Below, in pieces: positions 1 through 64,000 of a stretch of 64,000 nt of DNA (within the stretch, counting starts at the first letter, position 1; each line of letters opens with the position of its first letter). Source of the DNA: Macrostomum lignano (taxonomy: Eukaryota); contig NIVC01000003.1 in NCBI GenBank assembly GCA_002269645.1, forward strand, positions 124,001-188,000. The letters are read 5' to 3'. Below the pieces are notes generated by a model that saw nothing but the letters and a program-made list of their open reading frames with translations, did no database searches and had not been told where the DNA came from. The translations under genes were made by a program, and so were the position numbers.

Positions 1-2524
1 CACCAGCATGAATAGGATCATGCCGCGGCCGAATACCTGCGATTAATGAATGTTGTTACGTGTAGAATAGGTTGCATAGCAACTGGGTCGCAATGACAAT
101 TGATATTTTCTAGGATGTAAAAACCATACAATGGGAGAGATAGGGAAAACTGACAATGGGAGAGATAGGAAAACCTGACTATGGGAGATAGGGAAACCTG
201 ACTATGGGAGAGATAGGGAAACCTGACAATGGGAGAGATAGGGAAACCTGACAATGGGAGAGATAGGGAAAACTGACTATGGGAGAGATAGGGAAACCTG
301 ACTATGGGAGAGATATGGAAACCTGACTATGGGAGAGATATGGAAACCTGACTATGGGAGAGATAGGGAAACCTGACAATGGGAGAGATAGGGAAACCTG
401 ACAATGGGAGAGATAGGGAAACCTGACTATGGGAGAGATATGGAAACCTGACTATGGGAGAGATATGGAAACCTGACTATGGGAGAGATATGGAAACCTG
501 ACTATGGGAGAGATAGGGAAAACTGACTATGGGAGAGATATGGAAACCTGACAATGGGAGAGATAGGGAAACCTGACAATTCAGAATGCAGGAGGTAGCA
601 GGCGAATAAGCAAGGATTCCAATGCTCCAGATCTACAAGGGTGAGATCAGACACACAGCTTGAGACATGGACATGGTGAGATCAGACACAGCTTGAGATA
701 TGTACATGGTGAGATCAGACACAGCTTGAGATATGTACATGGTGAGATCAGACACAGCTTAAGATATGTACATGGTGAGATCAGACACAGATTGAGATAT
801 GTGCATGGTGAGATCAGACACAGCTTGAGATTTGTACTTAGTGCGACAAGCTACTAAAATAGAAGGACATAGATAGACAATGGACAAATGCCAGTCACAA
901 CAGACGTTCATGGCTCAGCAGCTGCAACTCTCTAGCTCACCTGCATGCCGGTGGCCAGCACGCCGGAACGAACCCAGCCGAGGGCGGCGTTGAGAATCTC
1001 CAAGCTGGCGGCCAGCTGCACCATGCAGAGCTGCGGCCGGATGCTCGCGAACGCCTCCTGCCGCTGGGCCTGTGGGAGACAGAAAAAGAAGCTGGTGGAT
1101 ATTTACAGATGCCGCGCAATCTACCCATCTGTCTACCATCCCCTCGTCTCCCCTTGTCAGCGCCTTTTTTGTCTATCCTTCCTCTATCCTCTAACGTTGC
1201 CTGGGGTTCATAAAAAATTCCCACTATCTGTTTCAGTTTCGCATAGTTATCTCGCCGCCAGTTATCTCTCCCATTATAACAATCATGTCACCTTAGAGCC
1301 GGCCCGCAGGTAGCTGTACAGAGACACGTGAAACACGTAGCAGAAGCCGACCCACTGGAACATGTTGTACAGAAACAGGTAGAGCTTGAGCGGGCTGCGG
1401 AATACGGCAAAGAATTTGTCCATGTCCTTCGACACCGCGTCGCGAATTCGATCGTCGTCGCGTCGACGCCGCGACGACGGGGCGGGCGAATCGTCCGAGT
1501 CCCACTTGGGAAAGGGCGGCTCCTCCTGCTCGGAGTCGTCCGAGAACTGCATGTGATCGAAGTTCACCTTGATCCACGGCTCGCGCTGCTTGGCGCTGGT
1601 GAGGCGCGGCCAGATCTCGCTGCTTTCCTTCATCAGGTGGAATTCCACGCATTTCTCTTTCACCTGAGGGCAGCCGGAGTGTATGGGTGTATAATATCCC
1701 CGCGAACTTTTGCCTACACTGAAACATTCGCTGACTGGCAGTTGTTCTGCTGCTGACGCCTAATTTAGCAAACATTTGCCATTCACCATGATACGTTGGC
1801 TTTGAAAACGACCTCACACGAAACAGACCGCTGATTAAGTATTGATGCAGCCCGTTCCTGACACTACATAAACATATTGTAACTAATATTCGCTTTGGAA
1901 GAATACTTCTGCAACTACTGCAAACACGCTGCAAGCAACCGCTCCCGCACAGGCAGTTGCAGCACTTCAAAATCCAAAAAGCAGTCAAGAAAGGCACTTG
2001 TCCTCCCAGTCAGAGTCTTTGTGACGCGAGCAGCTCAGAATCCATCCAAGAGCTCACTCTCAGGAAAAGAAACACTGTAATCTCATTCTTAAGCAATTAG
2101 GAAATCTTAGCCTAGGGATGACAACTACCTCAGAAATCTTCGGGCATGAGCAGCTGGGTATTCTACAATCTACAGGCTAGGGCCCTAGGCTCAGGATCTC
2201 AGCTTTAAAGGTTTATTGCACCGCTCCATAAAATTAGCAATTCACAAATCGCACGAGAAAGCTGTACTTCATTACCTTCCAGGAGCTCAGCTTGCGCTGC
2301 ACCGGCAGATACAGATCGATTTCAAACTGATACACATTGTTGCCATGACAACCATAACCTTTGGCAAAGAATGTCAGCCGACCCTCGTCCAAGTTAATAA
2401 TGGGGTCCGTGACGCCCTGCAGCTGCACAGTGAGGTACAGATTCTGGTCCTTCTGGCCCCACAGAACAAACGGGTGCAGCACTTTGCGGTCAACGGCCGA
2501 AGCGCCATTGGATTCTTGCGTCAT
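1..2524 (-). CDS. HACD3: Very-long-chain 3-hydroxyacyl-CoA dehydratase 3 (PTPLAD1-like: N-terminal CS/p23 domain plus PTPLA domain); 5' four exons, gene continues past the left edge
   Basis: Exons 2524-2276, 1663-1292, 1069-941 and 36-<1, all GT-AG and phase 0. They join to MTQ...LHPFVLWGQKDQNLYLTVQL...YQFEIDLYLPV...WK|VKEKCVEFHLMK...WPRLT...LYLFLYNMFQWVGF...|AQRQ...QLAASLEILNAALGWVRSGVLATGMQ|VFGRGMILF, which carries the hallmark HACD3 motifs. Confidence 0.9.
128..580. repeat. 25-bp minisatellite (ATGGGAGAGATAGGGAAACCTGACT) in HACD3 intron 3
   Basis: About 18 near-identical tandem copies read directly. Confidence 0.95.
640..830. repeat. 33-bp minisatellite (CATGGTGAGATCAGACACAGCTTGAGATATGTA) in HACD3 intron 3
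   Basis: About 5-6 tandem copies; explains spurious ORF 660..857. Confidence 0.9.
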
Positions 2525-4175
2525 GCCTGACAAAACTTAATAGCTCGATTGATTCGATTGATTGCCTATCAATAGTTGACAGTTCCGCCTGCAAGCTGAT
2601 CCGTTAGTTTAAAAACTGAAATCAAAAGTTTAAATAGTTGAGTTTATTTGACAGCTACTCGAGCTGTGCTCAGCTTGAATACAAAGGTCCCGATGAGCCG
2701 ACTACCAATTAGCGAGCCTTTGAGATGTCTCTCTCTGCCTACTTGCTGGATAGTCCTGGGTAGAGAAAGGGAAGGCGAGGAGAAGAGTTGAGGACAGCTT
2801 CATTAAGGTTACAAAGATCGAAGCGCGCAGGCCTGTTGTCATAGTAACAGATGGATAGGCTAATTGGGAAGGGACAGATTGTGTCGAAGGTAAACTGCAA
2901 CTATTGCAGGCTAAGTACAGGCAAATAGATGACAGCTCACAGCCAATAGCGCAGTCATAGACTCAGCAAAGCAGCAGGTCTACAACCAAGACCATGCTCA
3001 TAGAGAAGCGCATGCCACGCATTTTTACAACTGAAAATATAACAAACCCCTAAAGCTCACTGAATCACTACTTAGATCACTATGGTCATCTCTTCATGGC
3101 TAAAATTCATCAGTGGTATACTGGTTGCTGCTCAACAGAGTGTGCACATTGTCTCAAAGTAAAAGGGGCCTAAGCTAATGAAGATATGCAAGGATGGCAA
3201 AAAGTGTATGAGCTGCAATAGCAACTATAGAAAGGATGAGTGCATAACAATAGATAAGTAGAACAGCAACTGCAACAGGCCAAACCACTGCTGCTGTTTA
3301 AAGAAACAGGCAATGGTCAGCAAGGACATAAACATAAACTAGCAAGTCACCAACAAATATTTAACTGTGGCCAATATACGAGTAATCAAGTTTTCAATTC
3401 TACAATAAGTCTAAACAGCAGTGCCTTAATGTTAGTAATCAGCTTATCCAACTTCAAGAGTTCAATGGCATGGCATATAGTCCAAGGAAACATATTACTA
3501 ACATGGCTTATGGTCTATAGTGAATCATTCATTGTGATCTGTTGAACAAATGCTTTTGCTTATGTCCAAGGGAAAATGGCCTAAGTCTTTCTACATTGTA
3601 GATAGCAATATGAGCCTTCTTAGCTATCTTAACTTATAGAATAATGACTAAAGAAGGTTTAGTTTCTACTAATATATAGTTATAATGATTATTCATTATA
3701 TCAAACTTATATAATAGCATCTAGTATACAAATTCTTAGCTTGACCTACTATAGCTTTTTGCTAAAACTTCAAATAAAAAAGTATAAAAAAATGATATTA
3801 GCCTAATTAGGATCAAATATTAAATATTAAGTACTTTATAAACTAATTAGCTTATAAAGATACTCAACAAATGTATAACATTCTATTTGTTATATGTATA
3901 CTTACGTATACTATCTACTCTATTTAGGAATGAGAGGGCCCCATATTTTGTATCAATTTATCTTCTTATATACTTTTCATCATTCCATTTATTTTTTGAG
4001 TATATTCAAGTTATATATAAATTTTAGCCCTAGCCTCATTTATTAAGAGGATTATTTTTTTTTGCAAAAAAGTATATAGTTATTTATCTGTCTAGGGAAA
4101 ATATGTTGGTTTTTTTCTATTTATTTGGCTTATAGCTCAGAACAGTCTCCTACTAAAGACTACTAAGACTATATA

Positions 4176-5434
4176 TAAGGGTTGTTCTAAAAGTTTATGG
4201 ACAATTTTTTTTCCAAATGAAAGGCAGTTAAGTCACCATACTTTAGGCCATAGACAGCACTTATGACCCACAACTTTTAATAACAGTGATCAACTATGCT
4301 TTTGTTATTTTTACAGCAGTCATTTAAGTTACCCACTTTTTTGGCACTATGGAAAAAATGAAAAAGCCAAGCAAAGCATAATTTGGTTTTTATGGAAAGA
4401 AGGGAAGCAATAGGCTGATATTGTTTATGAGTTGCATGCAGCATATGATAAAGATGCCCCCTCAAAGTCAATGGTCAGCAAGTGGGTGCAGCGCTTTGAG
4501 GATGGCTGGGAGACAGTCAAAGATCTGCCACGCAGTAGAAGGCCAGCCACCACAGTCAACATGTTCAACATTGAATGCGTGCATCAGGCACTTGATGTCG
4601 ACTGCCAGATCACCATTAGTAGTTCACAAAATTCTCATGGCCAAGCTTGGGATATTGCGAGTTGTTGCTCATTGGGTCCCAGAGCTTCTGATAGATGATC
4701 AGCAACACAAGTGGGTCTATGCATGTCAGTAGCTCCTGCAGGCCTAACCGCAATGACCCAAACTTTTTGGATTGAATTGTGACTAGGGATGAGTCGTGGA
4801 TCTATTACAGTGAACCAGAGTCCAAGATGCAGAGCAATGTCTAGAAGGCAGCTAGAGAACCCACCCTAGTGAAGGCCCTGGCTGTACCATTGGCTAGAAA
4901 GCAGATAGCCACAATCTTCTAGGACAAGGAGGGCATCCTGCTCATTGACTGGCTTCTATATGGCACTACTATTACCAGTGCTTATTATATCCAAGTGCTA
5001 AAGAAATTGCCTGAAGCTATCAAGACTGAGCACCAGGGCAAGCTAACCAGGGGGATCCTGCTGTAGCAGGACAATGCCAGGCCCCAAACTAACCAAACAG
5101 CAATGGCTGCCATCTTTAGGCTGGGCTTTGAGCTGCTGCTGCACCCACTCTATTTGCCAGACCTAGCACCAAGCAACTGTTTATGCAGATGAAGAAGTCA
5201 GTCCAAGGTTACCATTATGGCAGTATTCAGGCCCTAGCCTCTACCGACAGCCAGTGGGTCAGAAGTACCCCCCAAAGAATTCTTTGCTGCAGGGATTGAA
5301 AAGCTACCTAAGTGCTGCACAAGTATGTATGCCTCGAGGGCACATATTGAAAAGGTCAATGACTAAGGTTTTCAGTTTTGCTACTTTTTTAACAATAGTT
5401 CATGTTTGTCTACAAACTTTTGGAACAACCCTTT
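4176..5434 (+). mobile_element. Degenerate mariner (Tc1/mariner) DNA transposon, near full length (~1.26 kb)
   Basis: Imperfect TIRs (left AAGGGTTGTTCTAAAAGTTTATGGACAA, right reverse complement AAGGGTTGTTCCAAAAGTTTGTAGACAA) flanked by TA at 4174-75 and 5435-36. Transposase remnants: HTH (SKWVQRFEDG...DLPRSRRP), IVT(G)DESWIYY, IF*DKEGILLIDWL, QDNARP, HPLYLPDLAPS. Multiple stops and frameshifts. Confidence 0.92.
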
Positions 5435-6533
5435 TAGAAATCAATATTTTTTTCAAAAGTAGTTAATAAAATGGTTAAATTATTCAATCCATAAAACAAT
5501 ATGAATAAGCCTAAGGATCTAACCAAGTCTGGATAAGTCAAATATTTAAATGATTTTTATGATAATTTAATTATTATTATAATTTTAAGTTGAGTTTTGT
5601 CTATAACAAAAAAATAATTGGTAGAGATTAAATTTTTCAAAATTTTTAAGACTTGAAATCTTTCATTTGATCAAGATTCAAGATTAAACCTAATTAGTAT
5701 CTAGTAGACCTATTTATACTTCAATCTATCAATGCCAATATTTATTTGTTAAATGTGTACAATGATGATAATAAAAGGAAAAACAATTATTATATAATGT
5801 TGAGCTTGTTAGTAACTTGATGTATATCTTATATCTAAAGCTGAGCGGACCGATTGATCAATCAACCAGTAGACTGGGTTTAATACCTATCTTCTCCTAG
5901 ATGGCTACAAACTCAAAAGCAGGACTTATATATATCAAAATGCAGAACTTTCCTAAGCAACAAATAGGCTATTTTAATGTTGAAATTTTCAAAATTAAGT
6001 CTGTTAAAAAAGACTGAAAACTGTTTTCTTCACCTTCTTTGGCCACTTTGCTTCTTCAGTGGAGTTGGTGGCATGTTTGTAGAAAGAACCACACCAACCT
6101 CCGCTCGCAGGTCACTGTGTATTGGAGGGGTGGGTGACACATGTTGGGGCTGCAGTTAAATTTTAATTATTCCCCCAGATCAGGGGGTTGAGCTGAGTGT
6201 ACAAAGCAATGTACAGTGTAAACAGAGGCTATAGATAGCTAGGATTGTGTTGAGTTTCAATTGGTTTTATTATTGGTGCCTTTCAATAGGCAGCCCTGAA
6301 ATTTAATGAATTAGATTGCGAGACTCTTGCTGTAGTACGCAGTGAATGTATATACTCAATGCTTCAATGCTTTAAACTGGGAAGTTCAAACGCTAACTGT
6401 GCCTCAAGTTATAAGCTTTGAGAGGAGATATATTGCTAGAAAGATCTTGCAATACTGAGTTTAAAGATATAAGTTGTTTGCTTTAAATATGAAAACAAAA
6501 AGCACAGCATTGAAAAAATTGATTTCTATACTT

Positions 6534-7330
6534 TTGTGCAGGGCAATCTATATTTCTACAATTTGATACTTATAAATTTGTGTCAAAAACTAAGCAAATG
6601 ATTTGTTATAATGTATGTATTTTCCAAAATATTTTTGTGAATTAATTTTTGTTTCAAAACTACTGAAAATTTTAGTATAAATAGACGCAATCAGAGCCGA
6701 GGAGGAAGCAACTTGCCTTTGTGCAGTTCCTACGAAAGAAGTAAGCATACTAAGAAAGGAGTGTTCCAAATAAATATAAGAGGAGCTGTTCTCCGAGTTA
6801 TTCATTTGCAGACATAAGAGTGAAGTAGACCAAAGCATTTACAGTATACATTACTGAGAAGTGGAAGTAGTAAGAGGATACAAAGTAGATCCAAAGTCGA
6901 TAAATAACTGGAGGCTATGACCCTCTGATCTCAGTAACACCCAAGGACTTGCAGAGTACATAAAATACATATACCAGTATAGCTAGTAGACCACTCAGGC
7001 CAAAAGTACAGTAAACACTACCAGAATAACAGAGGAATAATACTTATAAGGGCTAATAGTTTCCAAGAATAAATACTTAGACTAAATGCTCAGATAAATA
7101 CTCAGACTAAATACTAAGATATAACATGCTCAGATCAATTCTAAGAAACATTTCTCGGATTATTCTAAGATTGATAAACTCATAATTTATTAATTGGCTA
7201 ATCCTGGTGGCAGCTACCAACTTAAAGATTAGTGTAAGAAGTTAGCCCTAGCACAGCTTGGTGACATAACGGTAGGATAATTTCAATAAGAGGAAACACT
7301 GCTGTTACAACTTTGGTGGCATTGTGGAAT
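6534..7330. repeat. Copy A of a diverged ~0.75-kb direct duplication (copy B at ~8473-9250)
   Basis: Collinear alignment by eye from GCAGGGC(A/G)ATCTATATTTC to GG(C/T)AGCTACCAAC; differences are mostly transitions. Confidence 0.85.
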
Positions 7331-7530
7331 CATTTGTAAAGAAAGAAGATTATCCCTAGTACAACTTTAGTTGCAGCAGTAGGATAATTTCTAGAGAGAG
7401 CTAACACGCCTGTAACAACTTGGGTATCAGCGGTGGGATATTATTAAGAAGGAAGAAACACCCCTGTTACAACTTTGGTGGCAGCAGTGGGATATTATTA
7501 AGAAGGAAGAATCATGCCTGTTACACTTTT
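7255..7530. repeat. Degenerate ~59-bp tandem repeat
   Basis: Recurring CCTGTTACAACTTTGGTGGCAGCAGTGGGATATTATTAAGAAGGAAG-like units, 4-5 copies. Confidence 0.6.
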
Positions 7531-8107
7531 AAACTTTTTACAAAGATTGTAGTTATTTTTGCAATAGGTCAGTCACACATTAAGTTGGGGGAGGTTGCAT
7601 ATGCACATTCAAGCCAGCTATTATTTGAGTAATTTCAGTAATGGAGGCAGGTGACAAATTTCAATTGGTTTTTATTATTGGTGCCTTCAGTCAGTCAGAT
7701 AAGAAAGTAGAGAAAAGAGTGAAAGGAGAAGAGAGGAGAGATAATAGAAAACCAAGAAAAGACAATAGATGAGAAAGTAGAGAGAAGAGAGAAGAGATAA
7801 AAGAGTAGGGAGGAGAGATTAAAGAGTAAGGGGAGAGGAGACATGAGAGTCTTAGTCTAAATGATGGCAGTAGAGAAATGGTATTTGAGAGGTTCTATAG
7901 AGGATTTGGAAAGGATTTGGAAGATGGAATTCCAGTCATGGGATACAGCTGATGGATTTCAGGGAATGGAATTCTGGCAATGGGAGTTCTATTCCCTTTT
8001 CCTCCAACAGAGGAGTTGGCCTCATCAAATATAAATATGAGACAATCTCCAATTTTATTGCAATAAATTATTTTCACATGAAAAATAGGCCCTAGTAAAA
8101 TAGAAAG

Positions 8108-8400
8108 TCATTTGTCTTTAGTATCAATAATAGTAGGTAATAATAGGTACTCATTAAGGTGGATGTCAAATAAGGCATTGCTAATACCATGCATTGCCCT
8201 GAATTTGGCCTTGACACCTGCCCATAACCTTTCAATAGTGTTTGTATTTGTATGGACAGTCAGGTTGTAGGGGTCCACAAAATGGAGTTGGTGATTGATA
8301 GCCACATGATTTTGCAAGCCCATTGTAGGCTGATTATAGTTGGTGCTCTAGGCCTCCCAGCCATTTGGCAATCACTAAATAGGCTGAAAAGTTTAAAAAA
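8108..8400 (-). mobile_element. Merlin (IS1595/ISXO2-like) DDE transposase C-terminal remnant
   Basis: ORF 8108..8323 reads INHQLHFVDP...HTNTNTIERLWAGVKAKFRAMHG...HLNEYL, matching the Merlin NH..FVDP...HTN.IE..W..K...HG....L.EY signature. An upstream RP..TIIS-like piece lies in another frame. Confidence 0.75.
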
Positions 8401-8472
8401 ACATAAAAATAATATATTGCAACAAACTAAAAGATTGCCAAATATGATAAGATTATAGTTACCAAAACTCAT

Positions 8473-9250
8473 GTGCCTGCAGGGCGATCTATATTTCCAC
8501 AATTCAATACTTTTAAGCTTGTGCCAAAAACTAAGCAAACAATTTGTTATAATATATGTATTTTCCAAAATATTTTCACGAATTAATTTTTGTTTAAAAC
8601 TACTGAAAATTTTAGTATAAATAGATGCAATCTGAGCCGAGGAGAGAGCAACTTGCCTTCGTGCAGTTTCTACGAAAGAAGTGAGCATAATAAGAAAGGA
8701 GTGTTCCAAATAAACGTAAGAGGAGCCATTTTCCAAGTTATTCATTTGCAGACATAAGAGTGAAGTAGACCAAAGGATATACAGTATATATTACTGAGAA
8801 GTGGAAGTAGCAAGAGGATACGATGTAGATCCAAAGTTGATAAATAACTGGAGGCTGTGACCCTCTGATCTCGGTAATGCCCAAGGACTTGCAAAGTACA
8901 TGAAATACATATACCAGTAGGCAAAAATATTGCTCAGGCCAAATTATTAATTATAGAATGCTACCAGAATAATAGAGGAATAAAATCTTTAAGGGCTAAT
9001 AGTTTTCTAAGAATAATACTCAGACTAAATACTCAGACCTATTCTAAGAAATATTCTCAGACTTATTCTAAGATTAATAAACCCATAATTTATTAATAGA
9101 ATAGTCTTGGTGGTAGCTACCAACATTTATAAAGACAGTAGTTAAGCCCTGTTACAACTTGGTGACAGCAAGTAAGATTAACAGAAGAACAAAATAGGAG
9201 CCTTGGGACAGCTTTTGGTGGCATAGTGAAATTATTATTAGAGACAGAAG
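8473..9250. repeat. Copy B of the ~0.75-kb direct duplication
   Basis: Aligns to 6534-7330 at an offset of about 1.94 kb. Confidence 0.85.
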
Positions 9251-10062
9251 TAACCCCTAGGATACTCATATATAGTCATAAATCTTGACCTTTTTTAAGA
9301 AATGTCAAAAAAAACCTCTCAACCTCTCAAAATCTCCAAAAACCTCTCAACGGATGAACAGAGCATTCAGTATCTTGTATCTATAGTACCTGGCAATCTT
9401 TCCACCAAGAAGTGGTCAAGCTCATTGACATTTTTCAATGTAATGGTTTCCTTCGAGAGGTTTTGTTGGTAAAGTGCTGAACAGACTTCTGACTAAGAAA
9501 ATGACTGAGTCTAGTTTGACTGACGAAGCTAAGAGGTTGAATTCTAGTGATATGCTAATCTCTTTAACTCTCACCTGTATAACTTTTGCTGACACATTTT
9601 TAGACAGATCTTCCAACACTTTTTGACACTTAAAGTGTTGCAAAAAGTGTCAAAAAAAAGTGTTGTAACAGTTGACATTCGCGGACACGCATTTTTTGAC
9701 ACTTAAATTAATGCTGTAAAAAGTGTCTGAAAAAGTGTCGTATGGTTAAATTCTGCCAACACATCTTCCAACACTTAAAATGTCACTTCTTAGAGCTAGG
9801 TGATGTACATGTAGCTTGTACTATTCATGTAAGCTTACATGTATGTTTGTTAAGTATGCACTACACAGCAGCCTGCAGTATATGACAGATTCATTCAAAT
9901 TAATCTTTAGTCAGATAAATATAGTAGATCAAACCATTAAATGTAAGTTTGTGATTTGAGAAACATTTCCGTTTCCTTGTTTAAAAGATCCTTTCATGGG
10001 AACAAGAACTGTTTCTTCAACTGCTTCAAATTTTTGTTACAACACTTTTTCCAACACTTTGC

Positions 10063-10510
10063 GACATCGCTGTGCATGATCACTTGCTTAGTTGCAATGC
10101 TTGTTGTGAGTATGAGCCAACTGAGCTTTTCACTGTTTTGATTAGATGTAGATTTGATGGCAAACTCAGAGTGCTGGAAGCCTTGCACATTAAGCATCAT
10201 AGACCTAGTTTGAATGCTTAGCTTATAAGTGGAGGAGCCAGTTTATAGCTCAAAGTTTTCTAGGCTTGGTGTGGGTTTGCGGCTTTCTCTCCACCAATAT
10301 TGTTTGCTCTGTGTTTATTCTATGTGATGGCCTAATAATTTAATTTATTTTTGTCTCTTAATGTACAATTATTGACTGGACTGAACCCATTTGTCTATTG
10401 CCTTGTACAGTTTTTTATTTTCTTTATTTATTTAAATATATGGAATTGTAAATCATGTATCATGAGTGCAAGCCCTAAAGATGACTGCTTGTGTTGAAAC
10501 ATTTTGGCTA
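10063..10510 (+). mobile_element. Degenerate Penelope-like element 3' end: GIY-YIG endonuclease C-terminus plus pLTR with decayed hammerhead-like motif
   Basis: 10063-10263 translates DIAVHDHLLSCNACCEYEPTELFTVLIRCRFDGKLRVLEALHIKHHRPSLNA*LISGGASL*LKVF*, resembling the PLE endonuclease end (H...F.IL......L..LEAL.I....P.LN). 10472-10508 CCCTAAAGATGACTGC...GTTGAAACAT resembles a mutated CTGAAGA...GTCGAAACGT. Confidence 0.75.
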
Positions 10511-11950
10511 TAATAATAATTTAATTATATCCATAAGTTGTTGTTGGCCTTCATTTCTCTATTATTTTTTAAACAAGCATCTCTACCAGATTTCTATCAA
10601 TTTATGACTGATTGGCAGTGGCATAGCCCTAAATTTTCTTTAGCTTACGGAGAATGGAGACAGATAGATAAAACTTTTTTATGTGCTTGGGAGAATCCCC
10701 TAGACTTACACAAGTATTACTAGAAAATCGGGCATTTTCTTTTAACTGTTTCGGTTTTTAATAAAAAAACACAAAAAATATATATAAATTCCAAAAAATC
10801 TTTAGTAACAAAATAAGAAAAAAACTCAATCTTTAAAAATTGGGGAGATGCATTCGTAGCCCTCCTACGCCACTGATTAAAAACAACAAAATAACAAGAC
10901 AATTTGAATAAACAGTTCATGCATCCTGATTCCTGATCCGGATTGGCAAAAATCACTTGTTTATTGTGATTGTGATTGTGACTTAGCCAATGGATAATTG
11001 TAGTGGTAGGCCTAAGTGTTTAGCTCAAGCAAAAAAACTGCTGGCTTGTATGCTTCCTGCTCGATAAAAACAATATAATTGTAACATTAATGTAAAGTTC
11101 AAATAAAAAGGGCTCTGGCTGGCCAGCTGAGTAGTGAGTACGCGGCCAGTGCATCATCGTAAGTGTTATTAGCACTATTAATAAGCACATAAGGTATAAG
11201 CACTTTGAATAAAAGCCACAGCGATTTTTTAAACTTTTTAAAAAAGCTCTAAGACGCATTCGATCGTTTTTAATAAATTATTTTTAGAACCTTCTATCTA
11301 GTGAAGAAATTAAAAATAAATCTTTGATTAGTCAATTTTTGTTTTTATTTGAATAATAGTTTGTTGCGTGCATGTGCTTAAATAAATAAATGCTTACGCA
11401 ATTTTAGATTTTTACTGTTCAATGTTCAATGTTTCTGTGTACTCGCTAAGTCGCTAACTCGTTAAAAATAAGGGTATAAAAAGTTTTGTAACTTTTTTAT
11501 GGCGCATATCTAAGGTAACACACTTAGGTGGCCACAGTACAGGCATTGCTTTAAATCAGCCAATGCAAAGAAATAGGCCTAACTTTTAAGTTTTAACCTC
11601 TTTAATTTAAATTACTATTGTATTGGCTATTCTAGCTCCTGGACCTGGGGTAGGCCTATAGAGAAGAGTCAGAGGATCATTATGATGTCTTTTAATTCTT
11701 AACTATAACTTTGACTATAGACCTAATTAACAATTACAGGCATAATTTTCAATAATATATTATTGACTAGGCCTAATTGGTTACTTAGTCTTAAGTTAAA
11801 TTTAAAATAAAGCTAGGCCTATCTAAAACTCATTACTTATAGTCTTACTTATTTCAACCTCCATGACTATGACTATGACTAAGAGGAATTGATAAAAAGG
11901 AGAGCTTCTATTTATTAAAGTTTTATTAGCTATTATATTGTTTTTATATA

Positions 11951-13486
11951 CAAGGTGCCCGCACCCTCCTTTATCTCCTTTATCTCCTTTATTCTCCTTT
12001 ATTTGGCAAACCCCTTATTTATATCCTTTATTTAGAAGATTTTTGGGACTTTCTCCTTTATAGTTTATTTTATTTTTAGCCACTTTAGCTCGTAGCACTT
12101 GTACTTAATGTATTGTTACTTTAGGGTCCTTTTAAATAATCATTTTTAAGAAGACTATTTTCCTAGGAAAAGTTATGTAGAAGAATAGTTTGTAAGTCTC
12201 AACAAAGGTTTGTATATATGATTAGTTAATAATTGAACAAACTTTAAAGCATCAACCCTAGGTTAGCCACAATATCAGATATGTGGAACTATGAAGCTAG
12301 AAAAATACAAGTTCTTCTTAGGACTGCAAGTTGGCTAAAAAGATGATATGATCAAAGCAGTCAACAAATAGGCCACAGAAAAAACAACCATGAAAGTACT
12401 ATGTCCTTTGAGAGTACAACTGGGAAAGTACATAAGTAAAACTGGCTTTTGAAGCAGGGATTGACAGGTTTTTACCTCAAAGGCCAGATAAAGAATCCAG
12501 CTAATTGCTACAAGGGCAGATGAGAGTGGAAAGAAGAATGAATAGACAATAAGAGAAAGGATAAAATATAAAAGACAAGAGGGTAAGGAGAGAAAAAAGG
12601 CAAAGAAGAGGGAGGAGGGAAGAGGAGTGCAAGGAAAATAGAGAGGAAAAGAGGCAAATAAGAGAGAAAAGAAGAGAGAGGAGAGATGAGAGAGAGAAGG
12701 GATAAAAGAAAATAGAGGAAAAAGGAGAGAGGAGAAGGATAAGAGAAAGATGAGAGAGGAAAGATTAAAGAGGAGAGATAATAGGGAAGAGAGTTAAGAG
12801 AAGAGAGAAGAGAAAAGATAGCAAAGGAAAGAGAAAAGAAGAGAGATGAGATGAGAGGAAAGATAAAAGATCCCAGAGGGGATACAGGAAAGAGTAGCAA
12901 AAAGAATAGATATAAGCAAGATAAGAGAGAAAAGAAGAAAATAGAGAGGATAGGAGAATAGGAAGAATAGAAAAGAGATGAGAGAAGAGATAGAAGAGAG
13001 GAGACAAAAAAGATACAAGTTTCAGAAGACCCAAAGGACATAGAGATAGAGGCAAAAGGCCAGAGTTTGCCTATATAGGCCTTAGATAGACATTGCCTAT
13101 CATTGTTACATTACCAAATTAAATCTCCTTTATTTTGGGATCAGTCAAACAGTCTCCTTATACATGCACAACCTCCAAAGTTTGGTCGGCCATGCAACTT
13201 AGTTTTAACAAAATTGTGACGCAGTTTTTGGCCAAAAATGTGACTTGCATGTAAAAAACCCTAACGCAACTTTGGGTAAATGGCAGGAATAACTATAACT
13301 GTCTTATTAAGTCAAAATGCCTTGTCAGCTACTTAGTACTACTACACTGGTATTTTTCGGGTGGTCATTTTTTGCAACTTCCTTGGTTGGCCACCAAATT
13401 GGTCAGCCGGATCGGCCAACTCGGCCAACTGTTGCGCATGTGTGAGTCTCCTTTATTTTACTTTCTCAAAATATGTGGGCACCCTG
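11951..13486. mobile_element. Non-autonomous hAT-like DNA element (~1.5 kb) with internal AG-rich tract (12520-13050)
   Basis: Short TIRs CA(A/G)GGTGCCC(G/A)CA at 11951 and ending at 13486, CTCCTTTAT-rich subtermini at both ends, and 8-bp flanks TTTATATA / TATATATA (7/8 match, consistent with a TSD). Confidence 0.55.
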
Positions 13487-14573
13487 TATATATAATAATA
13501 TATATTATTATTCATTATAGTTTTTTCTTTTTAGGCCATAGAATATGGTTGACTAAAAGTAGGATATGAAATCATATTTAAGACCTAGGTTTAGTTTCAA
13601 TTCAAGATAGCTTATATATAATCTTTGACCTGAATATTTTTTATAAAAAAGGAAAAACTAGTTTTGATTTATTTAGTGACATAGATTAGCTATAGAAATA
13701 AGCTATTATAATAAGCATTTTTAAGCCTATTTTTTTAACTCTTTAGTATTTTTACCCTTTTTAATATTTATTAGCTTTTTAGAATAAGTTTCTAGTTGTA
13801 CTAATTAGTTAACATTCAAGTTAAAAATTTTCCATTATAAATAGTGGTTTCTATTTAATGCTTATAGACTTTTGTCTTACCTAAAAAGCTTATATTGTCT
13901 TTTATAAAGTTTATTCCAATATTTTTTTGAAATCTATTATTATATTAAATGAATAAAAAAATTTAGGCAAAATGTTTTATTGTAGATACTTTAAAGTGTT
14001 AGATAAATCATATTTAAGCAAAGTGATTTAGTTATGGTAGCTATATACCCTAAAGCATAAAATAGCATATTGGCTAATACATTTGCTAATAATAAATAAT
14101 ACTAGAGGTCCATTATTGCCTATTAGTAAAAAAACAGTAATATTCTTAAGATTTATGATTTTCTAATGAGGTTGTTTCTTTTAGCTCATAAGTATCCTTA
14201 ATTTTAATCAACCTAAAACCTATTGTCAAACATTAAATGATTGAAATCTAAACTATAGAATAATATGTGTTTTATCATAAAGAATTTGTTACCTAAATTT
14301 TAAGTATAAAGTTAGTATAAAGAAAAGTATTTCTGATAATTTTCTAAAATATTATTGCTATCTTTATGACTAGTTTGTAGCTTTTCATTTTGAAACAAGA
14401 CAATATAACCAATTTATCTTATATTTTAATTGTTTCTGAATTTTTGTTATATATACTAAGGTTTTTGTGCTTATGAATGTTGATTTCAAAATTTAAATGT
14501 AAACAATAATATTTGGATATTAATGTCTGTCACTCCACTATAAAAAATATATTTATTTTTCTTTTTGCTGCTG

Positions 14574-16456
14574 ATGCTTGAGCAGATTAAATTGGTCTGC
14601 AAGAAGCTGGCTGCTAGTGAGGAGCCAGTCCGAATCAAGGGCTTCTTAGGGGCAAAGAAGCTTCTTTCTGGTGCAGAGGCAGTATCATTTGATAACATGA
14701 TGCTCATAATGAAAGGCCTGCACTACATGCTGTGGATGCAGGACCAGCCAATTAAGCACGAGGACATTGTAGACATGATCTGCTCTCTTCTGGGTGCGAT
14801 ATCCAGTCCAAAGAACAAGTTGAACTTTATTAAAGCGCTATTCGAGACAGAAGCCAGAGAATGGTCTTCAATCGACTTCTGGCGCGCGGACAAGTTCATG
14901 ATGCTCGTGCGTCGCTTCCTCAAAGCCTCCCTGGCGTTTTTGCAGTCCAACGAATGGAGCAGCGAACTGGTCAGCCAGTTCGTTCAAATCCTCAGGGACA
15001 GCGTTGTTAATGCCGATTTCAACCAGCCTAGCAACGGCCTGAAGCTGCACTTGGCTGACATTGTTGCGAGGAGCTCAGCATCACCACCGCCGGTCCAGAT
15101 GCTGTGCTGGCAATTTTGCGACCCTTCATCGATATTGTGGCGTCCGGGATGCACAAGCACCACGTGGTGGACAAGGTTGAGCAGGCGGTGCTGCAGTATC
15201 TGGCCGATCAGGCACTCTACCAGGCGGAGTCCGCGCAGCAGGACTCGGTTGAGTCGGAAGTCTGCTTAGTTGACATCGACATGGAGGAGCTGTGCAAGTG
15301 CCTCTTTGCCCTGGGATCAGATCCCAGCGTGAAAAGCCCCAATCGAAAGCGACTGTTTCACTGGTACAAGACGTTTAGAAATATTCTGAGCGGCAATGTT
15401 GGACCGGAGGGCCTGGTGCCCGCCGGACCGACCCTGGGCAAGGAGGAAATCACAGCGGCGGTTGCCCGCCTCATTAAACAGGAGAACAAGCGGAGAAAAA
15501 AAAAGAAAGCAAAACGTCTAGTTGAGGACGGCCAAGCAGGGAGTTCGAATACGCAGCCCAGTGCACCAGCGTCAGGCGCTAAGCTGGCCAAGGTCAAGAC
15601 CCCGAAAGCTTTGGCCAAGCAAAAGCAGACTGTTGGAGGCGCCAAGTCTTCATTGGCTTTGGCAAAAAAGAAAGCCATTGCTGCTGGCGCTTCACCTCAG
15701 GGTGCCAGCATTGAAGCGCAGCCTGGAGTGGCCAAGTCCCCCCAAAGCCCAAGAACTGCCAAGCAGTCTGGGCAGTCGCCAAAATCCAATGAGAAATCGC
15801 CCGCCATCCAAGGAGCGCCTGAAGTTTCAGCCAAAGAGAAGTCGCCTGTCATAAAAAAATCGCCAAAAGGCCCAGCCCCGGCCAAAGCCAAAGAAAAATC
15901 GCCTGCTGTCCAGCAATCGCCCCAGGTCTCAAATAATAAAAAATCACCTCAGGGCTTGGCCAAAGAGAAATCGCCCGCCACCTCGAAGTCTCCCAAGGAC
16001 TCTGTCAAGCCGGAGTCCCCAGCCGGTGGCAAGCGCAAGCAGCCGTCTTTGTCGCCTTTGACGGCTCCCGGTGCGGGCAGCAGTACGCCGCCATCAGCTA
16101 AGCGCGCGCGCATGTCGCCCGCAGTGTCAGCGGACTGCAGCGTCACCCCGGCATCGCAGTCCGCAACGCCGAAGCAGCAGCTGCTTCTGTCCACGCCCCA
16201 GAGTGCTGACTGCGACAGCGAGGGAAAACAGAATCGTTCCGTAACATTTGGCAAGATATTTCGCAAGCGATTCAACAAGAAGGACCGGGTTGTTACGCCG
16301 ACGGCTTCGGGTGACGATAAAACGCCGGAGCGGTCGATTTTGAAGAAGTCGAGTGGCTTGGGCTCCTCGCTGAGGCTGCGCTCGCCAGGCTCCAAGAAGT
16401 CGCCAGGCTCCAAGAAGTCGCCGGCCTCCAAGAAGTCGCCGCAGAATCGCGTTTGA
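14574..16456 (+). CDS. RRP1B: RRP1B/Nop52-family ribosome biogenesis protein, intronless, with a 1-nt frameshift near 15064-15068
   Basis: Nop52 motifs KGLHYMLWMQDQP, EWSSIDFWRADKFMMLVRRFL and NGLKLHLADI lie in frame 1. EEL...LRPFIDIV and NRKRLF lie in frame 2 (ORF 15104..16456). The basic S/T-P-rich tail contains RSVTF (RVxF) and SILK PP1-docking motifs, as known for RRP1B. Confidence 0.85.
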
Positions 16457-16521
16457 CCCGAGTCGGTGTGTGGCCTGTCTGCAGCGCTGCGGGACTTTCT
16501 GTGGCAGCATACGGTTGGGGA

Positions 16522-19500
16522 ATGAGGTGAGTGAATTCTGCTGCTCACATGCTTGGTTTCAGCCTTTTATCTGCCATCAGAAATATCAACTGTCATCCCA
16601 TGCTACAGCATGTTATTTAAAAGTTCAGTTAGTTCTAATTAGAGGCAGGGAGCTGCCCATTCCGCCGATTCCCTTGAGCATGTCACACAAGCGCGCGGAT
16701 ACGTACGCAGTCATACGCACAGGCACACACTCACACAGGAGTGTACAGCGGCCCTAAACTTTATGTATCGGTAGGCATGTACACTTCACTGCGCCTTGCG
16801 GATTGGTCCTCAAGAACGTTAATTGAACGAGAAGACACAAGGCGGACTTCCAATTTAGCCTAAAGTAATGTGACGGCACCTGGGCCGCTGGCACATACTG
16901 AAGTGCAGATATGCCAAGCAATACTTTCACTTGTGCTCTTATTTCATGAATTCAAAGTATAATCTTTCAATAAAAGACGAACATTTTTTCAGATTGAAAT
17001 TCAACAGTTCGCTTGGCTACCTGGCGAGCTGGGAATGTAATATTTCGGCATTTATGATGAGGCCAACTGCGTTCCGCTCTTCGAGATTGACCAGCTTCCT
17101 TCTATCTCTTGTTCTTCGTAGCCTGAAATGCCTATGTTTTTTCGCAGACTATTGTAAATGCCTAATTTACACTTATTATTAAATTAAGGTTTCATTGCTT
17201 TATTTTATAATATTACTCATAGTAGTTTAGACAATGCGCGAGTTTATCAATCTGCTATCTAAACTCCCTGCGGGCATTCTCTGCTGATATTGTAGTTTAG
17301 CCATATTGTACGTGCGCCCTAAACCATCCGCCATGCTGCACTGACACTTATAAACTGGTTATGTTCTGCTTTTTAATTTATTATCTAATTCTATTGACTT
17401 GTTGTTCGATTTCTAGTATGCCAACAGAATCAGTGCGAGTGCACACTTGCTTATATTTTGGCCGTATGTTTGCAGCCTTAGCCGTTTGAGCATTTTATTA
17501 TTGTGCTTTGTTTCACACCTGTTCCCAGCTTCATTGTCATAATTAATCATTTTTATGGACTGGACTGGCGTGACTACGGAACTGATATGCGATCGCAGTG
17601 ACTGAGTAATAAGGAGTCTGGTCTTCATTTCCTTATTGTGAATTATTTCTTTATCGTAAGGTAAATTGAGTATTTGGGCGGGTGCTATTGTAGTGCAAGA
17701 CTAAGGGGTGCTCAGGCTAGAACTAAGGGGTGCTCAGGCTACTGTAGTGCAGAACTAAGGGGTGCTCAGGCTACTGTAGTGCAAGACTAAGGGGTGCTCA
17801 GGCTACTGTAGTGCAGAACTAAGGGGTGCTCAGGCTACTGTAGTGCAGAACTAAGGGGTGCTCAGGCTACTGTAGTGCAAGACTAAGGGGTGCTCAGGCT
17901 ACTGTAGTGCAAGACTAAGGGGTGCTCAGGCTACTGTAGCGCAAGACTAAGGGGTGCTCAGGCTACTGTAGTGCAGAACTAAGGGGTGCTCAGGCTACTG
18001 TAGTGCAAGACTAAGGGGTGCTCAGGCTACTGTAGCGCAAGACTAAGGGGTGCTCAGGCTACTGTAGTGCAAGACTAAGGGGTGCTCAGGCTACTGTAGT
18101 GCAAGACTAAGGGGTGCTCAGGCTACTGTAGCGCAAGACTAAGGGGTGCTCAGGCTACTGTAGTGCAAGACTAAGGGGTGCTCAGGCTACTGTAGTGCAG
18201 AACTAAGGGGTGCTCAGGCTACTGTAGTGCAAGACTAAGGGGTGCTCAGGCTACTGTAGCGCAAGACTAAGGGGTGCTCAGGCTACTGTAGTGCAAGACT
18301 AAGGGGTGTTCAGGCTACTGTAGTGCAAGACTAAGGGGTGCTCAGGCTACTGTAGCGCAAGACTAAGGGGTGCTCAGGCTACTGTAGTGCAAGACTAAGG
18401 GGTGCTCAGGCTACTGTAGTGCAAGACTAAGGGGTGCTCAGGCTACTGTAGTGCAAGACTAGGGGGTGCTCAGGCTACTGTAGTGTAAGACTAGGGGGTG
18501 CTCAGGCTACTGTAGTGCAAGACTAGGGGGTGCTCAGGCTACTGTAGTGCAAGACTAAGGGGTGCTCAGGCTACTGTAGTGCAAGACTAAGGGGTGCTCA
18601 GGCTACTGTAGTGCAGAACTAAGGGGTGCTCAGGCTACTGTAGTGCAGAACTAAGGGGTGCCCAGGCTACTGTAGTGCAGAACTAAGGAGTGCTCAGGCT
18701 ACTGTAGTGCAGAACTAAGGGGTGCTCAGGCTACTGTAGTGCAAGACTAAAGGGTGTCAGGGGTTCCTAATACTCAGTGCAATGTACTGCTGACTCAAAG
18801 AGGCATCACTAGTATGATACAGAACTCCTGCTTCTCCTGTTTCCAATAGCGGCAATCCAAATCCTCGCTGACTTCAGTCTCTGGACGCCCGTCTGGCATC
18901 CCTGGCCGAGTGCCAGCGGCGGCTCGCTGGCTTTCGGGACGCCCAGCCCACTGAGCTGCCATCGGAAGCGGAGCTGGCCGCCTCCTGGTCTGGCTTCATC
19001 TCCGCCTTTGCCGAGCTGTCAGCTCAGGCCGGTCAGCAGCGAACTCGCGCCCTGGATTCGGCCGCCGCGACCATCAAGCGGGTGGCCGCCAAGGGCCGCC
19101 GCCAGTTCCAGTTTCTGCGCGCCGGATTCGTTCAGCTGGCGTCCGCCTGGCCGAGCCGCGCCAACTCGTGGCGCGAGCGCTCCAGCGTGCTGCTGGAACT
19201 GGCAGTCAGCTGCAGCCTCTACTGGATCTGCTGCTCCGGGCAACGCCGCAAACGGCGCCGGCAGAAACAGCCGAGCGAAGTTGACGCGACTGCAGCGACT
19301 GTTGCTAAGAGAGTTGGCCGCCTCGGCGACCTCTGGGTGGACGGCCTTCTGCTCGGCGGCACTGACTGCCCTGCTGGATTCGAGGAGGACAGGTTCGATT
19401 CTCGGCCAATTGACAGGGTTTTAATAAAATAAGGGTGCTGGAAGTGCCTTAAGATAGGGGTAGTGATGTAGAGAGGTCACTGCACTGCCATTCGTACGCC

Positions 19501-21050
19501 AGCGCACACTGGTTTCACTCTTCTCTCCGTGCCTGCAGCGACTCGGCGCTGGAGTTCCGCTGCCTGCTGGTCACGCTGCTGCACGAGTACGTGGGCCGGT
19601 TCGCCTACGTCAAGGGACTTCATCCGGCCTTCGCTGACCTTTTTGTCCGTCTGGTGGCCGGCCTGCCCGCCGGTTCGCCACTGTCCGAGCACGTTGTTAG
19701 GTGCGTATTCGAGCACTACTACTGCCAGTACTATCCGCTGAGTAAGATTCGCACGGAGCTGAGCAGCGGCAACCCAGCCCGGCTCACTGGCGCCGACATC
19801 GGCCTCGCCCTCACCAAGCACGGCTTCTTGGCTCACCGCGTCAACTATGCCAGCTTGCTGCGCCAGCTGATTGGCTATGCCAGAATGCCGGGCACGCCCG
19901 CGCCGACCAGGGACCTCCTGCTGCGTCTGGCCGCCATGGCCGCCTGCGTCATCGAGGACCGGCCGCCGCACACCAGCTGGAAATCGGTGCAGCCGGACGA
20001 CTTCAGGCGGCTGCTGACTGCGGCAGAGACCGACGCGGACGGCGATGAAGATGTGGAGAATCAAGATTTGGAAACCACTTTGGGTGAGCGAAATCAATCC
20101 TGACTTGATGCCCTTCTCAATATATCGATCCTCAATCGATCCCAAAGCCTAATTAACACGGGAAATCTATCCTAAGCCCTAATTAACAGGGTAAATCGAT
20201 CCTAAGCCCTAATTAACAGGGGAAATCGGTCCCCAAGCCCTAATTAACAGGGGAAATCGATCCTAAGCCCTAATTAACAGGGGAAATCGATCCCCAAGCC
20301 CTAATTAACAGGGTAAATCGATCCTAAGCCCTAATTAACAGGGGAAATCGGTCCCCAAGCCCTAATTAACAGGGGAAATCGGTCCCCAAGCCCTAATTAA
20401 CAGGGGAAATCAATCCCCAAGCCCTAATTAACAGGGGAAATCGATCCTAAGCCCTAATTAACAGGGGAAATCGATCCCCAAGCCCTAATTAACAGGGGAA
20501 ATCGGTCCCCAAGCCCTAATTAACAGGGGAAATCGATCCTAAGCCCTAATTAACAGGGGAAATCGATCCCCAAGCCCTAATTAACAGGGGAAATCGGTCC
20601 CCAAGCCCTAATTAACAGGGGAAATCGGTCCCCAAGCCCTAATTAACAGGGGAAATCGATCCCAAGCCCTAATTAACAGGGGAAATCGATCCCAAGCCTT
20701 AATTAACAGGGGAAATCGGTCCCTATGCAATAGCATACGGTGCAAGCGCTTGAAATTCTGCTTTGACAGACGCTCCATTCATTGACCTGGACCTCAGCGA
20801 TGCCGCTGAAGAAACCGCAGCAGCCACCGGCTCAGCCACCACGTCCGCTTCCGTTAATCTCTCGGCCGCCGGTCAGCCAGCGCCGCCGCAGGACGCCAGC
20901 GGCAGCGTGGAGGCCGGGCGGAAGTCGGCCAAGAAGCGGCCCAAGTCCGGCAAGGAGAAGCCGCAGACCGAGCCGCCCAATGCGGACGACAATCAGGCCG
21001 AGAAGAAGCAGAAGAAAAAGAAGAAAAAGTGCCACAACGAGGCCGAGTAG
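16522..21050 (+). CDS. Highly diverged Nop52/RRP1-like paralog (~457 codons) with an in-frame TGA at codon 9
   Basis: Exons 16522-16526 (ATGAG|GTGAGT), 18850-19392, 19539-20083 and 20770-21050; all GT-AG with compatible phases, 1374 nt in total. Segments RLASLAECQRR, EAELAASWSGF, QFLRAGFVQLASAW...WRER, VRCVFEH and NYASLLRQL...A...TPAPTRDLL, plus RRLL and a Lys-rich tail, are collinear with RRP1 motifs (by-eye alignment). The first micro-exon is the least certain part. Confidence 0.65.
17700..18755. repeat. 32-bp minisatellite (ACTAAGGGGTGCTCAGGCTACTGTAGTGCAAG), intronic
   Basis: About 33 tandem copies. Confidence 0.97.
20144..20722. repeat. 30-31-bp minisatellite (AAGCCCTAATTAACAGGGGAAATCGATCC), intronic
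   Basis: About 19 tandem copies filling intron 20084-20769. Confidence 0.97.
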
Positions 21051-21476
21051 CCCCGTTGTCGAAATCTCTCTATTTTTCACTCTAGTTTGCTTATAATATC
21101 CCGAATAGGGATTTGAATTGATTGGTTATAAAGTTTTTTGTTATCCCTCTGTGTGTAAGGCTGTCGTATTTCAAACTGAGTGCATTTGTTAAATTCCAAA
21201 CTACTTCAAGTAGCTTTGTCGATACTAATAAATTGATCAGCATATTGGCTGGGCTTTGGAAGTTTCTTAGTTTCATAAGCTATTTTTAGCTTGTAATTGC
21301 TTTATTCTGTTGTACTCTGTAAATAGCTCTTATTTAACTCAAGTGGAGAAGATTGGGCTCCTGGAAAAATCTATAGAGATGTATAGGCTAAGATGAGCTC
21401 CTTTTCACAGCTTAATTCTTAACCCAAATAATTCATCCATCTTGGATATTCTTTGCTTCCAGCCAATCTGGTCCGG

Positions 21477-23070
21477 ATGCCCGGAACTGAGCGCACAACC
21501 AGGCAGTTTGATGAGGTAGGAACTAATTTGATAAACTTTGCAATTTAACTGCATCCAGTGGGGAGGGGTACCTGCGAGTTTGAAATCTAGTGGCTAGGTG
21601 TTGAGGATAGGGAATTATTGGCTGGAAATCAGCGGCACACAGTGCAGTGACTTAGTGACTGGGGATCAGTGACTTAGTGACTGGGGATCAGTGACTTAAT
21701 GACTGGGGATCAGTGACTTAGTGACTGGGGATCAGTGACTTAATGACTAAAGATTAGTGACTTAGTGACTGGGGATCAGTGACTTAATGACTGGGGATCA
21801 GTGACTTAGTGACTGAGGGATCAGTGACTTAATGACTGAGGGATCAGTGACTTAGTGACTGGGGATCAGTGACTTAGTGACTGAGGGATCTGTGACTTAG
21901 TGACTGAGGGATCTGTGACTTAGTGACTGGGGATCAGTGACTTAGTGACTGAGGGATCTGTGACTTAGTGACTAAGGGATCTGTGACTTAGTGACTGGGG
22001 ATCAGTGGCACAGGGGAACTGCCTGTAGCCGGTAGCCCAGGCAAAGGTGAAAGACAAGTCTTTGATTTTGTTGCAGACGCAGCTGCCACCAAAGAAGCGC
22101 CTGCGCAGCGATCGGCAGACGCCGGCCGGCTCCCCAGCCGCCAATTCGCTTGGCCAGCAGCTGGTGCAGGAGACGCTGGCTCGGGACCGGGCCATCCTGG
22201 ACATGCAGGAGCTGGCCGCGCTGGAGCGGAAGCGCCAACGCCTGCTGTTTGAGTTGCGACGGAACGGCAAAAAAGTGCACAACGGTTCGAGTCCTCCTCA
22301 GCAGCGGAAATCGACAACTGCTGTCCCCGCGGTGGCTGAGTCAACTGGTGCAGAGGAGCGAGCTCTGCTGAGCACTCTGGCTCGGATCACCGTGCTGCTG
22401 GCCAAGCAAAATAAGACAAAAGGTGGGTACTTGGTCTTTGACCCATGGAAATTGAACTGTTTTGTCTTATCCTGTCATCATTTTTATTCAGGGTTTTGTA
22501 GATTATCCCAGAATCCTTTCACCCATACGCGCGACTCAGAATCCTTTGACCCATGCTCCCCGACCCAAAATCCTTCGACCCATGCTCCCCGACCCAAAAT
22601 CATTCGACCCATGCTCCCCGACCCAAAATCCTTCGACCCATGTCCCCCGACCCAAAATCTTTTGACCCATGCTCCCCGACCCAAAATCCTTCGACCCATG
22701 CTCCCCGACCCAAAATCCTTCGACCCATGTCTACTCGACCCTAAATCCTTAGACCCATGTCCAATCGACCCAAAATCCTTCGACCCATGCTCCCCGACCC
22801 AAAATCCTTCGACCCATGCTCCCCGACCCAAAATCCTTCGACCCATGCTCCCCGACCTAAAATCCTTCGACCCATGTCCACTTGACCTAAAATCCTTTAA
22901 CCCATGCTCGCTGACTTAAAATATCCATTCGATTGTCTATTTCAGAGGAAAATACTTCAAAATGGAATGTCTTAATAAAGCCGCAGCAGCACATGAACAA
23001 GTCGGAGCCAGAACAGCAGCAGAGGGAAAAGCAAGAGGGTGACAGCATTGCCGTTAGTGGCTACGATTAG
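21477..23070 (+). CDS. Uncharacterised ~170-aa protein (basic NLS-like PPKKRLR, short coiled coil)
   Basis: Exons 21477-21515, 22077-22422 and 22946-23070; GT-AG, phases 0 and 1 match. Reads MPGTERTTRQFDE|TQLPPKKRLRS...ETLARDRAILDMQELAALERKRQRLLFELRR...|EENTSKW...SGYD*. No family recognised. Confidence 0.7.
21646..22006. repeat. 22-bp minisatellite (GTGACTTAGTGACTGGGGATCA), intronic
   Basis: About 16 tandem copies. Confidence 0.95.
22535..22910. repeat. 29-bp minisatellite (CGACCCAAAATCCTTCGACCCATGCTCCC), intronic
   Basis: About 13 tandem copies. Confidence 0.95.
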
Positions 23071-23242
23071 TTCTTTTTGTGTACTTTTAGAAGCAAAAAA
23101 CTAGCACAAAAAGGCGCTTTTATGAAATTATTTTTACATTGACCAACTTCTTCATTCTTTCAAACTCAGCTGCTTTGCTTTTCGACATCTTTTTGCTGCA
23201 ACTGTTTCATGCTTTATAATGAGCCTTGCTGCAATGCGACTG

Positions 23243-23356
23243 TCTGACCCACCCTGACCAATCAGAGTTGTTCCAGCCTGAATGTGTCTGACCCACCCTG
23301 ACCAATCAGAGTTGTTCCAGCCTGAATGTGTCTGACCCACCCTGACCAATCAGAGT
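23243..23356. repeat. 44-bp tandem repeat, ~2.5 copies
   Basis: TCTGACCCACCCTGACCAATCAGAGTTGTTCCAGCCTGAATGTG repeated. Confidence 0.85.
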
Positions 23357-23835
23357 TGGTGCTCAAACTTATTACTGGGCACAAAAAAGCTTTATTATCG
23401 GAGGTGTGGCACTGTATTTATAAATTTAAATTATTTTTATTGACATCCTTTGAACCAAGAACTTATAATTGCGTTTCTTTCCTCCATTTGGTGCCGGGTC
23501 TTTCTGTCTTTAGCGTTCATTTTTCTTGAGTGATAATTTTCTGAGACGGAAAGATGTTCAAGTCGTACTGGTGTGACAGCATTTTATCGAAGGCCGGGTT
23601 GTAGTCGGCTTGTATCTGCGATTTAGTCATAATCATGAATATTAAATATACACGGCGCTGGTGCTGCCATTTTTGTTAAATAAGAGCCGATTTTTGCTGT
23701 TTTTTGGACTTTAATGAACTAAGATTTTCGCAATACTCAGTCGTAATACGTTTAACCCACCGATTTAACATTATTAATTTTTGAAATGCTTTGAGAATCC
23801 CATTTGCACAAATAGCTGTTAAAATCCCATTTCTC

Positions 23836-24012
23836 GGAATCGCTGTAGGAGTCCTATTTCTAGGAATCGCTGTAGGAGTCCTATTTCTAGGAATCGCCGT
23901 AGGAGTCCCATTTCACGGAATCGCCGTAGGAGTCCCATTTCACGGAATCGCCGTAGGAGTCCTATTTCTAGGAATCACTGTAGAAATTCCATTTCGAGGA
24001 ATCTCTGTAGAA
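23836..24012. repeat. 27-bp minisatellite (GGAATCGCTGTAGGAGTCCTATTTCTA)
   Basis: About 6-7 copies upstream of MGST3. Confidence 0.9.
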
Positions 24013-24107
24013 TCCTGTTTCGAAGAGACATTTACCTGTCAGTGCTGTGCTGAATTCAATGCCATCTGCCACCCGATCCACCCGCAGCTTAAATCGCAGA
24101 CGCAGTC

Positions 24108-25089
24108 ATGCATCTGATGAACGCCATCAAGACTGTGAACCCGCACCTGCAGCAGGGCCTGCCCCGCCACTACGGCTGGGTGGTTCTGGCCGGCTCTGGC
24201 GGGTTCTTTGTCAACTATTACCTGGCTGGCCGGGTCATGCAGGCCCGCAAGAAGTTCGGAGTGGAATACCCGGACATGTACAGCAAGGATAGCAAGGAGT
24301 TCAACTGCGTGCAACGTTCGCACCAGAACTACCTGGAGTCGATGCCGTTCTTCTACTTCATGCTGGTGTTTGGCGGCCTGCAGGCTCCCAGGTGAGCGGC
24401 GCGATAACTTCCGGTGTTGTGAGGTTCCGGTGTTAAAAGGTTCCGGTTTGAAATTCCGTGTCGTAAGGTACCGGTGTTGTGAGGTTCCGGTGTTGTAAGG
24501 TTCCAGTGTTGTGAGGTTCCGGTGTTGTAAGGTACCGGTGTTGTGAGGTTCCGGTGTTGTAAGGTTCCGGTGTTGTGAGGTTCCGGTACTGTAAGGTACC
24601 GGTTTTGTGAGGTTCCAGTGTTGTGAGGTTCCGGTGCTGTAAGGTACCGGTGTTGTGAGGTTCCGGTGTTGTAAGGTTCCGGTGTTGTGAGGTTCCGGTG
24701 CTGTAATTTCGGTGTGGTGCTGCAAGCGAGCCGAGTCGAATTTGCAGCAGCTAAGATGGCAGCTCCTATGTGTAAAGCAAGTCCATGTAAAACTAACTGG
24801 GGCTGATTAATTCTACTGCCAACATTTTGTGGGGAATCTGCCCGATCTCAACAGAGGATAGCTTAGCAAATAAATTCTACCGTTAAAATCCCCTAACCCC
24901 TCCCCCAGGTGCTCGGCCGCCTGCGCCGCCATCTACCTGGCCGGCCGAGTAGTGTACGCCCAGGGCTACTCAACCGGCGACCCGAAGAAGCGAATGCGCG
25001 GCGCCTTCGGCTACATCGGCCTGTTCACCCTGCTGCTGAACACCGTGATCCTGGGCGGCCGCATGATCAAGGCCGCCTACGACAACTGA
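24108..25089 (+). CDS. MGST3: Microsomal glutathione S-transferase 3 (MAPEG family)
   Basis: Exons 24108-24391 and 24909-25089 (phase 2, AG|G). Motifs YGWV, VMQARKKFGVEYPDMY, FNCVQRSHQNYLE, GRVVYAQGYSTGDPKKRMRGAFGYIGL. Confidence 0.95.
24410..24715. repeat. 16-bp minisatellite (GGTGTTGTGAGGTTCC) in the MGST3 intron
   Basis: About 19 copies with variants. Confidence 0.9.
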
Positions 25090-25795
25090 GCCGGGAACTA
25101 AGAGTACAAATCAGTGCGAACTGCACACAGTACAGTTTCTAGTGTGAGACCTGTTTGTTGAACTCTGCACCAGTGAGCTCGGATTGCCCCCCCCGCTTTA
25201 GTCAGTGTTGTCTCCATAACTATCTATTAAAATTAGTGATTTACAGTGTAGTTTATTGCTAGTTAGAATCGCTCTGTCCCACTAATTGCTTCAGTAAAGC
25301 TGTCGGGCTCGTCTGACAGCGCTGCGCAACTTTTTTAGATTTTAGTGTGCAACTTACTCAAATCAGAAGGCGTATTTGTGTTTTTTTCTTAATTTTGAAT
25401 TTAGAAAAATGCTACAGTTGATGGGAAACACAGTTTTTTTAAGTTTAGCCGCTTGAGCAATCTCAGTTGCTTCGCTGTTTTCTAGAAGATGGTAGTCTTT
25501 AAGTCAAAAACAGTCTTTGTCGGTCATTTTGTTCCCTTCGATAATGCGCTCTTTTGTTAAAAAAATGCTTCCCCCTCTGATGTTCAGCTGGTAGTTTCCC
25601 AGTAATTACTCTGTAGCCTAAGTGTTAGTCAGGCAACTTAGCGAGTCAATGAAATACAAAATGTTGAATTGCATACAGCTTTTTCTGTTACACCCAGTCT
25701 CCATAGTTACAGCACTCTGTCTGAATCTTCTGTGTTGGCGCACATTTTTGTCAAGTCGTATTCATTTCGTTTTTAATTTATTTTCTTAAAGAAAT

Positions 25796-27657
25796 TACTC
25801 CTCTCCGCTCCCCCCGCCTCTCCGCTCCCTCCGACTCTCCGCTCCCTCTGACTCTCCGCTCCCTCCGACTCTCCCCTCTCTCTGAATCTCCCCTCCCTCC
25901 GCCTCTCCGCTCCCCCCGCCTCTCCGCTCCCCCCGCCTCTCCGCTCCCTCCGACTCTCCCCTCCCTCTGAATCTCCCCTCCCTCCGCCTCTCCGCTCCCT
26001 CTGAATCTCCCCTCCCTCTGAATCTCCATTCCCTCTGACTCTCCCCTCCCTCTGAATCTCCACTCCCTCTGAATTTTCGCTCCCTCTGACTCTCCCCTCC
26101 CTCTAAATCTCCGCTCCCTCCGACTCTCCCCTCCCTCTGACTCTCCGCTCCCTCCGACTCTCCCCTCCCTCTGAATCTCCACTCCCTCCGACTCTCCCCT
26201 CCCTCTGAATCTCCACTCCCTCTGAATCTCCACTCCCATTGAATCTCCACTCCCTCTGAATCTCCGCTCCCTCTGAATCTCTACTCCCATTGAATCTCCG
26301 CTCCCTCTGAAATTCCGCTCCCTCCGACTCTCCCCTCCCTCTGACTCTCCGCTCCCTCCGACTCTCCCCTCCCTCTGAATCTCCACTCCCTCCGACTCTC
26401 CGCTCCCTCTGAATCTCCGCTCCCTCCGACTCTCCCCTCCCTCTGATTCTCCGCTCCCTCCGACTCTCCCCTCCCTCTGAATCTCCGCTCCCTCTGAATC
26501 TCCGCTCCCTCTGACTCTCCCCTCCCTCTGAATCTCCGCTCCCTCCGACTCTCCCCTCCCTCTGAATCTCCACTCCCATTGAATCTCCGCTCCCTCTGAA
26601 TCTCCACTCCCATTGAATCTCCCCTCCCTCTGAATCTCCGCTCCCTCTGAATCTCCGCTCCCTCCGACTCTCCCCTCCCTCTGACTCTCCGCTCCCTCCG
26701 ACTCTCCCCTTCCTCTGAATCTCCGCTCCCTCCGACTCTCCCCTCCCTCTGAATCTCCACTCCCTCTGAATCTCCACTCCCTCCGACTCTCCCCTCCCTC
26801 TGAATCTCCACTCCCTCTGAATCTCCGCTCCCTCCGACTCTCCACTCCCTCTGAATCTCCACTCCCTCTGAATCTCCGCTCCCTCCGACTCTCCCCTCCC
26901 TCTGACTCTCCACTCTCTCTGAATCTCCACTCCCTCTGAATCTCCGCTCCCTCCGACTCTCCCCTCCCTGTGAATCTCCACTCCCTCTGAATCTCCACTC
27001 CCTCTGAATCTCCGCTCCCTCCGACTCTCCCTCCCTCTGAATCTCCGCTCCCTCTGAATCTCCGCTCCCTCCGACTCTCCCCTCCCTCTGAATCTCCATT
27101 CCCTCTGAATCTCCGCTCCCTCCGCCTCTCCCCTCCCTCTGAATCTCCCCTCCCTCTGAATCTCCCCTCCCTCTGAATCTCCCCTCCCTCCGACTCTCCC
27201 CTCCCTCCGACTCTCCCCTCCCTCTGAATCTCCCCTCCCTCTGAATCTCCGCTCCCTCCGCCTCTCCCCTCCCTCTGAATCTCCCCTCCCTCTGAATCTC
27301 CCCTCCCTCCGACTCCCCTCTCTCTGAATCTCCTCTCCCTCTGAATCTCCCCTCCCTCTGAATCTCCCCTTCCTCTGAATCTCCTCTCCCTCTGAATCTC
27401 CCCTCCCTCCGCCTCTCCCCTCCCTCCGACTCTCCCCTCCCTCCGACTCTCCCCTCCCTCTGAATCTCCCCTCCCTCTGAATCTCCCCTCCCTCTGAATC
27501 TCCGCTCCCTCCTCCCCCTCCGACTCTCCCCTCCCTCCGACTCTCCCCTCCCTCTGAATCTCCCCTCCCTCTGAATCTCCCCTCCCTCTGAATCTCCCCT
27601 CCCTCTGAATCTCCCCTCCCTCTCAATCTCCCCTCCCTCCGACTCTCCGCTCCCTCA
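25796..27657. repeat. ~17-bp pyrimidine-rich satellite (CTCTGAATCTCCCCTCC and variants)
   Basis: About 1.9-kb tandem array; source of the ORFs at 25773-27626. Confidence 0.95.
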
Positions 27658-28242
27658 GTCCCTCAAGCCACTTAAAGCATTTAAAGCAATCAAAATGCAG
27701 AGAAAAAAAACGGTACGCATCATTGAATTTAAATGTAATGATTTAATGCAATTTAATTAGCGACAACGCTCATTTGATGCGTTGTCTGTTTGTTTATCCT
27801 AGTTACCGGGCGCCAACAATGTCTGCGTTCAGTTGTCTAATGGCTTCCTTGTAGAAGGCTAAGCCTAGGAAGACCGAAGGATAACTGCTTTCTTCGGGCT
27901 AAGAGGAACAATGCAAAATGGGAATTGCATAGTTCGGCTGTGTCCTTGTGTGGTGTCTATGTTGTAATTAAACCACTGTACAACTCGCTTTGGTTCCACT
28001 TTTTTGAAAACTAAAAGCCGAAAACAAGGTAAGCATGCTTTGATAAGCACAAAGAGTTACATGCAGGCAAAAACATAGGATTTCGCACTTCTTTCCCTAG
28101 CCTCATCTGATAAATTCGTCACGAAGTTTTGCCCAGCCTCCACTTCTGCTGCAATTTTTACTCGTAGAACTCCGTGGTTACTTGGACGCAGGGCGCAGGC
28201 TGGCTGCGAGTTTTCATTATGCATGCCAGGACAGAAGCAATC

Positions 28243-29838
28243 ATTTGAGTAGGTAGGCAGGAAAAGCGGCACCCAGCCCAGCACCATAGTTTGAGTAGGT
28301 AGGCAGGAATAGCGGCACCCAGCCCAGCACCATAGTTTGAGTAGGTTGGCAGGAATAGCGGCACCCAGCCCAGCACCATAGTTTGAGTAGGTAGGCAGGA
28401 ATAGCGGCACCCAGCCCAGCACCATAGTTTGAGTAGGTAGGCAGGAATAGCGGCGCCCAGCACCATAGTTTGAGTAGGTTGGCAGGAATAGCGGCACCCA
28501 GCCCAGCACCATAGTTTGAGTAGGTTGGCAGGAATAGCGGCACCCAGCTCAGCACCATAGTTTGAGTAGGTAGGCAGGAATAGCGGCACCCAGCCCAGCA
28601 CCATAGTTTGAGTAGGTTGGCAGGAATAGCGGCAACCAGCCCAGCACCATAGTTTGAGTAGGTAGGCAGGAATAGCGGCACCCAGCTCAGCACCATAGTT
28701 TGAGTAGGTAGGCAGTAATAGCGGCACCCAGCTCAGCACCATAGTTTGAGTAGGTAGGCAGGAATAGCGGCACCCAGCCCAGCACCATAGTTTGAGTAGG
28801 TTGGCAGGAATAGCGGCAACCAGCCCAGCACCATAGTTTGAGTAGGTAGGCAGGAATAGCGGCACCCAGCTCAGCACCATAGTTTGAGTAGGTAGGCAGG
28901 AATAGCGGCACCCAGCTCAACACCATAGTTTGAGTAGGTTGGCAGGAGTAGCGGCAACCAGCTCAGCACCATAGTTTGAGTAGGTAGGCAGGAATAGCGG
29001 CACCCAGCTCAGCACCATAGTTTGAGTAGGTAGGCAGGAATAGCGGCACCCAGCTCAGCACCATAGTTTGAGTAGGTTGGCAGGAATAGCGGCACCCAGC
29101 CCAGCACCATAGTTTGAGTAGGTAGGCAGGAATAGCGGCACCCAGCTCAGCACCATAGTTTGAGTAGGTAGGCAGGAATAGCGGCACCCAGCTCAGCACC
29201 ATAGTTTGAGTAGGTAGGCAGGAATAGCGGCACCCAGCCCAGCACCATAGTTTGAGTAGGTAGGCAGGAATAGCGGCACCCAGCCCAGCACCATAGTTTG
29301 AGTAGGTTGGCAGGAATAACGGCAACCAGCCCAGCACCATAGTTTGAGTAGGTTGGCAGGAGTAGCGGCAACCAGCCCAGCACCATAGTTTGAGTAGGTT
29401 GGCAGGAATAGCGGCACCCAGCCCAGCACCATAGTTTGAGTAGGTAGGCAGGAATAGCGGCACCCAGCCCAGCACCATAGTTTGAGTAGGTAGGCAGGAA
29501 TAGCGGCACCCAGCTCAGCACCATAGTTTGAGTAGGTAGGCAGGAATAGCGGCACCCAGCTCAGCACCATAGTTTGAGTAGGTAGGCAGGAATAGCGGCA
29601 CCCAGCTCAGCACCATAGTTTGAGTGGGTAGGCAGGAATAGCGGCACCCAGCTCAGCACCATAGTTTGAGTAGGTAGGCAGGAATAGCGGCAACCAGCCC
29701 AGCACCATAGTTTGAGTAGGTAGGCAGGAATAGCGGCACCCAGCTCAGCACCATAGTTTGAGTAGGTTGGCAGGAATAGCGGCAACCAGCTCAGCACCAT
29801 AGTTTGAGTAGGTAGGCAGGAATAGCGGCACCCAGCCC
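28243..29838. repeat. 46-bp minisatellite (AGCACCATAGTTTGAGTAGGTAGGCAGGAATAGCGGCACCCAGCCC)
   Basis: About 34 head-to-tail copies with no spacers. Confidence 0.97.
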
Positions 29839-30032
29839 ATTTCTCATCAGATTTGCTATGCTACATGTATTATCGATTTTTCCAACAAGACAAGACAGTG
29901 CGTGAATAATATTTCGATACCATTTTGATATCAATGTCTTCAGAGCCTGGTAGATCTTGTTTATTAGTCAAAACTTCGTGAACCGTCGTGTTATAAAGTT
30001 TTCCTCGATTCATTCCGAGCTGTCGGTCACAT

Positions 30033-30411
30033 TTAGCCGTAGGCGACCACCTCGCAGATGGTGAAGAATTCATTTAGCCGGCTGCGGCCGCGCCTGTTGC
30101 AGCTGAAGTTCCGCACCAAGAAGGCGGTTGAGGTGACGAAGTCCACACAGGCGACGCCGTCCACGGAGATGACGAAGTTGTTGAGTCGCTCCGGGCAGCA
30201 GTCGCCGCGGTTGTACAGCGTCACCTCAGTGATGAAGACCTCATCGGCTGTGCCAGCAGCTCCCACCACTGGTTGGCCCCTTCGGCGCTGCAGAAGCAGG
30301 TCGGGAAAGTCTGCACGAGGTTGCCGTCGATGGCATCGCTGCACAGGTTGTTCCAAGGAGAGTAGAAGGAGCTCTGCTCGCAGCGGGACAACGGCAGTTT
30401 GAGCGGCGAGG
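30033..30411 (-). pseudogene. F-type lectin (fucolectin/FTP domain) exon with frameshift; pseudogene or assembly error
   Basis: Acceptor at 30412-13. EQSSFY...CSDAIDGN...TCFCS...NQWWE lies in one frame and VFITEVTLYNRGDCCPERLNNF...FTICEVVAYG* in another, with the shift near 30252-30262. The R-x-D-x4-R motif is present. Confidence 0.7.
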
Positions 30412-31669
30412 CTGCAAATGTCAAGAGAAACTCGGGAGCGTCAGTCTGGGGTGATTTTAGCTCCACTGCAACCAATTTTTCCCGTATCCATATCTAAGGC
30501 TGCTGAGGTATATTGCAAAGAGATGCTACATGTAGTTTATTCCAAAACTTGTACTGCATTTTTGGCTCCCCAACGCTAAGATACTAAGCTAAAAAATACT
30601 ACTAGCGCTTCACAAACTTATGCAGATGTCAGGCTGTAGGGTTGGTGTTAGGGTTAAGGTTTAGGGTTAGGTTCAGGGTTATAGCGGTAAGATTCGAGTT
30701 AGGGCTAGGGTTAGGGTAGCTTATAACTTAGCTCATGTAGCTTATTAAAAATGTTTATCATAGAAGCGTCATGCAAAAAATTATAGAAGCATCATGCAAA
30801 AACTCATGGACAAAATATTAAATTTAGGGTTATGGTTAGGGTTAAGGGTTAGAAGTTTGACAAGGGATTTTTTAAGATTTCAAGGCTACATGTAGCTTAT
30901 TAAAAAAACGTGTATTGCATTTCTTTGGCTCCCCAACGGGGGGCGTAGATTGCTAGTCCATATCTAAGGCCGTATCTAAATCCCCCCGCGCTGCATATCC
31001 GTATATTTGATTATTTCCCTCAACAGTTCTGCCATCATTTACTATAGCATAGTGATAAAGTAAAGAATGACTAATAATTCCTAACCTATAGGGCTTCGAA
31101 AATCTGTTGCTTGAGTCCCCGACTCGGGGAATATATAAATCCTTCAGGCCCTCGGATTCTCCTCCTTTCTGCCCTAGATAACCTGCTGGATTTGTATTCC
31201 TTCTTGATTTTGCGGGCGGGCCGAGAAACGACATTCTTCGGCCCGCGAGTCAAACTGCATTTGCTTCAGTCTAAGTTCAGTGCAAGTCCTGATTCTCGGC
31301 CCGCAAGAAAATGGAATTTGTCTATGGCACAAAATGCAAACTGTATTTCATTTTAGCTCTGAGCCTAAAAGAGCGACTGACAAAGTAATAAGCTCGTAAT
31401 TAGTCTAACTTTTTATTAAAACTGAATTTCATTAACTCCTGACCCGAGCGTTCTGAGAACATGATAGACTACTCCTGTATAAAAGGAGGCGAGATTTCTG
31501 GGTTGCAGCGCGAAGAAATCGACTTTGTATGCCAACTCCGTGGCCGTGGGCGAATGTTCAATCAGTACACTGGCTTGCCTGTGCCTGGAATTGGAGTCAG
31601 CAAGGCGCTCGACAACGGCCTGTTGGATGATCTAGTAAACGATCTTTCTGCTGAAGCGAGCAGCGACAA

Positions 31670-31940
31670 TCAACTCTGGGAGCTAACAAGTGATGAAGTG
31701 AGCGCCATTTTGGATGTGGAGAATGCCTCACGCGTCGTCTCTACCGAAGCAAAAACAAGACAGTGTGTGGAGAAATTCTGATACTGACTGCGAACAAAGG
31801 GACTTTAATGGAGTTCTGCCGACTGCAGTGCTAGAGAAAAATGGATCCCGTGTTCTATTTTTCCTATAAGTGAGTACCTCTGAACGCCATGTACTGTAAA
31901 GACGGCGTGGGTTGCACCACAAGACTATATTAAATCGTTA
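31670..31940 (+). mobile_element. Possible degenerate Crypton-type (DUF3504/tyrosine recombinase N-terminal) fragment
   Basis: ELTSDEVSAILD...STEAKTRQCVEKF, then after frameshifts LPTAVLEK-W...EY..CTVKTAW...DYIKS, resembles Crypton/ZMYM-type N-terminal helices. By-eye similarity only. Confidence 0.4.
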
Positions 31941-32500
31941 CTGTTGTCCTCTTTGTAATGTTGCACTTTTAACGTTTTAAATACAATCGTTTCGGCTTCG
32001 TCTATGGCCCAGCCCGATATCGGGCAGAGAATGGGCCATTTCTTAAGCAGTCTTGCCCGCAAAATCAAGCAGGAATTAAGATTTCTCTCACAAAAGCTCT
32101 GACAACATCCATTCATTTCTACTGCTCTACCCCCCCCCCCATGAAATCAAGGGCTCAGATGATCTTTTAAGTCTTTTAAGTCTCAGTTTTTGAGTGGCCA
32201 ATGCATGTATTACTAGCTGGCGGGAACTAAAAAATGGTGAATATGCGTTCCCTTAGCCCGTAGCTACGGCAGTGCTGCATCCCAGCTGTTTTGTCGGGTT
32301 GGTCGTTGTCACAAATTAAGACAATAAGCAAGTAGGCAAGCCACTGAGCACACACAGATTCACACAGATACGAACTCGGGCACAAACACCCAGTGTACAG
32401 CGGCCCCGACTTTCTATTATTATTGTCATCGTCAGGCTTGCACCCTCCGTGATTTGGGGACACTCGTGAGCGGGGATTGCTCGACAAACCCCAGGTTTAG

Positions 32501-32776
32501 GGGGTTGCAGCCTAGTGGTTGGGGCGTCGGACTCACGACTTGAAGGTCGGAGGTTCGATTTCCGATCCCACTGGAAAAAATTGTGTCCTTGAGAAGACAT
32601 TTAATTCTGCTCTGCAACTGGGGTAATTGAGGCTGTGTGTGGCGACCCCCCAGTCCTTGCACTGAACCAGCCGTACGCAGCCTTCAGATGCGCTGCGCAA
32701 AGCTGCGGCTGAGCTGTCAGTTGCACATCTGGCCCAATTGGGGCAGGTGTAATCAATCTTTAGTATTAGTATTAGC
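32501..32776 (+). mobile_element. tRNA-derived SINE
   Basis: A box (CCTAGTGGTTGG) and B box (GGTTCGATTTCC) in a tRNA-like head, followed by TTGTGTCCTTGAGAAGACATTTAA (a SINE-body-like motif) and a short (TAGTAT)n tail. Confidence 0.65.
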
Positions 32777-33690
32777 CCAAGAAACCTTTGGTCCGACAGC
32801 TCGCAGTGCCAGCTTACTTGTATAGCCCCGCCGTCTGTACACGGGCCGAGCCGCTGGTGAAACCGCAGCGTCACCAGGCAGCATCAGGTGGCACTTGGAG
32901 TCGGCGAACCGAGCACAGGCGCACCACCTCAGGAGCGAGCACTGGTACAGGCACAGCAGGACGCTGCGGCTGCTCACAACCAGCTCAGCAGCTCCGCATT
33001 GACCGTCCGTTTCCAGCCACAGAGCGCTTTCAGCAGCGGAGTCGTGAACTTCGAGCGATGCCAGCAGTTAGAAGCCCAGAAGCAGATGGTGGAACATCCT
33101 TGGACTTTCGACTGGGTGAGACGGCAGGTTCCGCTTCTGGCTCTTTGATATACAGGTATTTATTACCGAGCAAACTGTATGCTGATTGGCTGCACTGCCT
33201 GTCCAATGGCATCGCTGACAGGCTGGACCGGTTCCGTTCGGTTCGCCATCATTTGTTTTTCGGAGTTCTGATATCTCGGGTTGATTATGGGAAGTGCTTT
33301 CGGAGTTGTGATTTTTCGGGTTATTGATGCCCCCCGTTCCCTCTCTCACAGAGAAGTTGGTGTAATATTGATGAAATGATTTTCTAGCGTAACATGCCAA
33401 CTTCAGTTTAAAACATTGCGATATTGGGAATGAAATGTTCCCATTTTAGCACTAAACTGGCACCATTGGGGCGAGTATGCTTTTGTTCCGGGACGGGACG
33501 GAAGAAAATCGATTTTAATAGATTTAAAATACCAAATGGAGACCAGCAAAGTTGAAGTAGTACCACCGCGTACCAAGGTCTCCACTCTGTGTGCTCCAAC
33601 ATTTTTCAAACTTTTAATAACGTGACTAAAACAAATTATCTATCCTTATAGTTTGCCTTTCATACTACTCGAAACAGAAAGTAGCGAGAA

Positions 33691-34118
<428 letters not shown>

Positions 34119-36799
34119 AAGGAGGCAGGGAGGGAGGAAGACGGACAGGCAGATGGATTGCTCAAGTTCAGCTCAAGAACCATCAAGCGCCCCCACACAG
34201 CGCATTCCTCTGCTTCAAAGAAGTCAATTCCAGAGCCAGGCAACTCTTCGGCAGCAAGCCGGTCCGTGGCCTCGTCCGCCTCCTGACCCAGTTCTCAGTT
34301 CCCCGATCAAGTCTATGAAGATTGCATTGCCGCAAGCGGGCTGAGACTGCGCAATGAAATTGCCGTGGCGCCTCGTCGCAACCGCCGCCCCCAGCCCCCC
34401 AATTTACTCGCCCCTCCGGCCACGTCAGCGGCTCGCTTGGCTGGCCAATTGTTTTCTAAAATAGGAGATTCCAGTAAATAGGAAAATGCCCGCCTGCCCC
34501 ATTAGAGCCAATCACCGGCCTCGCATCCGAGCGCCCCGCGGCTCCCCCGGCGCCGGGCCCGGCGGCTACTTATTGGGGCGAGGCGGTCGCCCAGAAGCCT
34601 GCGCGCACCTGCCGACTCCGCCACCGACGCCAAGAGAGGAGGATCAGCTTCCACTACCGACTGTTGAAAGTGAGGAAAATTCTTCAGGATAATTTCTGAG
34701 CCTATTCAGAGAGTCTGTGAGTTTCGCCATCGCAACTTTCGCTTATTTGCCACACTCTAGGTGGGGGCTGGAAACTGTTCTGATCCTCTCAAGATTGCTG
34801 CTCAGTGCGGCGCATTCTCCCACCTTCTCACTTTGGACCCAGCAGAGGGTGGCTGCTGACAAAGTCCTTGTTGTTTCTGCTGCAACTTCTCGCTATCTGA
34901 GTCAGCAGTGGCGAGTCCTCAGCTCTCCTTTGTCTCACAGAGCTGAGCCGGCTGGGATTTGGACTCGGGCAGTGCAGCTCAACTGCAGTGGGAGGGAGTA
35001 CTTGAGTGCCGGCTGCTTCATGGGCATTGTTGAATGGCAGAGCCACAAAACACTTGCAACAATTGCTGATAGCTCGCATTGGGCCTCGAAACCAAACTGC
35101 CTGGATGCGGGGAAGGAAGGAGCCGCAGAGCTGCAGTCCCTGCCTGCCGATCTGCTGCTACTTCGCCACATTCTGACAGGCAGAACCAGCGCGTCAGACG
35201 CAAGCCCTCCTCAAGAGGAGCAAGTGGAGCTGCTCTCCACGTCAGAACCATGATTCCCCCCTTGTGCCCAGCTTTCGGATGTCTCGGCTGGCCCGTTTTT
35301 GCAGCAGCTGTCCAAAATTTTCCTAATTTAGAAGATGAGAGAAGAGACTGAATGGAGCAGCGGCTTTGCCATCGATCAGCCCTCGGTTCGATTGCTTGCA
35401 TTGTGCTCGCGCTGCTCGGCGAACGCTGAATGCCGCTTCCCACGCTGCCACGACCAGCGAGTCCCGGGCAGGTGGGCGGGGAGTGGGGATAATTGCTTTC
35501 TTCCTCTGCCCGGCAACGCGATTGGCAATGTAAAACTGGGGAACCGGACCGCGGAATTCGCTTCCACGAGCCCGGCTGCCCGCCGGATCTCCGAGGCCGA
35601 CTGCGGCAGGGCAATAATTTCTTGAGTCGGTCAACATGCCGGAGAAGGAGGTAATTACCACCTGTTTGCTCTGGCCACCCAGAGCCACTCGCACAGCACA
35701 CAAAGTTTTTTCTTGTTCGCCATTTCTTGCCTGCTTCGATGAATATTCAATTGCGAGCGGAACATTTTCTGCTCCCGGCTGCTCCTTGATGCTCAAGTTT
35801 AGTGACAAAGTGGCCTCGCTAATCTTTCAGTTCCTCAAGCAGCTCTTTCCCGAGTGGAAGGTGTGAGGGAAGTTTTTCCCCGACTTCTCCCCATCCGACT
35901 GGTTCGTAAATCACAGTCAAGTGGCGCCCGCCCCGATGAAGAGGGAGCCGGGCGGGGGCGGGCATGGGAGGAAAGCGGGACAAATGGCTGCTCAGATGAT
36001 CAATGACTCGAAGGTGGCCGGGGCAGCCAGGCGGCAAAGCGAATGGGATCCGGGGGCTCCAGTTTCATGCTGCAGTTCGGTGTTGCTGGCTGCCTCTTTC
36101 CGCCCCCTCCCCCTGTCTGTCCGCCCCTCCCCCCTCCCCTATCTCGGCGATCGGTGAAGCACGAAAATCAAAGTGGCCAGCCAGTTCAGGAGGAAGCCCG
36201 TGTGAGAAGACTGATGACGAAGAGAGGCTGGAGTTCCCCAGATCCCGAAGCGGGAAACTTGGCGCTGACAGTTTTTGCAGAAAACTCGGAGCTGACCGAT
36301 TTCAAAGTTTAAAAAATCGATGTCACCAATCGGGTGACAAATGGGGGGGGGGGCAGAGGCCCATCTCTCCCGCTCGGTTTTATGGCCCAAGCTGAAGAAG
36401 GTCAGAGGAAACCTCCTGAGGTCTCTTGTGTGGCCGTGAGCTATTCCGCTGCTCTCAGCTACTTGGCAGTTTCTCCTGGAGAGTTGCACTCAGGGCATCG
36501 GTGCAGCCATGGTTCGGGTGGTTAGGCAGAATCGCATTTTTATGTCAACACCGTGGTTAAATAGCTGCATGAGAAGCTCATTGAGAAGCTGCTGCTCACC
36601 TTCACTGCCTCATCATCAATGATTCGGATCAGTGCGCTCTCTCTGAGCAACGATACCCCCACGGCTGGGCTTGCTTGTCACGCTACGGCAAATTTGACGA
36701 AGAAGTGCATGTGGCATCCCGGAGAGGAGCCGCGAGCTTTTCTGCCTTCAACTTTGAAGTGCTTGAGGACCTGCTCGCCCATCGGGTCCTCGCCCTCCA

Positions 36800-37170
36800 A
36801 GCACCTCCAAACACTCTCTGACTCTCGCCCTCTTAACACTCTCTGACTCTCGCCCTCCAAGCACCTCCAAACACTTCCTGACTCTCGCCCTCCAAACACT
36901 TCCAAATACTCCCTGACTCTCGCCCTCGAAACACCTCGAAACACTCTCTGATTCTCGCCCTCCAAACACTCTCTGATTCTCTCCCTCCAAACACTCTCTG
37001 ACTCTCGCCCTCCAAACACTCCCTGACTCTCGCCCTCCAAACACTCCCTGACTCTCGCCCTCCAAACACTCTCTGATTTTCGCCCTCGAAACACCTCGAA
37101 ACACTCTCTGATTCTCGCCCTCCAAACACTCTCTGACTCTCGCCCTCCAGACACTCTCTGACTCTCGCCC
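36800..37170. repeat. ~25-bp minisatellite (ACTCTCTGACTCTCGCCCTCCAAAC)
   Basis: About 15 copies with variants. Confidence 0.92.
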
Positions 37171-38103
37171 GAACGCAGCATGGAAGTTGAGCAATATCAT
37201 CGGTGATTGAGTAACGCATCAAGGAACCAAGAGCATAAAGTTTGCACTATTTTGGAAGCTCGTTGGAGCCCGGGCAGGGGGAAATAATTGCCCTAGCAAA
37301 ATCTGCAATTCTTTTGCAGATCTTGCAAGTTTACGAGCCAATTGGTACATTTATAACTTTCCTTAACTCAATCGATTGCATGCATTTTTGTTACTAATCG
37401 ACAAATATTTTTCCATTTCTTTTTATCCGCTTTTTCATGTGCCATTTGACACTGCTTTGGACAATTATTTCCTGATGGGAGGCTTCAGGACTGCCCAATC
37501 CGTGTTTCTGCCCAATCGAAGCGACCCCTCCCTCAGAAAAGCGATCCACTGGAAGCGTGACCGTCCATCCCACTTAGCAGGTCGGAGGGAAAACAAGAAA
37601 GCAACACAAGATCACCTTGATTGCAAGCAAATTAGCAGATGAAGGCCAGAGGAGGCTGACCTGAAATTCAAGCCTCAGCGGCGGGTAAATTGGCAGCTCC
37701 GCGGCTTCCGTGTTTGCGGATTCCACCTGAACTGTTTCTCCAGACCCACCGGTCATCTGTGTGTTTCTGTCCTCTCTGTGCAATAGAAAGGGAATTCCCC
37801 CCCCCCCCTCGGTTCTCCTTCTTTCCCGCCAGCCCCCCGCGGCCTGCAAGCAACTTTTTGAGTAGCCGGGGATCAAAGCGATGGGGAGACGAAGTGGAGA
37901 CGGCGCTGGCGGTTGCCAACCAGACTGCTGGGGTGCCGGGCAGCCCCCATCAATCAAAGCCGAAGGGGCGGGGCGGGAGGCTGGGACAGCTGGATTGATG
38001 TTGCAGATTAGTAACAACCTGACCCAGGCGCGCCGCTGCATTCCGCCTCCCCTTCAGGTGAAGCTCAAACAGAGGAATTGCGCCAAGCAAAGGGAAACGC
38101 AAG

Positions 38104-39358
38104 ATGAAGTCCGCAATCTGCTTGCCGAGTTTGCTGCTCCTGCTGCTGGCCGCCATCCTGGGGGCCTCCGACAGCGCGCGTGAGTCCGTCTGGTATTGTG
38201 TCTGTCACTGTGTCTGTTTGGTATTGTGTGCGTCACTGTGTCCGTCTGGTATTGTGTCCGTCACTGTGTCCGCCTGCTATTGTGTGCGTCACTGTGTCCG
38301 TCAGGTATTGTGTCCGTCACTGTGTCCGTCTGGTATTGTGTCCGTCACTGTGTCCGTCTGGTATTGTGTCCGTCATTGTGTCAATCACTGTGTCCGTCAG
38401 GTATTGTGTCTGTCACTGTGTCTGTTACCGTGTCTGTCACTGTGTCCTGTGTCTGTCACTGTGTCTGTCACTGTGTCTGTCACTGTGTCCAGCACTGTGT
38501 CCGTCTAGTATTGTGTCCGTCACTGTGTCCGTCTGGTATTGTGTCCGTCATTGTGTCAATCACTGTGTCCGTTACTGTGTCCATCTGGTATTGTGTCCGT
38601 CACTGTGTCAATCACTGTGTCCGTTACTGTGTCCGTCCCCGTGTCTGTCACTGTGCCTGTTTGTTACTGTGTCTGACACTGTGTCTGTCTGGTATTGTCA
38701 GATCGAATCGTGCAAGTCTGATAAAAATCAGTTAAGCCATTTTTTAATATTTCACACATACCTAGATAGATAGAGACAAACCTTATTTAGTATAGTAGAA
38801 TCTATTTTCAAAGAAAAAAGAATTGATTTACCAATGGAAGCCTAAAGCTACCTTTTTCGCCGTGTTTCAGCCGTCTCCAGCGACATCGCTCACGTCGACT
38901 CCCTTGCGGTGGGCGAGCGCGGAGCCCCCGATGCGTCCGATGCTCATCTGCTCGAGGCTGAGGAGAAACGGGCACGCGGTTTTCTAGGAAAGCGAGCACG
39001 TGGTTTTCTAGGAAAGCGAGCACGCGGTTTTCTAGGAAAGCGAGCTCGGGGATTTCTCGGAAAGCGAGCCCGTGGATTTCTCGGAAAGCGAGCCCGTGGA
39101 TTTCTTGGAAAGCGTGCCCGTGGTTTTCTTGGAAAGCGAGCACGAGGTTTTCTTGGAAAGCGAGCACGAGGCTTCCTAGGCAAGAGGGCGCGTGGTTTTC
39201 TTGGAAAACGTGCCAGAGGTTTTCTAGGAAAGCGAGCCCGCGGATTTCTAGGAAAGCGCAACGGCGATTACGACGACGAATATCTGATGGACGAAGACAG
39301 CCATTCCGATCATGACGAAGCTGCTTTCGAGGACTGGCGTGACGAAGGTGACGAATGA
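38104..39358 (+). CDS. Neuropeptide precursor (187 aa) encoding 12 x ARGFL-amide
   Basis: Exon 1 (38104-38179) encodes the signal peptide MKSAICLPSLLLLLLAAILGASDSA. Exon 2 (38871-39358; phase 1, ...TTTCAG acceptor) has an acidic spacer, 12 x (KR)ARGFLG(KR) and an acidic tail. Dibasic cleavage plus Gly amidation signal. Confidence 0.93.
38185..38700. repeat. Degenerate minisatellite (GTATTGTGTCCGTCACTGTGTCCGTCTG) in the neuropeptide intron
   Basis: Tandem copies start right after the donor site. Confidence 0.9.
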
Positions 39359-39841
39359 ATTGCCCTGAGCATGGACCATCAAGAACTGATCAGCGAGTTC
39401 CACGGGTGATGAAAACTAGAGAACCAGCCAGACTGAACTGATGAGCCCTGATGCCCGCTCAGAGAAGACAGTTTTGCCTCCCAACCCGATTTTAATATCC
39501 CTCTTCTTCTGAGCTTAAAATCCATCCCAAATGCTGTTCGCCAGTCACTGCGGATACCAAGCAAAATAAACGATGAGCAACTTTCTGTTGACGAGCCCCG
39601 ATGTTCCCAGCTGGCTCGGGCTGCAAAAATCAAAGTAAAGATTTTGTCAGATTTTTCCGTTTGCCACATATTTGCTGTATAGCCTAGTTCAAGTAGCGCA
39701 GTGGGAAAACGTCTCCTAAAAATAATTTGCCATTGCCAATATGTCAATGTTAATGTTTTAATTCCGTTTTAAGCACTTCTTTAGGACTAAATGCCAGTAA
39801 TTTCAGCGAAACGAAGGCAGACGTCTTGCAGCGCTACATTC

Positions 39842-40586
<745 letters not shown>

Positions 40587-41404
40587 TCTCGAAATTGATC
40601 AAATCGTTGACTTATAGTGGTGCATTCCGATATAAGTAGAAACATTCGTTGAGTACAATAGTCCGCATTGTTACCAGGCTGTTACTAAATCAGAATTTTC
40701 TGTCGTTATGTATAAATAAGCCTATTTGATCTTTCACCCTCCCCCCCTCTGCCACTTTACAGAAGACAAAACTTTTGCGTTTCATTTTCCAATCCGATGC
40801 CCCAGTCTTTCACACAGTGTGACACGGTGTGTTTTACTTGACAAATTCATTCGGAGACTTCCCACATTTGCACTGCTAAAACGATGATAAAACGGGAATA
40901 GAAATCCTGGCCTCAAACGCGCCCGACCTGCCCGACCGACCGAGGCTTTGAAGTTCAGCGGAGCGGCTCAAATCTGCTGACCGAAGCCGCCCACCTTCGC
41001 CGTGTCCGAATTCCACAAGCCTTGCGGATTTGAGGCCAATCGAGCGAACCGAGTGGCGTCCCGGAGCCGCTCTCCGGATCGGCCCAGTTGCCACACAGTG
41101 AATGACCGCTGAGTCACCTGAGTCACGGAGACCCTGGGCTGCCATCTGGAGCGCCAACAGTGCAGAGATACGGAGAATTCACCTTAAAAACGCGAACAAA
41201 AAACTTGATGCAGCCGAACGGATTCTGTAAAATATGGCGCAGAAACCGGCCACCTGTCCGTTCGAACCGGACATCTGCAGCGGGGTTCGGCTAACTCCGG
41301 CCAGCGAAGCATCTCAGTCCGGTCATCGGGTCAATTGAAGCTTCACAATAGCAATCTTTCCCGATCGAGTCTTGTGTCTCTTCTCAACTCTCTTCTCTCC
41401 TGTC

Positions 41405-42025
41405 TTCTCTATTCCTCTCATCTCAGCGCTCCTCTCATCTCCTCTTTCGCCTCTCCTCTCTTCTCTCTCCTTTCCTCTCATCTCAGCTCTCCTCTCATCT
41501 CCTCTTTCGCCTCTCCTCTCTTCTCTCTCCTTTCCTCTCATCTCAGCTCTCCTCTCATCTCCTCTTTCGCCTCTCCTCTCTTCTCTCTCCTTTCCTCTCA
41601 TCTCAGCTCTCCTCTCATCTCCTCTTTCGCCTCTCCTCTCTTCTCTCTCCTTTCCTCTCATCTCAGCTCTCCTCTCATCTCCTCTTTCGCCTCTCCTCTC
41701 TTCTCTCTCCTTTCCTCTCATCTCAGCTCTCCTCTCATCTCCTCTTTCGCCTCTCCCCTCTTCTCTCTCCTTTCCTCTCATCTCAGCTCTCCTCTCATCT
41801 CCTCTTTCGCCTCTCCCCTCTTCTCTCTCCTTTCCTCTCATCTCAGCTCTCCTCTCATCTCCTCTTTCGCCTCTCCTCTCTTCTCTCTCCTTTCCTCTCA
41901 TCTCAGCTCTCCTCTCATCTCCTCTTTCGCCTCTCCTCTCTTCTCTCTCCTTTCCTCTCATCTCAGCTCTCCTCTCATCTCATCTCCTCTTTCGCCTCTC
42001 CCCTCTTCTCTCCTTTCCTCTCTCA
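41405..42025. repeat. 60-bp CT-rich minisatellite
   Basis: About 10 near-identical 60-bp lines. Confidence 0.97.
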
Positions 42026-42572
42026 TCTGGCCTGCAGCCATGAGCTGGATTTCTATCTGGCCCTTGAGGCATAAAAATTGGATGCTACAGTTCGCGTCAT
42101 CGTGAGTTGGCAGTCCAGTTTCTGCTTCAGGGTCTCCTTGGCTGAGCGAACCGCTCCAGCTGGCTGGGCAGCCCCAGCCAACCAGCGCTGCGCCTTGCGG
42201 CTTGAGCGCCACACCAGAAGACAAGATAACTAAAACAGGGGAAAGCAGCGGACACACGCGGAGGGGCTCCCCAATACCCCGGCCTTGGCAACCAACTGAC
42301 TTATCGATTTTTCATTTCCCTGTCAACCGGAGAGTGAGCACAGGGGCATGCGGCACCGTTCTGCAGACGGCAGCCAAGCGCCAGGTACACTCAGGACCAT
42401 CGGAGGTTCAGGTTGTTAAACTCCGAGCTGAGCTGGGACACCTGCGGTGAGCTGCTCTATAAGCAATAACTTGAATAATTTTCCTGTAGCATATCCAGAT
42501 GCATCTATGAGCTATTCGATTTATTTTCCAGGAAATGCTACAGAAAACTGGCATTTACTCCACCGAATTTGA

Positions 42573-42887
42573 ATGATTGCAGGCATGATTGCAGGCATGA
42601 TTGCAGGCATGATTGCAGGCATGATTGCAGGCATGATTGCAGGCATGATTGCAGGCATGATTGCAGGCATGATTGCAGGCATGATTGCAGGCATGATTGC
42701 AGGCATGATTGCAGGCATGATTGCAGGCATGATTGCAGGCATGATTGCAGGCATGATTGCAGGCATGATTGCAGGCATGATTGCAGGCATGATTGCAGGC
42801 ATGATTGCAGGCATGATTGCAGGCATGATTGCAGGCATGATTGCAGGCATGATTGCAGGCATGATTGCAGGCATGATTGCAGGCATG
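42573..42887. repeat. 12-bp minisatellite (ATGATTGCAGGC)
   Basis: About 26 perfect copies. Confidence 0.97.
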
Positions 42888-44019
42888 CTAAGTGGACAGA
42901 AATAGATGGGGCGCGAGACCTGCCCTCAACAATGGATGGTGTCCCATCTTTCACCCCCCTTCACTCATCCTCGTTAGCCGGCGTCCATCCTCCGGCAGTC
43001 CTTCATCAGCCAGACCCCACGGTCGCCATTCAGCTACTCCCCCGGTCAGGCCGGTCATTGTTCTCGCGACGCGGGGACAAAGTACCCCGCCAGAGGCCTC
43101 AAATCAATCATCTCTTGGGACAAAATCCCCTGCATGGTTGGGTAGTGGCCGCGCGCGAGGCCTCTGTGCGACAACCAGGGCCAGAGATGGGGAGGGGCGG
43201 AAGGCGCCGCTCTCGCCTTTGAGTCTCCGCCCCACCCGACCTGTCTGAGCCCTCCCGTCCGGTCTTAATCTCACCTTTGTTCCTCCGTATCCCCTTCTGT
43301 GCACTATTCCCTGACAGCGAGCTGCGGGGGATCGGAGAGGCTGGGAATCCCAATCTTACACTGACAAGGCCTGCAATTTTGCTTTGAGTTTTTAGCACGC
43401 CTCTCGCCGAATACGTGGGCACGGCGAACAGAGGGCGAACAGAAGGCGAACAGAAGGCGAACAGACGGGCACTTGGCTTCGAGCTGTCAGTCAGGCAGTC
43501 ATCTTATTGTCACTAAGTTCCCAGTCCCCAGTGCCTAAGTGCCGCCAATGCAGTCATATGCATGCTGACTGGAAGGGGCCGGGCCCGCCTCATTAGCGCT
43601 CACCGGCCGGGTGTCGGCTTTCCTCCCTTGCGCCGACCCCGGCCTCCCTCAGTTGCCGCCTACTTATTAGCCGCTCGCTAAAACACACGAGGCGGCCTTG
43701 CACAAAATCTCCGGCTCAGTTTCCCGCGACCCGCATCAGCTACAGTCTCTCCCCCTCTCTCTCTACGCCTTTGATTCCCTCCTAATGCTGGCTTCATCAA
43801 TTCACCCAGCTTCTTCCAGCTGCTCCGCTATTTGAGCTTTCAATCTCTCACCTGCAATCAGCCCCGCTTTCAGCGATGCCTTCTTGAATGCGCGGCAGCT
43901 CGCAGCTTCGCGTGCCCTTTTCTGTCTGCTTTTGTCTGTGCCTGCTCACCCGGCTGGGAGTCTCCGGGATGCTGCAGGCTGGCTGCATCATTTCAATTTC
44001 CATTTTTTAATACTTCTGC

Positions 44020-44585
44020 CTCTCCCTCACTCTCTGCTACTCTCCCTCACTCTCTGCTACTCTCCCTCACTCTCTGCTACTCTCCCTCACTCTCTGCTAC
44101 TCTCCCTCACTCTCTGCTACTCTCCCTCACTCTCTGCTACTCTCCCTCACTCTCTGCTACTCTCCCTCACTCTCTGCTACTCTCCCTCACTCTCTGCTAC
44201 TCTCCCTCACTCTCTGCTACTCTCCCTCACTCTCTGCTACTCTCCCTCACTCTCTGCTACTCTCCCTCACTCTCTGCTACTCTCCCTCACTCTCTGCTAC
44301 TCTCCCTCACTCTCTGCTACTCTCCCTCACTCTCTGCTACTCTCCCTCACTCTCTGCTACTCTCCCTCACTCTCTGCTACTCTCCCTCACTCTCTGCTAC
44401 TCTCCCTCACTCTCTGCTACTCTCCCTCACTCTCTGCTACTCTCCCTCACTCTCTGCTACTCTCCCTCACTCTCTGCTACTCTCCCTCACTCTCTGCTAC
44501 TCTCCCTCACTCTCTGCTACTCTCCCTCACTCTCTGCTACTCTCCCTCATTCTCTGCCACTCTCCCTCACTCTCTGCTACTCTCC
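44020..44585. repeat. 20-bp minisatellite (TCTCCCTCACTCTCTGCTAC)
   Basis: About 28 copies. Confidence 0.97.
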
Positions 44586-45240
44586 TTCTCTTTTTGCAAT
44601 TCTCCATTATGAAGTTTTCTTTAAAAAATCGAAAAAAAGTTGCAATTTTTTCCTTTTCTAAAATTGTATTTTAAAACTACATAAATTCAAAATCCGCATC
44701 TTGATGATGCCACAGCACGTGCAAAATCTAATATGGATAGGACTGCATCCGCGGGCCCGCCGTCTGACATTTCATCGACTACGTTTGAGGGCTGCCCCAT
44801 CGCCCCTCGTGCCCCCGCCTCCCCTTCCCATCCCATCTCAGACAGTCCAGGAGCAAAAATGAACAAGAAAAAATGAGCGCTGAAATTGCTCAAGAAAAAC
44901 GAGAGGGAAAGTCTGAGGCCAGTCTCAGCCCACCCGGCCGCGTGCGCCGCCTCTTCCGCGCCGCACCTGCCGTTTCCAAGAATTCATGAAACACGAAAAT
45001 TGCTGCCAGAAAGCCAGAGGTTTAAATATTCATGCTTGACAGGCAGGCGCTGCGAGAGGGGGCTGCAAATGAGTGGCCAGGCAAGTGTGACGGCTGGGAT
45101 GAGAGGAACAATGCAGAGACAACGGGCCATGCGAGACAGGCATGGGGAACGGGAATGAGATGCAGAGAGAGGAGCGAATGGAGAAGGTAAAAGTATATAG
45201 TAATCTAATGCAGAAGACGCCCTGGGTTAACAAAATTAAA

Positions 45241-47028
<1,788 letters not shown>

Positions 47029-47653
47029 CGCTCTGAAAGCGAATCCCAGACTTGTAGGCGCACTAATTAATCCAGAAGAAATTCTCATCAGATTTGCGCC
47101 GAGCCAGTCAGCCGAGCATCCACCCGCTTTTGTCATTCCGGGCCAGAGACGCCTGCAACTTATCGATCTGGTTATGACTGATCCTCCTCGCATCCCTGAG
47201 AAGATGGAGACGGCTCGGGAAGAAATCCCCCAGTTTTTAACTCACTTGAAATTCCGTCGCATCTGGTAGAGGACCCGATTCGGACATATTTCTGCCCAGC
47301 TCCGGTTCGTCTCCCGCGCTGGAATTTGTCCCTTGGAGGCGCCCCGGCCCTAATAAAATTGATTGATCCGCTGCCCGATTGATTTTGCTGTCTCTGGGCC
47401 GCTCATTTGCATGTTGAGTGTCCGGTGGGGTCGGCGCCCATGGGACGGCTGTTTCTTTTTGAAACCGCCCCCCCCCCTCAAAGAGTTCTGAGAGGCCGCT
47501 GCTTCGCTGCGAACTTTCATGGACTCGCGCCATTATGATAATTAGCATAATGGCCTCTGGGATGCCGTGCTCTGCTGGCTCGCAACCGAATTATTACTTC
47601 CTGCATCAGCAGCTTTAAAAGGGCATTTTGGGATGCAGCTGTGGGGGGAGGAG

Positions 47654-48641
<988 letters not shown>

Positions 48642-49340
48642 GAGCTCGAATTCCGGTCATATAAAGCCAGCTGTGCTTGCAAGCTACAGTGCGTGATTCA
48701 GGTGTGACTGAGTAACTCAGGATCGGCTGAGCTCTTGACGCCCGTCTCGGGAGGGGGCGGTTGCTGGGAATTCAGCAGGCATTTCCTGAATTGCGCGTGG
48801 CGGGTAGGGCGGCACAGCAATGCAGGCAGCCAGAGCCGCAGGATGGGTATGGCTAGTCTAACGCGGAGATGCAGCGCAGATGCTGGACGGGTGACGGGAA
48901 GCCGTGGGAGGCGGAGCAGCCCCATGCGAGCATTGTTTTAATTCTACAGCTGGGGAATCAATACAGTGCAGTGCGGCGGCGCCACCCTCCCGCTCCGCCT
49001 CAGCGGCTGCAGCGAGCTTCGAAAAACTGCTGCGGCTTCCCCGGGCCCGGCGCTTCTTTGCTCCCCATTTGAGGGCGGCTCAGCAGCCGCTGAGACAAAG
49101 CCTAAAGCGTTTTCCGTGTTGCGGAACCGCCGCGGGATGATGCAGCTGCTGCTGATGCTGCCGCCGGAGGGCCGCTTGAAGAAAATCGAGGAGGCTGTCT
49201 TGTTTGCGCCGCGTATTTGTGAGACCCAAAGTTTTTCTTGACCGCCTGGTTCCTGAATCAGTAGATGCGATTGAGGATAATTTTGTTTGCAACTGCCAAA
49301 ATGTTTGCGATAGTTGCTACTCTCAGTACTGTAGTTGTTT

Positions 49341-49699
<359 letters not shown>

Positions 49700-49769
49700 T
49701 TCATAAGGCAGTTTGAAACTGCAAACCACGCACTCGGAAGATATTGAAGGTTACCAGTTGTCGAATGTT

Positions 49770-49825
49770 CGAAAAAAACCGATATTTCGGCCCAGACTGG
49801 GCCTTCGTCAGGGTTTATTTATTCG
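49770..49825 (-). ncRNA. Minimal type I hammerhead ribozyme (copy 1)
   Basis: Minus strand: CGAA-UAAAU-AAACC CUGACGA A GGCCCA-GUC-UGGGCC GAA AUAU C/ GGUUU-UU-UUCG. Conserved core, helix II hairpin, palindromic AUAU helix III and helix I with an internal loop. Predicted cleavage at 49781/49780. Confidence 0.88.
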
Positions 49826-51644
49826 GGTTTAAAAACAAATATATTGGCAGTGAAGTTATTGTAACATAATTTCAATATATATATATGCTACTTTTGGGGT
49901 GCACTGAGCAGTGTTGAGTAAAGATGTGTACGTATAATTAGTTAAAAACGTGAGTTGAAGCACGCTGATTGGTTAAAGATTGGCAGCTTAAAGCCTTGCA
50001 CAAAAAATATTAAAGATGTTAGGTGCTATAGAAAAACAGATTTAGAGCGTAGAAGTGTATGAATAAGCATCTTGAAAAGTTCAACAAATAAGTTATTTAC
50101 GCCCGTAGAATTGAGAACAAATATTAAATTAAAACAGAGCACTGAGAACTTTTCAAAAAGAAGTGCAAGTAAATAGATGTTATTACATAAACAGTAAATA
50201 AATTGAGTCGCCAGGCAGGCCACTAGTTGCAGTTGGCGGCGTCTGGTCACAGATCGCCGCCTGCACAGCCCCTGGTCACAGGCGACTGGGCACTGCAGAT
50301 CAGTTGAGGCTAGATTATCAGTAGTAGTAGCACTAGTAGTTGCAGTAGTAGCTCGTAGTAGTAGTAATGGAAGTAGTAGTAGTACAAGTATTAGTAGAGT
50401 AGTAGTAGAGCAGTCGTAGGCGTAGTCGTAGTAGAGGCGTACTGGTAAGCAGTTATTTGAAGTAGCCAGGCAGGCCACTAGTCGCAGTTGGCGGCGTCTG
50501 GTCACAGATCGCCGCCTGCACAGCCCCTGGTCACAGGCGACTGGGCACTGCAGATCAGTTGAGGCTAGATTATCAGTAGTAGTAGCACTAGTAGTTGCAG
50601 TAGTAGCTCGTAGTAGTAGTAATGGAAGTAGTAGTAGTACAAGTATTAGTAGAGTAGTAGTAGAGCAGTCGTAGGCGTAGTCGTAGTAGAGGCGTACTGG
50701 TAAGCAGTTATTTGAAGTAGCCAGGCAGGCCACTAGTCGCAGTTGGCGGCGTCTGGTCACAGATCGCCGCCTGCACAGCCCCTGGTCACAGGCGACTGGG
50801 CACTGCAGATCAGTTGAGGCTAGATTATCAGTAGTAGTAGCACTAGTAGTTGCAGTAGTAGCTCGTAGTAGTAGTAATGGAAGTAGTAGTAGTACAAGTA
50901 TTAGTAGAGTAGTAGTAGAGCAGTCGTAGGCGTAGTCGTAGTAGAGACGTACTGGTAAGCAGTTATTTGAAGTAGCCAGGCAGGCCACTAGTCGCAGTTG
51001 GCGGCGTCTGGTCACAGATCGCCGCCTGCACAGCCCCTGGTCACAGGCGACTGGGCACTGCAGATCAGTTGAGGCTAGATTATCAGTAGTAGTAGCACTA
51101 GTAGTTGCAGTAGTAGCTCGTAGTAGTAGTAATGGAAGTAGTAGTAGTACAAGTATTAGTAGAGTAGTAGTAGAGCAGTCGTAGGCGTAGTCGTAGTAGA
51201 GACGTACTGGTAAGCAGTTATTTGAAGTAGCCAGGCAGGCCACTAGTCGCAGTTGGCGGCGTCTGGTCACAGATCGCCGCCTGCACAGCCCCTGGTCACA
51301 GGCGACTGGGCACTGCGGATCAGTTGAAGCTAGATTTTCAGTAGTAGTAGCACTAGTAGTTGCAGTAGTAGTAGTAGTGGTAGTAGAGTAGTAGTAGTAC
51401 AGTCGTAGTCGTAGCCGTAGTCGTAGTAGTGTCGTGCGTCTTAAATATTCAGCTGCAGAAATAGTACTCTTGCTTATCCCAAGTAGATTTTTGGCGGAGA
51501 ATAGCTCGTATACGAAGATATTTTGTTGACAAACATGGCGAGCCTCAATAATAGTCCGGTCCTGGGTACAGATATTCATAAGGCAGTTTGAAACTGCAAA
51601 CCACGCACTCGGAAGATATTGAAGGTTACCAGTTGTCGAATGTT

Positions 51645-51700
51645 CGAAAAAAACCGATATTTCGGCCCAGACTGGGCCTTCGTCAGGGTTTATTTATTCG
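51645..51700 (-). ncRNA. Minimal type I hammerhead ribozyme (copy 2)
   Basis: Identical to copy 1; predicted cleavage at 51656/51655. Confidence 0.88.
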
Positions 51701-53265
51701 GGTTTAAAAACAAATATATTGGCAGTGAAGTTATTGTAACATAATTTCAATATATATATATGCTACTTTTGGGGGTGCACTGAGCAGTGTTGAGTAAAGA
51801 TGTGTACGTATAATTAGTTAAAAACGTGAGTTGAAGCACGCTGATTGGTTAAAGATTGGCAGCTTAAAGCCTTGCACAAAAAATATTAAAGATGTTAGGT
51901 GCTATAGAAAAACAGATTTAGAGCGTAGAAGTGTATGAATAAGCATCTTGAAAAGTTCAACAAATAAGTTATTTACGCCCGTAGAATTGAGAACAAATAT
52001 TAAATTAAAACAGAGCACTGAGAACTTTTCAAAAAGAAGTGCAAGTAAATAGATGTTATTACATAAACAGTAAATAAATTGAGTCGCCAGGCAGGCCACT
52101 AGTTGCAGTTGGCGGCGTCTGGTCACAGATCGCCGCCTGCACAGCCCCTGGTCACAGGCGACTGGGCACTGCAGATCAGTTGAGGCTAGATTATCAGTAG
52201 TAGTAGCACTAGTAGTTGCAGTAGTAGCTCGTAGTAGTAGTAATGGAAGTAGTAGTAGTACAAGTATTAGTAGAGTAGTAGTAGAGCAGTCGTAGGCGTA
52301 GTCGTAGTAGAGGCGTACTGGTAAGCAGTTATTTGAAGTAGCCAGGCAGGCCACTAGTCGCAGTTGGCGGCGTCTGGTCACAGATCGCCGCCTGCACAGC
52401 CCCTGGTCACAGGCGACTGGGCACTGCAGATCAGTTGAGGCTAGATTATCAGTAGTAGTAGCACTAGTAGTTGCAGTAGTAGCTCGTAGTAGTAGTAATG
52501 GAAGTAGTAGTAGTACAAGTATTAGTAGAGTAGTAGTAGAGCAGTCGTAGGCGTAGTCGTAGTAGAGACGTACTGGTAAGCAGTTATTTGAAGTAGCCAG
52601 GCAGGCCACTAGTCGCAGTTGGCGGCGTCTGGTCACAGATCGCCGCCTGCACAGCCCCTGGTCACAGGCGACTGGGCACTGCAGATCAGTTGAGGCTAGA
52701 TTATCAGTAGTAGTAGCACTAGTAGTTGCAGTAGTAGCTCGTAGTAGTAGTAATGGAAGTAGTAGTAGTACAAGTATTAGTAGAGTAGTAGTAGAGCAGT
52801 CGTAGGCGTAGTCGTAGTAGAGACGTACTGGTAAGCAGTTATTTGAAGTAGCCAGGCAGGCCACTAGTCGCAGTTGGCGGCGTCTGGTCACAGATCGCCG
52901 CCTGCACAGCCCCTGGTCACAGGCGACTGGGCACTGCGGATCAGTTGAAGCTAGATTTTCAGTAGTAGTAGCACTAGTAGTTGCAGTAGTAGTAGTAGTG
53001 GTAGTAGAGTAGTAGTAGTACAGTCGTAGTCGTAGCCGTAGTCGTAGTAGTGTCGTGCGTCTTAAATATTCAGCTGCAGAAATAGTACTCTTGCTTATCC
53101 CAAGTAGATTTTTGGCGGAGAATAGCTCGTATACGAAGATATTTTGTTGACAAACATGGCGAGCCTCAATAATAGTCCGGTCCTGGGTACAGATATTCAT
53201 AAGGCAGTTTGAAACTGCAAACCACGCACTCGGAAGATATTGAAGGTTACCAGTTGTCGAATGTT

Positions 53266-53321
53266 CGAAAAAAACCGATATTTCGGCCCAGACTGGGCCT
53301 TCGTCAGGGTTTATTTATTCG
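53266..53321 (-). ncRNA. Minimal type I hammerhead ribozyme (copy 3)
   Basis: Identical to copy 1; predicted cleavage at 53277/53276. Confidence 0.88.
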
Positions 53322-55141
53322 GGTTTAAAAACAAATATATTGGCAGTGAAGTTATTGTAACATAATTTCAATATATATATATGCTACTTTTGGGGGTGCA
53401 CTGAGCAGTGTTGAGTAAAGATGTGTACGTATAATTAGTTAAAAACGTGAGTTGAAGCACGCTGATTGGTTAAAGATTGGCAGCTTAAAGCCTTGCACAA
53501 AAAATATTAAAGATGTTAGGTGCTATAGAAAAACAGATTTAGAGCGTAGAAGTGTATGAATAAGCATCTTGAAAAGTTCAACAAATAAGTTATTTACGCC
53601 CGTAGAATTGAGAACAAATATTAAATTAAAACAGAGCACTGAGAACTTTTCAAAAAGAAGTGCAAGTAAATAGATGTTATTACATAAACAGTAAATAAAT
53701 TGAGTCGCCAGGCAGGCCACTAGTTGCAGTTGGCGGCGTCTGGTCACAGATCGCCGCCTGCACAGCCCCTGGTCACAGGCGACTGGGCACTGCAGATCAG
53801 TTGAGGCTAGATTATCAGTAGTAGTAGCACTAGTAGTTGCAGTAGTAGCTCGTAGTAGTAGTAATGGAAGTAGTAGTAGTACAAGTATTAGTAGAGTAGT
53901 AGTAGAGCAGTCGTAGGCGTAGTCGTAGTAGAGGCGTACTGGTAAGCAGTTATTTGAAGTAGCCAGGCAGGCCACTAGTCGCAGTTGGCGGCGTCTGGTC
54001 ACAGATCGCCGCCTGCACAGCCCCTGGTCACAGGCGACTGGGCACTGCAGATCAGTTGAGGCTAGATTATCAGTAGTAGTAGCACTAGTAGTTGCAGTAG
54101 TAGCTCGTAGTAGTAGTAATGGAAGTAGTAGTAGTACAAGTATTAGTAGAGTAGTAGTAGAGCAGTCGTAGGCGTAGTCGTAGTAGAGGCGTACTGGTAA
54201 GCAGTTATTTGAAGTAGCCAGGCAGGCCACTAGTCGCAGTTGGCGGCGTCTGGTCACAGATCGCCGCCTGCACAGCCCCTGGTCACAGGCGACTGGGCAC
54301 TGCAGATCAGTTGAGGCTAGATTATCAGTAGTAGTAGCACTAGTAGTTGCAGTAGTAGCTCGTAGTAGTAGTAATGGAAGTAGTAGTAGTACAAGTATTA
54401 GTAGAGTAGTAGTAGAGCAGTCGTAGGCGTAGTCGTAGTAGAGACGTACTGGTAAGCAGTTATTTGAAGTAGCCAGGCAGGCCACTAGTCGCAGTTGGCG
54501 GCGTCTGGTCACAGATCGCCGCCTGCACAGCCCCTGGTCACAGGCGACTGGGCACTGCAGATCAGTTGAGGCTAGATTATCAGTAGTAGTAGCACTAGTA
54601 GTTGCAGTAGTAGCTCGTAGTAGTAGTAATGGAAGTAGTAGTAGTACAAGTATTAGTAGAGTAGTAGTAGAGCAGTCGTAGGCGTAGTCGTAGTAGAGAC
54701 GTACTGGTAAGCAGTTATTTGAAGTAGCCAGGCAGGCCACTAGTCGCAGTTGGCGGCGTCTGGTCACAGATCGCCGCCTGCACAGCCCCTGGTCACAGGC
54801 GACTGGGCACTGCGGATCAGTTGAAGCTAGATTTTCAGTAGTAGTAGCACTAGTAGTTGCAGTAGTAGTAGTAGTGGTAGTAGAGTAGTAGTAGTACAGT
54901 CGTAGTCGTAGCCGTAGTCGTAGTAGTGTCGTGCGTCTTAAATATTCAGCTGCAGAAATAGTACTCTTGCTTATCCCAAGTAGATTTTTGGCGGAGAATA
55001 GCTCGTATACGAAGATATTTTGTTGACAAACATGGCGAGCCTCAATAATAGTCCGGTCCTGGGTACAGATATTCATAAGGCAGTTTGAAACTGCAAACCA
55101 CGCACTCGGAAGATATTGAAGGTTACCAGTTGTCGAATGTT

Positions 55142-55197
55142 CGAAAAAAACCGATATTTCGGCCCAGACTGGGCCTTCGTCAGGGTTTATTTATTCG
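55142..55197 (-). ncRNA. Minimal type I hammerhead ribozyme (copy 4)
   Basis: Identical to copy 1; predicted cleavage at 55153/55152. Confidence 0.88.
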
Positions 55198-55459
55198 GGT
55201 TTAAAAACAAATATATTGGCAGTGAAGTTATTGTAACATAATTTCAATATATATATATGCTACTTTTGGGGGTGCACTGAGCAGTGTTGAGTAAAGATGT
55301 GTACGTATAATTAGTTAAAAACGTGAGTTGAAGCACGCTGATTGGTTAAAGATTGGCAGCTTAAAGCCTTGCACAAAAAATATTAAAGATGTTAGGTGCT
55401 ATAGAAAAACAGATTTAGAGCGTAGAAGTGTATGAATAAGCATCTTGAAAAGTTCAACC

Positions 55460-56630
<1,171 letters not shown>

Positions 56631-57341
56631 AATAAGCAGGCAGGCCAAGTGCATCTTCAGTGAATTTCACCGCCTGACCACTGAAGAGTGGTGGCTGGCA
56701 CAATGGCGGTCCAGCTGCACTGAGTGGAGGCTGGGAAACGCCAGCGGCGAGGAAGGAAGAAAAAGAGAGTCAAGCGGGCCCCCTCTCTCATTTCCTGCTG
56801 GGAAATTTCAGCAAACAATGAGCCCTCTGAGCCTCTAGTTGGACAGCGCATTGTGATGCCAGAGCACACAAGGCTGCTTGGATTATAAGATTTTCGGGGC
56901 CAGATCCTTGGAGTCTGTCTTTGAGTCCCAAAGAGGGGGAGGCGTGCGCCGGAGGCCGAGCAGCTGCAGGCCCGCAGTGTGACAGAAGAAATTGGTGAAG
57001 GCAGAAACTCCAAAGTATAAAATTAGAAGTTTTCGGGCATCCCGCAAACCCAAGTAGATTTTATAATAAACAGCATCTGAGCAGCTGCTGGCCAATAGAA
57101 AGCAGGGGGCTCTGACAGCCCCAGCCGTATTTTACCCACTCTCTGGCCTACTCAGCCAGACTCCATCATTGCTGCTCACAGCTCCCGTCTGTCTGCTTTG
57201 GACATCTTTCTGTTGGTTTCCTCCGGTTCGTAAAGGTGAAGAAGATTGTGCTTTGTTCATACTGCTGCTTCTGTAAGCAATTCGATAGTCTACTGATCTC
57301 CGCATGACGCTCGGCATGGTGAGCATGGTTTGATTTCCAAA

Positions 57342-57802
57342 TCCCGATCCCAATCCCGATCTCAATCCCGATCCTGATCCCTATCCCAATCCCGATCTCA
57401 ATCCCGATCCTGATCCCTATCCCGATCCTGATCCCAATCCCGATCCCGATCCCAATCTGGATCCCGATCTCGATCCCAATCCCAATCCCAATCCCGATCC
57501 CAATCCCGATCTCAATCCCGATCCTGATCCCTATCCCGATCCTGATCCCTATCCCGATCCTGATCCCAATCCCGATCCCGATCCCAATCTGGATCCCGAT
57601 CCCAATCTGGATCCCGATCTCGATCCCAATCCCAATCCCGATCCCAATCCCGATCTCAATCCCGATCCTGATCCCTATCCCGATCCTGATCCCAATCCCG
57701 ATCCCGATCCCAATCTGGATCCCGATCTCGATCCCAATCCCAATCCCAATCCCGATCCCAATCCCGATCCCAATCCCAATCCCGATCCCGATCCCGATCC
57801 CA
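57342..57802. repeat. (ATCCCR)n hexamer satellite
   Basis: Direct reading; gives the spurious (GI)n ORF. Confidence 0.95.
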
Positions 57803-58451
57803 ATACTAACCATAGTCATTGCAATTGAGTTCTTAAAAATCGCGGCACCAATTTGCTGCAGACCTTTCCATCGGGGAATCACGGGATCACCTGTTGCCGC
57901 TCCCACGCAGGCCCCCCACTCCGTACAAGGCCGCCCCTAAAAAATTCAAATTGCTTGAACTTTTGCTTAAGAAAAATGAATGCTTTTTAAAATCATGCCG
58001 CTCAGCTTTGACTGGGGAAAATTTCCTCAATCAGCAAAATTTGCCGCTGCTCGCGGGGCTTTGAGTGGCATAATTGAAGCTTCAATGAGAAAAGATGAGG
58101 CAGAAAGCTAAAAGCGGAGGTGACGACTCTGCTTCAAGAAGGAAAGAAGAAGATCTTTTGCTTGGAGCCGTCTGTGCTAAAAAAGGGCGTCGCCCCGCCG
58201 TCTGCTTGTGGCAGGAGAGGCAATTCACGACTCCGCCTTCCCGACATCGCCATGGCGCAGAGCCGGGGCGGCGGTCGGAATGAGTTTCCCGCCCCCCCCC
58301 CCAGAGTCCTCTGGCGAAAACCGGAGTGCGCGCCAGAGAAATGTGATTAACATGGCGGGTGATTAATCGGCTTGCGGCCTCTGCATAGGTCCCTGCTCAC
58401 TGCTGCCACACAGCGGGCTGGGAGAGAGGGCGGAGTGAGGGAGAGAGGATG

Positions 58452-58935
58452 CGATAGGAGAGGGGTGAGATAGGAGAGGGGTGAGATAGGAGAGGGGTGA
58501 GATAGGAGAGGGGTGAGATAGGAGAGGGGTGAGATAGGAGAGGGGTGAGATAGGAGAGGGGTGAGATAGGAGAGGGGTGAGATAGGAGAGGGGTGAGATA
58601 GGAGAGGGGTGAGATAGGAGAGGGGTGAGATAGGAGAGGGGTGAGATAGGAGAGGGGTGAGATAGGAGAGGGGTGAGATAGGAGAGGGGTGAGATAGGAG
58701 AGGGGTGAGATAGGAGAGGGGTGAGATAGAAGAGGGGTGAGATAGGAGAGGGGTGAGATAGGAGAGGGGTGAGGTAAGAGAGGGGTGAGATAGAAGAGGG
58801 GTGAGATAGGAGAGGGGTGAGATAGGAGAGGGGTGAGATAGGAAAGGGGTGAGATAGGAGAGGGGTGAGATAGGAGAGGGGTGAGATAGGAGAGGGGTGA
58901 GGTAAGAGAGGAGTGAGATAGGAGAGGGGTGAGAT
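58452..58935. repeat. 16-bp minisatellite (GATAGGAGAGGGGTGA)
   Basis: About 30 copies. Confidence 0.96.
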
Positions 58936-59643
58936 TGGAGTGATAGAAGAGATGCTGGGATTACAGTGATGGAGGGGGTGATATAGGAGAGCGACATAAA
59001 GGGTAAGATAGGAGATAGGAGGAGAGTGAGGGGAACTTAAGGAGAGGGAGGACAGCGGGGAGAGAGACGCGGGGAAGCGCTGTCTTCACTAGCTCGACAT
59101 CAAATCTCGTAATAGAAGAATTGGAATGAGCGACAGGCAGGAGACAGGTGGAAGATGAGCGCACGGCCTTGGTGTGTCGGCATGAAAGTGCAAGCGACAG
59201 GCAGGCATCCGGGGTCGGGCAGTCCAGCTGATAGGCTGAGGCATCTTCAAACTGCGAGAAACACAAAATCGCAAGTTGTCAATCAGTCAGATCTGCTGTG
59301 TCACGCGAGACTGGGAGGCTGCATTGAAAGCTGCGAATTTCAAGCCGACTGATGCGAAACAAGAAACATTCTAGCTTTTGGCTTGCCTGCTTTCGCTTTT
59401 TTGTTAGTCTACTAAATGGCTCTCTCATGCTCATTGCTCATGCTGGATGGTTCTCTCATGCTCATTGCTCATGCTAGATGGTTCAGCCGACTGACTGCTG
59501 CCCCATCACAGCGGGGTAAATTGGAGCTCAGCTTCCTTTTCTACTCTTTTACTGTTGCTGTGCACTAACCGCAGCCGTTTCTGCTCAACTTCTAGTGCTG
59601 GCTGTGTGTGTATTCAATAACCATCTTGGGCTAGCGATCCGTT

Positions 59644-59767
59644 TGATGCTACCCTCCGGGTGTCCTTGATGCTACCCTCCGGATGTCCCTGATGCTACCC
59701 TCCGGATGTCCCTGATGCTACCCTCCGGATGTCCCTGATGCTACCCTCCGGATGTCCCTGATGCTAC
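59644..59767. repeat. 23-bp minisatellite (GATGCTACCCTCCGGATGTCCCT)
   Basis: About 5 copies just upstream of an acceptor. Confidence 0.9.
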
Positions 59768-59811
59768 CTTTACTTCCGGTTTCTGAGCTAATTAGTCACC
59801 TGAAACTCCAG

Positions 59812-62524
59812 GCCGCGGGCCCTCGTTGCCATGGAGAATCCCGGCTGGTCGGGCAGCCCGCTGGCTCAGAAATCCTCGGCCGCCGGGCAGCCGCCGCAGC
59901 GCGGGCCGGCAGCGCCTGAACTCGTCACCCCGGGCGTTGTGGTTCACCCGGCCGAGGCCGGCACCCCGGCCACCCTCGTCCACAAGGGCAGCCGAGTGCT
60001 GATGCTGCGGGCGAGGGCCGGACAGACCGCCTTCCCGATGTCCAGCCTGCAGGCGGCGACCGGCGGCGGCGGCGGCAGCGGCGGCGGCCCGTCCACGTCC
60101 GGGACGTCCGGACAGCAGCCGCACCACTCGCTGCAGCCGCTGCCGCTCAAGTCGGTGGCAGGCGACTACGTCAGGTGGGCTGTTCTTTGTTTAAATCGGC
60201 GCGGAGTTTTTAGTTCGATGACACAAAACAAAAACAAGAACTGACATTGAAAGGTGCATGTGAACTTGAACTTACCTCAGTACCTGGTAGACGTCTTACC
60301 AGAGTCCCTCGCCTTGAACTTTCCACCCAGAGAGAAGCGAGCTGACAAGCAATACGGCAAAGCTAGAAAGAAATTACGTCTGATGTACTTTCAGAGAAAA
60401 GCCGACTGTTCTAAGGTCTGCAGACTTTCTTGCCATAGAATCACGCGGCAACCTCGTGTGCATTCTGCCTCCTATGTATATTTAAACGGACGCTTGTCAT
60501 CAGAAAATCTACAAACGTCAGAATACGATCTTCCCCTTAAAAGTACATGTGGCTCAACTTAATGATCGTTATGCCGTGTTGTTTGCCTGCTCTCTGTCAG
60601 GTAGTCAGGTAGTCTATGGCCGGGAGGCTAGTCAGGTAGTCTAAGGCCGGGAGGCTAGTCAGGTAGTCTATGGCCGGGAGCTAGTCAGGGAGTCTATGGC
60701 TGGGAGGCTAGTCAAGTAGTCTATGGCCGGAAGCTAGTCAGGTAGTCTATGGCCGGGAGCTAGTCAAGTAGTCTATGGCCGGGAGGCTAGTCAGGTAGTC
60801 TATGGCCGGGAGGCTAGTCAGGTAGTCTATGGCCGGGAGCTAGTCAGGTAGTCTATGGCCGGGAGGCTAGTCAAGTAGTCTATGGCCGGAAGCTAGTCAG
60901 GTAGTCTATGGCCGGGAGCTAGTCAAGTAGTCTATGGCCGGAAGCTAGTCAGGTAGTCTATGGCCAAAAGTTAAAAAGTGAGAATCCTAAATGAAAAGCG
61001 CTATTTTGAGCTAATTTTGGGCTGTAGTAGGGACCAAAGGAGACGCAACAGAGATTTCATGCAATCTTAAGGCTCTGGAATGCTTTCTTGTCTGCTACCG
61101 CACAGTTTTAATAGAAGTGTAACAACGCCAACTAATAAAATAATTTTACCTCCCTCAATCAATGTCACCTCCAATCAATGTTAATTTACATTTGCAATTT
61201 ACAATCAGCTAATTGCTTTATTGCTCGCTAATCATGACGCCCGGCTACTCAGCCAGACTGTGACCCTGTGAGAACAATTACCTGATTGCAGCCCATTGTA
61301 CTGTACCGCCTGTGAGCGGCACGTTGGCCGGATCTTTGCTTTGTCAAATAACTAAACTGTGCCCCGTATGCATTCCCAGGCCAGATGTCTGGATCAGCAG
61401 CCAGCCCACAGAATGGCCACAGCAGCCTCAGCGCAGGTGACTCGGGGTTTCATTGCATTTTAAATAAAGCTGCAATTGTCTCCAGTGTGGGAACTGCTGA
61501 GGCAGGTGTTTGACAGGGAGAGACAGGAAGAGACAGGGAAAGACAGGGAGAGATAAGGGAGAGACAGGGAGAGACAAGGGAGAGACAGGGAGAGTCACGG
61601 ACAGACAGGGACAAACAGAGACAGACAGGGACAGACAGGGACAGACAGTAAGAGACACAGACAGACGGGGAGAGACACAGACAAACAGAGACAGGCAGAG
61701 ACAGGCAAGACAGACTGGGACAGGCAACAGACAGGGACAGACAGGGACAGACAGGGACAGGCAGGGACAGACAGGGACAGACAGGGACAGACAGGGACAG
61801 ACAGGGACAGACAGGGACAGACAGGGACAGACAGGGACAGACAGGGACAGACAGGGACAGGCAGGGACAGACAGGGACAGGCAGGGACAGACAGGGACAG
61901 ACAGGGACACAGGAACAGGGACAGGCGGATTCAGCACTCAGAGGCCAGTCTGCACGCATGCATCAAACGGCCAATCACTCAGTTTGACTCCCCCGCCGAC
62001 TTCAGAGGTGCCAACTTCTTCGTCCGAGACGAGTCCCCCGTGCCGGACTCGGGGCCTCGTCTGCAGCACCAGCGCCAGCGGGATCGTCGAGACGACAGCG
62101 AAGACAGCGGCAGCGACGGTCAAAGCGAAGGCGACCCGATGGCGTCATCGTCAGAGGCGGCTGCTCTAGCAGCGGCGGCCGCGGTGGGCGCTTCGATGCA
62201 GTCAGATGAGCATGAGAATGTCCTGGCGCAGGCGCAGTACCAGGCCAGGCAGACTTTTCCCAGGTAGGAGCAGCGAGACCGCTGACTGGGTGATTCATAG
62301 AATGAGTGAGTGACTGACTGACTGACTGACTGACTGACTGACTGACTGACTGACTGACTGACTGACTGACTGACTGACTGACTGACTGACTGACTGACTG
62401 ACTGACTGACTTGAGTGAGTGGGTGACTGACTGACTGACTGACTGACTGACTGACTGACTGACTGACTGACTGACTGACTGACTGACTGACTGACTGACT
62501 GACTGACTGACTTGAGTGAGTGGG

Positions 62525-62568
<44 letters not shown>

Positions 62569-63670
62569 TGACTGACTGACTGACTGACTGACTGACTGAC
62601 TGACTGACTGACTGACTGACTGACTGACTGACTGACTGACTGACTGACTGACTGACTGACTGACTGACTGACTGACTGACTGACTGACTGACTGACTGAC
62701 TGACTGACTGACTGACTGACTGACTGACTGACTGACTGACTGACTGACTGACTGACTGACTGACTGACTGACTGACTGACTGACTGACTGACTGACTGAC
62801 TGACTGACTGACTGACTGACTGACTGACTGACTGACTGACTGACTGACTGACTGAATTATTGAGTGAGTGAGTGAGTGAGTGAGTGAATCCAAAATGAAG
62901 CCAAAATAAAATGAGATCAAAACACTGATCGTGGAATCCACTGCAAAAAGAACCAAAACTTCGGCATTTCAGGTTCGTGATTCTCCACTACTCTCCGTTC
63001 AAAGCAGTGTGGGACTGGGTGATCCTCATGCTGGTGCTGTACACCGCGGTGTTCACTCCGTACACGGCGGCATTCTTGCTCAACGAGGACAAGACCAAGA
63101 TGAAACTGAATGAGGTGCAGGTTTTGAATTGAAAGATTTCAGTTTCAGATAGTGTAGATAGCGGATAGATCAGTTCTAGACAACTGATGGATCAGTCCTA
63201 GACAGCTGATAGATCAGTCCTAGACAGCTGATAGATCAGTCCTAGACAGCTGATAGATCAGTCCTAGACAGCTGATAGATCAGTCCTAGACAGCTGATAG
63301 ATCAGTCCTAGACAGCTGATAGATCAGTCCTAGACAGCTGATAGATCAGTCCTAGACAGCTGATGGATCAGTTCTAGACAGCTGATAGATCAGTCCTAGA
63401 CAGCTGATAGATCAGTCCCAGACAGCTGATGGATCAGTCCCAGACAGCTGATAGAACAGTCATAGTCAGCAGATAGACCCAACCCACTTCCAGGACTCGA
63501 AGACTCGCTCCTCCGTGTCGCAGTCAACCACCCGGATCCTCTGGTGATCATTGATCTCATCGTGGACGTCACCTTCATCGCGGACATCCTCATCAACTTC
63601 AGGACAACCTACGTGCACAATGGCGAGGTGATCAGCGACCCGCAGAAGATCGCCCTGAACTACATGAAAG
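59812..63670 (+). CDS. KCNH2: ERG-type (KCNH2/6/7-like) voltage-gated K+ channel, N-linker to S2 region; continues past the right edge
   Basis: Exons 59812-60174, 62006-62263, 62973-63114 and 63494-63670. [36 protein letters not shown] (S1) and [27 protein letters not shown]...KIALNYMKG (S2) are ERG-specific. An apparent 1-nt deletion sits in the C run at 63531-33. The symbol indicates subfamily, not strict orthology. Confidence 0.9.
60597..60965. repeat. 27-28-bp minisatellite (GCTAGTCAGGTAGTCTATGGCCGGGAG), intronic
   Basis: About 13 copies. Confidence 0.95.
61515..61925. repeat. (GACAGGGACA)n-type repeat, intronic
   Basis: Direct reading. Confidence 0.92.
62310..62855. repeat. (GACT)n microsatellite, intronic
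   Basis: Direct reading. Confidence 0.97.
63175..63460. repeat. 22-bp minisatellite (CAGCTGATAGATCAGTCCTAGA), intronic
   Basis: About 13 copies. Confidence 0.95.
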
Positions 63671-64000
63671 GTGAGCTGACGGTCGGGGGTTCGAATTTCT
63701 CGAACAGAAACAGCTGGTCCTGAGGCAATGAAATGTTGCACTGGAAAGCTGCGTGTTTTGAGCTTTGCTTGAAAATTGTCTTCTTCTGCTGCCCCCTTCT
63801 GCCCCCCCCCCCCGGGTTTCTCTCTCGCAGCCCAAAAGAAACACGAGCGCGGGGAGGAGAGCCGAGGCAGCGCCGGCCATCGACCCGGCCATCGACCCGG
63901 CCATCGACCCGGCCGATTTGTAGTAGAAAATGGGCGCTGCTGCGAAACTCCTCCCCAACAGCTTCGCTCGCTTCAGTCCCGTCCCCTGCGGGCGCGAACT

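What the first reader, a model, noticed from the sequence alone, without database searches (positions are those of the whole stretch)
38104..39358. Neuropeptide precursor releasing 12 identical ARGFL-amide peptides
Seen: a signal-peptide exon spliced in phase to an exon with 12 x KR-ARGFLG-KR between acidic spacers. The repeats are identical in protein but differ at synonymous sites (GCA CGC GGT TTT CTA GGA AAG CGA; GCT CGG GGA TTT CTC; GCA CGA GGC TTC CTA GGC AAG AGG; GCC AGA GGT), which indicates purifying selection, unlike the surrounding satellites. Established: KR cleavage and C-terminal Gly amidation. I do not recognise ARGFLa as a described peptide. Similarity to spiralian FLamide/FVamide-type pentapeptides is inference. 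A repeat masker or ORF finder would split or hide this gene.
Basis: partly seen in the sequence, partly recalled or inferred. Interest (0 to 1): 0.75.

Follow-up and report, generated by a model that had tools for sequence, protein, structure and literature searches.

The report
Flatworm FLamide-type neuropeptide precursor gene
This is a real two-exon gene of the flatworm Macrostomum lignano that encodes a secreted precursor carrying 12 identical copies of a short peptide (predicted ARGFL-amide); it is a new flatworm member of a neuropeptide family already known from annelids, molluscs and nemerteans, so it is a sound find but not a surprising one.

Summary
ATG 38104 opens a 76-nt signal-peptide exon. 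A GTGAGT/tttcAG phase-1 intron (38180-38870, mostly satellite) joins it in frame to exon 2 (38871-39358). The product is 187 aa with 12 back-to-back ARGFLGKR units (38972-39259). The acidic stretches flank the array and do not separate the copies.

Eleven of the 12 units differ in DNA. At least 18 changes are needed and all are synonymous (P about 1e-9). Only this reading frame keeps the units identical.

The window is Macrostomum lignano. A 99%-identical locus in GenBank assembly NIVC01 carries a model derived from RNA-seq transcripts, BOX15_Mlig001753g3, with the same exon junction. That model lists only 7 units, although its own DNA encodes 12.

The nearest named relatives are spiralian FLamide (Urechis) and PRQFVamide-type precursors with x-R-x-F-[L/V/I]-Gly-KR repeats. 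A second M. lignano gene (RHSFLGKR units) has the same architecture and intron phase, so it is a paralogue.

Cleavage, amidation, neuronal expression and the receptor are all inferred. No open paper names ARGFLamide, but McVeigh 2009 and Koziol 2016 could not be read.

Verdict: new member of a known kind, moderate interest.

The parts
34508..34669 (+). Possible upstream non-coding (5'UTR) exon, donor GTGAGG at 34670; low confidence
   Evidence: The UniProt model P0012 (A0A1I8IRI5) joins this stretch to position 38058 (tblastn; sequence). CCAAT motifs lie just upstream. The frame used by that model has no Met and no signal peptide.
38058..38103 (+). 5'UTR directly upstream of the start codon, beginning after a pyrimidine-rich cttcAG acceptor (38056-38057) that may be a cis- or trans-splice acceptor
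   Evidence: The start context is caagATGa, with A at -3.
38104..38179 (+). Coding exon 1: signal peptide (n-region MK, hydrophobic core AICLPSLLLLLLAAIL, small polar c-region GASDSA); ends in codon phase 1
   Evidence: Kyte-Doolittle 11-residue means reach 3.1. The exon is identical in the second locus L001.
38180..38870 (+). Phase-1 intron, GTGAGT...tttcAG, mostly a 12/28-nt TGTGTCCGTCAC-type satellite (38184-38689)
   Evidence: It is 691 nt here and 1045 nt in L001 because the satellite length differs.
38871..38971 (+). Start of coding exon 2: acidic N-terminal propeptide (PVSSDIAHVDSLAVGERGAPDASDAHLLEAEE) ending in the first KR site (38966-38971)
38972..39259 (+). Array of 12 seamless 24-nt units, each encoding ARGFLG-KR (predicted product ARGFL-NH2 x12)
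   Evidence: 11 distinct DNA units, 1 protein unit, at least 18 synonymous and 0 non-synonymous changes.
39260..39358 (+). Acidic C-terminal tail NGDYDDEYLMDEDSHSDHDEAAFEDWRDEGDE (16 D/E of 32) and TGA stop (39356-39358)
39359..39570 (+). 3'UTR up to the only AATAAA in the next 640 nt (39565-39570)
   Evidence: The actual poly(A) site was not determined.

Best explanation
This is a functional Macrostomum lignano prohormone gene. The signal peptide (exon 1) directs the 187-aa precursor into the secretory pathway. Prohormone convertases then cut at the 13 Lys-Arg sites, carboxypeptidase removes the basic residues, and peptidylglycine alpha-amidating monooxygenase converts the exposed C-terminal Gly into an amide. 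Each precursor molecule would yield 12 copies of ARGFL-NH2 (calculated [M+H]+ 562.346), and the acidic N- and C-terminal pieces are discarded or serve to neutralise the +38 array. The peptide belongs by form, and probably by descent, to the spiralian F[L/V/I]amide group (FLamide, PRQFVamide, fulicin-related). It most likely acts as a neuronal signalling peptide through a GPCR or a peptide-gated channel, on cilia or muscle. Shown here: the gene structure, selection on every residue of the unit, transcript-based annotation of the same junction, the family resemblance, and a paralogue with the same architecture. Inferred: the processing steps, amidation, neuronal expression, the receptor and the physiological role.
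For: In-frame GT-AG splice giving a signal peptide plus 12 x ARGFLGKR. At least 18 changes among units, all synonymous, P about 1e-9; only this frame keeps the units identical. The organism and an existing model: BOX15_Mlig001753g3 (P0001) has the same N-terminus, junction and C-terminus. The GenBank NIVC01 annotation was built only from RNA-seq-derived transcripts (PMC5730564). The second locus L001 is about 99% identical in the flanks, with both non-repeat coding parts conserved. Nearest named relatives are FLamide of Urechis (P0004, E 2.7e-19), PRQFVamide of Plakobranchus and Deroceras, and PRQFV-amide-like of Lineus. 106 retrieved precursors share xxxF[LVIM]-G-dibasic units, with R or K at position -4 in 53% and A at -5 in 23%. 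A paralogue, BOX15_Mlig024654g1 (P0170, locus L002), has a signal peptide, a phase-1 intron after 79 nt, an acidic spacer ending E-KR, 10 seamless 8-aa units RHSF[LM]GKR/RHGFIGKR and an acidic tail. F[V/L/I]amides are described as widespread in lophotrochozoans, and a Platynereis FLamide receptor has been deorphanised (PMC8557429). FLamide causes downward swimming of Platynereis larvae (PMC5130983).
Against: There are no direct data on the peptide, its amidation or its site of expression. SignalP and NeuroPred were not available; the signal peptide was judged from hydrophobicity and composition only. The similarity to other phyla rests on a 5-residue motif plus processing sites, which can arise convergently. 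Gly at position -3 after Arg is unique among the 106 relatives. The Cys-rich N-terminal domain found in 32 of 54 FL-type precursors and the RNNFLamide copy (12 of 57) are absent. Orthologues of the Platynereis FLamide receptor are reported only from annelids and brachiopods (PMC8557429). The KRAR context puts a basic residue at P4 of the internal Arg, so partial cleavage to GFL-NH2 cannot be excluded.
Confidence: 0.8

Rival explanations
1. It is a real amidated-peptide precursor, but a flatworm-specific invention. On this reading the resemblance to trochozoan FLamide/PRQFVamide precursors is convergence on a short hydrophobic amidated C-terminus, not common descent.
For: Only A, R, F, L and the GKR processing signal are shared. 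There is no Cys-rich N-domain and no RNNFLamide copy. RGFL is unique among the 106 relatives. No non-Macrostomum flatworm homologue was recovered. FLamide-receptor orthologues are known only in annelids and brachiopods. The E-values are inflated by the repeat structure; translated satellites also scored down to 1e-30.
Against: The A-[K/R]-x-F-L-Gly-KR unit matches 31 of 57 FL-type precursors. Seamless 8-aa arrays also occur in other family members, such as RSPFLGKR x9 in P0036. The best named hit of the M. lignano paralogue outside the species is a nemertean PRQFV-amide-like protein. The family is considered pan-lophotrochozoan.
Confidence: 0.25
2. The precursor is processed differently. Cleavage also occurs after the internal Arg (K-R-A-R|G, basic residue at P4), so the main product is the tripeptide GFL-NH2 rather than ARGFL-NH2.
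For: The sequence context KRAR is seen directly in every unit. The rule that monobasic sites with a basic residue at P4, P6 or P8 can be cleaved is established knowledge, not tested here.
Against: Ala and the internal Arg are as strictly conserved as F and L across 12 units, despite synonymous change in both codons. That is expected if they are part of the active peptide. Related precursors have the same A-[K/R] start. From my own recollection, not checked here, AKYFLamide is treated as the mature peptide in Platynereis.
Confidence: 0.1
3. It is a secreted repetitive product of a non-neuronal cell (gland, epidermis or reproductive tissue), for example a cationic antimicrobial or adhesive-related peptide set, and not a neuropeptide.
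For: The array is very basic (+38). No expression data were available. Macrostomum has many gland-specific secreted proteins (my own knowledge).
Against: Every unit carries a Gly-Lys-Arg amidation and cleavage signature. A 5-residue product is far shorter than typical antimicrobial peptides. The nearest relatives are all neuropeptide precursors.
Confidence: 0.08
4. It is a minisatellite that happens to be open in one frame, or a decaying pseudogene. No functional product is made.
For: The window is packed with satellites. Tandem Repeats Finder scores the array as a 24-nt tandem repeat. The internal unit composition differs between two near-identical loci.
Against: 18 of 18 changes are synonymous, P about 1e-9. 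There is a signal-peptide exon in phase. A transcript-derived model exists. A paralogue has the same exon-intron plan.
Confidence: 0.02

Closest known systems
Spiralian FLamide precursors (AKYFLamide of Platynereis and Urechis; ARPFLamide and ARYFLamide variants)
   Same: Both have a signal peptide and many copies of a pentapeptide A-[K/R]-x-F-L followed by Gly and Lys-Arg, with acidic non-peptide parts. These are the best named hits in sequence searches.
   Different: Gly occupies position -3, and RGFL is found in no other retrieved precursor. All 12 copies are identical and seamless, rather than grouped between acidic spacers. The Cys-rich N-terminal domain (present in 32 of 54 FL-type precursors) and the [L/P]RNNFLamide copy are both absent.
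Molluscan and nemertean PRQFVamide / FVamide precursors (Aplysia-type PRQFVamide; Plakobranchus, Deroceras, Lineus entries)
   Same: They carry x-R-x-F-[V/I/L]-Gly-KR pentapeptide repeats. They give the highest phmmer scores after the self hit.
   Different: The C-terminal residue there is mostly Val or Ile, the precursors are much longer (350-630 aa) with heterogeneous copies, and position -3 is usually D, E, Q or M.
Second M. lignano gene BOX15_Mlig024654g1 (UniProt A0A1I8IBX8), RHSFL/RHSFM/RHGFI units
   Same: Same species and the same plan: a signal-peptide exon ending in phase 1, an intron of about 1 kb, an acidic spacer of about 33 aa ending E-KR, seamless 8-aa units and an acidic tail. 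The acceptor context is similar, ccgtttcAG.
   Different: The unit sequence differs (R-H-S-F-L against A-R-G-F-L). It has 10 units that are not all identical, and it lies on a different scaffold.
Arthropod EFLamide (GSEFLamide) and annelid EFLGamide, the TRH-type peptides
   Same: Both have a C-terminal F-L(-G) amide and a repetitive precursor. VPGSEFLGKR precursors appear among the weaker hits.
   Different: The defining Glu before Phe is replaced by Gly here, and those peptides have no basic residue at position -4. The link between FVamide and EFLGamide precursors is known from annelids only (PMC3890597).

Membership tests
Spiralian F[L/V/I]amide group (FLamide / PRQFVamide / fulicin-related proneuropeptides) | N-terminal signal peptide | tested here: met
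   Residues 1-22 are MK, then a 16-residue hydrophobic core, then GAS(DSA). Kyte-Doolittle means reach 3.1. No dedicated predictor was available.
Spiralian F[L/V/I]amide group (FLamide / PRQFVamide / fulicin-related proneuropeptides) | Multiple copies of a short peptide ending F-[L/V/I]-Gly, bounded by dibasic sites | tested here: met
   12 x KR-ARGFLG-KR.
Spiralian F[L/V/I]amide group (FLamide / PRQFVamide / fulicin-related proneuropeptides) | Basic residue at position -4 (x-[R/K]-x-F-[LVI]) | tested here: met
   Arg is at -4 here. R or K occupies -4 in 53% of distinct units from 106 relatives, and A occupies -5 in 23%.
Spiralian F[L/V/I]amide group (FLamide / PRQFVamide / fulicin-related proneuropeptides) | Named family members are the best database matches | tested here: met
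   FLamide [Urechis], E 2.7e-19. PRQFVamide [Plakobranchus, Deroceras] and PRQFV-amide-like [Lineus]. The scores are inflated by the repeats, and some satellite translations also score.
FLamide in the narrow sense (annelid/mollusc AKYFLamide-type precursor) | Cys-rich N-terminal domain (C-x2-C ... CC ... C) before the first peptide | tested here: not met
   The only Cys in the precursor lies in the signal peptide. The domain is present in 32 of 54 full-length FL-type relatives and 3 of 49 FV-type relatives.
FLamide in the narrow sense (annelid/mollusc AKYFLamide-type precursor) | A conserved [L/P]RNNFLamide copy | tested here: not met
   Absent here; present in 12 of 57 FL-type relatives.
FLamide in the narrow sense (annelid/mollusc AKYFLamide-type precursor) | Ligand of the Platynereis-type FLamide receptor (rhodopsin-gamma GPCR) | not testable with these tools
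   No M. lignano proteome or receptor assay was at hand. Orthologues are reported only in annelids and brachiopods (PMC8557429).
Any neuropeptide | Mature amidated peptide detected; expression in neurons | not testable with these tools
   Needs peptidomics and in situ hybridisation.
EFLamide / EFLGamide (TRH-type) | Glu immediately before Phe-Leu | tested here: not met
   The position is Gly in all 12 units.
FMRFamide-like peptides (FLPs) | C-terminal Arg-Phe-amide | tested here: not met
   The C-terminus is Phe-Leu-(Gly). There is no Pfam FARP hit.

The most novel reading that the evidence does not exclude
The ARGFLamide gene and its RHSFLamide paralogue are true orthologues of the trochozoan FLamide/PRQFVamide genes. 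That would show the family predates the flatworm-trochozoan split. Flatworms are not reported to have the annelid-type FLamide receptor, so these peptides would act through the 'second receptor type' that Thiel et al. 2021 suspected. That would make M. lignano, which is transgenic and RNAi-tractable, the place to find it. A smaller point: both near-identical loci keep exactly 12 units despite different internal unit composition, which could reflect selection on peptide dosage.
Probability: 0.3. Interest if true: 0.5.

Novelty: new member of a known kind. Interest (0 to 1): 0.35.

Why it matters
It gives an uncharacterised GenBank 'hypothetical protein' of a flatworm model organism a concrete, testable function. 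It shows that the deposited models of this gene and of its paralogue list fewer repeat units than their own DNA encodes (7 against 12, and 9 against 10). It adds macrostomorph flatworms to the taxa with FLamide-type peptides. M. lignano glides on cilia and is amenable to RNAi and transgenesis, so the peptide is a practical entry point for asking whether the ciliary or locomotor role of FLamide in annelid larvae is conserved, and which receptor serves this family outside annelids. The finding does not change current views of neuropeptide evolution.

Tried and rejected
Transcript support therefore rests on the GenBank model and the description of how that annotation was built.
2. dN/dS between the window and the second locus L001 was not informative. 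The loci are about 99% identical outside the array, with 0 differences in exon 1 and the pre-array part, and 1 (D/N) in the tail.
3. Pfam gave only sub-threshold noise for the precursor, its paralogue and two named relatives.
4. Taxon names for the unnamed relatives with seamless arrays (RSPFL, RSAFL and RAFI types) could not be obtained. Two cluster look-ups returned almost no names.
5. P0059 could not be located on a contig. Its GenBank twin P0170 could.
6. Literature: full-text searches for ARGFL, RGFLG, RGFLamide, GFLamide and Mlig001753 found no neuropeptide paper. McVeigh et al. 2009, Koziol et al. 2016, Conzelmann et al. 2011 and Bauknecht & Jekely 2015 are not held. A 2026 review of marine flatworm neuropeptides does not mention FLamide or Macrostomum.
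7. I considered and rejected the alternative UniProt model P0012. It uses the other frame of exon 1 and the acceptor AG at 38879-38880. It has no start codon and no signal peptide, and with the ATG frame that acceptor runs into a stop (reading).
8. I considered the large ORFs at 50-57 kb as possible neighbouring genes. They are translations of a 255-nt tandem repeat.
9. Structure prediction was not run, because a short-repeat prohormone is not expected to fold.

Full report
**Observation**

The region reads as the first-stage reader said.
- An ATG at 38104, in the context caagATGa, opens a 76-nt exon encoding MKSAICLPSLLLLLLAAILGASDSA plus one base.
- A GTGAGT donor follows at 38180, and the acceptor is gtgtttcAG at 38869-38870.
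- Joining 38179 to 38871 keeps the frame (phase 1) and gives a 564-nt CDS of 187 aa ending at TGA 39356-39358.
- Residues 58-155 are KR followed by twelve ARGFLGKR units, at window 38972-39259.
- The units are seamless. The acidic stretches lie only on either side of the array: the N-propeptide has net charge -8, the C-tail -15 and the array +38. 'Between acidic spacers' is therefore true of the array as a whole, not of the individual copies.
- The intron (691 nt) is mostly a 12/28-nt satellite.
- An AATAAA lies at 39565.

**More than chance**

- Eleven of the twelve 24-nt units are distinct in DNA, yet all encode the same eight residues.
- Ten columns vary: all eight third positions and the two Arg first positions (CGN/AGR).
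- At least 18 changes are needed and all are synonymous, where 31-32% would be expected. This gives P between about 5e-10 and 1.5e-9.
- In the other five reading frames the same DNA gives 4-11 different units or stop codons.

**Organism and transcript support**

- The best database hit is 'hypothetical protein BOX15_Mlig001753g3 [Macrostomum lignano]' (P0001, E 1e-110). Its N-terminus, its exon junction (..DSA-P-VSS..) and its C-terminus match the window protein apart from one D/N change.
- Its locus (L001, NIVC01000236.1) is colinear with window 29.2-44.6 kb at 93-99% identity. It is therefore an allele or a very recent duplicate of the window's locus.
- According to Wudarski et al. 2017, the GenBank annotation of NIVC01 consists only of RNA-seq-derived transcripts (StringTie/TACO plus a de novo assembly, with ORFs called by TransDecoder; PMC5730564). 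The junction thus has transcript support, though at second hand.
- P0001 lists 7 units. The contiguous exon 2 of its own locus encodes 12: eleven ARGFLG and one SRGFLG. The likely cause is that short-read transcripts collapsed the array.
- The two loci both have 12 units but different internal make-up. L001 has six 'GCA CGY GGT TTT CTA' units against three in the window, and it lacks three of the middle variants. The array is therefore turning over by unequal exchange or conversion while the peptide stays fixed.
- Outside the array the loci are too similar for a dN/dS test.

**An alternative model**

- A UniProt model (P0012) reads exon 1 in another frame, uses an AG ten bases downstream (38879-38880) and adds an upstream exon at 34508-34669.
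- It has no start codon and no signal peptide, so I do not follow it for the coding part.
- It does suggest that the mRNA carries an upstream non-coding exon, or a splice (possibly spliced-leader) acceptor at 38057.
- The 'g3' suffix of the GenBank name also marks the gene as one of several in a transcriptional unit.

**Relatives**

- A word-seeded search and an exhaustive phmmer search of 1.84 billion representatives (247 hits at E up to 1e-3) return repetitive precursors with units of the form xxxF[L/V/I/M]-Gly-dibasic.
- 106 of the fetched proteins have at least three such units.
- The named ones are FLamide of Urechis (AKYFLG units), PRQFVamide of Plakobranchus and Deroceras, PRQFV-amide-like of Lineus, and an uncharacterised Tubulanus protein with (A/S)REFLG units.
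- Across distinct units, R or K occupies position -4 in 53% and A occupies position -5 in 23%. A-[K/R]-x-F-L-G units occur in 31 of 57 FL-type precursors. A-R-G-F-L therefore fits the family pattern.
- No other protein has R-G-F-L. Gly at position -3 otherwise follows Pro or, once, Asn — never a basic residue.
- The E-values overstate the case because the query is a repeat. Translated vertebrate-type satellites (GSRVRGFAG...) also reached about 1e-30.
- The Cys-rich N-terminal domain seen in 32 of 54 FL-type precursors and the RNNFLamide copy are both missing here.
- Seamless 8-aa arrays are not unique to this gene, for example RSPFLGKR x9 in P0036.

**A paralogue**

- One hit, P0059 (UniProt A0A1I8IBX8), and its GenBank twin P0170 (BOX15_Mlig024654g1) are also from M. 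lignano.
- At its locus (L002), exon 1 is 79 nt (signal peptide, phase 1, GTAAGT donor), the intron is 1033 nt, and the acceptor is ccgtttcAG.
- Exon 2 encodes an acidic spacer ending E-KR, ten seamless units (RHSFLGKR x7, RHSFMGKR x2, RHGFIGKR x1) and an acidic tail.
- The deposited model has one unit fewer than the DNA here too.
- The shared exon plan, intron phase and 8-residue period indicate that the two genes are paralogues. M. lignano thus has a small FLamide-type family.

**Mechanism**

The steps follow from the established prohormone pathway and were not tested here:
1. Signal peptidase removes the signal peptide.
2. Prohormone convertase cuts at Lys-Arg.
3. Carboxypeptidase E-type trimming removes the basic residues.
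4. Peptidylglycine alpha-amidating monooxygenase converts the C-terminal Gly to an amide.

The product would be twelve ARGFL-NH2 per precursor. Selection acts on Ala, Arg and Gly as strictly as on Phe, Leu and the GKR signal. That favours the pentapeptide over a GFL-NH2 product of cleavage at KRAR, although that product cannot be excluded.

For function there is only analogy:
- FLamide drives downward swimming of Platynereis larvae (PMC5130983, citing Conzelmann et al. 2011).
- FLamide is expressed in a ciliomotor neuron of Platynereis (PMC5531833).
- A Platynereis FLamide receptor is known, but orthologues were found only in annelids and brachiopods. This led Thiel et al. to ask whether a second receptor type exists (PMC8557429).

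**Comparison and membership**

- The gene works like a member of the spiralian F[L/V/I]amide group, which includes FLamide, PRQFVamide and the fulicin-related precursors (PMC3890597; PMC6425005). It meets the general criteria of that group.
- It does not meet two features typical of the narrower annelid/mollusc FLamide precursor: the Cys-rich domain and the RNNFLamide copy.
- I therefore file it under the broad group and leave strict orthology open, giving about 0.25 to convergence.
- It is not an EFLamide/TRH-type peptide (no Glu before Phe) and not an FMRFamide-like peptide (no RFamide C-terminus).

**Novelty**

- No open full-text paper contains ARGFL, RGFLG, RGFLamide or Mlig001753 in a neuropeptide context.
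[quoted passage not shown] They cite McVeigh et al. 2009, and their figure includes Macrostomum peptides (PMC3503879).
- McVeigh et al. 2009 and Koziol et al. 2016 are not held, so a prior listing of this peptide under an 'npp' name cannot be excluded.
- The locus itself is in GenBank as a hypothetical protein.
- The finding is best rated as a new member of a known kind. It brings a useful annotation correction and a testable function, and is of moderate interest.

Noticed in passing
L001:10001-11609 (NIVC01000236.1) and L002:3001-4504 (NIVC01001089.1): The deposited GenBank proteins for both M. lignano FLamide-type genes have fewer repeat units than their own genomic DNA encodes: P0001 has 7 against 12, and P0170 has 9 against 10. 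The tool also flags both as 'translates_to_query: no'. The likely cause is collapse of the 24-nt array in short-read transcript assemblies.
   Followed up: yes
L002:3001-4504: A second M. lignano precursor (BOX15_Mlig024654g1 / UniProt A0A1I8IBX8) has 10 seamless RHSF[LM]GKR/RHGFIGKR units and the same phase-1 intron directly after the signal peptide. It is a paralogue of the window gene.
   Followed up: yes
window 38972-39259 compared with L001:11223-11510: Two about 99%-identical loci both carry 12 units but with different internal composition: six against three 'GCA CGY GGT TTT CTA' units, with three middle variants missing in L001. L001 also has one Ala-to-Ser unit. This points to array turnover with an unchanged copy number.
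   Followed up: partly
window 34508-34669 and 38056-38057; 38879-38880: A UniProt model (A0A1I8IRI5, named 'RRP7 domain-containing protein') joins an upstream exon (donor GTGAGG at 34670) to an acceptor at 38057, and uses an alternative acceptor AG at 38879-38880. This may mark a 5'UTR exon or a trans-splice site. The coding frame of that model looks wrong.
   Followed up: partly
window 14565-15269 (+), continuing to about 16456: An ORF with a strong Nop52/RRP1 nucleolar-protein domain (PF05997, E 5e-44). It is a neighbouring housekeeping gene about 22 kb upstream.
   Followed up: no
window 50206-51401, 52082-53022, 53703-54898: Three blocks of a 255-nt tandem repeat (98% matches) are arranged as a higher-order duplication of about 3.5 kb. 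The ATG-start ORFs of 432-517 aa on the minus strand are translations of this repeat. Their only family hits are sub-threshold 'New_glue' matches (22-23 bits against a cut-off of 31).
   Followed up: partly
window-wide, e.g. 17722-18761, 25819-27656, 28244-29839, 39842-40586, 45403-47029, 47654-48642, 55460-56630: The density of micro- and minisatellites is very high, with periods of 4, 12, 17, 32 and 46 nt and up to about 290 copies. The 17-nt array at 25.8-27.7 kb produces the extreme GC skew (-0.66) seen in the composition profile.
   Followed up: no
P0003 (Tubulanus polymorphus LOC141901003): A nemertean precursor with (A/S)REFLGKR repeats ends in a Cys-rich domain annotated as prokineticin (PF06607). 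FLamide-type repeats fused to a colipase-fold domain is an unusual combination.
   Followed up: no

What the first reader, a model, noticed from the sequence alone, without database searches (positions are those of the whole stretch)
49699..55459. Tandem array of kilobase-scale units each carrying a dimer-type minimal hammerhead ribozyme (large retrozyme-like element)
Seen: four identical minus-strand motifs AAACC-CUGACGA-A-GGCCCAGUCUGGGCC-GAA-AUAU-C/GGUUU with distal CGAA/UUCG pairing, spaced 1875, 1621 and 1876 nt apart. Helix III is a loopless palindrome (AUAU). The units are nearly identical, differing by one 255-bp subrepeat and single bases, so amplification is recent (or partly an assembly effect). 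Established: such minimal type I hammerheads occur in Penelope pLTRs and in metazoan non-LTR retrozymes, fold as dimers across tandem copies, and release monomers that can circularise. Described metazoan retrozyme monomers are typically a few hundred nt. Inference: a transcript would self-process into 1.6-1.9-kb linear or circular RNAs, an unusually large retrozyme with internal modular repeats and no RT.
Basis: partly seen in the sequence, partly recalled or inferred. Interest (0 to 1): 0.85.

Follow-up and report, generated by a model that had tools for sequence, protein, structure and literature searches.

The report
Microsatellite-targeting flatworm retroelement with minimal hammerhead
The array is real: a young, non-coding mobile element of the flatworm Macrostomum lignano that carries a Penelope-type minimal hammerhead ribozyme motif and always sits inside (TATC)n microsatellites. 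It is a larger, site-specific relative of known animal "retrozymes", not a new kind of system.

Summary
Four identical 41-nt hammerhead motifs lie on the minus strand, spaced 1875, 1621 and 1876 nt apart. The units differ only by one 255-bp subrepeat and one 1-bp indel. The motif has every invariant hammerhead core base and three of the four hallmarks published for Penelope-like-element (PLE) minimal hammerheads; the fourth, covariation, could not be tested. My descriptor found it 4 times in the window and 0 times in 300 shuffles. No Rfam hammerhead model detects it.

- The organism is Macrostomum lignano or a very close relative.
- The element is a dispersed family, seen at four loci in two subfamilies.
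- Every copy lies inside a long (TATC)n microsatellite in one orientation. All resolved copies share a 3' junction 85 nt downstream of the predicted cleavage site, and their 5' ends vary.
- The block from a CCAAT/TATA-like region to the hammerhead is the most conserved part between subfamilies.

These features indicate target-primed retrotransposition of a non-autonomous, PLE-like element. The 432/517-aa ORF is probably fortuitous.

Not shown: self-cleavage, 1.4-1.9-kb circular RNAs, or the reverse-transcriptase partner. Published flatworm and Xenopus motifs of this type cleave poorly in vitro.

Verdict: a new member of a known kind, with unusual size and strict target choice.

The parts
55460..56630 (-). 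Upstream flank: (TATC)n microsatellite as read on the element strand, 1.17 kb. Presumed target DNA.
   Evidence: TRF row (AGAT)n, 292.8 copies, 99% matches; sequence.
55153..55458 (-). 5'-truncated first unit (unit positions 1316-1621). It contains CCAAT (55347-55338), a TATA-like run, AATAAATAAA and hammerhead copy 1.
   Evidence: Junction ...TATCTATCTG|GTTGAAC... read; unit coordinates.
55148..55188 (-). Minimal type I hammerhead motif, copy 1. Predicted cleavage lies between 55153 (C17) and 55152.
53277..55152 (-). Full unit A, 1876 nt, with 4.7 copies of the 255-bp subrepeat (53703-54898).
53272..53312 (-). Hammerhead motif, copy 2. Cleavage lies between 53277 and 53276.
   Evidence: The 66-nt segment 53257-53322 folds into the hammerhead shape as both MFE and centroid, -18.4 kcal/mol, z = -2.2.
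51656..53276 (-). Full unit B, 1621 nt, with 3.7 subrepeat copies (52082-53022).
51841..51850 (-). CCAAT-box-like AACCAATCAG (unit positions 1427-1436). The same motif is at 55347-55338, 53471-53462 and 49974-49965.
   Evidence: Read from the sequence. It lies in the block most conserved between subfamilies. A promoter role is inferred.
51748..51762 (-). TATA-like CATATATATATATTG (unit positions 1515-1529), about 65 nt upstream of the hammerhead. It is repeated in every unit.
   Evidence: All three full L002 units compared share a 2-bp AT deletion here.
51651..51691 (-). Hammerhead motif, copy 3. Cleavage lies between 51656 and 51655. The AATAAATAAA immediately 5' overlaps helix I.
49781..51655 (-). 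Full unit C, 1875 nt, with 4.7 subrepeat copies (50206-51401).
49776..49816 (-). Hammerhead motif, copy 4. Cleavage lies between 49781 and 49780.
49696..49780 (-). 85-nt 3' tail, the true 3' end of the insertion: ...GCAGTTTCAAACTGCCTTATGAATATC, then (TATC)n. It contains a small hairpin, GCAGU-UUCAA-ACUGC.
   Evidence: The same junction occurs in L001 (twice) and, with sequence changes, in L003. The tail fold is not significant, z = 0.15.
49341..49699 (-). Downstream flank: (TATC)n microsatellite, 0.36 kb.
   Evidence: TRF row (ATAG)n, 89.8 copies.
53523..55076 (-). 517-aa ORF. Equivalent ORFs are at 51902-53200 (432 aa) and 50026-51579 (517 aa). It starts 77 nt after the cleavage site and is probably not a gene.
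   Evidence: Its only Pfam hit is sub-threshold (New_glue, 22.9 bits against a cutoff of 31). The first subrepeat is read in a different frame from the others, and variable columns split 6/13/5 by codon position. Its only database relatives are copies of the same element.

Best explanation
This is a young family of non-autonomous, Penelope-like-element-type retroelements (a large non-LTR 'retrozyme') in Macrostomum lignano or a very close relative. It inserts specifically into (TATC)n microsatellites.

Unit layout. Each 1.4-1.9-kb unit has an 85-nt tail, a short unique segment, 2.7-4.7 copies of a 255-bp minisatellite, and an AT-rich block with CCAAT and TATA-like motifs. Then comes AAUAAA and a minimal type I hammerhead that lacks a helix III loop.

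Proposed mechanism. Steps 1-3 are inferred. In step 4 the junction pattern is shown and its reading is inferred. In step 5 the variation in unit and subrepeat number is shown, and unequal exchange as its cause is inferred.
1. Transcription starts from the internal promoter-like block just upstream of a hammerhead and runs through downstream units.
2. Two hammerheads can pair through their palindromic AUAU to form a double hammerhead. [quoted passage not shown]
3. An RT/endonuclease supplied in trans, most likely by an autonomous PLE, nicks (TATC)n/(GATA)n DNA. It primes cDNA synthesis on the element's ...AUAUC(UAUC)n 3' region.
4. The genomic 3' end lies 85 nt past the cleavage site. The template must therefore span an intact hammerhead junction, so it is either uncleaved multimeric RNA or religated circular RNA. 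That would also yield the multi-unit arrays and the randomly truncated 5' ends.
5. DNA-level unequal exchange later changes the numbers of units and subrepeats.

My estimates for the separate claims: genuine PLE-type hammerhead motif 0.9; retrotransposed (TATC)n-specific non-autonomous element 0.85; partner is a PLE 0.6; efficient in vivo self-cleavage with kb-size circles 0.35.
For: Hammerhead motif. All invariant core bases are present: C3 U4 G5 A6 N7 G8 A9, G12 A13 A14, A15.1/U16.1 and C17. The hallmarks listed for metazoan PLE minimal hammerheads are also present. These are an unpaired nt between A9 and G10.1, a G10.1-C11.1 pair, palindromic 15.2-16.2 with no loop 3, a long helix II (6 bp) and a short helix I (5 bp) (sequence; criteria). 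There were 0 descriptor hits in 300 shuffles. The hammerhead shape is the MFE and centroid fold of the 66-nt segment.

Organism. The Nop52 ORF is 87% identical, and the unit ORF 100% and 97% identical, to M. lignano proteins.

Dispersed family. Arrays occur on NIVC01000001.1 (L001) and NIVC01002743.1 (L002). A diverged single copy lies on NIVC01001007.1 (L003). The unique flanks of the window and L002 are unrelated.

Target and junctions. Every resolved flank at all four loci is (TATC)n, 0.36 to 7.8 kb, and all copies have the same orientation. The L002 3' junction itself lies in an assembly gap. The window, L001 and L003 share the 3' junction at unit position 85. The 5' ends differ: position 1316 in the window and two points about 10 nt apart within a subrepeat in L001 and L002; L003 starts in its own 214-bp subrepeats. 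L002 has a 7-nt filler. ATATCT also occurs at unit positions 37 and 135 but is never the junction.

Conservation between subfamilies. The promoter-like block is 93% identical and the hammerhead 97.6% (40/41). The tail is 78%, the region further upstream 68%, and the copy overall about 83%.

Concerted arrays. Window units are identical. All three full L002 units compared share a private 2-bp deletion.

Transcription. The Mlig_3_7 gene models over the element lie on the hammerhead strand. Those models were built from RNA-seq assembled with the TACO setting --no-assemble-unstranded.

Literature. PLEs show 5' truncation, partial tandems, hammerheads near their 3' ends and a microsatellite insertion bias. 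Non-LTR retrozymes are argued to be non-autonomous PLE derivatives.
Against: - No Rfam hammerhead model matches, even at E <= 10 in an 86-nt search.
- There is no covariation. The 14 copies seen are almost identical, and the one change in L003 weakens helix II with a C-A mismatch.
- Helix III of the dimer is only four A-U pairs. Comparable flatworm and Xenopus motifs cleave poorly or not at all in vitro.
- No RT or GIY-YIG ORF was found in the 131 kb examined. The longest non-repetitive open frame between stops is 285 aa, and the only long ORFs given a Pfam scan matched Nop52. The PLE partner is therefore unproven.
- Units within one array differ in subrepeat number (1876/1621/1875; 1888/1365/1618). 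Simple rolling-circle copying of one circle does not predict this.
- The predicted circular RNA is only 48% paired, so it is not rod-like.
- An AAUAAA overlapping helix I offers a competing 3'-end pathway.
Confidence: 0.65

Rival explanations
1. The element is the same kind of non-autonomous retroelement, but it is mobilised by a LINE whose RT recognises a 3' tail ending in microsatellite repeats (the CR1/L2/Rex-type 'stringent' mode), not by a PLE. The hammerhead would then be an acquired or inherited passenger.
For: The element has a fixed 3' end followed by simple repeats and 5' truncation. A small hairpin sits 10 nt before the repeats, and it survives an A-to-G change as a U-G pair in L003. 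No PLE ORF was seen in 131 kb. That LINE/SINE pairs use tails ending in microsatellite-like repeats is my own knowledge, not something tested here.
Against: The hammerhead has the specific PLE minimal architecture, including the bulged nucleotide 5' of helix II. Head-to-tail partial tandems and microsatellite insertion on both flanks are described for PLEs. LINEs described with ribozymes use HDV-like ones. The tail fold is not significant.
Confidence: 0.12
2. The element is an inert satellite. One ancestral PLE end landed in (TATC)n and was then spread and expanded only by DNA-level duplication and unequal crossing-over. The hammerhead is a fossil with no current role.
For: L001 carries a 1.5-kb duplication (2001-3520 versus 5376-6895, 99-100% identical) with the same 5' junction but different continuations. 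This shows DNA-level remodelling or assembly redundancy. Subrepeat numbers vary within arrays. The 2026 preprint proposes local amplification by unequal crossover. Minimal hammerheads have low in vitro activity.
Against: At least three different 5' truncation points share one 3' junction, at loci with unrelated unique flanks. Two subfamilies both lie in (TATC)n. The promoter-hammerhead block is far better conserved than the rest (93-98% versus 68-83%), which argues for selection on that block. Copies at different loci are nearly identical, indicating recent spread.
Confidence: 0.1
3. The array is a tandemly duplicated protein-coding gene family encoding a Thr/Cys-rich repeat protein of 432-517 aa. 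Each gene has its own CCAAT/TATA promoter and a hammerhead in the 5' leader.
For: A long ORF starts 77 nt after the cleavage site and lies downstream of the promoter-like motifs. The 255-bp subrepeat is a multiple of 3. M. lignano annotation calls proteins here.
Against: The first subrepeat is spaced 230 nt from the next, so the same nucleotides are read in another frame. The (ACT)n tracts are read as T, L or Y. There is no third-position excess (6/13/5). There is no Pfam hit above threshold and no homologue outside copies of the element. In L001 the ORFs are shorter, 273 and 319 aa.
Confidence: 0.04
4. The array structure is an assembly artefact, a collapsed or expanded repeat. Only a single unit exists.
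For: The units are perfectly identical. The M. lignano genome is notoriously hard to assemble and contains redundant blocks. L002 has an N gap inside its array.
Against: Multi-unit arrays with different unit-length orders occur at separate loci in an independent assembly. One array is interrupted by a hAT-like MITE with its own 8-bp target-site duplication.
Confidence: 0.03

Closest known systems
Minimal hammerheads in the terminal repeats of metazoan Penelope-like elements, notably Cercyon PLEs of the flatworm Schistosoma mansoni (Cervera & de la Pena 2014, PMC4209133)
   Same: Both have the type I topology with no helix III loop, and palindromic 15.2-16.2 positions for dimer formation. Both have an unpaired nucleotide between A9 and G10.1, a G10.1-C11.1 pair, a long helix II and a short helix I. 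Copies occur kilobases apart in head-to-tail repeats, and the host is a flatworm.
   Different: There is no RT/GIY-YIG ORF between the motifs. Helix II is 6 bp, against 7-8 bp in S. mansoni and 6 bp in D. virilis. Copies are nearly invariant, whereas the published families show high sequence variability.
Metazoan non-LTR retrozymes (Cervera & de la Pena 2020, PMC7229834; Li, Clavereau & Pollet 2026 preprint)
   Same: Both are non-coding tandem repeats of low GC (44-45% here). Each unit carries a type I hammerhead, and dimeric action is expected. Both are proposed to be non-autonomous partners of PLEs.
   Different: Units here are 1365-1888 bp, against 150-450 bp typical and 972 bp maximum reported. 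The hammerhead is the minimal type, without loop-loop contacts. Units contain an internal 255-bp minisatellite. The element has a defined 3' end 85 nt past the cleavage site and a strict (TATC)n target. The 2020 review states that metazoan retrozymes show no conserved motif that would identify the autonomous element mobilising them. Circular RNA has not been shown here.
Microsatellite-biased PLE insertion: (TA)n for Naiad and Hydra, (CA)n and (C)n for Chlamys (Craig et al. 2021, PMC8557442)
   Same: Both show insertion into simple repeats, which hides target-site duplications. Both show 5' truncation and partial tandems.
   Different: The target here is the tetranucleotide (TATC)n, and the element has no ORF. 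The adjacent inverted copies and 30-40-bp extensions described for PLEs were not seen. L002 has only a 7-nt filler.
EN-minus PLEs (Athena) and Terminons, which carry reverse-complement telomeric repeats next to a hammerhead (summarised in PMC8557442)
   Same: A hammerhead sits close to a 3' end whose simple repeats can base-pair with the DNA end used as primer.
   Different: Those elements attach to chromosome ends and encode an RT. This one sits in internal microsatellites, and its repeat-complementary end is 85 nt beyond the hammerhead.

Membership tests
Hammerhead ribozyme (catalytic motif) | Invariant core C3 U4 G5 A6 N7 G8 A9 / G12 A13 A14, with A15.1-U16.1 and H17 at the cleavage site | tested here: met
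   CUGACGA ... GAA-AUAU-C read. The motif is identical in the four window copies, and the core is intact in the 10 copies seen in L001-L003.
Hammerhead ribozyme (catalytic motif) | Three helices around the core | tested here: inconclusive
   Helix I (AAACC/GGUUU plus distal pairing) and helix II (GGCCCA/UGGGCC) form in the MFE fold. Helix III (AUAU) cannot close in cis and needs a second copy. The isolated 4-bp A-U duplex is weak.
Hammerhead ribozyme (catalytic motif) | Match to the Rfam hammerhead covariance models | tested here: not met
   There was no hammerhead hit at gathering score or at E <= 10, in searches of 64 kb, 6.5 kb and 86 nt. I take this to mean the models assume a closed helix III, but I did not check that.
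Hammerhead ribozyme (catalytic motif) | Self-cleavage activity | not testable with these tools
   This needs in vitro transcription of dimer constructs or mapping of RNA ends.
PLE-type minimal hammerhead (Cervera & de la Pena 2014) | [quoted passage not shown] | tested here: met
   There is an extra A in CUGACGA-A-GGCCC.
PLE-type minimal hammerhead (Cervera & de la Pena 2014) | G10.1-C11.1 pair, long helix II, short helix I | tested here: met
   Helix II is 6 bp and closed by G-C. Helix I is 5 bp.
PLE-type minimal hammerhead (Cervera & de la Pena 2014) | Palindromic 15.2-16.2 positions with no or a palindromic loop 3 | tested here: met
   AUAU lies directly between GAA and C17.
PLE-type minimal hammerhead (Cervera & de la Pena 2014) | Consensus families with compensatory changes | tested here: inconclusive
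   The 14 copies carry four variants, each in a single copy. Three of them (a base after C17, a homopolymer length, a 1-nt deletion) could be assembly errors, and L003 has a G-to-A change. There is no compensatory pair.
Penelope-like element (autonomous) | ORF with an RT and a GIY-YIG endonuclease between the terminal repeats | tested here: not met
   The unit ORF has only a sub-threshold New_glue Pfam hit. No non-repetitive open frame longer than 285 aa exists in the window or L001-L003. The element is therefore at most a non-autonomous derivative.
Penelope-like element (insertion style) | 5' truncation, head-to-tail partial tandems, microsatellite insertion bias, hammerhead near the 3' end | tested here: met
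   Four loci have variable 5' ends. The window, L001 and L003 share one 3' junction 85 nt after the hammerhead site; the L002 3' end lies in an assembly gap. (TATC)n forms every resolved flank.
Non-LTR retrozyme | Tandem repeats, each with a type I hammerhead, non-coding, low GC | tested here: met
Non-LTR retrozyme | Monomer of a few hundred nt (150-450 typical; 51-972 reported) | tested here: not met
   Units are 1365-1888 bp.
Non-LTR retrozyme | Accumulates as linear and circular monomeric RNA | not testable with these tools
   The only evidence is indirect: RNA-seq-derived gene models on the sense strand.

The most novel reading that the evidence does not exclude
The element is an active, site-specific 'giant retrozyme'. 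Dimeric minimal hammerheads would release 1.4-1.9-kb RNAs that are circularised and then copied by a PLE RT, primed on nicked (TATC)n at the fixed ...AUAUC site. The constant junction 85 nt past the cleavage site would then be a genomic footprint showing that the template carries a religated hammerhead junction. M. lignano can be made transgenic, so it would be a tractable animal system for the unresolved PLE/retrozyme life cycle. The element might also contribute to the growth of kb-scale (TATC)n tracts.
Probability: 0.25. Interest if true: 0.7.

Novelty: new member of a known kind. Interest (0 to 1): 0.42.

Why it matters
How animal retrozymes and PLEs are mobilised, and what their minimal hammerheads do, is still open. 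The 2020 review states that metazoan retrozymes carry no motif pointing to their partner or priming mode. This family offers three fixed landmarks: a single target sequence, a single 3' junction, and a conserved promoter-hammerhead block. It occurs in near-identical, apparently recent copies in a laboratory flatworm with transgenesis. That makes concrete predictions possible about template form, priming site and partner RT. It also warns annotators that TransDecoder-style gene models over such elements are spurious. Retrozyme surveys that cap the repeat period at 1 kb will miss units of this size.

Tried and rejected
- Rfam at gathering and at permissive thresholds found no hammerhead family. 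It gave only chance hits: mir-34 (E = 8.3) on an AT hairpin and MH_s25 (E = 4.2).
- Exact-protein look-ups of the 517-aa unit ORF and a 450-aa neighbouring ORF found nothing on record.
- An exact scan of metagenome contigs for the hammerhead gave 0 hits. I judged degenerate scans uninformative and did not run them.
- A first homology search with the whole ORF was swamped by low-complexity words. A second search with low-complexity parts removed found the divergent L003 copy.
- BLAST of flanks with the dust filter on returned nothing, because the L001 flanks are pure microsatellite. I repeated it without dust.
- Tail RNA structure is not significant, z = 0.15. The 255-bp subrepeat fold is marginal, z = -1.7. 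The whole-unit circular fold has z = -4.1 but is only 48% paired, so it is not viroid-like.
- A coding reading of the ORF was rejected.
- A Helitron reading was considered from its known hallmarks (my own knowledge) and dropped. The element shows neither a fixed 5' end nor a CTRR 3' end.
- I could not search for an autonomous partner, because no tool here searches the M. lignano genome by DNA.
- A literature search for hammerheads in Macrostomum found nothing relevant.

Full report
**1. Observation**

The minus strand of 49500-55700 was read directly. The 41-nt string AAACCCTGACGAAGGCCCAGTCTGGGCCGAAATATCGGTTT occurs four times with no mismatch and only on the minus strand. The positions are 49776-49816, 51651-51691, 53272-53312 and 55148-55188. 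None of 100 shuffles gave a match. I cut the sequence at the predicted scissile bond, after the C of GAAATATC. This gives units of 1876, 1621 and 1875 nt. They have no substitutions and differ by one 255-bp subrepeat and one C-run indel. TRF finds the 255-bp subrepeats and shows the array is bracketed by tetranucleotide repeats at 49341-49699 and 55460-56630.

**2. Is it a hammerhead?**

The core reads C3 U4 G5 A6 C7 G8 A9. One extra A follows, then helix II (GGCCCA-GUC-UGGGCC), then G12 A13 A14, then A15.1 U15.2 A16.2 U16.1 and C17. Helix I is AAACC/GGUUU and can be extended by distal CGAAU/AUUCG pairing.

- *Support.* The 66-nt segment adopts exactly this shape as both MFE and centroid structure (-18.4 kcal/mol, z = -2.2). 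A descriptor I wrote hits only these four sites in the window and hits nothing in 300 dinucleotide-preserving shuffles. A relaxed version run over the window plus three M. lignano loci, 131 kb in all, finds only members of this family.
- *Against.* No Rfam hammerhead model reports it, even in an 86-nt search at E <= 10. Helix III cannot form in one molecule, because AUAU has no loop. The intermolecular four A-U pairs are weak on their own.

Cervera and de la Pena (2014) defined 'min-HHRs' of metazoan Penelope-like elements. [quoted passage not shown] The authors list four features that emerged without being part of their descriptor:
- families with covariation;
- a G10.1-C11.1 pair;
- palindromic 15.2-16.2 positions.

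The window motif shows the last three, plus the helix sizes. The first could not be tested. I therefore treat the motif as a genuine PLE-type minimal hammerhead. Activity is another matter. The S. mansoni motif gave no cleavage as a monomer and only low cleavage as a dimer or trimer. Only one of nine predicted Xenopus retrozyme dimers cleaved in vitro.

**3. Organism and other copies**

A Nop52 ORF at 14565-15269 (Pfam E = 5e-44) is 87% identical to a Macrostomum lignano protein. The ORF inside the unit is 100% and 97% identical to two M. lignano 'hypothetical proteins'. Fetching their contigs from assembly GCA_002269645.1 gave L001 and L002, and a later search gave L003.

- **L001** carries an array that is interrupted by a 1.2-kb hAT-like MITE. 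It also carries a duplicated partial copy.
- **L002** carries an array of at least four units that ends in an assembly gap.
- **L003** carries a single copy of a diverged subfamily, about 83% identical, with 214-bp rather than 255-bp subrepeats.

**4. The key finding: insertion anatomy**

At all four loci every resolved flank of the element is (TATC)n, always in the same orientation relative to the element. The tracts measure:
- 0.36 and 1.17 kb in the window;
- more than 2.4 kb and 7.8 kb in L001;
- 3.8 kb upstream in L002, plus a tract after the gap;
- 0.77 and 2.5 kb in L003.

The 3' junction is the same wherever it is resolved. It reads ...CTGCCTTATGAATATC|TATC... in the window and twice in L001, and ...CTGCCTTTTGCATATC|TATC... 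in L003. This is unit position 85 counted from the cleavage site. The L002 3' end lies in an assembly gap. The 5' junctions differ. In the window it is at unit position 1316. In L001 and L002 it lies at two points about 10 nt apart within a subrepeat, and L002 has a 7-nt filler (TTTAAAC). In L003 it lies in that subfamily's own subrepeats.

The unit contains ATATCT at positions 37, 81 and 135, yet only the site at 81 is ever the junction. The end is therefore a defined element terminus, not just opportunistic microhomology. The unique flanks of the window and L002 share no similarity.

A fixed 3' end, variable 5' truncation, head-to-tail partial tandems and microsatellite targets make up the insertion style described for PLEs. 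It is what target-primed reverse transcription produces. The insertion unit is offset from the hammerhead-delimited monomer. Every genomic copy contains an intact hammerhead junction followed by the 85-nt tail. The RNA that was copied must therefore have been either uncleaved or religated (circular).

**5. Unit anatomy and conservation**

Positions below refer to the 1621-nt unit:

| Unit position | Feature |
|---|---|
| 1-85 | 3' tail |
| 77 | ATG of the long ORF |
| about 228-1198 | 255-bp subrepeats |
| 1417, 1427 | two CCAAT motifs, the second being AACCAATCAG |
| 1515 | TATA-like run |
| 1579 | AATAAATAAA, overlapping helix I |
| 1581-1621 (+5) | hammerhead |

Identity between the young subfamily and L003 varies by segment:

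| Segment | Identity |
|---|---|
| 340 nt upstream of the hammerhead | 93% |
| Hammerhead | 97.6% (40/41) |
| Tail | 78% |
| Region further upstream | 68% |
| Whole L003 copy | about 83% |

This uneven conservation is the best available evidence that the promoter-like block and the hammerhead are under selection. It comes from one pairwise comparison and includes no compensatory change. The single hammerhead difference in L003 creates a C-A mismatch at the top of helix II, leaving four pairs.

Gene models over the element in all three loci lie on the hammerhead strand. The Mlig_3_7 models come from RNA-seq assemblies filtered with the TACO setting --no-assemble-unstranded. Sense transcription is therefore likely, though I did not examine it directly.

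**6. The ORF**

Each full unit has a 432- or 517-aa ORF. I consider it fortuitous, for these reasons:
- The (ACT)n-rich tracts have no stop codon in any frame of that strand and are read variously as T, L or Y.
- The first subrepeat is spaced 230 nt from the next, so it is translated in a different frame.
- Variable columns split 6/13/5 by codon position.
- There is no Pfam domain above threshold.
- The only relatives are copies of the same element.

**7. Age and array dynamics**

Across nine full units from three loci, the 677 unique positions compared show one substitution plus homopolymer or AT-run indels, some of which may be assembly errors. All three full L002 units compared share a private 2-bp deletion. 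The window units are identical to one another. Each array therefore looks internally concerted.

Unit lengths within arrays nevertheless differ by whole subrepeats: 1876/1621/1875 in the window, 1888/1365/1618 in L001, and about 1616-1619 in L002. In L001, a 1.5-kb block that includes the 5' junction is duplicated with different continuations. DNA-level unequal exchange, or RT slippage between subrepeats, therefore probably also shapes the arrays, although assembly redundancy could explain the L001 duplication. Simple rolling-circle copying of one circle is not sufficient.

**8. Mechanism**

- *Shown.* The motif; the family; the target; the junctions; the pattern of conservation.
- *Inferred.* Transcription from the internal block; double-hammerhead cleavage to unit-length RNA; possible circularisation by a host ligase; nicking of (TATC)n and priming on the AUAUC(UAUC)n end by a trans-acting RT, most probably from a PLE.

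An alternative for the constant junction is read-through of source copies into their flanking (UAUC)n, which would then anneal to new (GATA)n targets. Both readings require an uncut last hammerhead. The arrangement recalls EN-minus PLEs, which place repeats complementary to their target next to a hammerhead.

**9. Comparison and novelty**

The element works like, and is best filed with, non-autonomous PLE derivatives (non-LTR retrozymes). It differs from described retrozymes in four ways:
- a minimal rather than canonical hammerhead;
- an internal minisatellite;
- strict tetranucleotide target specificity with a defined terminus.

It is not an autonomous PLE, because it has no RT or EN. Nothing in the searched literature describes hammerheads in Macrostomum. 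I rate it a new member of a known kind, of moderate interest.

**10. Limits**

- No tool here can search the M. lignano genome by DNA. Copy number, the partner element and empty sites are therefore unknown.
- Cleavage, circles and promoter activity are untested.

Noticed in passing
window 14565-16456 (+): A Nop52/RRP1-like nucleolar protein gene. The Nop52 domain is in ORF 14565-15269 (Pfam E = 5e-44). A Lys/Ser/Pro-rich continuation lies in a different frame (15104-16456), implying an intron or a frameshift. The closest named relative is an M. lignano protein at 87% identity.
   Followed up: partly
window, whole: About 36% of the window lies in TRF-detected tandem arrays. These include many kb-scale tetranucleotide tracts: (CAGG)n 33694-34152, (TCTG)n 39842-40586, (CTGT)n 47654-48642 and (TGAC)n 62303-62887. 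There are also dozens of 12-60-bp minisatellites. The element sits only in the (TATC)n tract.
   Followed up: partly
window 30637-30717: A short, degenerate telomere-like repeat (TAGGGT / TAGGGTTAGGTT) in an internal position.
   Followed up: no
L001 7514-8740: A 1.2-kb MITE-like insertion inside one unit of the element. It has terminal inverted repeats CAGTGTTGGGCA...TGCCCAACACTG and an 8-bp target-site duplication CTTACCAG, so it looks hAT-like. It shows the array is old enough to have been hit by another transposon.
   Followed up: partly
L001 2001-3520 versus 5376-6895: A 1.5-kb duplication, 99-100% identical, that includes imperfect microsatellite, the element's 5' junction and a partial unit. 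One copy ends in the tail plus (TATC)n, and the other continues into further units. This is either unequal exchange or assembly redundancy.
   Followed up: partly
window 51689-51698 and equivalents (unit positions 1579-1588): AATAAATAAA, a canonical poly(A) signal, overlaps the 5' strand of helix I. Polyadenylation 10-30 nt downstream would fall inside the hammerhead, so it may compete with self-cleavage for 3'-end formation.
   Followed up: no
L002 10001-16085: The annotated gene model BOX15_Mlig029014g1 spans a 3.8-kb (ATCT)n tract and ends inside the first unit of the element. It looks like a chimeric read-through transcript, not a real gene.
   Followed up: no
window 49838-49881, 51713-51756, 53334-53377, 55210-55253 (+): A weak mir-34-like hairpin match (16.8 bits, E = 8.3, far below the gathering score) on the opposite strand, just upstream of each hammerhead and overlapping the TATA-like run. 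It is almost certainly a chance match.
   Followed up: no
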